DNA of 64,000 nucleotides from the NCBI GenBank assembly GCA_051294905.1, contig CM119372.1, positions 34,474,001-34,538,000 of the forward strand, in the 5' to 3' direction. A model generated the notes under the pieces. It did not search any database and was not told the origin of the DNA. It saw only the letters and a list, made by a program, of their open reading frames with translations. This DNA comes from Botryllus schlosseri. Taxonomy: Eukaryota. Position numbers and translations under genes: made by a program. Positions within the stretch are counted from its first letter, which is position 1, and the number at the start of each line of letters is the position of its first letter. This document shows positions 1-64,000 of the stretch, one piece after another.

Positions 1-916
1 TTCAACACAACCCTGGTCTAATAATGTCATAATTTAATAATCAAGTAATGATCAACTATTACAAATCTCATATGTCAAATCAATGCGTCAATCCTTATGT
101 TCACAGCATGATAACTTTGAATATAACACCATCGTTCGATTGTAAGAATTCTCAACTACGTTGGTCAGACATTCAAATCTCGTATACTCAAATGTAATGT
201 GTTAATCTCAAACCGCGCGCCAAGTAGTAATTACTTCATGTTACAGTTGAATAAAAAATATGGGATATGGATACAACTGAGTTGGTATGTTTGTGGGTTG
301 TAGTGATTACTCGCGTAGTCTTGTCTACTTTTCATACGGACACTTTTTGTTTTGGTTTGGTGAGTTACTACAAACGGATTGACTTACCAAGGTTTTTGTA
401 TTTAACTCGTTTCTGCATGGTGAGATGTTAAAATGTTGAGTTGTCATAGTGATAGTATTTCTGAAACTCTATTTTACAAACGGAAACGGAGTCGTGAATA
501 GAGTTGTCAGTTTCAAGGATTGTTTCAAAGTATAATCTTGAAATGTGACTGGGTGAAAGTTGGTAGTCATGTTTGTCAAACCTATTTCAATTCACGCAAT
601 GTCGAAGTCCAAATATTTCATTCTGGATTATTTGGATTTACCTTTAGTACATCCCGCGAATGGATTTAAAGTTGGCAAATTACCAAAATGATTGAATATT
701 ATCGGGTTAGAGATAGTTGGTATTGATTCTATAAGTGTTAAAACACCGACGTGGAATGTGTGAATGATCCGATGCGGGTGAATGTTGGCGTCAGTAATAT
801 TCAGGTTACGTTCGATTCAACAGATCGCGTTAATAGGATTTGTCAAAGGATTTGAGTTGGGTCGAATCAATACATTCAAATACGATTCAACTTGATTTGT
901 GTAGTGAGTTACACTG

Positions 917-1552
917 ATGACTCCCACTTTATCAAACGATATGGCATCGAACAGCGTCAACACTATGCAAGTCGGAGCAACTTCAAATTTTCACGTCGGC
1001 GTCAAATTCGTCTCATCACCCAAAAGAGGTGGCGTTAGCCAATATCTCAAAGGTATATTCATCGACGGTAATAACGAAGAGATATCTTTCACGTGTTTCA
1101 ATCGTGAATTGTTCGGGGTCATTGAGAAAGCATTCTCCAAACGAAAAAAACTCATGGTCAAATCCGGTTGGGTCCAAATTGACAAGTTTACTGGAAAACC
1201 TGCTGTATTACTGGGACGGGCTTCGTCAGTAACCACGCATGGAAAATCGAGACATACGACTGAAGAATACCCATTATTGACCTGCGAATCGGTATACGGG
1301 AATAAAGATGAATACGTTTCGATCGCCGCTACTTGTGTTTCTCGAGAGGAGAAGATGGTCAATTCTGGGGCCGGAAAGGAGTTGAAATTATACAGTTTTA
1401 CATTGAAGGATGATACTGGTGAGGTGGTTTTGGATCAATGGAACAAAGCCTCGCTCGTACCCGGGAAGAAATATCAACTCACTCGTGTTAAAAACTGTGT
1501 CGGCAGCTTGAAAATCGATTCGTTAACTAGACTTGTTGAATTGAAAGAATAG
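917..1552 (+). CDS. Tandem OB-fold ssDNA-binding protein (RPA/SSB-like), 211 aa
   Basis: Intact, intronless ATG-to-TAG ORF. The C-terminal half (YVSIAATCVS...LYSFTLKDDTGEVVLDQWN...LVPGKKYQLTRV...LKIDSLTRLVEL) follows the D-x-T-G-x-(V/I)-x-L-x-x-W pattern of RPA/SSB OB folds. The N-terminal half (GIFIDGNNEEISFTCFN...GWVQIDKFTGKPAVLLGRASSV) looks like a second OB fold. Recognised by eye. Confidence 0.7.
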   Translation: MTPTLSNDMASNSVNTMQVGATSNFHVGVKFVSSPKRGGVSQYLKGIFIDGNNEEISFTCFNRELFGVIEKAFSKRKKLMVKSGWVQIDKFTGKPAVLLGRASSVTTHGKSRHTTEEYPLLTCESVYGNKDEYVSIAATCVSREEKMVNSGAGKELKLYSFTLKDDTGEVVLDQWNKASLVPGKKYQLTRVKNCVGSLKIDSLTRLVELKE

Positions 1553-1989
1553 TTTGCATATTTGTATACCACAATACAATATTTCATTTCGCGTAAAATG
1601 TATGACCTATGTGATTCGCCAACTGCGTTAGTGCGGTGTTGTTCTACTGATCGAGGTGTGAAAATTGTGCTATCGCGATGAAGTTGAGACTGTGAACAGC
1701 AGACTATTTTGTACGCGCGAAACAGCGAATAAGCCGAAAGTATTATTCAGCTAGCAATCAATAGCGAGGAAAGAGAGAACACGATCGGTCATTTGATACG
1801 ACTAAACTACGACATCATATATCATAATTTACGATCAAACTATTTCACACTGACCGGTCTAGTGTAATAATCGATAGTAGCGACTAGACGAGAAATAAGT
1901 CAGCGCGCAGGTCATTCGAAATATAGGTCGCACGCGTAATCCTCACAACAAACCACGTTTCCGTCCGCGCGGTTATTGTTGGTGACTCG

Positions 1990-2405
1990 TACATATTCAA
2001 CACCACGCGAGAGATGTCTATACTCGAAAGTACGAATCATCGCCGCGTCCATAAGAATAACGATATACACATTAACAAAGATTCATTCGCATGACTATTT
2101 ACTTGATACATATTCAACAACGCGCGAGAGATGCCTGAAAGTACGAATCACGACCGCGCCCATAAGAACACATGGCGAGTCGCCACAGATCCCGTAAGAA
2201 TACATGACAGACACATTTATCGTCGTTAGCATGTCGCCGCACGTATACCAAAAAACATTAGCATGCCACCACGAGTTTCGCGTTATCATGCGACCGCACC
2301 CATAAGACGAAAACGTTAGCATGCCACCCCCGCCATAAGACGAAAACGTTAGCATGCCACCCCCGGTTTCTCGTTAGCATGCGACCCCGCCCATAAGAAC
2401 CCCTG
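1990..2405. repeat. Sub-terminal tandem/dispersed repeats of element A1
   Basis: Reiterated ccataaga, gttagcatgccac and gaaagtacgaatca motifs just inside the terminus. Confidence 0.75.
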
Positions 2406-2569
2406 CCACCGGTTGACCGATCTATATAACTACTTATGTTTACTATCGCGATACTCTGCACAGGCCGTGTAAATCCTTTTCACACTCGTAATAGTATACC
2501 AACAGCGACCGGCGACAACGTTTAACAATACCAACAACACTAAACATACGATACCTACCCAAGTAAAAT

Positions 2570-3165
2570 TACCATTTTCACCTAGAGGTCGGTCGTTACC
2601 CGAGTAGAAATACCATTGTCCTTTGGAGATTTATCGTTTACCCAGTGTAACAAACCTTTTTCCCTTGGAAATATATTTTTTCTCTTGGTAACTAACCTTT
2701 TTCACTTGGAAATCTATTTTTGTCCTGGATAACAAACCTTTTTCACTTGGAAATATATTTTTTCTTTTGGTAACAAACCTTTTTCACTTGGAAATATATT
2801 TTTTCTCTGGTTAACAAACCTTTTTCACTTGGAAATATATTTTTTCTCTGGGTAACAAACCTTTTTCACTTGGAAATATATTTTTTCCCCGGGTAACAAA
2901 CCTTTTTCCCTGAGCAACAAACCATTTTCACTTGGTGGTCCGTCGTTTACCCGAGTAAAAATATCATTTTCTTTTGGAGATCCGGCGTTTACCCAGTGTA
3001 ACAATACATTTTCACTTGGAAAAATACTTTTACCTAGAGTAACTAATCATTTTCTCCTGGGTAACAAACCCTTTTCGTCTGGAAACTATCATTTACCTGA
3101 GTACCAATACCGTTTTCACTTGGAAATCTATCTTTTCCCTGGGTAACAATACCATTTTCGTTTTA
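2570..3165 (+). repeat. 41-bp tandem array, left arm of A2
   Basis: Unit ggaaatatattttttctctgggtaacaaacctttttcactt, degenerate at both edges. Confidence 0.9.
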
Positions 3166-5606
3166 AAAACTGACAACCACACCGGTCAATTTGATATTTT
3201 TTGTATATTGTTACAACAGACAGCGACAAAATATACACCAACAACGACTCCGATACATTTGTCTAATCAAATATTCACTTGCTCTGATGCATCCCATCAA
3301 AATCATTGGTTACTCACATACAATAACAACGTGCTGTTGTACATCGACATGTATGTTTTCGGAATTGGTGAATAAAGGGGTTTCCGATATGTCCGTGATG
3401 TCCGGGTTCGTGCTTTGGATTTTCCAGAGTCAAAATGTCTGAATAAAACACCTCCTCGACTTTGGTAACTGGTTGATACACGGATAATGGTGTTTGGAAA
3501 ACGGATGAATTTATGTTCCCCATCGCGCTGACAACATCGGGTACTTGTGAGTTTCCTCGGGTCTGTTTACTATATTGTGTCTTTACTGGTCAATACATGT
3601 CGCTCCAGTCAGCTGAAACCGGATCACTAATATGAGAAAGTGTGGGGGCCGGATCCGGATATTCACTCATGACCCAACGACCGATATTCAAGTAAACATG
3701 TTACAGACCGTGTTTTGTCTCCATGAAAAATACCTATGCATACACCATCACATCAAGTACGTCACGATTGTTCACAAGTATTTGCGTAAACGAGGTGTAT
3801 GTACAATGTGTCGATGCACAAACATCATGGGACACAAATTCACGTTCTCAAGTCTCATCATGCGCCGACTCTGTACATTCAATGTGGGCATAGATGACTT
3901 GGAGACAGGCAAGCGGTCATATTTGGACGTAACATGGTCTTAGTATGAACCGACCTCCACCCAACTTGTGAAAAATACATCTCACACGAGTACAGCCCTT
4001 TCACGGGTTCACACCTTGATTTTGCAAGATTGTTCGGATTCTCAGGTAGACTTGTATCGTGATCTAGACTTCGACATAATCGGGTTGCGTAACTCGCTCA
4101 ATCCCTCCACGTATTGTTCGTCCTAACCTGCGAACTTTTTGCTGAGACCGCAGTGTTTCACCTGGTTTTCGGTATTTGGCGATCACCATCGTTATCAATC
4201 TTGCAGGTGATGAATATGCCCGATGTTGCTACTCCCACACAACGACTCCAGCTAAACATCGTGAGCAGTGACTCCGGATTGAAATCGTAAACAGGGACTC
4301 TGTGTGTGTGTGAATCTCGAGTTCGAATACGATTAGATAATGTAATCCGAGGTGTGTCTCTGTGGGTTGAAGACTGATTTCGTGTTAACCACTCCGCAAG
4401 AGGGTGCTGTCTCGTAATTCTACATGCCGTTATAAAACGTGGTTGGAAACTTTTGGTCTAGTTGATCCAGCTACGTATTGAAACGGTGCACCCACGCAGA
4501 CCACTGAGAAAACGTTGTCGTTACCTGACTATATCCCCGAGTAATTATGGGATTACGCGTAACGTTCCATAGATTCCTCTGGCCTCACACCGTGGTTTTA
4601 CGACACAGACAAGATGCAGCGGTGGAAATATTGAAAATGAAAAACGATACCTTGGCGACATTTGATTTGGATTTTCACCTGATGAACCATACACTCGATT
4701 GGTACATTGGGATGACAACTCTATCGTCGAGGTCAGGGGAAAAGAAATGTACAGATTTGTTGGTGTTGTGGATATTCAGCGAAAATCAGGGTATATGGAT
4801 GTGTATGGGTCGCATATTTGACTGAGAATATATCGGTATGCATAATGCACTATCCATTGTATCATGTCTCCAAGTCATCTATGCCCACATTGAATGTACA
4901 GAGTCGGCGCATGATGAGACTTGAGAACGTGAATTTGTGTCCCATGATGTTTGTGCATCGACACATTGTACATACACCTCGTTTACGCAAATACTTGTGA
5001 ACAATCGTGACGTACTTGATGTGATGGTGTATGCATAGGTATTTTTCATGGAGACAAAACACGGTCGGTAACATGTTTACTTGAATATCGGTCGTTGGGT
5101 CATGAGTGAATATCCGGATCCGGCCCCCACACTTTCTCATATTAGTGATCCGGTTTCAGCTGACTGGAGCGACATGTATTGACCAGTAAAGACACAATAT
5201 AGTAAACAGACCCGAGGAAACTCACAAGTACCCGATGTTGTCAGCGCGATGGGGAACAAAAATTCATCCGTTTTCCAAACACCATTATCCGTGTATCAAC
5301 CAGTTACCAAAGTCGAGGAGGTGTTTTATTCAGACATTTTGACTCTGGAAAATCCAAAGCACGAACCCGGACATCACGGACATATCGGAAACCCCTTTAT
5401 TCACCAATTCCGAAAACATACATGTCGATGTACAACAGCACGTTGTTATTGTATGTGAGTAACCAATGATTTTGATGGGATGCATCAGAGCAAGTGAATA
5501 TTTGATTAGACAAATGTATCGGAGTCGTTGTTGGTGTATATTTTGTCGCTGTCTGTTGTAACAATATACAAAAAGTATCAAATTGACCGGTGTGGTTGTC
5601 AGTTTT

Positions 5607-6285
5607 TAAAACGAAAATGGTATTGTTACCCAGGGAAAAGATAGATTTCCAAGTGAAAACGGTATTGGTACTCAGGTAAATGATAGTTTCCAGACGAAAA
5701 GGGTTTGTTACCCAGGAGAAAATGATTAGTTACTCTAGGTAAAAGTATTTTTCCAAGTGAAAATGTATTGTTACACTGGGTAAACGCCGGATCTCCAAAA
5801 GAAAATGATATTTTTACTCGGGTAAACGACGAACCACCAAGTGAAAATGGTTTGTTGCTCAGGGAAAAAGGTTTGTTACCCGGGGAAAAAATATATTTCC
5901 AAGTGAAAAAGGTTTGTTACCCAGAGAAAAAATATATTTCCAAGTGAAAAAGGTTTGTTAACCAGAGAAAAAATATATTTCCAAGTGAAAAAGGTTTGTT
6001 AACCAGAGAAAAAATATATTTCCAAGTGAAAAAGGTTTGTTAACCAGAGAAAAAATATATTTCCAAGTGAAAAAGGTTTGTTACCAAGAGAAAAAATATA
6101 TTTCCAAGTGAAAAGGTTTGTTATCCAGGACAAAAATAGATTTCCAAGTGAAAAAGGTTAGTTACCAAGAGAAAAAATATATTTCCAAGGGAAAAAGGTT
6201 TGTTACACTGGGTAAACGATAAATCTCCAAAGGACAATGGTATTTCTACTCGGGTAACGACCGACCTCTAGGTGAAAATGGTAAT
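5607..6285 (-). repeat. 41-bp tandem array, right arm of A2 (two units longer than the left copy)
   Basis: Reverse complement of the 2570-3165 array. The arm length difference of 81 bp equals two units minus a 1-bp indel. Confidence 0.9.
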
Positions 6286-9200
6286 TTTACTTGGGTAGGT
6301 ATCGTATGTTTAGTGTTGTTGGTATTGTTAAACGTTGTCGCCGGTAGCTGTTGGTATACTATTACGAGTGTGAAAAGGATTTACACGGCCTGTGCAGAGT
6401 ATCGCGATAGTAAACATATTTTTGGTGCGACGAAACAAGATCGTTGTTTAAATTTTAATGCATTTCGATTACCGAGTTGCTGTACAGTAGAGATGACTCT
6501 ACATTAGACCGTGCTGTATACTTCGATTAAAACCACAAGACCACATGTAAATCTATTCACGCAACTCGATGATGTTGATATAGTGTTACTAAAATTAATT
6601 ATTACCTATTTACACAACATAAAAATAACAATTCATGTCGTAGCAGGTTTCTTGAACTCGTGCTTGATGAAACGAATGGTGACAAGTAGGCTTTGAGTGA
6701 AAAATAATTATTTAGAGTAGTGACATTTTGTGACCAACGAATGTAAATCGATCATGATATTACAATATATGCTATCGTCAACATACCGACTTGGCGTAGA
6801 AACACTTTCACGTTTTTTTGAATAACTGGATTCTCGAGACTTGCTACTTGTACGATGTATCGTTGGTGTGCAAACTATAACGGCCATTTTGTATGATAGT
6901 ATGTTTTAGTTGTATTGTTGTGAGGACAACCATGTGATGACTCAGCGCTTTTCGTTAGCAAAGTTGGTTGATTTGTGTGTAAGATGTAAGCACCGTGCTA
7001 GAAAACATATGTATTCTGTTGTTGGAGTAGTTGATTTATTGTTATGACATGGACATATCCTGAAGCCTTGGTTTGTTGTCTTACGAAAGATGAGGCGACC
7101 TCGGTGTCGTAAATTGTGTTAACTAAACTCGTGTGGATACCACAATTGTGCTGGACTTACACCACCAATCATTGTACAGGTTTGTAGCATGAGCGAATAT
7201 TTTCGTGTAACATGAATATCTTTCGTATACACTTAGTATGAAATGAGATGTGTGGAACAATAATTAGTGTCGTACAAAGTGTTGTGTTTGATTGCTTACT
7301 TACTTTTTATCAATGTCTATGTGATGTTAAAAGACGACTGAGTTTTCATTTACATTAAGCGGAGAAACTCATGTAATAAATTTTACTCATTTGAAAATCG
7401 ACTCGCGTGAAAATACCGATTAACGGTATCAATATGAGCAGTATGTTATTTTTCGCGATATGCAACCAATCTTCTAAGCATAACTTGTCAAAATTTATCG
7501 TGTCATAGAAAAGTCGGCTGTTACGAATTCGAAACAAATGTACTTCGGTTATCACGACAAAGGGAATTGAGATCAACGCAGTATTTCGGAAGTGAATGTG
7601 TATCGTTTGGTATGTTCAGCAATCACTAAATGATAAAAATATGAAACTGTGCATACAACTCGGTTAGGTAAACGATACAGTTACAAGTCGGATGTGATCT
7701 CGATTTACAGATGACAGCTTGATGATGTAAAGCTCAACCACTCCAGTGTGTGTGTTTATTGCAAAGTATTTGACACAAACAAAATATTGAACGTAGGCCC
7801 ACCACTTGGTTTCATTACGAGGTGAGTGAAAATTGTTTTCTGTTGGTCAGGTATGATTTGCATTTAGAAAAACGCTCTATGCCGATTAAGCGACGCTGTT
7901 TAATATCATAATCCGATGACTGAGTGAAATTTCCTTATGGTTTGATTTAGCGAGTTAATTACCGGCGATTCAATCACATACAAGTAAGATCTTTTACGGG
8001 ATGAGTATTGTGACAACATATACTTTGACGAATGACAATGGGGAGAAATTTCCGATTTCTTTGGTCGTGAGCGTTCTACAAATATTTCCGGCATACATTT
8101 AGCAAGCAACCTACAATATTCTTTTGTTATGGTAATGACTTTCACAAGTTTGGTTTTATGATTACAATTACTTATTTAAATGATAATTTATGATCACTAC
8201 TTTGAGTAACAATACAAACACATTTTGTAGATTTCAGTGTAGCGCCTATTGCGATTTTGTTAATGCTATGAGTTTTGTGTATTACTCAAGTCTAGTAGAA
8301 TAGGATGCGTCCAGTAAAGATATTCCAAACGAAATTGTTGTGTCATCTTTAGTCTTGGTTACTGGAAACAACTACATTTGTAAAAATATTTTCTGATATC
8401 CGTAATACACAGAGTGATTTGTACCAACACGGAATATCTTTCAAACCAAGAACATTTCAGACAAGTATAGTTTTACAAATCAATATGTTAATAACCACGG
8501 CGGTGAAAAGTTTGTTGCTGCCATAATAACCTTTACCGCAACGCCGGGTCTAATTAACGCGAATAATTTAATAATCAAGCCATGATCAACTATTACATAT
8601 GTCAAATCCATGTGTCAATCCTTATGTTTACAGCATGATAACTTTCAATGTAATACCGGTGTTCGATCGTATAAAATGAATTCTTAACTACGTTGGTCAG
8701 ACATTCAAATATCATATACTCAAAACATATGTTAATCTCAAGTCGCCGACACCGAGAAGTAATTACTTTTGTCTTACAAAATATACCACATAGTAATTTC
8801 TTTGTCTTGCGGAATAGTAACGACTTTTACAGTTGAATAAAAGTACGAGTTGGTGGACTATGAATACAACCGAACTTGCTATGGATTTTGGATTGTGGTG
8901 ATTACTCGCGTAGTCTTGTCTACTTTTCATAAGGATACTTTTTGCTTTGGTTGGGTAAGTTACAAACGGATTGACTTGACAAGGTTTTTTGTATTTTACT
9001 CTTTTGTGTATGGGAAGATGTTAAAATGTTGAGACGTAATACTATTTCCGTTCACTCGATTACAACAAAAAAAATAACCCGATAGCTTGTTCAAGGTTTC
9101 GAGAAATAGATTGAAATATTCCGATTTAACTCATCGCGTCACAAGTCGATCGCGGTATGCACAAGTGGTTGTCAAGTTAGAAATATTTACAACAGGTGCT

Positions 9201-10849
9201 ATTTCATTGAATGATTCTATTGTGTGTAGTAACACATTAAAATATCGCGATAGTATTTACTGAAACTGACAAACGGAAAACTCAGTCGTGAATAGAGATT
9301 TAAGTTTCAAGGATTGTTTCAAAGTATAATCTTGAAATGTGACTGGATCAAAGTTAGTAGTCATGTTTGTCAAAGACCAAATATTTCATTTTGGATTATC
9401 TGGATTTACCTTTAGTACATCCCGCGAATGGATTCCGATGCGGTACTATAACATTTTTGATAATAATGACTCAAGGATTTTCAATCAACAATACTGGAAT
9501 TTTTTTGGTAATGCTAGAGTTGCCAAATGATTAGTTGCGTGTTTTTGTTAAGTGTTTGATTTCAAGTTAATAAAGACAATAACTGTGTAATGCACATACT
9601 TGTGATTCTTGATTCTTGTAGAGTTATAGTTGGTATTGATTCTATAAGTGTGAAAACAGCGGCGAATGTGCGAATAATTCAATGCGGCTGAAAGTCGGCG
9701 TCAGTAATATTCGGGTTACGTTCGATTCAACAAAAACGCGTTAAGGGATTTGTCAAAGGATTAGAGTTGTACCGATTTAGAACATTCAGATACGAATCGA
9801 CTTGATTTGTGTAGTGAGTTTCATTTCAAGTTGATAAACTAACACATTGATTGAATATTTTCATGGATCTTATCACGCAACTAAAGTCAGCCACTATTCT
9901 GGAGGCGTGAAACATATAGCGATCGCGGGCGAGTGACAAATTGTTGGTTTTCGAATCACCGCCTGCGACGGTTCTGTGACAAACTAATTACCGAAATATT
10001 ACCTTGTGAGCGGGTATGAGGGATTGCTATGTCTGAAGCATTATCCGGTGAGTGGTCGTCGGATTTTAAAATTATCACACCCTTTTGAATAAGCGTTCAC
10101 TTCACAGAGGATTAGGGTTAGAGCGGAAATAAGTGACAATTTGTCGCTATTCAAGTTACCGACACTGGCGGTCTGTTATTCGTTACTTGTTAAATCTTAC
10201 CAGCGATATCAAGTTCTGTGACAAACTGATTACTAAAATTTCACCGCGTGAGCGATCAATATGCCTGTAACACCAAGTCGTGAAAGATGGTTATGACCGA
10301 GACATTATCTTGTCAGCGATCGCGGGGTTTTGCAAACTATTTCACACCCTTTTTGAAGTGTTAGTTTGTGTGCATGGTTATTGTTGGTGTTGGAATCACC
10401 GTCTACACCGGTTCTGTGACAAAATAATTACCAAAATATAATTCTGCGAGTGATGCCTACGAATATTTCACCGCGTGAGCGATCGATATGCCTGTAACAC
10501 CAAGTCGCGAAAGATGGTTATGTCCGAGACATTATCTCGTCAGCGATCGCGGGGTTTTGTAAACTATTTCACACATTTTTGAAGTGTTAGTTTGTGAACG
10601 TGGTTATTGTTGATATTCGAATCGCCGTCTACGCCGACTCTGTGGTAAACTAATTACCAAAATATTACCTCGGAAGTGACTCCTAGATTTAGCAAACTAT
10701 TTCGCACTGAATGGAATAGTGTAATAATCGATAGTAGCACGCGGTTGGCCGTGAAACAATTCAGCGCGCAGGTCATTCGAAATATAGGTCGCACTGCTTA
10801 ATCCTCACAACGAGCCACGTTTCCGTTTGTGTGGTTATTGTTGGTGACT

Positions 10850-11295
10850 ATTCAACACCGCGCGAGAGATGCCTGAAAGTACGAATCACGACCGCACCCA
10901 TAAGAACACATAGCGAATCACCAACACAGCCTATACGCGAAAGTACGGCATGCGAAAGTACGATGTGCGAGAGATGCCTACACCCGAAAGTACGATATGC
11001 CGACGCGACCATAAGAACACATAGCGAATCACCAACACAGCCTATACGCGAAAGTACGACATGCGAAAGTACGATGTGCGAGAGATGCCTACACCCGAAA
11101 GTACGATATACCAACACGAGTTTTCAATACGAGTCACCGCCGCAGCCTATACTTGAAAGTACGATGTGCGAGCGCACCCATAAGAACACATTACGATGTG
11201 CGAGCGATAGGGGGGGTCTAAAAGTACGATATGCCAACACGAGTTTTCAATACGATGTGCGAGCGGGCCCATAAGAAACCCATTGCGTCATGCGA
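10850..11295. repeat. Sub-terminal repeats of A2
   Basis: Reiterated gaaagtacga, cgagagatgcct and ccataagaacaca blocks, including a ~111-bp tandem duplication. Confidence 0.8.
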
Positions 11296-12391
11296 GCGAT
11301 CGTATATACTACTCTTGTGTTTTACCTTTTGCAAGAACCTGGTCTCAATATGTCATTTGCGTGAAATCATTTGGCGTGCCATGAAAAATCACCTCGCGTG
11401 ATACGAATGGCACGCGTGCACGGGTTTGCCGACCCCTGAATTCTACGACAACACAACTACAGGGGATATCAAAAATCGTTAGTTGATAGGGATGGATATT
11501 GTTGATGATATTGAGTTATTTTGGCATTTGAGCTTGACACATCAGCAATTTCTTCTGTCGATATGCATTGTCAATAGTCCGTGAAATATTTAAAGATTGG
11601 TCATTCGTCCTTTGAAAAGCAATCTACCATTTCGCATGTCGAGAGCCGTCGAGATAGGACGAAGACGACGATCCATTCACACAGCCGTCAGTCGCGTAGC
11701 AATAGAACAGTTAGGTTAGGCCTATCCAGCTTTCTCCGGCTATACGCGTCGATTTTTGTGTGTATTTCTGCAATAAGAAGACAACTAGGTTATGTCAGGT
11801 AGTGGCTGAGCGCATAGACAATCGGCAGATTAAGATATCGCTTACCCGTACTTCGATAAGGTAGCGTCAGTAAATTTAGCAAGATTATCGAGTGAAATAT
11901 CGGTGGTCGAAGGTTATGAGAAGCGACCAATACAACTCGTTGTCTTTAAACAATTCGCCATATTCTGAGTTTTATAGTCAGCAATGAAGTAAATGCAAAA
12001 GTCCTATCCTCTGGGTACATTTCCATAACATGTTCAAATAATGATCATGTCTGTAAATTTTGCTCCCGCTGATATCGAGCACAAATCTTGTCAAGGAATG
12101 ATAAACTGACTTATACAACACCTGGCTTACCTATAGCAAAAGTGATAAGGCAACTGGGGCATTGTACCACTCATAATTCTGTGCTATAACACTATAGACC
12201 AGTGGTTCTCAACCGCCGGTCCGCAATGACTTTTCTGCCGGTCCGCCAGGTATTTTAAAATTTTATACTTTAATTTCAAGTTGCTAGATGTTGAAGGCTT
12301 TTCAAATGATGAAATAAATAAAACATCAAATACAAACTTATTCAGAACTTCGTGAGGTAACATTAGGCCTGAAAGCATGTTCCATTTAACT

Positions 12392-13032
12392 CAGACATGG
12401 ACAAAGTCCGGCCCGCGGGTCCAATGCGGTCTGCGACGCGATTCTGACTGGCCCGCGAAATGTATCCTAGTATTTAGAACATAAACCTACTTTCGAATAC
12501 TAACTTGTGAACTGAAACAAAAGGCTGCATGAACTGAACCAGAAGTGCGTTTACTTTTAAGCCTGCTAATTTTGCTAATCTGTGTATTGTGATTACGCAC
12601 TTACGCAGCCTATACGTATATGTCGTATAATATGGATTCAAAGTACTGCAAGCAGAGCAAAGTATACTGTAACAATTAAAGTCCAAAGTAACTTTTTGTC
12701 GCCATTGTTGCCTTACAAATTAGGCCTACCTGGACTGCGTGATTTAAATTGTCATGTCATGCGTTTCCAATCCATAATTCGTAAAACAAGTCCATCAGCG
12801 CACGTAAGTAGCGGTCACCCGAAAACGACGAACAGGAATGGTAAAAAATAGAGGTGGTGGCTGAAGGCAGACATTTAAAGAAGATGTGAAGCACTAAATA
12901 TTTACTTGAGTGAGATGGAAACCTGCCATTTTTGTGGTGACCAGGTCGCCGTGTTTGGAGATATATTTTAAATCGGCCAGCCTATTTTTGCTTGTCATTT
13001 CGCACGTCTAGAAAATTAATTGCCCAACCCTG
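12392..13032. mobile_element. Nested non-autonomous hAT element
   Basis: Degenerate TIR cagacatggacaa/ttgcccaaccctg; exact 8-bp TSD atttaact. Confidence 0.75.
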
Positions 13033-13465
13033 ATTTAACTTGAAATTCAAGACGTCTCCGGTGAGGACATGCGAGCGTACGAGGTCACTCGTCGTAAACC
13101 GCGCAATTTGCACGAACAGTTATTTTCGAATCATTCATTTTTTGGATGACCCCTAATCGCTGTTGCCAGGTATTTTCGTGCAGCTTATTGCACTCATAGT
13201 ACGTCTGGTGGTAGTGAGAAACGAGCAAGGTAGCGCGACAAGGTGATTGGTCCGACTACGTAACGCAGCTTATCAAGATATTGTCGGACAGGAGAGTATT
13301 AGTCGAGTTGGCGAAGTGCCGTAGCCGGTTAATCCACGGTATTCGACGTTAATCGACTTTCGGCGCTACAGCACTTTTATCTGGGATAAAAATTTACCTC
13401 GACTCAGCAGACAGTAAAATCACATGAATATCATCATGAACAAACATAATTACGAACAAAGCTCT

Positions 13466-13856
13466 TAAATAGTATATTCATATTGAAATGAACCCGAATA
13501 TTTTCGGCTGACACTCGTCAGGGGTAATCGTCAGCAACTAGTAGAGAATTGGAAAGAACATTGTATATCAACAATCGTATCACAACATATGACGTCACCA
13601 GCATGAAATTTCGAATGAGAGAGCGTTCAATGTACTATTTTTAGGTGGTACACGAACTCCTTTTGTTGACAGAGTTTTGTCATTCGAAATTTCATGCTGG
13701 TGACGTCATATTTTGTGATACGATTGTTGATATACAATGTTCTTTCCAATTCTCTACTAGTTGCTGACGAGTGTCAGCCGAAAATATTCGGGTTCATTTC
13801 AATATGAATATACTATTTAATTGTATATTGAAGTTCTGTACCTCCAAGAAGCTCTT
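13466..13856. mobile_element. Palindromic Penelope-like (pLTR-type) insert carrying hammerhead motifs
   Basis: Inverted arms; 13-bp TSD cgaacaaagctct (13453-13465 and 13857-13869); the empty site is visible in the related hAT copy near 23150-23180; same family as 50260-50707. Confidence 0.7.
13492..13525 (-). ncRNA. Minimal type I hammerhead ribozyme
   Basis: Minus strand reads accc-CTGACGA-gtgtcagcc-GAA-aatatt-C-gggt: conserved core, stem I accc/gggt, palindromic stem III. Confidence 0.65.
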
Positions 13857-15268
13857 CGAACAAAGCTCTCTAAACGTCACTCTCCAGCACCATAGTGCAA
13901 TAAACGGTTTCATACTTGAAATTTTGGGTTGATTTCAATTTATGATGGTTCACCGGCCCGCCTGATATTTTTGAAAATTTTACCGGTCCACGAGGATAAA
14001 AAGGTTGAGAACCACTGGTATAGACAACAGTTTATTATTTATACACGCAGATAAATATTAAGATCTAAACTTAGCATGTAGACACCTTGTCGAGGCCAGG
14101 TAGCGCTCATAATTTATCTATTTTCTAAAATTTGCGCATTTTAAAATAGACCGTCGATTTAGTTATTGCAACCAAGAAAACAAATCTCGAAGATGTGATC
14201 GATACGACTTCGAATAGAAACACTACTGGCTGCAATGTGGATTTCAAGCGGAATCTATCAGATTGTAAACCCATCACATTACGAAATCGAAAATATGTCC
14301 AACAGAAACACTGATCGATGACTGATGGCGACGGTCTAGCAAAATACCTATACAAGAGGTAGACAAAATAATAGGGCGTGGAAAAATCGAGTAGGCCTAC
14401 ATGAATGGTTCGATACTGAATCGAGTATTAGACTTCGAGAATCACTCAATATAACAATTGAATGAATGATGTGGAAAGTTCAAACAGCGACCAGCAAGAA
14501 TGTAATGCCAGTTTTATGTCACAATAAAGATTATTTGATGTTTTTCGATCATACATATTTCATTGCATTTTGAGACAATGATGTGGTTTGATCACGACCT
14601 TGACATGACATATATGTCATTTCCACTATCGTGTGTAGCGTTGTACTATTCCGGGGGAAGCAAAATTCGGTTCGCTAGCCGCATGCGGCTCTTTCACCCT
14701 TTGATTGCGTCTCTTTAATGATTATTATCATTTTGCAAGAGATGTTTAACCAGATTATAAATTGATGTATTCCATCACGTATTTACGATATGCGTATTGA
14801 ATTCGTGTTGTTTCTTTCGTTATGGTTTACCTTTGTAAAAATTAGGAGTGGTGACACTACAGGGTTAGAGCTTGGAAATTGAGCTCTCGAATTGAGTTCA
14901 CATAAACGTTTCAACCGCAACAATGGTGCATGGTCATCTATCAATTATAAATCATTATGTTTCACAATGATCTTGATAAATTAATCCAGGTATATAACGC
15001 AGGTCACAATCATTTCCGGACAAACAATGGTGAATACGGGTCTTCCATTTGGCCAAGAAAATGGTCATGGTGAGATGATTGCAAGAAAAGAAAGTATGAG
15101 CAGGGATATAGAACTTTTTAAACAGAATGGGTGGAAGAGTTTGCATGCAGTGATAAACGTCATTACGAAACCAAACACTAACATTTTGCCACCAGTTACC
15201 CAGCGAAGACAGATTTACGGAGTAATAAAAATTACCGAGCTTCCTTAAATGCTCAGCAGCACATAAAG

Positions 15269-16444
15269 CAGGGGTGGGCAAACTACGGCCCACGACACCA
15301 TTTTTTGCGACCCCGAAAGCAGTGAGAAACGTGATAGAAATATTGATAAAAATGTGAAGTAAAAAATCAAATTACTAGAGCGACTTGATTGAACCTTTTT
15401 TAAATACATTTTATCATGAAATTAAGTTGTAGCCTAATCTTAATGTTGCATTTTCTTATTTTATTGTTAGTAAAATAGCCCTAACCTATAGGGGCCTACG
15501 CATTTTTAAACGCTTCGGTTGCTAAATATCCAATACAATCAAAATGGAAATGAGGTAATTCGGATCAGGATTTTGATTTCAGAGTAGAATTTTCAGTGCT
15601 TTACTTGAAAAAAAAAACGATTCGTTCGTGTGTTTGGTAGATTCGTCCTCTATATGCGCAGTTAGTTGCAAATCATTCATAACTTCGGTCTGACCTCATC
15701 CATAACCAGTAGTTCAAAGCAATACGGAAGCGGAGCGCAAAGCGTAATGCGGAAAGTTGACGATGAATGCTGCTGCAATCAATAAAGAATCAACTTATAG
15801 GTGGGCCTATACTTCCGTTCCGGCGTCTATGGTAACGCAATAAATATTATTGACATATGACATTATTATAATGAATTCGTTCGTTCGAGGTCAACCCTTA
15901 CCGGGCCAGGACACATGAAGACGCTATGTTCTGGCCAGCATATCGATATGTGAAGTTTGGTGCCAAAACCTGCCGGCGATAAAACCAAAATGACCGTCCC
16001 TGGTTGGCTAATACCTTCAATATTTATATGTCCGGTCGTCGAAATGGTTGGTACCGAACAGTCCGAGTGGAAAGTCAGTACAAGTGCGACCCGTGGTCGA
16101 ATACCACACTCTGATTTGAAATCCCCCGCGTGAGTCAGACATTTTCCATAGAGCTGCATTGCGTACGACTGCTGTCTGCGAGTTCTTAATATCGTATACA
16201 TGCCCGCAAAATGTAGCATAGTTATATTAAAAATGCATACGATTTGATGTGTGAGGCTTGGGTAGCAAGATGCCACTAAAACTCGGATTTGGGTCGCAGT
16301 CAAAATGGTTTAAGAACCACTGCTTTATAGCCTATAATAGAATAAAAGCTCGCGTTGCGGTTTATAATTACGATATTAGTGCGGCCCGCGAATCAATTCA
16401 AATGCGAAATGCGGCCCGCGAGCCGAATAGTTTGCCAACCCCTG
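15269..16444. mobile_element. Non-autonomous hAT element
   Basis: TIR caggggtgggcaaact/agtttgccaacccctg; exact TSD acataaag. Confidence 0.85.
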
Positions 16445-17107
16445 ACATAAAGGAACTGCTCCACACTTCTTTGACGTCATATCAGCCTGATTAAAAACAC
16501 CTTGTAGCCCATGTGTAGACCCAACTTGTCACCACACACTAATAAACTTCATTCGATAGCCCATGCATTTGATTGTGTCGTAATTAATTGGTATTTTAGA
16601 ATTTTTGTGTTGTGGCTCTTTTAAGACAGGTCTGCCCACCCCTATATATTTTTCGTGGGCTGCGATACGACCAATCGAGGTTTGCAGCCTTCATCAGTAT
16701 AAAAGGACAGCGTAACTATAAAACGATAAATTAATTCTAAGTAGCTAGGGGCAGATAATCTCAGTACTCGAACAAAATCCTCTTTCGCTATACTCTATAC
16801 TCCATGGGTTCTCAACTTTCCATGTATAACGCGCCGCATTTCAACAGCAGAAGATGCTGCAGTCTGCAGAACATTATTACCATGTATTTGTGGGCAACTA
16901 ATAAATTTAGGCTACTAAAGCCTTTTACCTTGTATTTTTATACATTCTAAAGCAGTGGTTCCCAACCGGGGAGGAATTCCCCCCTTGGGGGGAATTTTGC
17001 AATTTTTAGGGAGGAATTCCACTTTATAATTGTAACGCATTTCTCAAATTGTTCATGTCCGAACTGTCATGTAGTCAACCAGTTATATCCGAAAGTATGC
17101 TCCTCAT

Positions 17108-17432
17108 TAGGCTTACCATATTTTGGAAATCTAAAAAGAGGACAATTTTTCAGAAATTCGAGACTTGCTACAAAAACCGGTAAACTTTTCCACTTTCTGA
17201 TCGGTTGAAAAAAAAGGTCATCTTTTCGCTCAGAGCTAAAATCACCGTTTTCCACTCCGAAATACCCGCCGGAGCGTCACTTCTCTGCTAATTTACGGCA
17301 TATCATTCGCAATTTGCTCTAAATCTGACCTAAATTTTGAAAAAGAGGACAAAATCGCAAAAAAGAGGACAAAAGGGCGTCCTCCAAGGACACTTTCACA
17401 AAAGCCAAAAAAGAGGACGTATGGTAACCCTA
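17108..17432. mobile_element. hAT-type MITE (taggcttaccata family)
   Basis: TIR taggcttaccata/tatggtaacccta; exact TSD ctcctcat; second copy at 26820-27249. Confidence 0.85.
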
Positions 17433-17868
17433 CTCCTCATAGCTGTTTTTTGCTAAAGTATGTTCAAATGCTATTTGAAATCTCTTTTTCACATACGAAT
17501 TCCCCCTTGTTTTTTTTTTAAACTAGTTCAGATGTGCTGCAGTTTGCAAGACAATTTTGTTGGACAGCGACGGCCTCTCAATCAAATATTTTTCAAGCGA
17601 GCAAATGTCTTGCCGAATCTATCACAACAAAGCCTTTAATGAAACTATTTATCTTATATTCTCAAGTCAACATTTTCAGACAGTGACAGAATATTCCAAC
17701 GTCATCGATTCAAGTCAAAGAGATCGCTGGCCTTGCTTTATTTTTAGTAAACAGCTACCCGACCGAAAAAAGACATGTTAAACTTGGTGCAGTGTTGCTG
17801 AAACGGAATGGGTGTCCTAACTTTCAATGAGCTCCAGCAGGAAATCTGATCACTTGTATGTTATGGAT

Positions 17869-18430
17869 CAGAGCTGTAACCAAGTCACGAGGCTCCGAGT
17901 CACAAGTCAATCTCACTTTCATAGTTTTGACTCGTGTCAACTCGAGTCATTTTCAATTCAACATTGAGTCAAGTCTGAGTCCAAGTCACCGAGCAGAGGG
18001 TCGAGTCCGAGTCATTGTATTATGACTCGAGTCCGAGTCCAAGTCATTGTGTTGACTGCTCAGTTTCCAGTTGAAGTCTTGTTGAACCCACTTTTTATAA
18101 CTCTGTTTGGTGATATTGAATGATTTTGATTTATACTGTACTAATTTTCCTCACTCTGAGCAGTTTCTTGTCGCCTTTTCAAGTACCAGGACCAATACGA
18201 AATTCCAATACGAAGGCCACTTTACTGTTCTTCGAAATTACAATGGAATGTCGGTCTGTGCCGTCTTATAGTCTCGAGTCATATGGCTTGGTTCGAGTCA
18301 TGCACAATGACTCGAGTAAAAGTCGAGTCAATACACAGATTGTCTCTAGTCGAGTCGAGTCATTTCCCTATTTTGAAAAAATGACTCGAGTCAAGTCGAG
18401 TCTTCAGAAAATGGTGACTCGAGTCTGGTC
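17869..18430. repeat. GACTC/GAGTC-rich hAT MITE copy
   Basis: Same family as the ends of 19931-24949; dense gactcgagtc motifs; boundaries approximate and no TSD resolved. Confidence 0.65.
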
Positions 18431-20517
18431 AATCCTGCTATATATGAAAGCACCAATATCATTGTCCAAATGCATAAGCAAACTTGAGAAAAAAATCGCG
18501 AGACCAGTAAATTTATGCATACTGATTTTTCACAGCAGTTATATTAGCGATTTGTGCATGGTAAGCCGAAACACACAAATGGAAGTGTGGGGGTCTGTTG
18601 AGTCAAGCCTTCCAGAATTTGTTTGATTGGGACCAAGACTATTGTTTTTGGAGGTCTACAAAGTGTTGTTACAGCCCTGCTAGAAACAAACACTCTGTAC
18701 TGCCCATCTTATTCTTCGGTCAACTGGTGTTTGCGCAGTAAAAATGACCTTTTTTAATCATCGGCAGATTTCTCCTAAGGGGGGAATTTTGACTCAAATT
18801 TCGGCCAAGGGAGGCAGGAGATGAAAAAGGTTGGGAACCACTGTTCTAAAGCATTAATGGACAGCGTTCGTAAGTTTGCAATTGCTGTTTTTTTGTGAGA
18901 ATATGTATATTCCAGCGGTGCAAGTAAATCCCTTCATGTAGCGTGCATTGCATTATTTGCCAAGTCGGTATATGTAGGCCTACCATCAAACCCTCTCATC
19001 TGAGAACGGAACTCTATGTTTCAATGCGTGAGCGAGCAATTATAAATCACGGTAACTTTCTCATTAATGAGGCCATTATCATTTTGAGCACTCAGTGATA
19101 TGAGAAACTCTGGCGTTTCGGGGTCATTTCTGAGCAAACCAATTAACCCTTCTCCTTTCCTTCCATGGCTGGAGCCCAGCAACAATATTTGCAGAAGTCA
19201 GCTTTTTCAAGTTGATGTTTTACGCTGGTCCTCTACCCACGTTTGCCTTGCCAGCATTTCTTCTGCAAATATGTCCCCTCTGATAAGATGCACCCAGAAA
19301 ATTAGCTATGTAATGTCCGTAGAGTCGGCGAATTAGTCCAATGCTAGGCCAAAGTAGTCCTGGTGGGGAATGAAGGTTCGGAATAAATCTGAAGTGGGGA
19401 ATGAAGACGAAAAGGTTGGGAACCACTGGCCTAGACCAAGGTGGGTGGGTGTCTGATCTCAAAGACTACTCCAAGTCGTCTCGACATCTCATTTTATCGC
19501 AGTTTTGTGGTGTTTTGAAATGATGAAAATATTAATTAACTGATACTGAGTTACAAACTAAGTTTTCACTGTTTAGTTTTCCCTTCCCTTGTTCATGTTT
19601 CTGTTCAAACCATTCGCGGTGTACTACGCAGTGGGATTCTCTTAAACCAGAGTCCTGACGAATCCGACAAAACAATAACAATCTAAACTTTAGCATATAT
19701 CAAGAGACCAGAACACATCAACGATTGAGTGTTCAAAAGAAACAGAAACGGTGCGATAAGAGAGCTAAGTAACTAAATTAAGATGTTACAATCGTACCAG
19801 TAGTAATTGCGTTCATAATGAAAGATGACGCGGGCCGCAAAACAAGCGTCACTCGCCGAAACCTACACTCAAACACATGGCGTGAAATGTTAAAGACTGT
19901 TCTGCTAACTTGTTTTAGGCTCATTGGTACCAGGGTTGTAATGACTCGAGTCATGACTCGACTCGAGTCCGACTCGAGTCACGATTTTCCGATGACTCGA
20001 CTTGACTCGAGTCATTTTTTAAAAATACGGAAATGACTCGACTCGACTCGAGTCAATCTGTGTATTGACTCGACTGGGACTCGAGTCATTGCGCATGACT
20101 CGGACCAAGTCATTGACTCGAGACTCAGACGACCAAGACTGACATTTCATTGTAATTTCGAAGTAGTGTGAAGTAACCATCACACTGGGATTTCGTCTGA
20201 TTGGTACTGGTCAGAGTTGGATCAATTGTAATTTGTAATTGAGCTGAATGTAATTAATTACATTGTCACATGTAATTGTAATTGTAATTGAAGCATTTCT
20301 ATTTTGTCTAATTGTAATTGTAATTGTAATTTGATCAAAATTTTGCTCAATTACAATCTCAATTACATTTTCATGGAAACCTGACAATCACGACATAAAA
20401 TAATCATTTAATCAATCATTTATTCGTCGCACCTGTGAAAATCCGGTACGAACCAGGATGACGACGAGGGGCCTTAAGGCCTTAGTTAACAGTCACCACA
20501 TGTAATAATTAGCCTAT

Positions 20518-22125
20518 CAGGGTTGTAATGACTCGAGTCAGACTCGAGTCACGAATTTTGGGTGACTCGACTTGACTCTAGTCATTTTCTTGAAAAGGAG
20601 AAATGACTCGACTCGACTCGAGTCAATATTTGGATTGACTCGACTTGTACTCGAGTCATTACACATGACTCGACCCAAGTCATTGACTCAGCATATTTTA
20701 TATGACTTGAAGATGAAGAGATTTGCCAATCGTACTGGCTTTCGTTGCACTCGTCTGATATCAGATATGCCGACGTAAAAACAACAGACAATGGCACATA
20801 TAGTAGCAATGCATTGTACAAAATTATCCTGTGATGAAGAGGTAAATAGATCCTCCGCAATCAAAGTACTCGAGACTTTTCAATTATACAAGCAAACAAT
20901 CGAAGCAAAGTTCAATTAGAGGCAATGAAATGCCTCAGATGGTCAAGTACTTGGAAGAGACTGATAAGCTCATGTGTATAGATTTTAAGGCGATGATTTT
21001 TTGCATTCTTGGGCGACCAGAAATAATGAGTATCCAATGCTCTTCAATGTGGTTCAAAAATGCTTGTCAATTCCTATATGTAGTGCACCAGTGGAACGTG
21101 TTTCAGTAGATGTGGATTTATTCTAATGCCATGCCGCTATAACATATATGAGGATCCCCTTTCCACTATAGTATTTTTGAATTGTATCTCATCATTGATT
21201 TGATCTGCTGTCAGTGAAAACACACAATACACTCCATCCATTTGACGTTTTGTTAGGTATGTGCATTGTGCATGTGAGTAATAATGAATGGCTAATGTTG
21301 TGTGATGTTTGTACAATAGGGTTGTTCAAAAATACCTTCTTATTTATTTTACTGGGTGGCTACTTGGTAAAATTGTTATGTTACATAAAAAGAACACTGA
21401 ATCTGGCCTAATTTTAAAAAGTAGAATCAATGATATGAGAGGAGAAAATTTTATATTTGAAAATAAAGGGAGTGTTTTTGGTGAGAAATTATTTCATATA
21501 ATATAATTATATGCTAGTAGTAAGCCGACTATTTTTTCATATCCAAAATATTCCACTCTTATAAATTCGCCTTTTCTAGTTGGAGTTGGGCCAAATTTGC
21601 TATCAATCATATTTTTACACAATATAACAATATCATGAGGTGGCCGGTAAATTTCGAAAATCTCTATTTGTAGTTATTCCGAAATTCCCTCTCATATTAG
21701 TAACGCTCCGGAGCTATTTCGGGAGCTGAGCAGGAAAGCTGACCTTTTTTTAGTCAACCACCTGATAATGTGAAAGAAAAACCGTACGTCTACATAAACA
21801 TGCATCTGTTGATTCTCTATCAGCTGGTATCTAGACGTGAATTCGTTGGTTCTATATCAGATAGCTTGTAGAATGAATTCGTTGCTTCTCTATAAGCTAT
21901 AAGCTAATTCAGGATTAGAAACATGAGTTGAACATGACTTCAATACTGTGACTTGGACTCGACTCGAGTCATAACACTATGACTCGGACTTGAGCCTTAA
22001 AACGGTGACTTGGACTCGGACTTGACTCGATGATGAATTGAAAATGACTCGACTTGACTCGAGTCAAAACCACAAAAGTAAGATTGACTCGTGACTCGGA
22101 ACAATGTGACTTGGTTACAACCCTG
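20518..22125. mobile_element. Nested GACTC-rich hAT deletion derivative
   Basis: TIR cagggttgtaa/ttacaaccctg; exact TSD tagcctat; contains a transposase remnant. Confidence 0.85.
21010..21120 (+). pseudogene. hAT transposase C-terminal dimerisation-domain remnant
   Basis: Translates to WATRNNEYPMLFNVVQKCLSIPICSAPVERV, then a frameshift to FSRCG; matches the hAT W..YP.L....LSIP..SA..ER.FS motif. Confidence 0.8.
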
Positions 22126-22247
22126 TAGCCTATTCACATCGGTGTTCTATGCGTGCTGCGTTATAACTAGATAATTCAGTCACGCTAAACTGTTTGCCAT
22201 ACTTCAGTAGCAACAGAAAACTTTGTGAATTACAATATAGGCTAAAC

Positions 22248-22552
22248 CAGTGGTTCTCAAACTGGGGGCGTGCCCCCTTGGGCGGCGTGAAAGCATCTGA
22301 ACGGGACGCGACGCTCCAGTGAACTGAAATCTTTTCCGCGCTTGGCCCAATTCACCTCCGTTTCATGGTTATTGCTCGGTGTATAGTCTGAATATCGTAT
22401 TGGAAAATTCTCTCATCAACAGTCATAACCTTCCATACCATCGAACAATATGTAAGGATTTCTAACCTTCTGGTTTCATTTTGTGCCACGACGATAAGGA
22501 GGGCACGAATGTCATAAAGGGGGGCGTGTCTAAAAAAGTTAGAGAACCAGCG
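22248..22552. mobile_element. hAT MITE
   Basis: TIR cagtggttctc/gagaaccagcg; exact TSD ggctaaac. Confidence 0.8.
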
Positions 22553-23008
22553 GGCTAAACTAAATCTTAATATTTCAAAAATTGATGAACAGCAAATAAA
22601 CTCTTCTGAAACCTGTGCTGGACCAGTACCGAGGCTTGTTGCAACAATAGCAAAAAAAATTCAAGGTTCCAACCAAGGCTTCATCAAACTTGATAACGCA
22701 TTTATAGAGATGTTATCCCAATCTTACCTCCAATCTTGGCCAAATTTACTGGGGCCAGAAACTTTTCGCACCTTAATGTTCATCAAATGCTATCTAACAG
22801 TTTCCGAGCAAGTGAAAATATAAATGCGAACCAAAATATTGTAATTCTTAGTTATCAGGAGGTTCTTTCCTTTTGCATTTATTTTAATTTTACGTACCTT
22901 ATCGGTATCATCCTTATCGCTGACGCCTTACCAATTACATTTCATTATCCTGACTCAGCTCTGAGTTGCCTAATCGTTTGATTACATTTCATCAACTCTC
23001 CTGTAGCC

Positions 23009-24206
23009 CAGTGGTTCTCAACCTTTCTCACCACGCGGACCGGTAAAATTTCAAAAAATGTCTGGCGGACCGGTGAACTTTCAAAATTTAAATGAAACCA
23101 AAATGTAAGGTATGCAACCGTTTTTTCAACTACATAGTGCTAGAGAGTGACATTTAGAGGGTTTTGATCGTAATTAATTCGCTTTTGGATGACATCCGTG
23201 TGATTTTATGACAGTGAGTCTGCTGAGTCGAGGTACAATTGTCTAGTCAAAATAAACGCGCTACCACCGAGTGTCGTTAACAGTCTTTCGTGCCGAACGT
23301 AGTGGGTTTAACCGACCACCCCAACGCGAATAATATTCTTGTCTATGACAATACCGAGAGAAAAAGCGTTTTGGAGTAGAAGCAAGCACCTTGTCTTGCT
23401 ACCTTGCTCATTGCCCACTGTCACCAGAGGCAGGCTACTCTTGTAACTACTAATACCATACGTGCAGCAGAAAAAACACCTTACAGCAGCTATACCGGCC
23501 ATACGCAAATCCGCTCCAAAAAATTACATCGTGAGCCCACCCCAAAAAAACGTTGGTCTCGGGCTCCCACAGGGCGATAAGCCAAACTTCTGGGGATTTG
23601 CTCCCGGACCCGATGAGTGGGCGGATGTTTTCACCTGCACTTGTGTGCACACTCATTCTACTCAGTGCAAGCAAAGAGTTTATGTTGCTTAATCGCGACA
23701 ATAGCAAAAATTTTGGATCATTCATTACTGAATCGGTTTTCTCGCTGCCGAATTTTTGGCACAACTTTCAGAGTCCCATCTTAGCCTAATCTTTATTATA
23801 CGTTGGTTGGTCGTGGCGCGTTAATGACTGACACCGCAATGCCTATTTCTATATATATCTTGCGTATTTCTCGGAGAAGAGCACCTATAAGCGAGGCATT
23901 CAGTGACATTGAATCGCGCAATGCGCGAAAAGAAATTTAAAAGTGTTGGAAAATGTTTCAAAAAAATACGCTCTGATTTATGCTCACTTGCAAAATGATT
24001 TTGGCGTGGCACAGTGACGGTCCTGTACAAAATGAATCATTCGAAAACGAATGATCGCGAAAACTGCGCTGTTTAGCGATGAGTCAGCTCGTATCTCTAT
24101 TGTGTTTGTCGCCTTCAACATTTCATTGTGAAATTACGGTAAAAATTGTAATATGCGTGGCGGACCGGCAGGAATGTCGTCGCGGACCGGCGGTTGAGAA
24201 CCACTG
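23009..24206. mobile_element. Non-autonomous hAT (Charlie-like) element
   Basis: TIR cagtggttctcaacc/ggttgagaaccactg; TSD ctgtagcc/ctctagcc. Confidence 0.85.
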
Positions 24207-25027
24207 CTCTAGCCTATTCGAGGTTAGTCGCTCAAACCATTGGTTCGTAACAGTCGCTTGATACATTTTTCTGTGCTTGTAGTTTTCAGTACTCATGATT
24301 AGGAATAGTTCGAATACGTTCGAGTTTTTTTTTAATTAAAGGATATTCTACATATCAGGAATGAAACATGAATAGCTTGAGATTGTTGCTAATAACGTCG
24401 CTACGGTTGTAAAAGAACATCTCTTTACTGAATCAATTACCTGTTTAAAAGTAAGTGTAATTGTAATTATAATTGTAATTAATTACATGTTTAGAAGTAA
24501 TTGTAATTGTAATTTGATATTTTTAGCATTGAGTAATTGTAATTGTAATGTAATTGAAACATGCAAGGAAGTAATTGTAATTATAATTGTAATTGAATTA
24601 AAATAATGTAATTGATCCAACTCTGGTACTGGTACTTGAAAATGCGACCGGAAACTGCTAAAAGGGAGGAAAATTAGTATATTATAAATGCGAAACATTC
24701 GATATCACCAAACATAGTTATATGAAGTGAGTTGAACAAGACTTTAACTGGAAACTGAGCAGTCAACATAATGACTTGGACTCGGACTCGAGTCATGATA
24801 CCATGACTCGGACTTGACCCTCTGCTCGATGACTTTGACTCGGACTTGACTTGGTGGTGAATTGAAAATGACTCGACTTGACTCGAGTCAAAACAATAAA
24901 AGTGAAATTGACTTGTGACTCGGAGCCTTGTGACTTGGTTACAACCCTGATTGGTACACATTACTTAGTAAACTGAAGTAGTTACGGAATTGTTTTGTTT
25001 CACCACTGACAGTGAAAGTGTTATATC

Positions 25028-26321
25028 CAGAGGTGGTCAGTAACAAAGTACTTCTACTTTTTCGAAGTACTCAAGTAGTTTTCCTCTACTTCTAGTACTT
25101 ATTCAAATAGATCTCATTTTCGCTACTTCTACTTCGTAATATTTTGTGATCTACTTACTTACTTTTCGCTATTTTCAGTTTGTCAAGTAGAAGTAGTTCA
25201 ATCTTCCAATCAGGAAGATAGCCTGAGTAATTTCGGGGCTGTTTTCACGGAGTATCAGCATTTAATTTTCATAAAAGTTTAGTAAAGTCTAGAATTTTCG
25301 ACGGGCTTCGCGCGCAGTGCTGGTTACGGAGTGACCAGTAGGATGTCACAAAAGTATCGGTAAATATAATTTAGGTAGAGGGTTGGCGTGGTTCCGTTCA
25401 CACCACATTGTCGCCCTTCGTTCATATCAAGTAATTCATCACAGTATATACGGCTCATCATAGCTTTTGAAACTGATGTTTCGCAATCTAGCATTCACTT
25501 TTCATATTGTAATCTAGCATGTCCATGGCGTGTCCAAATCTGGAAAAGTGGACTCTGACTTTTTTTTAGTTTTAGAGCTGTTTTAGTATGCCACCTTTGA
25601 AATTTTCTAGACTAAAGACATGAAATACATGTTCCGCTTTTAGAGGTAGTTTATATATTTTACTTTCAATTCCCAGTATCATATAGTTTGAGTTCTAATT
25701 AATGTCAGTTCTTGTGTCTGGATAACATACATTTTGAAGTATACAAGCAAGTGCAGTAATGCCTTTAATTTCTGGAAATAAAGCTACACAATATGGCATT
25801 TTTACGGCCACCATATTTTTTATTAACGTTTACTAATCACGCAAAGTGTTTACACCTCATCCTATACAACTTCTCCGTATTACTCTTCGACTAAACTGCG
25901 GGCCTTATAATATGGGGATGGCGCCATACCATCCGCTATTTTCTAAAACGTGCTGTTCCAAAAAACAGAGGATTAGCATCACATTTCCATATCAATACTA
26001 TCATTTCCATCTCATGATGTGGACGAATATCTTATGCTATCGACAATTGGATACCTGCTGGTATGCATCAATATGAATCAAGCTCGTCACCTATCGCATA
26101 GCTCAATTTGCACCTTTTTACAATCTATGTGAGCGGATTAGGATCGTTTTCATAACTACTTACTTACTTGAGTACTTTTAAAGTCAGTCAAATCTACTTC
26201 TACTTCAAGTAGTTTTAGGTTGCTTATGGAAGAAGTACTTCTACTCGTACTTGAGTAGATTTTTTCGTAGCTACTTCTACTTCTACTTGAGTAGATTTCT
26301 TGACTACTTTGACCACCTCTG
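25028..26321. mobile_element. hAT MITE with TACTT-rich sub-termini
   Basis: TIR cagaggtggtca/tgaccacctctg; exact TSD gttatatc. Confidence 0.85.
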
Positions 26322-26819
26322 GTTATATCCAATGGCGATCAAATTTTGCAGACACGCTCCCTTGATGATGGAGAAAAATTTCTCATCCCGTTGATCGTCA
26401 TATGAAAAAATATTATAAAGAGCAACCAGAATGTTGGTAATCCAAACGCATAGTTTGATGGCATGGTAGGTTTTAACTGTTGAGAGGAATTTTCAAATAT
26501 GAAATTTTCACTTGACTGCTTTGTCAAAATTAATCATGTGGTAGTTCGAGGCATATAGATCTTTGAGGGATTTTGGTGTCTAATACCAACACCACGTGAG
26601 CTTAGCTCACACCCAAATAACAAAAACAATGGTAGGCCTACTGGTAGCGTGTCATTAATACTTGGCATTTCTTCACGGTACAAACATTTTTTGTCTACGG
26701 ATCGCAGGTGTTCGGAAAGTGAATAATTCAATGGTGTACTTCGGGGCTGCCATAAAATGCGCTTCCTAAGAGTAGGCGTCCTTCCAACTCTTCACATATG
26801 CTTGACAGACATGTTATAC

Positions 26820-27249
26820 TAGGCTTACCATATTTTGGAAATCTAACAAGAGGACACTTTTTCAGAAATTTGAGACTTGCAAAACCGGAGAAGAATTCTC
26901 AAAAACCTGTGAATTTTTCCCACTTTGTGAAGAAAAAAAAGGTCATCTTCTCCGCTCAGAGCTCAAAATACCGTTTTTCTTTCCGCATTGCTAGGTAGAT
27001 GACTAAAAAAAAGGTCATTTTTCGCCCAGAGCTAAAATCACCGTTTTTCACTCCGAAATACCCGCCGGAGCGTCACTTCTGTGCTAATTTACGGCATATC
27101 ACTCGAAATTTGCTCTAAATCTGACCTAAATTTTCAAAAAAAAGGACAAAATCTCAAAAAAGTGGACAAAAGGGCGTCCTCCGAGGACACTTTCAAAAAA
27201 GTCAAAAAAGATGACAAATCCTCTTAAAAGAGGACGTATGGTAACCCTA
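26820..27249. mobile_element. hAT-type MITE (taggcttaccata family)
   Basis: TIR as at 17108; exact TSD tgttatac. Confidence 0.85.
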
Positions 27250-28144
27250 TGTTATACCAACCTAACGCAACAGCTAAACGCATTCACCAGGATACTAACT
27301 GTTGGATACTAAAGTGTTATGAAACTTCCCGTATTACGCTTGTATTCAAGTACCGGGCACTATATGCACTGTTGGTTAGCGTCATTATATGTGGAACCTG
27401 GAATAATTGTTTAAGAAGACTTAGCGTGCACCATGATATGATCGGTCGATTGAAAAGCAAGGTGTGATACTTGTAAGAGTAGTGTTATAGCTGGTGGCCA
27501 TAACTTAAAATGCAATGAAACCGGTCTCAACCGAAAGCTATTGCTGCACTGGAACCTATCCTCCCAAATCGCCATCAAAGGAATCGGAATCGGAATTGTC
27601 CCGAACAATTGTGAATCCGCAAAACATTCATAAAAAAGTCGGCTTTCAGTGGAACTACCTGACAAATTTTACTCAATAATATTCAACAACTAGTTGGTCT
27701 ACACTACTTCACATAAGCACTAGGGATGTTGCATCACTAAGTCAGGAAACACAGCAATGGTCATGAATTGAAAATTATCGATGATACTAAAAAATAATTC
27801 GGTTTTTGAACTTAGCGCCACATAAACCGTAATTTGGCTTCAGAAAAACAGCAAAACAAAAATGCTGTTACGTAGTGTTACTTGTATGCAATAAGGAGAC
27901 ATAGTTAACCAGAGGATATTTGGCAGTCGATTTGAAGCAGGTCAATTGAAAATTCAAGGTCTGACTGTTGAAAAATCCTGTTCAAAACGACTTAAAGCAG
28001 GGGATTCCCATGTGCACCACAGCCACTTGGAAAAGGCAGCAGGCAACACAAATGAGCAATGGTATGGGGCTTTGGCAGTGTAGTTGCGTTATGGAACACT
28101 GTTTGTAAACTCCGTACTTGAATATGTAGTCTTGATCTCGTCTT

Positions 28145-30570
28145 AAACGCTTGAGACCAAAGTACATGCGCAGAAATCTGCACAAAATTGACCTGACCTC
28201 CTTCTACAATGACCTTGACTGCTTGGCAGATAAAACCGATGCTGTGATCCTCCATGATAACAACTTTAATGAAACATTTGATTACTTCATGAAAGAAATC
28301 TCTTGTATTGTAAACAAACATGCACCTTTAAAAACTCTATCAAAGCGTCAACAAAGATTATCAAATAAACCTTGGTTATCTCTTAGCATACTGGTATCCA
28401 TTAAGCACAGAAACAGACTCTACAGATCACTGAAAAATAAATGGTCAGAATCTAGACAATTGCAATTCAAAAAATATGCCAACTTACTCTCTCAAATCAA
28501 AACGAAAGCAAAGGAACTATATTTTAAGAAACACTTTTCTAAACATCAAAATAATCCACGTGAAACATGGTGATCCGTAAATCGTATTATCAACAGAAAA
28601 TCCGAATCCCAGGCACCTAACAAAATAAAAGATTTTGTTTCTGATCAAATGGTCTCTGATCAGTCCCGGATGACTGAGATCTTTAATAGTTTCTTTTCTA
28701 CCATCGGCACAAAACTCTCGGAATGTTGCTCAAATGATGATGGCGATCACCATCAGATTTTTGGAAAACGCCCAAGTTCATCATTCTATCTTCAACCAAC
28801 GTCACCAAATGAAGTCATAAGTGTTCTATCTACACTGAAAAACAATAAAGCTCAAGGTCACGACCAACTACCTGTCATTATTGTCAAACACATAGGAATT
28901 CACCTAGCAGATACCATCGCTAAATTATTCAATTTCTCATTTTCTTCAGGGATATTTCCTGATTACTTGAAGATTGCACGTGTGATACCTGTATTTAAAT
29001 GTGGAGACAAAACCAACGCAAGCAACTATCGACCCATTTCGATATTGTCACCGTTTGCCACTCTGCTTGAGAAAATATAATTTGAGAGACTTAACAGTTA
29101 TCTCAATAAAATGAATCTCTTAAACTCAAATCAATATGGTTTTAGAAATAACCACACAACCTCTCAAGCTATATTACAGGTTACCTCGAGGATATATGAG
29201 CTCATTGACTCTAAAAATGTTGCCACTGGCGTGTTTTTAGATCTGAAAAAGGCATTCGACTGTGTCAATCATTCCAAACTAGTTGACAAACTTGAATTCT
29301 ATGGTATAAGTGGACTTGCAAAAATGTATTTCGAATCTTACTTAAAAAATAGGAAACAATTTGTTCATATTGGAACAACGCGTTCACAATTACTACCCAT
29401 ACAGACTGGTGTACCTCAGGGATCCGTTCTCGGGCCCCTGCTGTTCATAATTTACATCAATGATATTGGTCATTTATTTGACAATGACATCACACTGTTT
29501 GCTGACGACACCAGCCTAGTTATACCCGGTAAAAATTTATCTGATGCATTTGACAACATTAACACTAAGCTATCGACAGTGTCAAAATGGATGGCATCTA
29601 ACCAACTTCAGCTCAATGCCTCCAAAACCAAAACTCTCGTATTTCATACACAAGTGAATCGCAGTAGAATTATAGTAAATAACGCACATCTTGATACACA
29701 TAAAACTGTTAAATATCTTGGCATTATCATTGATGATAAACTCGGATGGTCTGATCATATCAACAATATAAAAACTAAAATCTCGCGTGGTGTCGGGGCT
29801 CTCTATCGCCTCAAAAATTTAATTCCTCATCAAACTCTCAGATCAGTCTACTATGCCTTAATTCACTGCTATCTCATTTATGGGATCCTAGTTTGGGGAC
29901 CTGCTGCGAAAAAACATCTGCAGAAATTGCAAGTCTTGCAAAATCGAGCCATACGAATTCTCTGTCGGAAATCTAGATATGAGAATTGTAATAGCATGTA
30001 TCGTAGCGTTAGAATATTGAAAGTGGAAGACATTTTCAAATTTGAGGTAATGAAATTCATGCATAGCTATCATCAGGGTGAACTGCCACTATATTTTGAT
30101 AATCTGTTCAAGATACCTTCAGATACCCACCAACATCATACCAGATTTTCTTCTAACTTGTCTCTGTCTGTTTAACACCACTCTACCAGTCTAGTGCAAA
30201 ATTCAATCAGTTTTATTGGTGTCAATGTTTGGAATAAGCTGCCACCTAATCTCCGCAATTTAGACTCTTGTGCTTTTAAAAAACAATGTTTTCAATCTCT
30301 TATCTCTAACTACCGCTAAATTGTATTTGCGTTGTATTTCAAATTGGTCCATGATACTGTGTCTTATTTTCCCTTTCGTTCGTTAGTTTATTTTAATTTT
30401 TTTTTCATTAGTTATCTACTGTGAAAATTGCTCCTGTCCCGGGTGGCTCGGCTCTGAAGACTTTGTCATATCGAGCCTCCCGTCTACCTTGCATGTCGCA
30501 TTTCACTGTAACATTTTTGTAGTGTTATGTTGATATGTAATGTATACGAATAAAGATTCTCTCTCTCTCT
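28145..30570 (+). mobile_element. CR1/L2-group LINE including its 3' UTR
   Basis: 3' UTR stem gggtggctcg...cgagcctccc (~30441-30481), aataaa at ~30549 and a (CT)n tail; 5' boundary approximate. Confidence 0.85.
28151..30319 (+). pseudogene. 5'-truncated non-LTR retrotransposon ORF2 (reverse transcriptase; CR1/L2 group)
   Basis: One reading frame with in-frame stops at 28571, 29078 and 30173. Motifs NYRPISILS, VFLDLKKAFD, GVPQGSVLGPLLF, LFADDT, KYLGI. The endonuclease domain is missing. Confidence 0.9.
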
Positions 30571-31476
30571 TGTGCACTAAACTCATTAATATAAATATGA
30601 GGCACGTCGTTCGCGGAGGTGTAAGTCTGTTGTCAACAATCATTGCCACAAGCCCACAAGCATCTCTTTGAATGACGATGAATGCTATGCCTGATATAAC
30701 TTTACTAGTTTGTGCTTACCGTGACCTGGACACAACTGCTTAATCATATTAGCATTTCTCATGTTACTAAAATTCCTTCAAAACCGTGCATGCTTGCTAA
30801 CAGTTTTCCTCCTGCATCCGTACTCCGGCCGCGTGTGTGTTTGTTAAGAATGATGTAGCAGTCCGACTGATTTTATGACTCGTTTGTGCCATCATCGCAG
30901 CATCACTGTACTGGAGTTTTCGTTGCGAGATCAATATTTGTTCGGTAAACGTTTGCTCAGATGAGAACCATATACGTTGAAGATGTCGTTAGTATTCAAG
31001 TCCGTACATCATGACAATCATTGTGTGGTATATATTTGATGAGGGGATGAATGTTAAATAAACTGCATATAGTATATACGTTCCAATAAACGATGACAAC
31101 CAGCTTTTGCAGCAGCATTGAATCTACGAGTCTCAGGAGTATGTTGACCTACAAGTCATATTTTATCGTCGGACAACAGGGTATAGACCGACCGATGTCT
31201 TTTGCATGCCATTTTCTTCAGCATCTTTGCTTTTATCGAGAAGTTCTTATTATAAGTAAATCTTCGGCAGGATTGTAAAATTACTGAAATATTTCGTCGT
31301 AGATAATTGGAGACGTTGTTTCTGCGCGACAGTCTGAATTCTGCGCTTCCGAGTATAGGCGCAGAAGCCTGTCTAATGGGTTATGTACGGATGCTAGTCG
31401 TTGTAATTCATACTCGTATTCCATGACTGTAATAACATAATAGTACGCTCAAATCGGATTCGAATGAAAATAGTGT

Positions 31477-31590
31477 AGCAACAGCAACATACAACTTGAT
31501 GAAGATAGTAGGCACGTGGTACAGCAACAGCAACATACATCTTGATGAACATAGCAGGCACGTGGTATAGCAACAACAACAGCAACATGC
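31477..31590. repeat. 46-bp tandem repeat, about 2.4 copies
   Basis: Unit agcaacagcaacatacaacttgatgaagatagtaggcacgtggtac. Confidence 0.75.
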
Positions 31591-34500
31591 GACCGACGAA
31601 CGAAATAACGTAGGGCGAAAGTAAGGAACGTTAGTAAGTCAAGGGACGGACATAAGAAGACGAGTAAGATTTGCAATCAATTTTGCGTCAAAGTAAATAA
31701 CCAACAAATGGTGGTTCCCAGACGCTTTATGTAGCGGTAAGAACAGCCTATCTGAAAAGGCTTGATTACTAATGATGACTGAAATCAAGATTAATAAATG
31801 AAAGGCGTAATCCAAAACAGACGTGACCACTGACCAATGACCATGTCAGATGAGTTTCTTGCGTGAGTGAGTGGTTGATACTCTTCGGCTAAAAAACGAA
31901 AAACTATTCCATGCTGTGTTAGGGATATTGCGGCACTTATTGTGCACGTAGCAGTTAGCACTGACGAAATTCGATTACAGGTTCATTTCATTGTTGTAGG
32001 AGTTGCTGTTAATTGTGGCAGTAGAATTATCAGTAGACAGTTGATTACAATTATTGCAGTAATTATGCGATGCATGCAAGATATTCGCCAGAACAAGTGT
32101 AATGGTCAACTGCTGCGTACAATGTATATTTCATATTCTGATATCCTTCTTGACATCGATATTTCCTGTTCTTATTACCAATACTCGCGCAGTTCAAGGT
32201 GTTGACACACATTATTCAACTGATCTTCATTGTGAATTAGATTCTGTTATATTACAAGATGTAGCCTATTCATACTGACAGCTCGATTGCCTTGCCTCTC
32301 CTTTCTACGATGATCCCATATAACTGTTTCAACGCTACTCAGTAGATTATATCACACTGGTTTCAGCGGTTATGGCTGTAGCAATACGAACCAGGTCTCG
32401 CAATTGATGCAGATATGAATAAATTAATCTAGGTCCTGGGATTACTGTACGTCGTAGGCCTATGTTGGTGTCAGCAATAATCTCAGAATGTGAATTAATA
32501 TGTATGGTTTCTGCTGTAATAATTGAATGCTACACGGAATCCTCCGGATACGACCACGTCACCATATCTTATTAGGTTATTGTAAAAGTCGAGTCACATT
32601 ACTTGCCAATGTTTGGTGCCGCAATGCCACTATACAGCACAAGTACCCTATTCATGCGTATTTTTGCTGAAAAGAGCACCAATCAATTACGGAGCAGACT
32701 CATCTAACATAGCCTAATCTGAAATTACTTTCACCAAATACGTTTTTTTGCGTTTACTGCCCGAAATCATATATTTAAAATGACATCCAACTAATCATGT
32801 TCGCAGCAGACTAATCGTGAGCGAAAATGGATACTAACACATAGCTATACGCGATTGTATATTTTATATTTTTCACCACGCCTATAGTACAGATGAGTGG
32901 CATTTTTCACGAAATTCCAGCTCAGGTCGGTCGAATTACTGTTTATGGATAATTCAACTTTTCTATGGATGAATAAATAGAAGCCGATGAAGAAATTCTG
33001 ATACGGAATCCTGCGCGTCCAAATCGGAAAGTTCGAATGAGGCGGCGATCGACGCGGGGGCCCTTGGTTACATAAACGGCAAACTGTAAAATACAGGATT
33101 GTCGTATCACTACATTGTTTGATATCGCACATGACTCACGCTGCTCCGTTTGTTCAAAATAGTTGCAACACAGAGAGGAATATTCAGTGTTTGCTGTCTA
33201 GTTAGGTTCTTTTTTATTTTACTTCGCAAAAACTGTCTAATTAAATTAAGAAATCTGGCTAATTAGTTGTTTCATTAAAAGTGGGGGGATACGGTATTAA
33301 TTTTGTATTTATATAGGTGGGCTGTGGCTCTTTTTGGTAGCACGGTATTGCAGTCAAACTCGCCGGATCTGACTCGTTAACTCCACCAGATGTATAGTAT
33401 TTTCTTTTACAGCCATCCGGTTTTATAGGCTGTTAAATTAACAGTTCTTAAATCTTATACAAAAATTGAAAACTATTGGAACTTACTGCCGAGTCGCACA
33501 TAGTAAGTCGCTTATTGGTGATTCGATTACAACATTATGATATATCCCATACGTAGTGGTCTGTAACACCAAATGCTAATGTGATAGAGCAATGCTCTTC
33601 GACCATTTTCGTGTTGGTACACCCTTTTAACGTTTACTCATAACTCCACCCCTGACAACATAATACACCAATTCTGTATAGTAAGCCTTATCCAGGGGGT
33701 GTTCAACCTTTTTGCTATTCACGACGCATTTCGATGAAATGTATAGCATACGGCTGCATTTCAGCGTACAGTCGTTATGACCCATCTGAACGACAGATAA
33801 CCTACTGATGTTAACTTGGCTACCGGGAATTTCGCACCCCGGATAAACCTTGTGGTGTTCCGTGTCATCATTGTTTTTCTTAAATATACCTTGCGTATAA
33901 AAGTTTCTAACTGTATAAGCAGAACACCCCCACCGGATTACTAATCAGTGGCTCTCAACCTTTTTGTCTTCGTGGACTATGGTATAGCTCAAATATTATC
34001 GTCTTGTGAAAATATTAACTGCAAACTGGTGATTAACAGCAACCCAATGACTTTTCTTGAAAATACTTGATATGCAGCACTTGGAAAAACTTTTAATATG
34101 TCAAAGCGAATTCTTCAGCTGCATTTCTTGAAATACACGGTCTTGTGCTGAAAATTCACGCCGTCGATTTGATGTGAACGAGTGCCGAAAACCCATTTCC
34201 AGAAATAACGGTTCCGACGACATCTTTGGGTGTGATCGCAACATATATGACACCAAAATTGAGAAACAGATTTTTAATTGTTCAGCCTATTCATTTCTAT
34301 CCAGCAGCTTATCTTGAAGTTATTTTGGATTAACGGTTATGTATATCACAGGCGAAATGGATTTTTGCAAATAATATTTTTCCAAATCCCCAACAAAACA
34401 TCTCTAAACTGCAACATGTTTTTATCAGCAGGTTTTTGGTAATTTGACCATTAAATTGAGATGGCACAGTAAAAAGGGCGAAACTTCTAACACTAGGCGA

Positions 34501-35081
34501 AACTTCCGGGATGGCCCTATCTATATAAACGTGGCTTATTGGGTTATGGGCTCAGGCCAAAATATATAAGTAAGACTGACTTTTGACTCGGAACCTTGTG
34601 ACTTGGTTACAACCCTGTATGAGGACCGAGAGCTAATCGATCACTAAGGTGACCAAACAATGCATTTGATATAATACGTAGGCCTAGATAGAATTGAAAC
34701 TTCCAATGAATAAAGGAACTACTATGACCGGACAATTGAATTGATGCATTTATGACTTACAAAAGTAGAAATCAAAATTATGATAGCAAATATGACAGCA
34801 AAATTAAAAAAGAACAACTAAATGAAAACTATCTTACGGGTACAAAATGATATTGACTTGGTGTAGACTTACCAAGGTAGCTGAGACATCACGTTTCATG
34901 AATACCCAAAACAACAAGAACAACAAACAATAATGACTTCCCTTCTTTGACAACATAACTCAACTAAGAGGGGTTTATGCTCGTGAAGAATTATTGCCGG
35001 ATCACTCAACAAGGATTAACTTATGGATTATATTTCTATGTCAACAGCGAAAGAAAATTGATTCATTCCTAACAGCTAACA

Positions 35082-36588
35082 CAGCGGTTCTCAACCGGGG
35101 GTCCGCGAGACCTCTAAATTTTTAAAATAGTTGGTAACCAAATTTTTATTTTATTTTTTAATTAATAAGAATTAATTCATGCATGAGAAAACATGAGGCA
35201 GTTTCGCACCACAACTGCTAAAACCTCATGACTCATATCATCATAATAATCGTCTGACATCGTGGTGTAGAAATTCATTTTCATTGCCTATTTTCCAATA
35301 ACCTGCTGATAAAAACATTTTGCTGTTTAGAGACGTTTTGTTGGAGTTTGTGGAAAAAAATAAAAATGTGGAGATAGTAACGTTAATCAGGGTGACTTCG
35401 TAATGTCTGCGAAACCTTCTCGATTTGAAGTTGTCAATCTCATGAAACAGGGATATCTAAATATCTAAATATCCCTGTCATCAAATTAGTGGACAGTCGT
35501 TTGAAATGAAAATTTTCGAAGCATTTCCCTAATTTGTCCCAATGCAGGGATTGAAACCTCGCCAGGAAATCCATTTTATCCTGGTGATATCTATAACCAC
35601 AATTTGAACAGCTTCTTGGAGGTACAGAACTTTAATATACAACTGAATAGTATATTCATATTGGCATGAACCTACATATTTTCGTCTGACACTCGTCATA
35701 AATCGGACAATGATATAACTGCTCTTAAAGCTCGGCTATCAGATTTGGCGCATTCTTATTGCGGATGCCCTATCGATGAGGCTGGTTTTTTGATGAACAA
35801 GGAGTGTTTCGTTACTATCAAAGCATTACGCTCCAACCCTGAAATTCATATCACCTGTTATATTGGTATGTACTATGCAGCCTTGTCTTGTTAATGTTCA
35901 ATTGTTCATGGTCGAAAATGTTTGCTCGTAAATATATATGTAAACCCGAACCGAACAAGTCGTTTCATGACAGTCTTTCTCAGGTTGGAAAACTTGGATT
36001 CATTCTTTGGCGCATAAAATTTGTCTATGCTTTTGGATTAGGATTCCACTTTGACGGTAGACACTCTATGCGGGCCGATGAAAATGCCGTCGTGAGCCGA
36101 ATCGGGCCCGCGGTCCGTATGTTCCCGGTCCTGCGCTAGATGCTGGATGTGATATGTTCATAAAATATATGTTTCTTCATTTTGGTGCCATAAATGTTGC
36201 GATCACACCAGAAGTATCGTCGGAAGCGTTATGCGATAATATTGCATTAGCCTCCATCTATATTTGCGGAAATGATTTTCGGCACTCCTCGCTCATATCA
36301 AAACGAAGACGCGGATTTTCAAGACACGACCACGTACGTCAAGAGATACAGCAGCTAGATTAGCTCTGAAGTGATAAAAGTCTACCAATTTCTACATAAA
36401 TAGTACGATGTTATTTAAAACAAAATCATTATTATGCTGTTTATCGCAAGCCTACAGTTCATATTGGCACAATACGGATGAAGGTTGCACCATAATAGAG
36501 CTAAAATTGAACTAAAACTGGAGGGGGTCCGCGAGGGTTCTTGACGGTCAAAAGGGGTCCGCGAAGCGAAAAAGGTTGAGAACCACTG
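35082..36588. mobile_element. Non-autonomous hAT element
   Basis: TIR cagcggttctcaacc/ggttgagaaccactg; exact TSD agctaaca; contains a degenerate fragment of the hammerhead-bearing repeat at ~35613-35698. Confidence 0.85.
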
Positions 36589-36927
36589 AGCTAACACAAT
36601 AACACATTGAATGCTTGCGATGGTACCGGTCATCAAACAGCTTAGCCAGATCACCTCGTCAAAAGATAGAATAGAAGAAGCTTTTGAAACTGATAATAAA
36701 ATGAGGTCCGGGGTCAGAACCAGGCTTATAATACACAGCGTCAAATTTAAATATTGTTAGCGCAACTCTGTCTACGCAAAAAGTGCGAACGCTAGTTTCA
36801 ATAGGAACTAAACATTCCTCAAATCGCCTACTTCTGCTTACAATATACATTGCTGTCACAACTGTGAAAGTATATAATCAATAAAAACTCATTTCTGATG
36901 AAAATTTTAAACTTGACAGAAACGACA

Positions 36928-37660
36928 GGGTTATTCGCAAAATGATGACTAAAAATCACAGAAACGGAGGGGGACCCTCATAAAATCAAAGTAATCTCTT
37001 TTAACGGGTGCAAAAATTCAATGACTGACAACCGGTTGCGGTACCATATCCGACATGGGTACATGAATTTCCACGGTTATTCGCAAAATTATAACTGAAA
37101 TATGCATAAATGTAGAAGGGTGCCCCCATAAAATCGAAGTAAGCTCTTTAACAGGTGCAGAAATATAATGATCAACCACTGTTTTCGGTACCCTATTTTA
37201 CATGGGTGGGCCTACACATATTTTTACGGTTATCCGCAAAATGATAACTAAAAATCGAGTAAATGTAGGAGGGGGCCCCCTCGTAAAATCAAAGTATCCT
37301 TTTTTAACGGGTGCAGAAATTTAATGATCGACAACTGTTTACGTTACAATATTCGACACGGGTATATGAATTCTCACGGTTATTCGCAAAATGATAATTG
37401 AATTCGTGTAGAATGTAGGAGGCTCCCACATAAAATCGAAGTAAGCTCTTTTGACGGGTGAATAAATTTAATTATCGGCTACTGTTTACGGTACCATATT
37501 CTACATGGGTACATGCATTTTCATAGTTATTCGCAAAATGGTAACTTAAAATAAATGAGAATTTGTCATTGCCCCCCCCCCCCCCCCCAACTTTACATTA
37601 TCGTATCATATTCTCTATGGATACCCGGATTTCCGCGGTTATTCAGAAAATGGTAATAGT
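36928..37660. repeat. ~150-bp tandem array, about 4.5 units
   Basis: ggttattcgcaaaatg recurs at ~36928, 37076, 37227, 37378 and 37527, with a partial copy at 37637. Confidence 0.85.
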
Positions 37661-38395
37661 TGCAAAAATCGCGTAAATCTGATAATAGGTTTTTTAAAAG
37701 CGCGTAAATCGGGGAGGAGCCCCTTGAAAGTGTGTAAATCAACCAGGGGGCCCTAGGCTACCGCCTACCTCGCCTACCCCACAAGCCACCACTGGGCCTA
37801 AGGCGGGCAGCTTAGGAAAAATAAGTTGTATACCTGAAATTGCCAGCGATATTCAGCAACAGCCTAGTTATTGATATATCGGTACCCGGAAATTGGAATG
37901 CATAAGTGTCAATTCTATTCATGTTAAATTCGTAATAAATTTGGGTTGGTCTGTGCGGATGAATTTTTTTTTAAATAAAAGTGTGGAGAGTTCTCTGACT
38001 GGTTGGAAAGCACTGCGATATAGTGTGGCATTTTCCATCTTTTATTAAAAAATAGGTCCTTGTATACTGGTTCGGGGGGATGTCTTTTTGATCCTTTCTT
38101 CTTGACGTATACTCGGTATACTATCGTTGACAAAAAGAAGACTTTACATCTAAAATCCGTTTCGGTTCGTAGCTTAGAGTTCCCCCAGAGAAGCATCGCG
38201 TCACCAGCATGCACAACGCTTAGGGTACGCTGTAAGCTACTGCCTGGCTACCCTTTACTGTAAGGCCATAGCTTTGCGTACCTACTTCTCCTTTACAGCT
38301 TCCCAAATGTAAAATTCGCAGATCGCACAATGCTTTCTATGTACAAAAATTTCGCAGGCTTTAAAATACATTCAGATAGCTGGACTGGTTCCAAG

Positions 38396-38580
38396 CAATG
38401 TTCCCTCTAAGCTGCACACGTGCGCAACTGCGCATTGCTGTCACGGCGTCTGCGCACAAAAAATCTAAGCTGCGCACAAAAAATCTGAAGCGATGACTTT
38501 CTTTTTTTATTCGTTACGCACTGTTGTCCAGGGGACCGCGCAATGAGTCACAGACTCTTGAAAAATTAGAGGGAACATTG
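38396..38580. mobile_element. Short hAT MITE
   Basis: TIR caatgttccctctaa/ttagagggaacattg; TSD gttccaag/gtcccaag; second copy at 47070-47260. Confidence 0.8.
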
Positions 38581-39047
38581 GTCCCAAGGAAGTGCAAATG
38601 GAAGTAAACCGCCATGTTTCGACTTTGGTAGAGTGGGGTGGTTCTGTTATATCAACTGAAGACTCATAACAATATTGGCGTGCGTTTGTGGTGACTGTCA
38701 TTTGTAGAGACCAAACAACATATTTTTAAATCAGTCGGACAGGCCACGCTACATAACCGTGTTCAACAGTCGAAAAACGAGATTAACCGTGTCATGGACA
38801 TCGAGTCCTTATTGGCCAAACCACACATGCTATATAGTTAGATTAGAATCACATCTGGTGTCATATCTTTACTAATCAAAAAGATGTTATTCACACGTTA
38901 ACCTTCCTAGTCACACCATTAGATGTTCTCAAAAACATCATGTGGCTGAGGTGCTTTGATAAATCCCCTCAAAATCATTATAGTCTATTTCGTATTGCTT
39001 GGTGACCATCGCGATGTTGGAAATGTTTTCAATTCTTTTACAGTTTC

Positions 39048-39084
39048 ATGGACTTTCCGCAGGCATATAATAGAATGGAGTCAG
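39048..39084 (+). CDS. Putative host-gene exon (possible start, MDFPQAYNRMES)
   Basis: ttttacag acceptor ending at 39043, ATG at 39048, donor CAG|gtatgt; a 52-bp intron joins it in frame to the next exon. Confidence 0.4.
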
Positions 39085-39136
39085 GTATGTTAAAATGTTA
39101 TTTATTTATTATTATTCGCTCATATTTCATTTTTAG

Positions 39137-39193
39137 ATGCTACTCGAGAATGTGTTGCTTCAGAAAAGGTTACAAAGACATACGTGGACAAAG
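39137..39193 (+). CDS. Putative 57-bp phase-1 exon (DATRECVASEKVTKTYVDK)
   Basis: tttcatttttag acceptor, AAG|gtaata donor, open frame; paralogous to 61843-61914. Confidence 0.55.
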
Positions 39194-42100
39194 GTAATAC
39201 AGAAAATGTTAGAAATATATCGTTCTACCCGCTATTGTATAAATATTGAGTAATTTTCATGAAACTAACTCGAGCTGGGAATACTCAGGGCCGGTGGTAT
39301 TATAAGCGACATTATGGCTCAGCCTACATTCATATTACACACACTCATATTAGTGCACTCACTCTGCATTCAAAGTTTTGTAGCTCTCACCGTATCTGGC
39401 ATCATCTGTGCCACGGAGTCCAATATTAGGTGCCTTCTCTGCAATTAATTGGGCGCGATAGGAATTCTTTTCACGTGATAGCTGGTTCTTAATCCCTGCA
39501 ATCCCAACGCATGTAAGTCACGCATTTCGGTCACAACTGAAAAGCAATATTCACTGATGGTAATGACAATACTGGCGTTCATCCGTTTGTGGTGACTGCA
39601 TATTGCGGTTCGCCAAACCACATTTTTAAATCAGTCTGTCAGCCCACGATGCATAACCGTGCGCAATATCCTATACGAGCATGATCGTGCATGTCACGTA
39701 GGCCTACACTGATTCATAGCCGACTCGGACATGTTTACTTTCGAATCACTGCTGATATGTGAGTAGTATAGTAGATCGGTCGTGAGCGGCTATTGGCTCT
39801 TATGGGTGCGGCGGTGAGGTGCCGCGAAAACTCGTGGTGGTGATGGCACCCTTTTAGACCCCCTCTCGGCGGTGAGGTGCCATGTGTTCTTATGGATGCG
39901 GTGATGATGGTACCCTTTCGGGTATAGGCTGCGGCGGTGAGGTGCCATGAGTTCTTATGGATGCGGTGATGATGGTACCCTTTCGGGTATAGGCTGCGGC
40001 GGTGAGGTGCCGTGAAAACTCGTGGTGATGATGGTACCCTTTTGACCCCCATATGGTGATGATGTGCCTATGTGGTGATGATGGTACACTTTCAGATATA
40101 TGCACGGATTCTTGTGTCGTAGTGAACTAACGTTGTGGATATAGGCCGCGGCGATGATTCTTGTGTCGTAGTGAACTAACGTTGTGGATATAGGCCGCGG
40201 CGATGATGTGCCTGTCGTGTATTCTTACGGGATCTTTGGTGACTCGCCATGTGTTCTTATGGGTGCGGTCGCATGCGGCTATTGTGTCTTATGGCTGCGG
40301 CCGTGAATCGCCCTTTCGGTATAGGCATCTCTCGCACGTCGTACTTTCGCATGTCGTGCTTTCGCGTATAGGTTGTGTTGGTGATTCGCCATGTGTTCTT
40401 ATGGGCGTGGCGGTGAATCGTACTTTCGGATATAGGAATCCCTCGCATGGTGTTGAATATGTATCAAGTAAATAGTCACGAGTATCGCTAAACAGGAAAT
40501 TCACTAAACCGCAGTGCAATGTGCGATTTTGAAAAGGATTATCGCGACCGCGTTTTGATATTTGTGACCCAATAAATACATCCGTTTTGGAAACGCGACC
40601 TGATGTGAGGATTTCGAGCGCGCACTATCGTATCGATTATTACACTAATCCAGTCAGTACTATCACATTCAGGAGTATTCAGTATTCAGCAGTGACACAA
40701 AATGCAACCAACAAATAACCACGCTCGTAAATTAACACTTCAAAAAGTGTAAAATAGATTGCAAATCCCGCGATCGCTAACAAGATAATGTCTCGGGCAT
40801 AACCATTTTAGGGACTTGGTGTTAAAGACATACCGATCGCTCACAAGGTAATATTTCGGTAATTAGTTTGTCACAGAGCCGTCGCAGACGGTGATTCGAA
40901 AACCAACAATTTGACACTTTCTGTGGGTCGCTATATGTTTTGACACTTCGAACAGTGGCTGACTTTAGTTGCGCCATAAGAATTATGAGAATATTCAACC
41001 AATGTATCAATTTGCCAACTCGAAATGAAACTTACTACACAAACCAAGTTGATTCGTATCTGAATGTGTTAATTCGGTACAATTCTAATTATTTTGAGAA
41101 ATCTTTTCGTGATCTTTTGATTCGACCATAACCCGAATATTACTGACGCCGACTTTCAGCTACATCGAATTATTCGCACATTCCACGCCGCTGTTTTCGC
41201 ACTTATAGAATCAATACCAACTATAATTCTACAAGAATCAAGAATCACAAGTATGTGCATTATACAGTTATTGTCTTTATCAACATGAAATCAAACTCTT
41301 AACAAAAACACGCATCTTATCACTCGTCAACTCTATCATGAAAATCCTCGAGTCCTTATCATCAAAAATGTTATAGCGCGGCGTCGGAATCCATTCGTGA
41401 GATGTACTAAAGGTAAATCCAGATAATCCAAAATGAAATATTTGGACTTTGACATAGTCTGAATCGAAATATATTGACAAACATGACTACCAACTTTGAT
41501 CCAGTCACATTTCAAGATCATACTTTGAAACAATCCTTGAAACTTACAACTCTATTCACGACTGAGTTTTCCGTTTATCAAATAGAGTTTCAGTAAATAC
41601 TATCGCGATATTTTAATGTGTTACTACACACAATAGAATCAATCAATGAAATAACACCTGTTGTAAATATTTCTAACTTGACAACCACTTGTGCATACCA
41701 CGATCGACTTGTGACGCGATGAGTTAAATCGGAATATTTCAATCTATTTGTCGAAACCTTGAACAAACTATCAGGTTATTTTTTGTTGCAATTGAGTTAA
41801 CGGAAATAGTATTACGTCTCAACATTTCAACATCTTCCCATACACAAAAGAGTAAAATACAAAACACCTTGTCAAGTCAATCCGTTTGTAACTTACCCAA
41901 CCAAAACAAAAAGTATCCTTATGAAAAGTAGACAAGACTACGCAAGTAATCACTACAACCAACAAACATATCAAGTTCGGTTTTAGGCATATACCACCAA
42001 CTCGTCTTATTGGAATGTCAGCAACTCTTTACGGTCATAGTTACAACCACATTATCTAATTTACCCGACCAACTCGTCATGATCATTCCTGAAATCAACA

Positions 42101-44201
42101 CAAACATGACCACTGGCTTGAGTTAACCACAAAACAGCATCAAGTTTTAAATCCGCTTGCAGCTGACGGATTATTCGAATGCATCGATGGAGAATATTAT
42201 TGAACTCGTTGGTATTGTTACTTCAACAAATTACACCGACTGTGAAAGTTAATATCGAATGGTAAGACTTGATCACATATTTATTGATCACAGACATGAC
42301 AACATTACCGAGATTTTATAAACTAGTCATATTACTCTACACATCTATCAATATCAAAATGCGAGTCATCCAATTTTTCTACTAAAGTAACATTTCACTT
42401 TCGGATTCGGATTCGGTATAGTCATACAAATTGTATCAAATCCAACATCAAAACTAAAGGACTTTTTTAGTTCATTGAAATCAAATCATTCGTCTTCGAC
42501 TTGTGCTTTTTTAGATTACCCGCGACAATTCGTTTCGAGTGAGTTGTAACCGAAGTCAAGATATCTTTGTGTCCACAGATATGGAAGATGAATATAGCTA
42601 ACACAATCACGAATCGACGTTTCAGAGTATTTCACGGATGTAATAAACTTGTTAGTGTCGCCTATCTAAAAGTACGCACGCGTTCGATTTCCATACCGAC
42701 TGTTGCGATGTTTAGGATTCACTTACAATAACCACGGGTGAGGATTTAACATCAATGTCGTTACTGTCGGAATTCACAACAGAGAATTGAAACATTACAC
42801 AGGGCGAAAATATCTCTTTGATATCAAAGCACTACACCAAGTACACGATTAATACTCCGCTCACACTTTCTATAATACATGCTAAATGTAAAATATCACG
42901 AGGTCGCACTCTAAGACTTTGATCATTATAAAAGTAAATTGGAATATGTTTGCTAGATGCATTCAAATCAGCTAGAAATGTCTGGTGCACAACAATCGTA
43001 ATATCAGGGAAGTACTTGCTACACTATAATTCACTAAACGTGTTTTGTATTGTTGTTCATTTGTAGTATTGATTGAAATTGTTTTTAAACCCTCAAATAA
43101 TAATTCCCGACATGAAACTAAACCGCCGAAAGTCGTTACCATCACAAAGAAACAATTTACACGATGTTTGCCAAATGTATCCTATAGTTAGGTGTACTGG
43201 AATTATTTGTAAAACACACTCTGGTAAAGAAATCGAAAAGATATCCTACACCTAAATCTGTTAAAACCATTTTGCACTTTGTGTTCGTCAGTAGTATCCA
43301 TTTGAATTTTTCCATTTCCTCTCGTCAAAGTAGATGTAATCATAGTCGCTAAAGAACTTACTTGGATGTGTTTGAATTCTAGACATAGTTCTAATTTACT
43401 CGACGCAAGACCCAAGAACAATCGTAGTTTACAACCGTGCACACATATCCAAAATATCGCACACTCCGCTATTCCTAAAGTACAAACACCCGATACAAAA
43501 CATTACTTGTTGTGTTGTTGCGGCATCATCTTCACAATATCACCCTCAATACAAATGATGTTTATGTGTAACATGCTATTGATTTGAATCACACCCACCT
43601 GACGGAGGAGGATTTACTCAATCTTTACAAAATGGATATTGACCAACATCACATCATCGGATTGTATCTGTTTTGCTGGATATGAGTTATGTTAGTTTAA
43701 CAGTAAACAAATTTCACCCTCTTGGATTATGAACTCAATGCGTTAGCAGTCATTCAATATTTTGTTTGTGTCAACTAGTTACTTTGTATGTTACTCCACA
43801 ACTCTTACAAAAGTACGAAGGATATTAACATCACACTAAGTAATTAACTTTACTCGATATTCTCGCATTACGAAACTAAAGAATGGTTGGTTAGACTCTA
43901 CAAACTGTTTCGATATCACAAAACCTTTATTGTCTGAATGGGTGTTCATGTATCTTAATAATCAAATAGTTCAAAACAGAACTAGTACTAACAGAAACAT
44001 CAGAGAGTTGTTTACACAAAAGTTTGTATATGTGCACAGTATGCGAATACCATGTGTAAGTCCAGCACAATTGCGGTATCCATCCTAGTTTAGTTAACAC
44101 AAATTTATTACAACGGCGCCACGTAAACTTTCGTGAAAGAAAAGCATACTCACTCCCAGAGGGTTATGTCAATGCCATAGCAGTACCCCAACAACAAAGT
44201 A

Positions 44202-45577
44202 GGGGAGACCGGGGACAATTGTAACACTTTTCGTATTTTCCAACATTACGTGTTCTTCTCGTGGAAATTTCACTTCCAAAGTTTTATATAAAGAAGCCAA
44301 CAACTCGATAGTTGATATGAAAACTAAATTGGAACTCAATCAACAATCAATCATGGAAATTTTGGGTCGCAAAAATCGCTGCTCAAATGTTACAATCGCC
44401 CCGTACCCAGGGGCAATTGTACCACCCTTGCGGGGCAATTGTAACAGTGTTATTTATAACTAAACACAAACTGAATGAACAACGAAAACGAAAGCACAAA
44501 TTGTAATATTGCATGAAACTAAAGGAAGAGACGTTTGAACGCTTCCAGGCTACGCCCCATCGCATTTATGGCATCTGAATGCAATATCACTCTCCGTGTC
44601 TTGTTCAAGCTTAAAGTGTACAAGAGACACATTCATTCCATCATCTCCCTACACATATTCGGCCTCTTCTACCAAGGTTCTATTGTTCAGCGGGCATAAT
44701 GGGTTGGTCATTCGGTCACCTGCGAAGGTGCGAAACCGACCTGGCTAACATATCTTGGTTGAATGGGCCGATCATAGTATAGTAAAACGAGGACGCAACA
44801 TTGCGTGGCGTCAAAGCTATAATGACATTTATCTGTGATGTAGAAAATTAACATAAATTGTTCACATCAAATATCAAAATGTAAGTGGGCCATGATCAAA
44901 GTCAGAGGACAAGAATTAAGACATGACTATTGAAGTTCGACACACCAAAAGTCGATCAACATGAGAAAGGGTGGTTGAATCACGAAAATAACCGAACCGT
45001 CAGATTCACATCATCACTATTGTATGGCCTTTCCGACAGATGATCATGTTAGAATTGGTATCGCAAGGCAGTATCTGTTCTGGTGAACTTCCGGCTGTTG
45101 CAAGATTATTCTGCAGTAGATGAATGGTAATACCAACATATGAACAAAGACAATCAGAATTGACAACATATTGAAACGGGGCAAAAGTAACAGAGTGTTA
45201 CGATTGCCCCTGACACGCTCGACCATGATTAATGTCTCAGTATGGTACCTTCCCGGCGATGCAAGTCCTATTCTTTCCATCACCACGGTAGACTATAGTA
45301 ACATTGTTCCAGCTACACATATTACGTTGTAACTACTTGAGGTACTATTCGTCCAGACAAATTATTCCAGACCAGAAAAACTTTACTCAAGGGTCAAAAA
45401 TTTCGTTTTTTGCAAATTATTCCGGGGTTTCGCATCGTAGCTCAACGTAACTCCAGGTATAATAGGAGAGATAACTACTGCATGCGCACTTGAAATATCA
45501 AGCTGATTTCTCCATCCTACTAGCGGTGAGGTCGATTGTTACATTTGCCCCTAGTTACATTTGTCCCCGGTCTCCCC
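44202..45577. mobile_element. Non-autonomous TA-target DNA transposon (Tc1/mariner superfamily-like), left arm only
   Basis: TIR ggggagaccggggacaa/ttgtccccggtctcccc; TA duplicated; the empty site is in the right arm at ~49500. Confidence 0.85.
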
Positions 45578-46116
45578 TACATATGTTTTCTAGTCACGGT
45601 CCTTACATCTTTCACATAGATCAATCTACTTTGCTAACGAAAAGTGCTGAGTCATCACATGATCGCCCTCACAACAAAACAGCTAGTAGATATTATCATT
45701 CAAAACATTCCTAACCCTTTACACACCAGTGACAAATCATACAACGAATATGTTTTGTGGGTCGAATTGTTGTTCAGTATCAAGTCTACCTGTTGAAACT
45801 TACATTAAAACAACACAGTCACGATTCAATTAAAACCACGAATCTATTTTCATTTCGTCACATACAGAAAAATAAATTTTCTTTCCCCAACACATACTTG
45901 TAACCAATCGCTTTCACTAAACACACAACTTCATAAAAGTATTTACTTTCTACAACATAGACATTCCGATGTAGTCAAGAAATATTTTTATTAATCAAAA
46001 TCATCGACTTCTGTTTACGGTGTTAGTGTGTGCATGTCATACACGTGGGGCCCGTATTGAAATGGACACGACACAACTGAATGTAAGGGGGTAGTCTATC
46101 GCATAGATTTACATGT

Positions 46117-46361
46117 ATATTTTTTCTCTCGGTAACAAACCTTTTTCACTTGGAAATATATTTTTTCTCTGGGTAACAAACCTTTTTCACTTGCAAATAT
46201 ATTTTTTTCTCTGGGTAACAAACCTTTTTCACTGAGCTATAAACCATTTTCACTTGGCGGGTCGTCGTTTACCTGAGTAAAAATATCATTTTCCTTTGGA
46301 GATCCGGCGTTTACATAGTGTAACAATACATTTTCTCTTGGTCATCTAGCTTTTCCTAGAG
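46117..46361 (+). repeat. 41-bp array in the loop of element B
   Basis: Same unit as 2570-3165; it resumes briefly after the hAT insertion at 48251. Confidence 0.85.
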
Positions 46362-47069
46362 CAGGGGTTCTCAACTTCCCTTGTATAACGGGCCGCATTT
46401 TAGCAGCATAAGACGCCGCGGGCCGCAGAACATGGTATGGCCCTGTATTTGTGGGTTACCATTATATTTAGGCTACTGTAGCCTATTTACCAGTCGTATA
46501 GAGCATTTAGTACATTTTTATGCATTCTAAAGCATTAATGAACTGCGTTCGTAAGTTTGCCGCAGCTGTTTTTCTGAGAATTTATCTTCCAGCGGCGCAA
46601 GTAAATCCCTTCATTGAGTCAAGTTAAAGTCGGTATATACATCTTCAAACCCTTCCACCAGAGAACCGAACTCACTGAGTGAGCGTGCAAGTATAAAATT
46701 ACGTTAACTTGTGCGTTACAGAGCCCAATATCAATTTCAGCTCTCAATGATATGAGAAGAAGTCTGGTGTTCGGGGTCATTTCTAAGCAAACCAATCAAG
46801 CCTTCTCCTTTCCGTCCATGGATGGAGCCCTGCACCAATAGTTACAGAAGTCGGTCTCGTCAAGTTGATGTTTTTCGTTGGTCCCTTCCCCACGTTTGCC
46901 CTGCCAGCATTTACTATGCAAATCTGTCCACTCTGATAATATGCACCCGCAATGTCTGTGGAGTCGGCGGATTCGTCCAATGCTAGGCTAAAGTAGTCTG
47001 CGCGTCAACGTGTTTAAGAAGATGCGATAAAAGATCGACTGACACTGCTGTTACTCTTCTGGTCACAGC

Positions 47070-47260
47070 CAATGTTCCCTCTAATTTTTGACGAGTCTGC
47101 CCACACTCACAACTCACTGCACAGAACCTATGACAACAGTGCGTAACGACTGCAAAAGGTCTTCACTTCGGATTTTTTGTGCGCAACTTAGACTTTCTGT
47201 GCGCAGAGACCGCGTCGGCACTGCGCATTTGCACACGTGCGCAGCTTAGAGGGAACGTTG
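47070..47260. mobile_element. Short hAT MITE nested in the hAT element
   Basis: TIR caatgttccctctaa/ttagagggaacgttg; TSD gtcacagc/gtcacagt. Confidence 0.8.
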
Positions 47261-47904
47261 GTCACAGTTGAAGCAGACAACTGTAGCTTCAAAATTTGTC
47301 ACATGATGTTGTCCTTGGTGCTAAGCTCCGGAAACAGCGAATATTCGCACAGTATGTTAAAGTTTTATTGAAATCACACCTTCTCTAGCATATTTCTTGG
47401 GTTTAGCGATATTCCAAGCAATGTTGAACGATGCGTCTGTAACGTCGTCGGTAATTTTAACAATGCCTTGAAATTTGGATTGTTGGGGTTGGCACCTAGC
47501 TAGCAACGTTTTCTTTTAAGATCGAGCGATGTTTATAACTCCAGATGAAGCTGTGATATCATAGGCTTATACGCTTCGTTACGTCAACTGTTCTTCGACA
47601 AATATGACACATCGGTTTTTCATTTATATCCGAGAAACCAAGTTTCCGCCGGTTAATTTCCCGTTCCTTGTTCTTGTTACCGTCCAAACCATTCGCGGTG
47701 AGTGAAACACTCTTTAAATGTGTAGGCCTACTACGCAGCCGGATTCTCTTGAACCAGAGTCTAGCCGACTATCGATTCAAAACAATACCAATCTAAACTC
47801 GAGCATATATCAACAAACTAGAACAAATCACAGAATACGAAATCAAACGAAACAGAGACGGTGCGATAAGAGAGCGTAACGTAACAATAGCCCTCTATTT
47901 ACCT

Positions 47905-48146
47905 ATCACGACCTGACATATCGATCCGACGCATGCCATTTTTTATATCAACTGTCCTTCTATATTTTTCATTTAGTGTGCATGTGCATGCCTCTTTTTT
48001 ACATCACCTAGGCCAGGTGGATGTCTGATATCGAAGACTACCCCAAGTCGTTTGGACACCTTCCTGTTCCTATCTCTCATTGTATCGCAGTCTTGTGGTG
48101 TATTGAAATGATGAAATTATTAGCAATAAATTGAATTGAATTGAAT
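47905..48146 (+). mobile_element. LINE 3' UTR fragment (or SINE) with a (TTGAA)n tail
   Basis: Homologous to 52315-52545 and ~19425-19540; boundaries approximate. Confidence 0.6.
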
Positions 48147-50292
48147 ACCGTGCCAGTAGAAATTGCTTTCATCATGAAAGATGTCGCGGGCCGCAAAATA
48201 AGCGTCTGCGGGCCGCATGCGGCCCGCGGGCCGCGGGTTGAGAACCCCTGTCCTAGAGTAACAAAACCATTTTCATTTTGAAATCTGACAAACACACCTG
48301 ACAATTTGATATTTTTGTATATTGTTACGACGGATAGCGACAAAATATACACCAACAACAACTCCAATACATTTGTGTAATCGCATATTCACTTGTGCTG
48401 ATGCAACCCATCAAAATCATCGGTTACCCACATGCAATGTGCTGTTGTACATCGACGTTTATGTTTTTGGAAAATTGGACAATAGACTTCGATAGTTCTG
48501 TGATGTCCGGGTTCGTGCTTTGGATTTTCCAGAGTCAAAATGTCCGAATAAAACACCTCCTCGACGATGGTTGGTATGTGGATAACGGTGTTCGGAAAAC
48601 GGTTGGATTTATGTCACCCATCGCGATAACAATTCCAGGTCGAGTTTTCCTCCCGCATGTTTACTATATTGTGTCTTTATTGGTCAATGTATGTCTCGAC
48701 ATTCAGTTTGAAATCGGAAACCCTGATAAAGTAAGTAACCGGATCCGGATATCAACTCTGAATCGATAAACCAATGAACAATATTCAAAGTAAACATGTT
48801 ACACCCTGTGTATCCACGAAAAAACACCATCCAGACGTACGTCGCGCTTGTTTGCCCACACCAGTATACGCGTAAATGGAGGTGTGTGACATTGCATGCA
48901 ATGTGTTGGTATACAAACATCGGGAAGTAAGAGATGATTCGTTTTTTGAAACCGTAGCGAAGACCACATGTAAATCTATGCGATAGACTACCCCCTTACA
49001 TTCAGTTGTGTCGTGTCCATTTTAATACGGGCCCCACGTGTATGACATGCACACACTAACACCGTAAACAGAAGTCGATGATTTTGATTAATAAAAATAT
49101 TTCTTGACTACATCGGAATGTCTATGTTGTAGAAAGTAAATACTTTTATGAAGTTGTGTGTTTAGTGAAAGCGATTGGTTACAAGTATGTGTTGGGGAAA
49201 GAAAATTTATTTTTCTGTATGTGACGAAATGAAAATAGATTCGTGGTTTTAATTGAATTTTGACTGTGTTGTTTTAATGTAAGTTTCAACAGGTAGACTT
49301 GATACTGAACAACAATTCGACCCACAAAACATATTCGTTGTATGATTTGTCACTGGTGTGTAAAGGGTTAGGAATGTTTTGAATGATAATATCTACTAGC
49401 TGTTTTGTTGTGAGGGCAATCATGTGATGACTCAGCACTTTTCGTTAGCAAAGTAGATTGATCTATGTGAAAGATGTAAGGACCGTGACTAGAAAACATA
49501 TGTACTTTGTTGTTGGGGTACTGCTATGGCATTGACATAACCCTCTGGGAGTGAGTATGCTTTTCTTTCACGAAAGTTTACGTGGCGCCGTTGTAATAAA
49601 TTTGTGTTAACTAAACTAGGATGGATACCGCAATTGTGCTGGACTTACACATGGTATTCGCATACTGTGCACATATACAAACTTTTGTGTAAACAACTCT
49701 CTGATGTTTCTGTTAGTACTAGTTCTGTTTTGAACTATTTGATTATTAAGATACATGAACACCCATTCAGACAATAAAGGTTTTGTGATATCGAAACAGT
49801 TTGTAGAGTCTAACCAACCATTCTTTAGTTTCGTAATGCGAGAATATCGAGTAAAGTTAATTACTTAGTGTGATGTTAATATCCTTCGTACTTTTGTAAG
49901 AGTTGTGGAGTAACATACAAAGTAACTAGTTGACACAAACAAAATATTGAATGACTGCTAACGCATTGAGTTCATAATCCAAGAGGGTGAAATTTGTTTA
50001 CTGTTAAACTAACATAACTCATATCCAGCAAAACAGATACAATCCGATGATGTGATGTTGGTCAATATCCATTTTGTAAAGATTGAGTAAATCCTCCTCC
50101 GTCAGGTGGGTGTGATTCAAATCAATAGCATGTTACACATAAACATCATTTGTATTGAGGGTGATATTGTGAAGATGATGCCGCAACAACACAACAAGTA
50201 ATGTTTTGTATCGGGTGTTTGTACTTTAGGAATAGCGGAGTGTGCGATATTTTGGATATATACAATTGAATAGTATATTCATATTAAAATGA

Positions 50293-50326
50293 ACCCGAAT
50301 ATTTTCGGCTGACACTCGTCAGGGGT
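50293..50326 (-). ncRNA. Minimal type I hammerhead ribozyme
   Basis: Reverse complement of the motif at 50608-50641. Confidence 0.65.
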
Positions 50327-50607
50327 AATCGTCAGCAACTAGTAGAGAATTCGAAAGAACAGAGACGAGACGACAGATTTCGCATACTCGGAAAGGGTCG
50401 CTCACACTTTCATTTGTGCGCCTTGGAGTCGACTTTTATCAAAATACACCAGCCAAGGCTGTGTCAACAAAAAGAGTTCGTGTATCATCTAAAAATAGTA
50501 CATTGAACGCTCTCGTATTCGACATTTCGTGCTGGTGACGTCATATTTTGTGTTACGATTGTTGATATACGCTGTTCTTTCGAATTCTCTACTAGTTGCT
50601 GACGATT

Positions 50608-50641
50608 ACCCCTGACGAGTGTCAGCCGAAAATATTCGGGT
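50608..50641 (+). ncRNA. Minimal type I hammerhead ribozyme
   Basis: accc CTGACGA gtgtcagcc GAA aatatt C gggt: CUGANGA/GAAA/UH core, 4-bp stem I, 1-bp stem II, self-complementary stem III AATATT. Confidence 0.7.
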
Positions 50642-51872
50642 TCATTTTAATATGAATATACTATTCAATTGTATATTGAAGTTATGTACCTCAAAGAAGC
50701 TGTTCAAATATTTTGGATATGTGTGCACGGTTGTAAACTACGGTTGTTCTTGGGTCTTGCGTCGAGTAAATTAGAACTATGTCTAGAATTCAAACACATC
50801 CAAGTAAGTTCTTTAGCGACTATGATTACATCTACTTTGACGAGAGGAAATGGAAAAATTCAAATGGATACTACTGACGAACACAAAGTGCAAAATGGTT
50901 TTAACAGATTTAGGTGTAGGATATCTTTTCGATTTCTTTACCAGAGTGTGTTATACAAATAATTCCAGTACACCTAACTATAGGTTACATTTGGCAAACA
51001 TCGTGTAAATTGTTTCTTTGTGATGGTAACGACTTTCGGCGGTTTAGTTTCATGTCGGGAATTATTATTTGAGGGTTTAAAAACAATTTCAATCAATACT
51101 ACAAATGAACAACAATACAAAACACGTTTAGTGAATTATAGTGTAGCAAGTACTTCCTTGATATTACGATTGTTGTGCACCAGACATTTCTAGCTGATTT
51201 GAATGCATCTAGCAAACATATTCCAATTTACTTTTATAATGATCAAAGTCTTAGAGTGCGACCTCGTGATATTTTACATTTAGCATGTATTATAGAAAGT
51301 GTGAGCGGAGTATTAATCGTGTACTTGGTGTAGTGCTTTGATATCAAAGAGATATTTTCGCCCTGTGTAATGTTTCAATTCTCTGTTGTGAATTCCGACA
51401 GTAACGACATTGATGTTAAATCCTCACCCGTGGTTATTGTAAGTGAATCCTAAACATCGCAACAGTCGGTATGGAAATCGAACGCGTGCGTACTTTTAGA
51501 TAGGCGACACTAACAAGTTTATTACATCCGTGAAATACTCTGAAACGTCGATTCGTGATTGTGTTAGCTATATTCATCTTCCATATCTGTGGACACAAAG
51601 ATATCTTGACTTCGGTTACAACTCACTCGAAACGAATTGTCGCGGGTAATCTAAAAAAGCACAAGTCGAAGACGAATGATTTGATTTCAATGAACTAAAA
51701 AAGTCCTTTAGTTTTGATGTTGGATTTGATACAATTTGTATGACTATACCGAATCCGAATCCGAAAGTGAAATGTTACTTTAGTAGAAAAATTGGATGAC
51801 TCGCATTTTGATATTGATAGATGTGTAGAGTAATATGACTAGTTTATAAAATCTCGGTAATGTTGTCATGTC

Positions 51873-52560
51873 ATGTTGTCATGCACTCAAGCCACTGCAG
51901 AAACTACAGCATAAAGTGCTCCGATTCATATCTAGGGCCCCAAAGGGGCCTGGCTGCCCATCCAATAAGTCGCTGCTGAAGAGATTCGGCGTCCTAAACA
52001 TAGAAGATATGCGGAAACTAGAAATCGCCAAGTTTATGTATCAGTTTCACTGCGGTCGTTGCCCCGAATATTTCAATGACGTCTTTACCTCTGAATCAAA
52101 AGCGCACAAGTACAACACACGCGCGTCCACGTCGTCCAAATATCATATGATAGACCGAAAAGATCATCGCTCCATCAAATATGCCGGACCTGATGTGTGG
52201 AACAGTATCCCGCCGGCCATCCGACAGTCGACGAGCATGTCCACATTCAAGTCGAAATACAAGCAATTACTACTAAATAAATACAGTCCATCCTCAAGAT
52301 TACCGGACCACGACTGACCTATCGATCTCGCTTCCCATGACATGCCGCCCTATTTCTTTTCGCTTTCTTTTTCTATACTGTATTCTTTACTTTCATTCAG
52401 TGTGCATGCCTCCTCTTTACTACGCCTAGGCCAAGGTGGGTGTCCGATTCCATTGACAAATCCAAGTCGCTTCGACATCTTCCTGTCTATTCATTGTATC
52501 GCATTTTTTGTGGTGTATTGAACTGATAAAATTGCTAATAAACCAAGGATGATGATGATG
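51873..52560 (+). mobile_element. 5'-truncated CR1/L2-group LINE (ORF2 C-terminus plus 3' UTR, (GAT)n tail), right arm only
   Basis: Peptide LQKLQHKVLRFI...EIAKFMY...HKYNTR...SIKYAGPDVWNSIP...FKSKYK; short duplication atgtc; empty site in the left arm at ~42295. Confidence 0.85.
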
Positions 52561-55500
52561 ATGTCTGTGATCAATAAATATGTGATCAAGTCTTACCATT
52601 CGATATTAACTTTCACAGTCGGTGTAATTTGTTGAAGTAACAATACCGACGAGTTCAATAATATTCTCCATCGATGCATTCGAATAATTCGTCAGCTGCA
52701 AGCGGATTTAAAACTTGATGCTGTTTTGTGGTTAACTCAAGCCAGTGGTCATGTTTGTGTTGATTTCAGGAATGATCATGACGAGTTGGTCGGGTAAATT
52801 AGATAATGTGGTTGTAACTATGACCGTAAAGAGTTGCTGACATTCCAATAAGACGAGTTGGTGGTATATGCCTAAAACCGAACTTGATATGTTTGTTGGT
52901 AGTAGTGATTACTTGCGTAGTCTTGTCTACTTTTCATAAGGATACTTTTTGTTTTGGTTGGGTAAGTTACAAACGGATTGACTTGACAAGGTTTTTTGTA
53001 TTTTACTCTTTTGTGTATGGGAAGATGTTGAAATGTTGAGACGTAATACTATTTCCGTTAACTCAATTGCAACAAAAAATAACCTGATAGTTTGTTCAAG
53101 GTTTCGACAAATAGATTGAAATATTTCGATTTAACTCATCGCGTCACAAGTCGATCGTGGTATGCACAAGTGGTTGTCAAGTTAGAAATATTTACAACAG
53201 GTGTTATTTCATTGATTGATTCTATTGTGTGTAGTAACACATTAAAATATCGCGATAGTATTTACTGAAGCTCTATTTGATAAACGGAAAACTCAGTCGT
53301 GAATAGAGTTGTAAGTTTCAAGGATTGTTTCAAAGTATGATCTTGAAATGTGACTGGATCAAAGTTGGTAGTCATGTTTGTCAATATATTTCGATTCAGA
53401 CTATGTCAAAGTCCAAATATTTCATTTTGGATTATCTGGATTTACCTTTAGTACATCTCACGAATGGATTCCGACGCCGCGCTATAACATTTTTGATGAT
53501 AAGGACTCGAGGATTTTCATGATAGAGTTGACGAGTGATAAGATGCGTGTTTTTGTTAAGAGTTTGATTTCATGTTGATAAAGACAATAACTGTATAATG
53601 CACATACTTGTGATTCTTGATTCTTGTAGAATTATAGTTGTTATTGATTCTATAAGTGCGAAAACAGCGGCGTGGAATGTGCGAATAATTCGATGTAGCT
53701 GAAAGTCGGCGTCAGTAATATTCGGGTTATGGTCGAATCAAAAGATCACGAAAAGATTTCTCAAAATAATTAGAATTGTACCGAATTAACACATTCAGAT
53801 ACGAATCAACTTGGTTTGTGTAGTAAGTTTCATTTCGAGTTGGCAAATTGATACATTGGTTGAATATTCTCATAATTCTTATGGCGCAACTAAAGTCAGC
53901 CACTGTTCGAAGTGTCAAAACATATAGCGACCCACAGAAAGTGTCAAATTGTTGGTTTTCGAATCACCGTCTGCGACGGCTCTGTGACAAACTAATTACC
54001 GAAATATTACCTTGTGAGCGATCGGTATGTCTTTAACACCAAGTCCCTAAAATGGTTATGCCCGAGACATTATCTTGTTAGCGATCGCGGGATTTGCAAT
54101 CTATTTTACACTTTTTGAAGTGTTAATTTACGAGCGTGGTTATTTGTTGGTTGCATTTTGTGTCACTGCTGAATACTGAATACTCCTGAATGTGATAGTA
54201 CTGACTGGATTAGTGTAATAATCGATACGATAGTGCGCGCTCGAAATCCTCACATCAGGTCGCGTTTCCAAAACGGATGTATTTATTGGGTCACAAATAT
54301 CAAAACGCGGTCGCGATAATCCTTTTCAAAATCGCACATTGCACTGCGGTTTAGTGAATTTCCTCTTTAGCGATACTCGTGACTATTTACTTGATACATA
54401 TTCAACACCATGCGAGGGATTCCTATATCCGAAAGTACGATTCACCGCCACGCCCATAAGAACACATGGCGAATCACCAACACAACCTATACGCGAAAGC
54501 ACGACATGCGAAAGTACGACGTGCGAGAGATGCCTATACCGAAAGGGCGATTCACGGCCGCACCCATAAGACACAATAGCCGCATGCGACCGCACCCATA
54601 AGAACACATGGCGAGTCACCAAAGATCCCGTAAGAATACACGACAGGCACATCATCGCCGCGGCCTATATCCACAACGTTAGTTCACTACGACACAAGAA
54701 TCATCGCCGCGGCCTATATCCACAACGTTAGTTCACTACGACACAAGAATCCGTGCATATATCTGAAAGTGTACCATCATCACCACATAGGCACATCATC
54801 ACCATATGGGGGTCAAAAGGGTACCATCATCACCACGAGTTTTCACGGCACCTCACCGCCGCAGCCTATACCCGAAAGGGTACCATCATCACCGCATCCA
54901 TAAGAACACATGGCACCTCACCGCCGAGAGGGGGGTCAAAAAGGGTACCATCACCACCACGAGTTTTCAGGCACCTCACCGCCGCAGCCTATACCCGAAA
55001 GGGTACCATCATCACCGCATCCATAAGAACACATGGCACCTCACCGCCGAGAGGGGGTCTAAAAGGGTGCCATCACCACCACGAGTTTTCGCGGCACCTC
55101 ACCGCCGCACCCATAAGAGCCAATAGCCGCTCACGACCGATCTACTATACTACTTATGTGAGCATATATTTTTGTCTGAATTAGTGGAATGGTATTCACA
55201 AGCAGACATGGGGTGATTACTCCATGAATGTAATCGATTGCGATTACGATTATTTATAAATGACGCGATTACGATTACGATTACAGCAAAATCAGGAAGT
55301 AGTGATTACGATTACGATTACATTGGAAAAGTAATCACGATTACATATATTTTGCATCTTAGAAACTATATTGGAAGACAATATATGGATTTCGCTGAAA
55401 AGGCCTAATAAGAAAACAAACTTCCTTTACAAAAGATGCGTCATTAACTTGTCACCTCTTATGGTACCCATTCCACATTTTTATGGAGGACGATTTGTTG

Positions 55501-55723
55501 CACCCAACGATCTGCATTCTTGTCAGGTCCATGACTGCCGAACCCAAAATTTCCCAATAAGGTGGAGAGCGAGCTCAAAGGTGACTCAAAAGTATTTCGT
55601 AAACCAACATAAATTTGTAGTGTATTTTCGAGAAATTTAATTAACTTGAAAATTCTTTCTAGATAAGCTTGTTTTGAAATGCATACGTCTCCATTCAAGA
55701 AAAATAGCATGCATAATTAATAG

Positions 55724-56130
55724 TAGGGTTGCATGTAAAACAAATAGTTGTTTTAAACCGTGTTTCAAACAAACGCTTTAAAAAAACTAAACTGTGTATT
55801 TTTAAGTTGTAAAATCATGCCATAATTGTGTAAATATTTTCCACAAAAACATTTGTATGAGCCTACGGACAATTACCACCCGATTTAGCCTACGCAGATC
55901 GATATGGGGGGGAGGGGGGTTGGAACCCTTCAAAATAGTCGTTTCAACAGTTATAGTACATATATATCTCGTCAAAGGAGCTATATTTACCCTATATTTT
56001 CAATTGTCAATTTTAATCCACATTCGTGACGTCATGGCTTAAAAAATAAAAATAAAAAATATGGTTTAAACAAGGGCCTTGTTTTAAACAAGTTTGCTTT
56101 AAATTCATTTTTGTTTTAAATGCAACCAGA
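55724..56130. mobile_element. hAT-type MITE (TTTAAA-rich)
   Basis: TIR tagggttgcat/atgcaaccaga; TSD attaatag/atttatag. Confidence 0.65.
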
Positions 56131-56695
56131 ATTTATAGTAATGGGCATTTACGTTCCAGTCAATACCATGCCACGACACACCAAAAGACATATGAAGTTT
56201 CGACCAACACGCGACTTCACGAAGTGTGCTACTAAAGAAAGATCTTGGCATAAACTTGGGCAATGTGTCCATTGTCAATTAGCCGTGCTGGGAGGGAGTG
56301 ACTAATAGTTCGATCCTTCCAATCTGAGCCCACAATGCAAATGCCACGAGGGCACCAACAGAGCATTAAAGACCTGACAACTTGTGTGTGCTTCCTATGA
56401 AAGTTTTTCTTTTAGCCTGCTACGTTTGGGATACAACAATATATTTTGATTATATAACAGGCCGGAGGTCACGAATTAACAACATACACCAAAGTAATTA
56501 TAACAGGATAACAGACGTTATTATTATGAATTACGTGCTCCCAGCTCTACAGGTAAATCTAACTATCGGGGGCAGAGAGAGGATGAAAAATTATCTGGCT
56601 GTATTAAGAAATTATTTAATAATTAATTACTTTAACTTAACCAATTAATTACTTTAACTTAACCTAACTTCTGAACTGACGCATCACTGCTGTGG

Positions 56696-59600
56696 ATGCC
56701 TGCGAAACGTTCCGGATATATCGCACCTGGACGTACCCGCCGTGGGACCAAGCGGATGACCCCAGAGGACTCGTCAACTCCGACCACACAGGAACACCAA
56801 AGAGAAGATATTTCTCGACATGGCGCCTGCGCAACACCGAACTGTGGCTCACAAAACAGCTCTGCTGCAAAAGAAAAAAAAGAGATACAGATGGAGTAAA
56901 GAAGAGTATAAAGAAATAAGGAGATGTTACTTTTTAGCCAAACTTGAAAACTCGGCAGGAGTAACCGAAGGAACTTTTCAAAAATGGAAAGAGAGAACAA
57001 ACAACTCTCCAACCATGAGTGCCAATACTCTTGCAACAATGAGACGTGTAATAAAAAATAAAAAATTATCTGAACAAGAACTCGCAGAAATCGAGGGAGA
57101 AATGTGTAACAAAAACATAGAAAACTCTGAGGCACTGGAATTGCAATTCGGCCGAGATGACCTGAACCCACAACAATCACTTGATGACCCGAACATCGCA
57201 GAAGTAGAATTACAAAATACCACCAGGCAATCGAATGAATCAACAACACCTAACGCTGGCGATATAGACACGGAATTAGAATAGGAGATCAAAAATCAAA
57301 TCATCGACCGGATGAAATCCACATTGAATGTAAATGACAGAGTGCAGTTACCTGACCTACAAATTACAAAGAAACTGAAAACTGATATTGCAGTAGCGAA
57401 CAAAATTTTGACAGAAACCATACTACCTGCAACTCTAAATGACAAACAAGGAGAAAGACCACAATGTCCCTTGACAACAATCAACAACCTCATTTACAGC
57501 ACTGCGGCAGTTATGTCAGAAAGGCACTGCAAAATACCAAGAAATGTCAACAAAAAAAGGGGAAGCCATACGCCAGCTTGGCAACGCAGAATTGAAAACA
57601 AAATCGCAAAACTAAGGTGTGACGTTGCGATACTCTCAGAACTAAAAAAAGGAAATGCTTCCCGCAAAGTAAAAAATAAAGTGAAAAGAATAGGACTGGA
57701 GCACCAAACCAAACTGCAGTCAACAGAAAAAGTGACAATGTTGCAAGAAGAATTAAAAATGAGAATATGCGCCAAAGCGCAACGATTGAAACGATATAAA
57801 AAACGAGAAACACAATATCGCCAAAACTTGCTATTTGCTCGCAAACCTGGACAATTTTTTCGAATGATGAAACAAAAGTCGAATAAAAAAATTACCAGCA
57901 GCAAAATACCAGTCACTGCAGATGTGAAATCATTTTGGAAGAAAATATGGGAAACCAAAAAATTGCACAACTCAAATGCAAATTGGATACAAGACCTCCA
58001 CACTGTCCATCTACAAACACCAGAACAACAATGGTCAGAAATCACAAAACAAGAAATCAAGGAGGCCCTAAAAAGTTCACTGAACTGGAAAGCAGCTGGT
58101 CCGGACCAGATCAAAAACTTTTGGCTAAGAAAACCAACTGCAACACATAGTTACCTAGCGGTGACCTACAATGAGCTTTTATCCTCAACCAGCTCGCACG
58201 AGATCCCAGCCTGGTTCACACAAGGGATCACCTATCTTATTCCAAAAAATGAAAACACCAAGGACCGCAAGAACTACAGGCCGATAACATGCCTGACAAC
58301 CATGTACAAAACACTGACCAAAATCCTGGCAAAACGAAGCTACAAACACCTAGAAAATCTTCTTACGCCTCAGCAGAAAGGGTGCAAGGAAGGTGCCCTT
58401 GGCTATAAGGACCACTTGCTCCTTGACAAAACTATTCTTGAAAATTGCAAGAGGAGACACACTAACCTCAGCATGGCATGGATAGACTACAAAAAAGCTT
58501 TTGATTCAGTCCCTCACACATGGGTACTGAAAACAATGCGTGTGTACAAAATGAATCCGATCATCATCAGATTTATTGAAAATTCAATGAAAAATTGGCA
58601 TACAAAACTGTTGATCAAACATGACCAAGGTGAAACAGAAACCTGTACAATTCAGATACGCAATGGTATCTTCCAAGGCGACTCATTCTCACCGCTTCTA
58701 TTCTGCCTCAGCTTAGCTCCACTCAGTGAGATGCTGAAAAAAAAAGAAACAGGATACGTGATGAAAAAAGCAGCAAATTCTGAAGGTCAAAAGATTCATC
58801 ACCTTTTGTTCATGGATGATCTGAAACTGTATGCGAAATCCGATACGGACCTGAATAACCAAATGAAAATTGTTCATGAGTTTTTGGAAGATATAAAAAT
58901 GAAATTTGCCTTGGATAAATGCACAAAACTTACCATACGACGTGGAAAAGCCACCAGCACTGGCGACATGAACTTCAAAATGAACGAAACCATAACAGAA
59001 TTGAATGCTGAAGATCACTATAAATATCTAGGGATCTGTGAAAGCGACAACATTAAACATGCTGCAATGAAATCAAGTTTAAAAAAAGAATACATTAGCA
59101 GGCTCAAATCAATTCTCAAAACTGAACTCAATTCCAAAAACAAAATCAATGCCGTAAACAGTCTTGCAGTGTCTGTCTTGAGATATAGCTTTGGTGTGGT
59201 GAACTGGCGCAAAGATGAAATTAAAAAATTGGACACGAAGACGGGAAAACTGATGACAATGCACCACATGCATCACCCAAAATCTGATACACAAAGACTG
59301 CACATCCCCAGAAAAAAAGGTGGTCGAGGACTACAAGAAATTGACCAAATTTCAAAACAGAAATCATCGGCTTGTCACAGTACATCAACAACAGCGATAA
59401 TATTTACTGCAAACTCATTGCACAGGAAGACAAACAGCGCAAAACAAAATCTCTGAGCTATCGTCACGAAAAGTACGTCAGAGAAGTCAACATGGAAACA
59501 GCTAACCTGTACACTGCTGAAAACACTGTTGCCAAACCCACAACAATAGCAAAAGCAGCACGAGTTCGATACAAAAATGCAACGCCCAAAATGAGAGAAA

Positions 59601-60378
59601 CGATATGGGAGTCAATACCTCTTCATGAACAGCACAAGAAGTTAACTTCACAGCCCCATGTAGACGAGCTTCCATGGACCTGGCTATCCAGCTCTGGTCT
59701 GAAACCGGCAAGCGAAGGATTCATTTTCGCAGCACAAGACCAATCGCTTCCTACAAAATACTATCGCAAAAGAATTCTGAAGCAAAACACGGACGGCAAA
59801 TGCAGAATGTGCCAAAACCAAAATGAAACTGTGGCACATCTCATGTCCGACTGTGGTGCACTTGCAGCTACCAAATACACATGGAGACACAATAGGATTG
59901 GTCACTACATTCATCTTCAATTATGCAAACATTTTAACATCACCACTTCGACAAAAAATTGGTACGATTACAGACCAGCACCAGTGACAGAAAACGACCA
60001 GGTAAAAATTCTTTGGGATGTACCAGTTATAACTGACCGCGAAATCAGAAGCAACCGCCCGGATATGATCATCAAACTAAAAATGAAAAGAGAATGCTTG
60101 TTCATTGAACTGGCTGTCCCAGCTGATCACAATATACAACAAAAGAATCAGAAAAGCAGTCCAAATACGCAGAACTCAAAATGGAACGTGAGAAAATGTG
60201 GCGATGCAAAATAAACATTGTACAGATAGTCATTGGCGCTACAGGGGTCGTAAGCAAAAAACTCATGAGACATATCCGACAGATTCCGGGTAACGTTCGA
60301 TTCGACATGATCCAAAAGATCACGTTATTGGGCACTGTGCAGATTCTTCGGAAGGCGTTGAATGCACCACTGGACTAA
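56696..60378 (+). pseudogene. R4/Dong-type non-LTR retrotransposon ORF (RT plus restriction-like endonuclease), disrupted
   Basis: Motifs NYRPITCL, AWIDYKKAFDSVPH, GIFQGDSFSPLLF, LLFMDDLKLY, YKYLG, zinc knuckle CRMC...H...C, RHN, RPD...IELAVP. In-frame TAG at 57282 and frameshifts near 56875, 59355 and 60145. (TAA)n tail near 60647-60657. Confidence 0.9.
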
Positions 60379-61842
60379 AATTATATTAGTGAATCACAGC
60401 ATCATTTCTGTAATTTCGATTCTTCATTTTCAATCATCTCTACCTCCGCTCTGTTTTTCTTGCCAATTCTTCATCTACTGCAATTCTGTAATCTGACTTA
60501 GACTCCATGTATTGCATAGGAATATCAATTTGACTGCATTACTGAAATTTTAAAAAATTTACCCCAATCTCGCCATTTTCCTTTGGGTGCAGGTTGCTCC
60601 CCGGATTATGTGTGTATTGACCAGTTTCTTACTGTGAATAAAGAAAATAATAATAATATAATGCCATTACCAATATTATTGACGAAATTCAGTCTTCAAC
60701 AACTTGAAAATATCACCCTGTGGGGGCCAAAGACCAACGTTTGGTCTGGGAGACGAATTGCCGTTTTGGTCCTGATTCTAGCTTCAACTCTCGCTAACAT
60801 GATATATAAGCCCATGACTATGGCGGCAGGTCCTAATGTTGAGTAATGAATTGTGAATTACCGATTGCCGCCCGTTTCAAGTAGAGTCATATGAGAATAT
60901 TAAGATGAAGAGAACATAAAATTCAGATACAGATACAGATAATGCACTGCAAGCTGCCGTTACGAAAACGGTTCGGTTATGATATATATCTGCAGTGGTT
61001 GATTTTTGATGCTTCGTTGTGGAAACCGTAATGTTTTATTTCACGAGTACCAAATTTCAAATCTTTGTCCGGTATATACGTACGTACTACATAGGCCTAC
61101 TGTTCGCCAAGCAGCAGCGACCAAATTGCGTTTAGCGAAGCATAACCAAACATCGATACACAAGTTACTATTTTAAACTAGGCAGAGTGGTGATTAATTA
61201 TCCTGCTGCGAGGTACTGGCTTGTGGAACGTGTTGATAACATGATATCCAGCACGGCGGGTGCACGTTATAACTATTTACTCTGGATACTTCTTACGCAA
61301 TGACTAGCTAAGCTAATAGGCTACTTCTGACGTAATAATGAGCAATGGCATTTGAAATTCAGACGTTTGTGTTATCACGAAACTGGTATGATACCTCTTC
61401 CTTGTTCAAGAATGTTAAGTTTATGTAATAGTCCTTGTACAAACAAAAAGTAATCGTTCTTTCACAAAGAAATCGATTAGATATGGGAAGTAGTCGATTA
61501 CGACTACGATTACTTCGGAATTTTTTCGAATATAATCGATTGCGATTACGATTACTTAAAAATGCTGTAATCGTCGTAATCGATTACGATTACAAATCGC
61601 GATTACCCCATGTCTGTTCACAAGACAACCTTCCCCGAGTCATAACATTACACGTTCCCAAAAACAAGCAAATACCATGTGGCTTATGCACTTGGTCAAA
61701 TCAAATTCAAAATTATTATACTCGATGTCGAATTGCTTCATTACAATCCTAACGATGCAAGAAATTCTTGTCATTCTTTGATATTGAAGTTACCCTACAT
61801 GTAACTTTTCTTTATTTTGCGCTGCACCTTTTTCATTTTTAG

Positions 61843-61914
61843 AAGCTACTACGCAGCAGGCATCTTCGGATTATGTTCCGTTGAAGAAGGTCCCGAAAAC
61901 AAACGAGGACAAAG
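61843..61914 (+). CDS. Putative 72-bp phase-1 exon (EATTQQASSDYVPLKKVPKTNEDK)
   Basis: tttcatttttag acceptor, AAG|gtaata donor, open frame; exon and downstream intron resemble 39137-39380. Confidence 0.55.
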
Positions 61915-64000
61915 GTAATACTGAAGAGAATATAACATCATCACACTGCCTACGTGATGAGTCCAATATACCGTTCTTTAAACGTACCAGGGCTGCGAAA
62001 ACTTAGGCATGGTGACGATTCTGTCGAGGCATATCTAAATTTATATAGAGGGAGATGTAAGTGGTATTATGGCTTTCTACACTGCGCAGTCTGCATTCAA
62101 ATTTTCGTATATAGATGCATAGTTCTGTCGTGTCGCTGTTATTTTACTATCTAGAACAGTGGGTCTCAACCGAAGATCCTCGAGGTATTTACATGCTGGG
62201 TTCCACGAAACCTCTAAATTTGCGTCAAATTTGTTGTCAATCAGGGTAACGTAATGTTTGCAAAACTTTCTGGATTTGAAACCGTCGCTGGAAAATGGAT
62301 TCCTGAACAATTTTCGTGATCTGTCTCAGCAGAATAAATGTTCGTCACACGTTCTTGTTCCACTTTCGCCTCTCGTTCATATCGAGTTGCAGGCGTGGAT
62401 TTCCAAGACACGATCACGCATTTTCTGATTTACTTGTGACATGCAAATCCAATCAAGTGAAGTCGTTTTGAGACAATGAATTGTCTTTGCAGATTCCTCG
62501 TGGTATGAAGTCAGTTTTTGAAGTGTACAAGTAGCCTACAGCCGACACTCTACGGCAGCTACTTTCAACCGCATTTAGACAAATGTTAACGACTTTCCTA
62601 TGAGCTTATTGCACGTTTTTTATCAATAATCTACATAATGAGACATGGATACGTATCTTTTTTGTGATTTTCCAAATTATGGACAACCCTACTATATACA
62701 CATTGATACACAATACCATTTAAATCATTATTAGGTCAAAGTTATCACAGCCGACTTCTAATTGCTTCGAACGATCTCGATAGCATGCGAACATAACCAT
62801 GCATGAGAAGGTTAATTTATATTTCGTGACGCATGACATACGAACTGGCATCTATAAAAGTTAGTATTTTATGCTGTACCCTTCGCGGCATGCGTTTCAT
62901 GTCGCTTGGGTAGAAGCTATGTGCCGTTCCTTCGTTTGACTCACAACGTTGCTGGACGATGACGACATCCATATAGATAGAATATGAAATAGAGAAATAG
63001 ATATACTCTTACTCCGTGACCCTATTTTCCTAACTGCCAGACGATGTTCTACTAAATCTAAATAGAAACATATTCCTAGAGATAAGAACTAGGGATGGCG
63101 TGAACGTGAGATTCACGTTCGTGTTCTGTGTGTGAACCTCAGAAATTTAGAGGTTCAAGTTCACAAACGAACCTTGGTAGGCTCTGCACTGTGAACCTTT
63201 TTCATATATTATTATTATTGGCTGAAATTTATTGCATTTCAACTGCGGCCACTCTATGCATGGCGCTGGCAGCATAGAACAATCAACACTAAACGAGCAT
63301 ACACTTTGACAATCTCAGAAATCTTTTTTGCTTTGTTATACAAAAGTTTGCTCGAAATATCCAGCTTTCCGTTCGTGAATATTTAGTGACTCTCTGCTGT
63401 GAGCTTGACCCGCAATCACACAACATCAAGAGTGAAATACACCACACAGTCAGCGAATAATGCTTATTCACTCAAGCAATGAAATTTATATTGTTGCCTG
63501 ATGTAAAAAAATCTAGCGAATGTACGGGGTCAATCTTGACTTCATATGTTTATTGTATCATAAAAACAAAGTCATTGCGATATGGGTGTTGACTACTGCT
63601 GTATAATTTGTTTAAGGGGTAATATCGGTAGCAAGTATAGAAACCCCTTTACACTCCGCTCAATATCAACGTCGCAATGATCAGACGCCGAATACATTGT
63701 CCAGTCTGGCCTGGACCGTTGAGGAGTAAGCTTATATTCCACTGTAAGTTCATATATGGCTCTTTTGGGTATAAGAGAAAATTTAAATTTTGTACTCAAT
63801 TTATTAATATTGCAGGAACTTGTTTGTAATTTTTCATGGCGGTCAGAATGATTATTCTAGTGGCAGCAGAAACATTTCTTTGAGACAGTTCTAATTTACG
63901 GCGAGAAATAAACTGGCTTGGGAGTGACATTCACAGTTACAAATTCGAATTATAACAACGTCATAGCTATTCATGTTTTCTATCGGTAAGTAGCTTTTAA

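Follow-up and report, generated by a model that had tools for sequence, protein, structure and literature searches.

A gene-less foldback family with Polinton ends in Botryllus schlosseri, probably satellites of coding Polintons

Introduction

Autonomous Polinton/Maverick elements were reportedly described by Kapitonov and Jurka in 2006, and a single-stranded 'racket' intermediate has been proposed for Polinton replication. In adenovirus, the panhandle keeps the terminal repeats identical; this panhandle repair, as well as defective adenovirus genomes with large inverted duplications, is reportedly treated by Daniell and Mullenbach in 1978 and Leegwater in 1988. Long inverted structures also occur in other settings. 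Drosophila Foldback (FB) elements have target duplications of 9 bp and the P superfamily of 7-8 bp, Mu killer is an inverted transposon duplication at a single locus made by rearrangement, and large palindromes are known to undergo conversion between their arms.

According to the available text of the respective sources, an autonomous Polinton is defined by encoding both a protein-primed polymerase and a retrovirus-like integrase (PMC5499653), a (AGT)2...(ACT)2 motif with 6-bp duplications is named for Mavericks, whose intact vertebrate members have repeats of 46-1,447 bp with a mean of 402 (PMC8097293), and short repeats at the termini are cited as favouring protein priming (PMC4196379). In butterfly polintons, the genes for hexon and adenain lie within terminal inverted repeats (TIRs) of ~2 kb (bioRxiv 10.1101/2025.02.07.637071). 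A further point of comparison is provided by the snap-back or copy-back defective viral genomes (as defined in PMC13506859).

In this study, we analyze a ~15 kb hairpin-type element in a 64-kb stretch of Botryllus schlosseri DNA (the window). We propose that it is probably an old and damaged member of a large gene-less foldback family, consisting of non-autonomous Polinton satellites that are mobilized in trans and have copy-back arms.

Results

Anatomy of the window copy

The element (Table 1) opens with AGTAGTATAGTAGATCGG at 39762, and its other end, at 55154, is the exact reverse complement of this sequence. Both the perfect termini and the exact 6-bp duplication of the original prediction are thus present, and the ~5 kb of near-identical reverse-complement arms were likewise recovered: ~5.0 kb pair in total at ~99.6% identity, with ~20 differences (0.4% divergence). 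Recognizable Polinton genes were expected to be absent, and no stop-to-stop ORF longer than 155 aa occurs in 39762-55154; the polymerase and integrase that define an autonomous Polinton are not encoded by the element itself.

The predicted loop of ~0.95 kb, on the other hand, does not exist in this copy. The stretch between its arms measures 2849 nt (46117-48965) and, when compared to a canonical copy of the family, turns out to be leftover inner left arm with an insertion that appears hAT-like from its inverted ends and 8-bp duplication. The 41-bp array of the left arm has lost its partner in the right arm, and the innermost surviving segment has 86.8-88.1% identity to two canonical copies in left-arm orientation. 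The right arm begins ~1.6 kb from its own inner end, and therefore the loop and the inner right arm have been deleted. In all, the junction has lost ~0.1 kb of left arm, the entire family loop (~0.9 kb) and the innermost ~1.6 kb of the right arm, and no family-loop homology was found within 39762-55154.

Later insertions in the arms had been anticipated as well; three were found there, each in a single arm, and the four insertions of the copy are every one confined to one arm. Opposite the 1376-bp insertion, which resembles a Tc1/mariner-like MITE in its ends and TA duplication, the right arm runs uninterrupted at 49503/49504. With four one-sided insertions and an arm divergence of 0.4%, the window copy has not been homogenized after insertion.

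Table 1. Features of the hairpin-type elements in the window (positions in the window).
Feature	Positions	Strand	Remarks
Window element	39762-55154		~15 kb hairpin-type copy
Left target-site duplication	39756-39761		tatgtg; identical 6 nt directly past right end
Right target-site duplication	55155-55160		tatgtg
Left terminus	39762-40015	+	AGTAGT motif and subterminal 65/123-bp repeats; portion common to autonomous Polintons
Left arm, outer and middle	39762-44201	+	pairs with 49503-55154, 99.47-100% reverse-complement identity
Left arm, continuation	45578-46116	+	pairs with 48966-49504
Right arm, inner surviving portion	48966-50259	-	
Right arm, middle	50708-51876	-	
Right arm, outer, and right terminus	52561-55154	-	ends ...ACTACT
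Arm block	39762-39950 / 54967-55154		99.47%, 189 nt
Arm block	39932-42297 / 52561-54926		99.58%, 2366 nt
Arm block	42290-43457 / 50708-51876		99.57%, 1169 nt
Arm block	43445-44201 / 49503-50259		100%, 757 nt
Arm block	45578-46116 / 48966-49504		99.26%, 539 nt
Insertion, 1376 bp	44202-45577		left arm only; inverted ends GGGGAGACCGGGG..., TA duplication
41-bp tandem repeat array, inner left arm	46116-46361	+	period 41, 2.9 copies; reference arm ~5839-6102
Insertion, 1889 bp	46362-48250		inverted ends CAGGGGTTCTCAAC..., 8-bp duplication TCCTAGAG
Innermost surviving left arm, unpaired	48251-48931	+	reference arm ~6095-6776
Deletion junction	48929-48966		reference coordinate leaps from ~6776 (+) to ~5299 (-)
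Insertion, 448 bp	50260-50707		right arm only; 13-nt direct repeat ATATTTTGGATAT at both sides
Insertion, 684 bp	51877-52560		right arm only; duplication ~8 nt, (GAT)n tail
Second copy, more diverged	2435-11313		inner ~1.5 kb of left arm, loop, complete right arm
Third-copy fragment	29-2057	-	arm positions ~2876 down to 665; adjoins second copy

A large family with one architecture

Three family copies had been claimed for the window, and three copies or fragments are found (Table 1); the second has a loop at 3908-4864 (957 nt) and a right-arm terminus at 11290-11313. The end motif matches three times in the window at <=2 mismatches, compared to 0 matches in 100 shuffles. Genome-wide it was found 786 times in forward and 769 times in reverse orientation (0/0 for a reversed-pattern control), and hairpins nested inside hairpins are visible in the coordinates of these matches. 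The first 100 listed termini yield 34 +/- pairs with identical 24-mers, 23 of them with an own length of 13.1-14.8 kb, while a loop probe gave 923 first-look candidates, with all 40 scored matches at 95-100% identity. All ten fetched pairs spaced 13.4-14.7 kb are hairpins. The prediction of a propagating gene-less family is borne out.

The canonical member of 13.4-14.7 kb runs from a Polinton end through an arm and the loop into the inverted arm, and finishes with another Polinton end. In the ten copies the arms measure 6238-6889 nt and are 99.74-99.97% identical to each other (1-18 differing positions), and the loop spans 882-955 nt in nine copies and 341 nt in one. The arms thus fill 12.5-13.8 kb of the element, a snap-back-like self-complementarity over nearly its whole length. 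Among the 37 ORFs of one canonical half, no credible Pfam match was found. Nine of the ten copies agree in the 0.9-kb loop and in its junctions with the arms, which points to one old origin of the hairpin; a recent accident, or a family made anew by a polymerase turning round, does not agree with this.

Across 16 hairpin-type and two coding elements, the 6-bp duplication is perfect in 16, matches at 5 of 6 positions in one and is absent from one. All 18 start with AGTAGT, some of them with AGTAGTAGT. The end motif alternates between (AGT)2 and (AGT)3 among copies, yet matches between the two ends of each copy.

Perfect palindromes are a known class of assembly artefact, arising by fold-back when, for example, a read is chimeric or an adapter goes unnoticed, and trouble of this kind is suggested in one copy (C2_3.7M) by a gap of 100 Ns and by internal duplications with 100% identity. 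For the family as a whole we consider such an origin hardly credible. On its two sides the window copy borders on unique sequences that are unlike each other apart from the direct 6-bp duplication, and the four insertions as well as the central deletion affect only one side of the hairpin. Target duplications of their own are found for 15 of the 16 hairpin-type copies, which are spread over 8 contigs, and nested copies exist. Moreover, the centre recurs with 0-2 differences in short contigs from independent runs that are labelled as other organisms.

Coding Polintons with the same ends

The autonomous element with identical termini that the original prediction called for was found, with a putative polymerase, an rve-chromo integrase and a predicted double-jelly-roll capsid gene. 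Two coding elements (L030+L031, 15.8 kb; L024-L026, 20.9 kb) have hairpin-type termini and 6-bp duplications. Their integrase is supported by rve (4e-16) and Chromo (4e-9) matches. An ORF of 1163 aa has 28 homologues (best E 7e-194; atlas score 0.95), 12 of which carry PF03175, and its probable identity as the polymerase rests on these domain-carrying homologues, since hmmscan raised no polymerase flag for it. The Pfam polymerase model gave 0 matches against the genome and likewise 0 in control genomes, so that this search was uninformative. Polymerase matches scored in the genome number at least 40, and 36 are without stops. For an ORF of 432 aa, the predicted fold (pLDDT 88) has double-jelly-roll capsid proteins as best structural matches, including those of SGIV (1e-16), PBCV-1, Sputnik (TMq 0.65) and mavirus (3.5e-12).

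The left terminus of the window element is 85-94% identical to the two coding elements over their first ~200-330 nt, and over all hairpins the common sequence covers the outer 0.2-1.9 kb only, at 84-98% identity. The variable hexamers after AGTAGT also recur in both hairpins and coding elements. The assignment of the ends to the Polinton/Maverick type is supported by the (AGT)2...(ACT)2 motif, the 6-bp duplications and these coding relatives in the same genome. We therefore regard as very improbable that an unrelated foldback transposon family has acquired Polinton-like ends by chance. Its long non-coding arms with internal tandem repeats are typical of Foldback and Galileo types as described in PMC3573991, but the match to coding Polintons extends over 200-1100 nt at 84-98% identity, well beyond 6 nt, the hexamers are common to both, and the duplications have the Polinton length, unlike those of FB.

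In five of the 16 hairpin-type copies, both arms contain a segment that the helper has at a single end. Four hairpins have, in each arm, a stretch of 472 nt that the helper carries only at its right end (94-98% identity), and one has in each arm a stretch of 770 nt, including a 210-aa ORF, that is confined to the left end of the helper (96%). Such doubling is what recopying of one end would predict. Elsewhere the similarity fades. The hairpin centre has 0 blastn matches to the helper, a tblastn search with eight helper ORFs matched one copy only (by the 210-aa ORF), and most of each arm has no detectable helper similarity. Derivation from a Polinton, as judged by sequence similarity, covers the outer 0.2-1.9 kb only and is unproven for ~80% of the element. 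The snap-back Polinton of the original prediction accordingly stands with respect to its ends and the doubled helper end, and not with respect to the bulk of the arms and the centre.

Arms are alike within copies and differ between them

Between copies the arms are 78-93% identical over 44-95% of their length, i.e., copies differ by 7-22%. Aligning nine half-elements of 7.1-7.8 kb takes 11,124 columns, in which the arm interiors have an occupancy of 0.3-0.8 and the termini and centre are 0.88-0.97 identical. The first ~240 nt form one of two conserved family blocks (mean pairwise identity 0.92). Element length is held despite this turnover of sequence. Read-polishing with ambiguous mapping could inflate the identity of the arms, but not produce its contrast with the divergence of 7-22% between copies.

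One explanation of the arm identity is that the DNA moves by cut-and-paste or copying through the helper integrase, and that the arms are equalized by gene conversion or fold-back repair within the chromosome, as in large palindromes, instead of by replication-coupled copy-back. We find this rather unlikely. One copy (C12) lacks a target duplication, and 625 nt of its flanking sequence recur inverted on the other side at 98.6% identity. This suggests that copying has crossed the axis of symmetry in place and shows that arm-to-arm copying in the chromosome, or an assembly error, can occur. Conversion could also act between the arms of master copies, and it would agree with the arm differences being scattered fairly evenly along the arm, a pattern that favours no single mechanism. 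However, the four insertions and ~20 substitutions of the window copy are still one-sided, and further one-sided insertions exist, such as 2.9 kb present in one arm only of C2_33.77M. Older-looking copies have reached an arm divergence of 1.3-1.5%; arms therefore diverge in place. The helper-end segments at 94-98% identity in both arms would, in addition, need exchange with a helper molecule plus copying between arms.

Discussion

We return to the satellite reading. It builds directly on the anatomy, the size of the family, the common termini, the helper genes, the identity of arms against the divergence of copies and the doubling of one helper end, whereas trans-mobilization, copy-back and packaging we infer from the sequence. 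The hairpins have no polymerase, integrase or capsid gene and carry Polinton termini and 6-bp duplications; therefore, the integrase of a helper most likely inserts them in trans, and the protein-primed polymerase of the helper most likely starts replication at their AGT-repeat ends. Young copies with 1-18 arm differences also speak for mobilization by helper proteins. The arms would be rendered identical with every round of replication: a single strand, once displaced or excised, may fold into a full-length hairpin in which one arm serves as the template for copying or correcting the other, a copy-back logic analogous to the adenovirus panhandle and the 'racket' intermediate of Polintons. After integration, the arms would drift and gather insertions independently, the state in which the window copy, its loop taken out by a central deletion, appears to be. 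The narrow length range near the 15.8 kb of the helper suggests that the elements are under selection to fit its capsid, but could reflect shared ancestry instead of a packaging limit.

More tentatively, the family may represent the genome of a satellite virus of a polintovirus, replicated from its AGT-repeat ends by the helper polymerase, regenerating its second arm from the first in every cycle via a full-length single-stranded DNA hairpin, held at ~14 kb by the need to fill the helper capsid and having a required cis signal or small loop ORF in its conserved 2-kb centre. If this is true, the near-perfect arms beside a copy divergence of 7-22% would be the first natural read-out of the proposed racket/panhandle intermediate of Polintons, and the family would be the equivalent of defective interfering genomes, but inherited and integrated in the germ line.

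Compared to known systems, the hairpins have the ends, the 6-bp duplication and the TIRs of Polintons/Mavericks, and 84-98% identity over the terminal 0.2-1.9 kb. They differ by the absence of polymerase, integrase, ATPase and capsid gene and by an inverted repeat of 6.2-6.9 kb that leaves only 0.9 kb of the element uncovered. Butterfly polintons, as far as the available text describes them, are similar in that the TIR has grown inward over single-end sequence, which is now present twice and inverted like the helper-end segments in both hairpin arms; they are, however, still coding with a minor repeat, whereas the repeat of the hairpin family is nearly the whole, gene-less element. With snap-back defective genomes, as portrayed in their available description, the hairpins have in common a near-complete self-complementarity, no coding and, presumably, two functional ends, helper dependence and one end recopied in reverse. 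Yet, those genomes arise anew per infection and are not inherited, in contrast to an old, single-origin family with a conserved turn-around, present in the germ line as hundreds of integrated copies and mostly not recognizably helper-derived. Drosophila FB and Galileo resemble the family in long, internally repetitive, mostly non-coding arms that are closer within than between copies (available text of PMC3573991), but have another transposase superfamily and target duplication length. Instead of their own termini and duplications of 9 or 7-8 bp, the hairpins have 6 bp and the ends of a coding Polinton, presumably a protein-primed, integrase-bearing, virus-like element.

Mu killer is also an inverted duplication of a transposon end and possibly gives a hairpin RNA. 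By analogy, the hairpins might be kept or tolerated as a source of long dsRNA, folded from read-through transcripts, for small-RNA silencing of Polinton ends, which would be compatible with the satellite reading. The perfect long inverted repeat and the outer 0.2-1.9 kb matching helper ends fit this role, as do RNA reads on the inner arm, but we judge it improbable. Unlike Mu killer, the family is transposing with its own target duplications, and its hundreds of young, duplication-flanked copies resemble a parasite and not a host locus. The matches are to non-coding helper ends only, save the one copy matching the 210-aa ORF. RNA depth is shallow, and 45% of the placed reads continue into unlike sequence. 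These reads come from ~3% of one single-cell RNA run, from which 165 could be placed, the depth peaking at 56 in 6164-6207 of the element L009.

Structure of the hairpin family

The hairpin element at 39762-55154 of the window is an old, decayed, loop-less member of its family. Its anatomy is confirmed and proves typical of a family of gene-less foldback elements with Polinton ends that numbers several hundred copies, so that the original prediction of a propagating family rather than an accident holds. The element starts with AGTAGTATAGTAGATCGG and is closed by the exact reverse complement, and tatgtg flanks both ends, in agreement with the perfect termini and 6-bp target duplication read at the outset. 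In self-comparison the arms pair as reverse complements in five blocks, of 189 nt (99.47% identity), 2366 nt (99.58%), 1169 nt (99.57%), 757 nt (100%) and 539 nt (99.26%), which sum to ~5.0 kb with ~20 differences and bear out the near-identical ~5-kb arms. As also foreseen, there is no recognisable gene, no stop-to-stop ORF of the element exceeding 155 aa. A degenerate end motif matches three times in the window versus 0 times in 100 shuffles.

The remaining anatomy was read by comparison with canonical family members. Ten such copies of 13.4-14.7 kb, with arms inverted around a ~0.9-kb loop, were fetched in all. The four interruptions of the window copy are ordinary secondary insertions (see table). 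The right arm begins ~1.6 kb from its inner end, and the loop and adjoining arm parts have therefore been deleted, namely ~0.1 kb of the left arm, the entire family loop and ~1.6 kb of the right arm. The ~0.95-kb loop first assigned to this copy is not found there: comparison with the canonical members gave no loop homology inside it, and the loop of that size belongs to the second family copy in the window. With the insertions taken out and the deletion filled in from the reference, the copy would arithmetically measure ~13.7 kb. In total, three family members lie in these 64 kb, against a census expectation of ~1 per 600 kb.

Features of the window and of family loci elsewhere (window positions unless a contig or element is named)
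Feature	Position	Size	Description
Window copy, left arm	39762-46116		broken at 44202-45577
Window copy, repeat array	46116-46361		41-bp repeats, following the left arm
Window copy, arm resumed	48251-48931		left-arm orientation, after second break
Secondary insertion	44202-45577	1376 bp	inverted ends, TA duplication; one arm only
Secondary insertion	46362-48250	1889 bp	CAGGGG... ends, 8-bp duplication TCCTAGAG; one arm only
Secondary insertion	50260-50707	448 bp	13-nt direct repeat; one arm only
Secondary insertion	51877-52560	684 bp	short duplication; one arm only
Second family copy	2435-11313		right arm complete, left arm cut to 1.5 kb
Loop of second copy	3908-4864	957 nt	from self-comparison
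Loop ORF in window	4541-4824		frameshifted
Third-copy fragment	29-2057		adjoins second copy, opposite sense
Different repeat	17867-24951; 46525-47885		328-nt inverted arms (88%), internal inverted repeats
Parts of that repeat	18844-19295; 19622-19773		78-81% identity to hAT-like insertion inside hairpin
Hairpin nested in hairpin	C1:16768420-16810257		three deep
Hairpin nested in hairpin	C1:32992130-33018942
Interrupted copy (L021-L023)	G000:C2:3706414-3726574	20 kb	100-N run; 2.8-3.0 kb internal inverted duplications, 100% identical
C12 element (L027-L029 with L038/L039)	G000:C12:6425376-6454412	26 kb
Coding element (L024-L026)	G000:C7:2049047-2070058	20.9 kb	4.65-kb insertion relative to L030+L031 at ~5920-10570; terminal repeat lengthened to ~1.15 kb by extra subterminal-repeat copies
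Loop ORF, canonical copy	L009:6821-7141 (-)
Single-cell RNA peak	L009:6164-6207		inner arm; depth 56

The window spans G000:C2:34474001-34538000 of a 495-Mb eukaryotic assembly (219 contigs). Across this assembly, forward matches to the motif AGTAGT-N6-GATCGSTSGYGA of the element ends number 786 and reverse matches 769, against 0 for the same pattern written backwards. The search with the terminal 200 nt suggested alongside the original prediction returned 89 places, mostly +/- pairs 12.6-26 kb apart. Among the first 100 listed termini there are 34 adjacent +/- pairs with identical 24-mers, 23 of which have an own length of 13.1-14.8 kb when nested copies are subtracted. Seventeen pairs were fetched (10 canonical copies, five altered hairpins and two coding elements); all 10 pairs spaced 13.4-14.7 kb are hairpins, a share among 13-15 kb pairs that refers to copies picked by similarity to the end of the window copy. 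Canonical arms measure 6238-6889 nt and are 99.74-99.97% identical (1-18 differing positions), the loop spans 882-955 nt in nine copies and 341 nt in one, and no ORF in the 10 copies exceeds 214 aa. The five other hairpin pairs depart from this form through insertions, an incomplete arm, a run of N or arms that are older (98.5-98.7% identity). With the window copy counted in, a perfect 6-bp duplication flanks 16 of 18 elements, one matches at 5/6 and one, on C12, is without. The ~780 end pairs of ~14 kb, coding copies included, may by estimate account for up to ~2% of the genome.

In nine of the 10 canonical copies the loop is homologous end to end, with identical boundaries and 82-97% identity, and a 490-nt loop probe gave 95-100% identity in 40 of 40 scored matches (923 first-look candidates). 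Based on this common loop and its boundaries, the fold-back junction appears to have arisen once and then propagated. Hairpins nested within hairpins were seen at two loci, each nested hairpin having its own matching pair of 24-nt ends, and in the interrupted 20-kb copy the palindrome probably caused difficulty in assembly (see table).

Coding elements with the same ends

Two gene-bearing elements, L030+L031 (15.8 kb) and L024-L026, share the ends and 6-bp duplications of the hairpins and are referred to here as helpers. They supply the autonomous element, with putative polymerase, integrase and capsid genes between the same termini, that the original prediction had proposed to look for, and its assignment to Polintons is correct as far as ends, duplications and helper are concerned. 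PMC8097293 describes vertebrate Mavericks as 12.7-24.6 kb long and flanked by 6-bp duplications, with (AG)3 or (AGT)2 motifs at their ends; their terminal repeats span 46-1,447 bp and average 402 bp.

The 1163-aa ORF of the helper is a predicted polymerase by its homology: it has 28 homologues (best E 7e-194, 33-34% identity), 12 of which carry PF03175, and a language-model atlas (score 0.95) gave 21 hits in PF03175 clusters. Pfam did not flag the polymerase domain in this ORF itself; hmmscan of eight helper ORFs flagged the integrase alone, besides weak ATPase matches. A PDB sequence search found nothing, and classical polymerase motifs, written as regular expressions, matched poorly. The PF03175 profile had 0 matches in the whole genome and also 0 in control genomes, making that search uninformative. 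At least 40 polymerase matches were scored in the genome from 368 candidates, 36 of 40 being free of stops. The integrase is a 359-aa ORF with rve at 4e-16 and Chromo at 4e-9, and the ATPase matches fall in a 217-aa ORF (AAA_14 and Pox_A32 below cut-off; RNA_helicase at 22.1 bits, just over the 21.5-bit cut-off). The 432-aa ORF falls in a widespread animal family, 'F54H12.2-like' (134 hits). Its predicted fold (pLDDT 88, pTM 0.87) has double-jelly-roll major capsid proteins as best matches (SGIV at 1e-16, PBCV-1, Sputnik with TMq 0.65 and mavirus at 3.5e-12), and this modelled structure identifies it as a probable capsid protein.

Conserved parts of the hairpin and parts shared with the helpers

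Similarity between hairpins and helpers is confined to the outer part, comprising the first 200-400 nt in every copy (84-97%) and reaching 1.1-1.9 kb in some. Blastn with the centre, taken as the loop and 700 nt of inner arm on either side, gave 0 hits in the two helpers. The original idea of a snap-back Polinton genome is thus borne out for the outer arms only. With the eight helper ORFs, tblastn matched among the hairpins only copy C180 (210-aa ORF). The 37 ORFs of at least 60 aa in a canonical half-element gave no credible Pfam match, the only one (0.0067) lying below cut-off, and Rfam found nothing on a canonical copy. Four hairpins contain in each arm a 472-nt segment that in the helpers is exclusive to the right end (94-98% identity), and C180 contains in each arm a 770-nt segment exclusive to the helpers' left end (96%). 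On one and the same hairpin backbone, both arms have therefore received a copy of a single helper end on at least two occasions. The identity of these segments to the helper is well above that between hairpin arm interiors.

An alignment of nine half-elements of 7.1-7.8 kb each (11,124 columns) contains two conserved blocks: the first ~240 nt, with a mean pairwise identity of 0.92, and the innermost ~600 nt of the arm together with the loop (0.88-0.97). The intervening 5 kb have an occupancy of 0.3-0.8 and an identity of 0.5-0.85. The 10 sequenced copies nevertheless keep within 13.4-14.7 kb overall, the helper measuring 15.8 kb. The arm interior may act as a stuffer under length constraint, perhaps for capsid filling. 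An ORF of ~93-105 codons in the loop is open in eight of nine canonical copies and is recognisable in a diverged copy at 64% amino-acid identity. Its pooled pN/pS of 0.44 is ordinary against 0.23-1.31 for control frames and places and gives no clear sign of selection. It has no Pfam match, no similarity to the helper and no recognisable relatives in the atlas, where only unnamed bacterial clusters were hit.

Discussion

The arms of different copies are 78-93% identical over 44-95% of arm length, and copies vary in the hexamer that follows AGTAGT as well as in how many AGT units they have, yet both features are equal at the two ends of a copy. If both arms were copied faithfully, arm divergence should approach lineage divergence; the difference between the arms of one copy is ~100 times less. 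Divergence after insertion amounts to 0.4% plus four one-sided insertions in the window copy and to 1.3-1.5% in other copies, and the positions of arm-to-arm differences show no clear gradient along the arm. Like the LTRs of a retrotransposon, the hairpin arms are identical at birth, drift afterwards and are diverged between copies, which suggests that at some stage of the life cycle one arm is produced from its partner.

We consider the chances evenly balanced that a replication-coupled mechanism, either copying or correction of the stem or a strand turning back, lies behind the arm identity; panhandle repair of adenovirus terminal repeats is a precedent. In the Polinton model, as outlined in PMC4196379 and 10.64898/2026.07.28.741278, protein-primed synthesis is preceded by pairing of the terminal repeats of an excised single strand, which thereby takes the form of a racket. 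In the hairpin family this racket would be a full-length hairpin, and copying or mismatch correction across its stem would yield identical arms. Alternatively, the nascent strand would reverse onto itself in the manner of snap-back defective genomes (as defined in PMC13506859). The main rival is conversion in place, with arm identity being kept in the chromosome. It is favored by the C12 element, whose 625-nt flanks are inverted duplicates (98.6%) without target duplication, as would result from chromosomal copying or an assembly error. These flanks could represent an inverted duplication overrunning the element end, insertion into the middle of a different element with long inverted repeats, or misassembly. 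The C12 flank resembles a 2.9-kb insertion of another copy.

We class the hairpin family among the non-autonomous derivatives of Polintons, with a foldback architecture. Literature searches, with Repbase and Dfam outside their scope, turned up no account of a Polinton derivative that is palindromic almost throughout; the present analysis contributes the helper, a census of the family, the concerted pattern of the arms and the duplication of helper ends. Replication and movement of Polintons have so far been deduced almost wholly from gene content. A gene-less family using Polinton ends alone delimits the cis-sufficient sequences to ~240 nt per end, perhaps together with the conserved 2-kb centre. 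The arm pattern provides a tool for dating copies and predicts a single-stranded fold-back intermediate that can be checked by sequencing, and the size match of hairpin and helper is informative on the question of particle formation by present-day animal Polintons. Long perfect palindromes are fragile sites, and the family therefore matters for the quality of assemblies and the stability of the genome of this species.

None of the listed runs that contain the centre is recorded as RNA. One single-cell RNA run, read to ~3%, contained 165 reads, with their peak in the inner arm (see table) and a depth of at most 7 over the loop, the one part whose strands can be told apart; 45% of the placed reads continue into unlike sequence, giving weak evidence of some transcription at the family level. 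The centre is present in runs of four organism codes, B, C and D among them, and one metagenome, and short contigs of organisms B and D show 0-2 differences from it. The family or a very close relative hence extends beyond the assembled individual or its label. In X7, X12, X14 and X15 (three other organism codes and the metagenome) the centre is nearly unchanged, with 58-61% of sampled words, and its occurrence in runs of other organisms could reflect close relatives or interspecies transfer.
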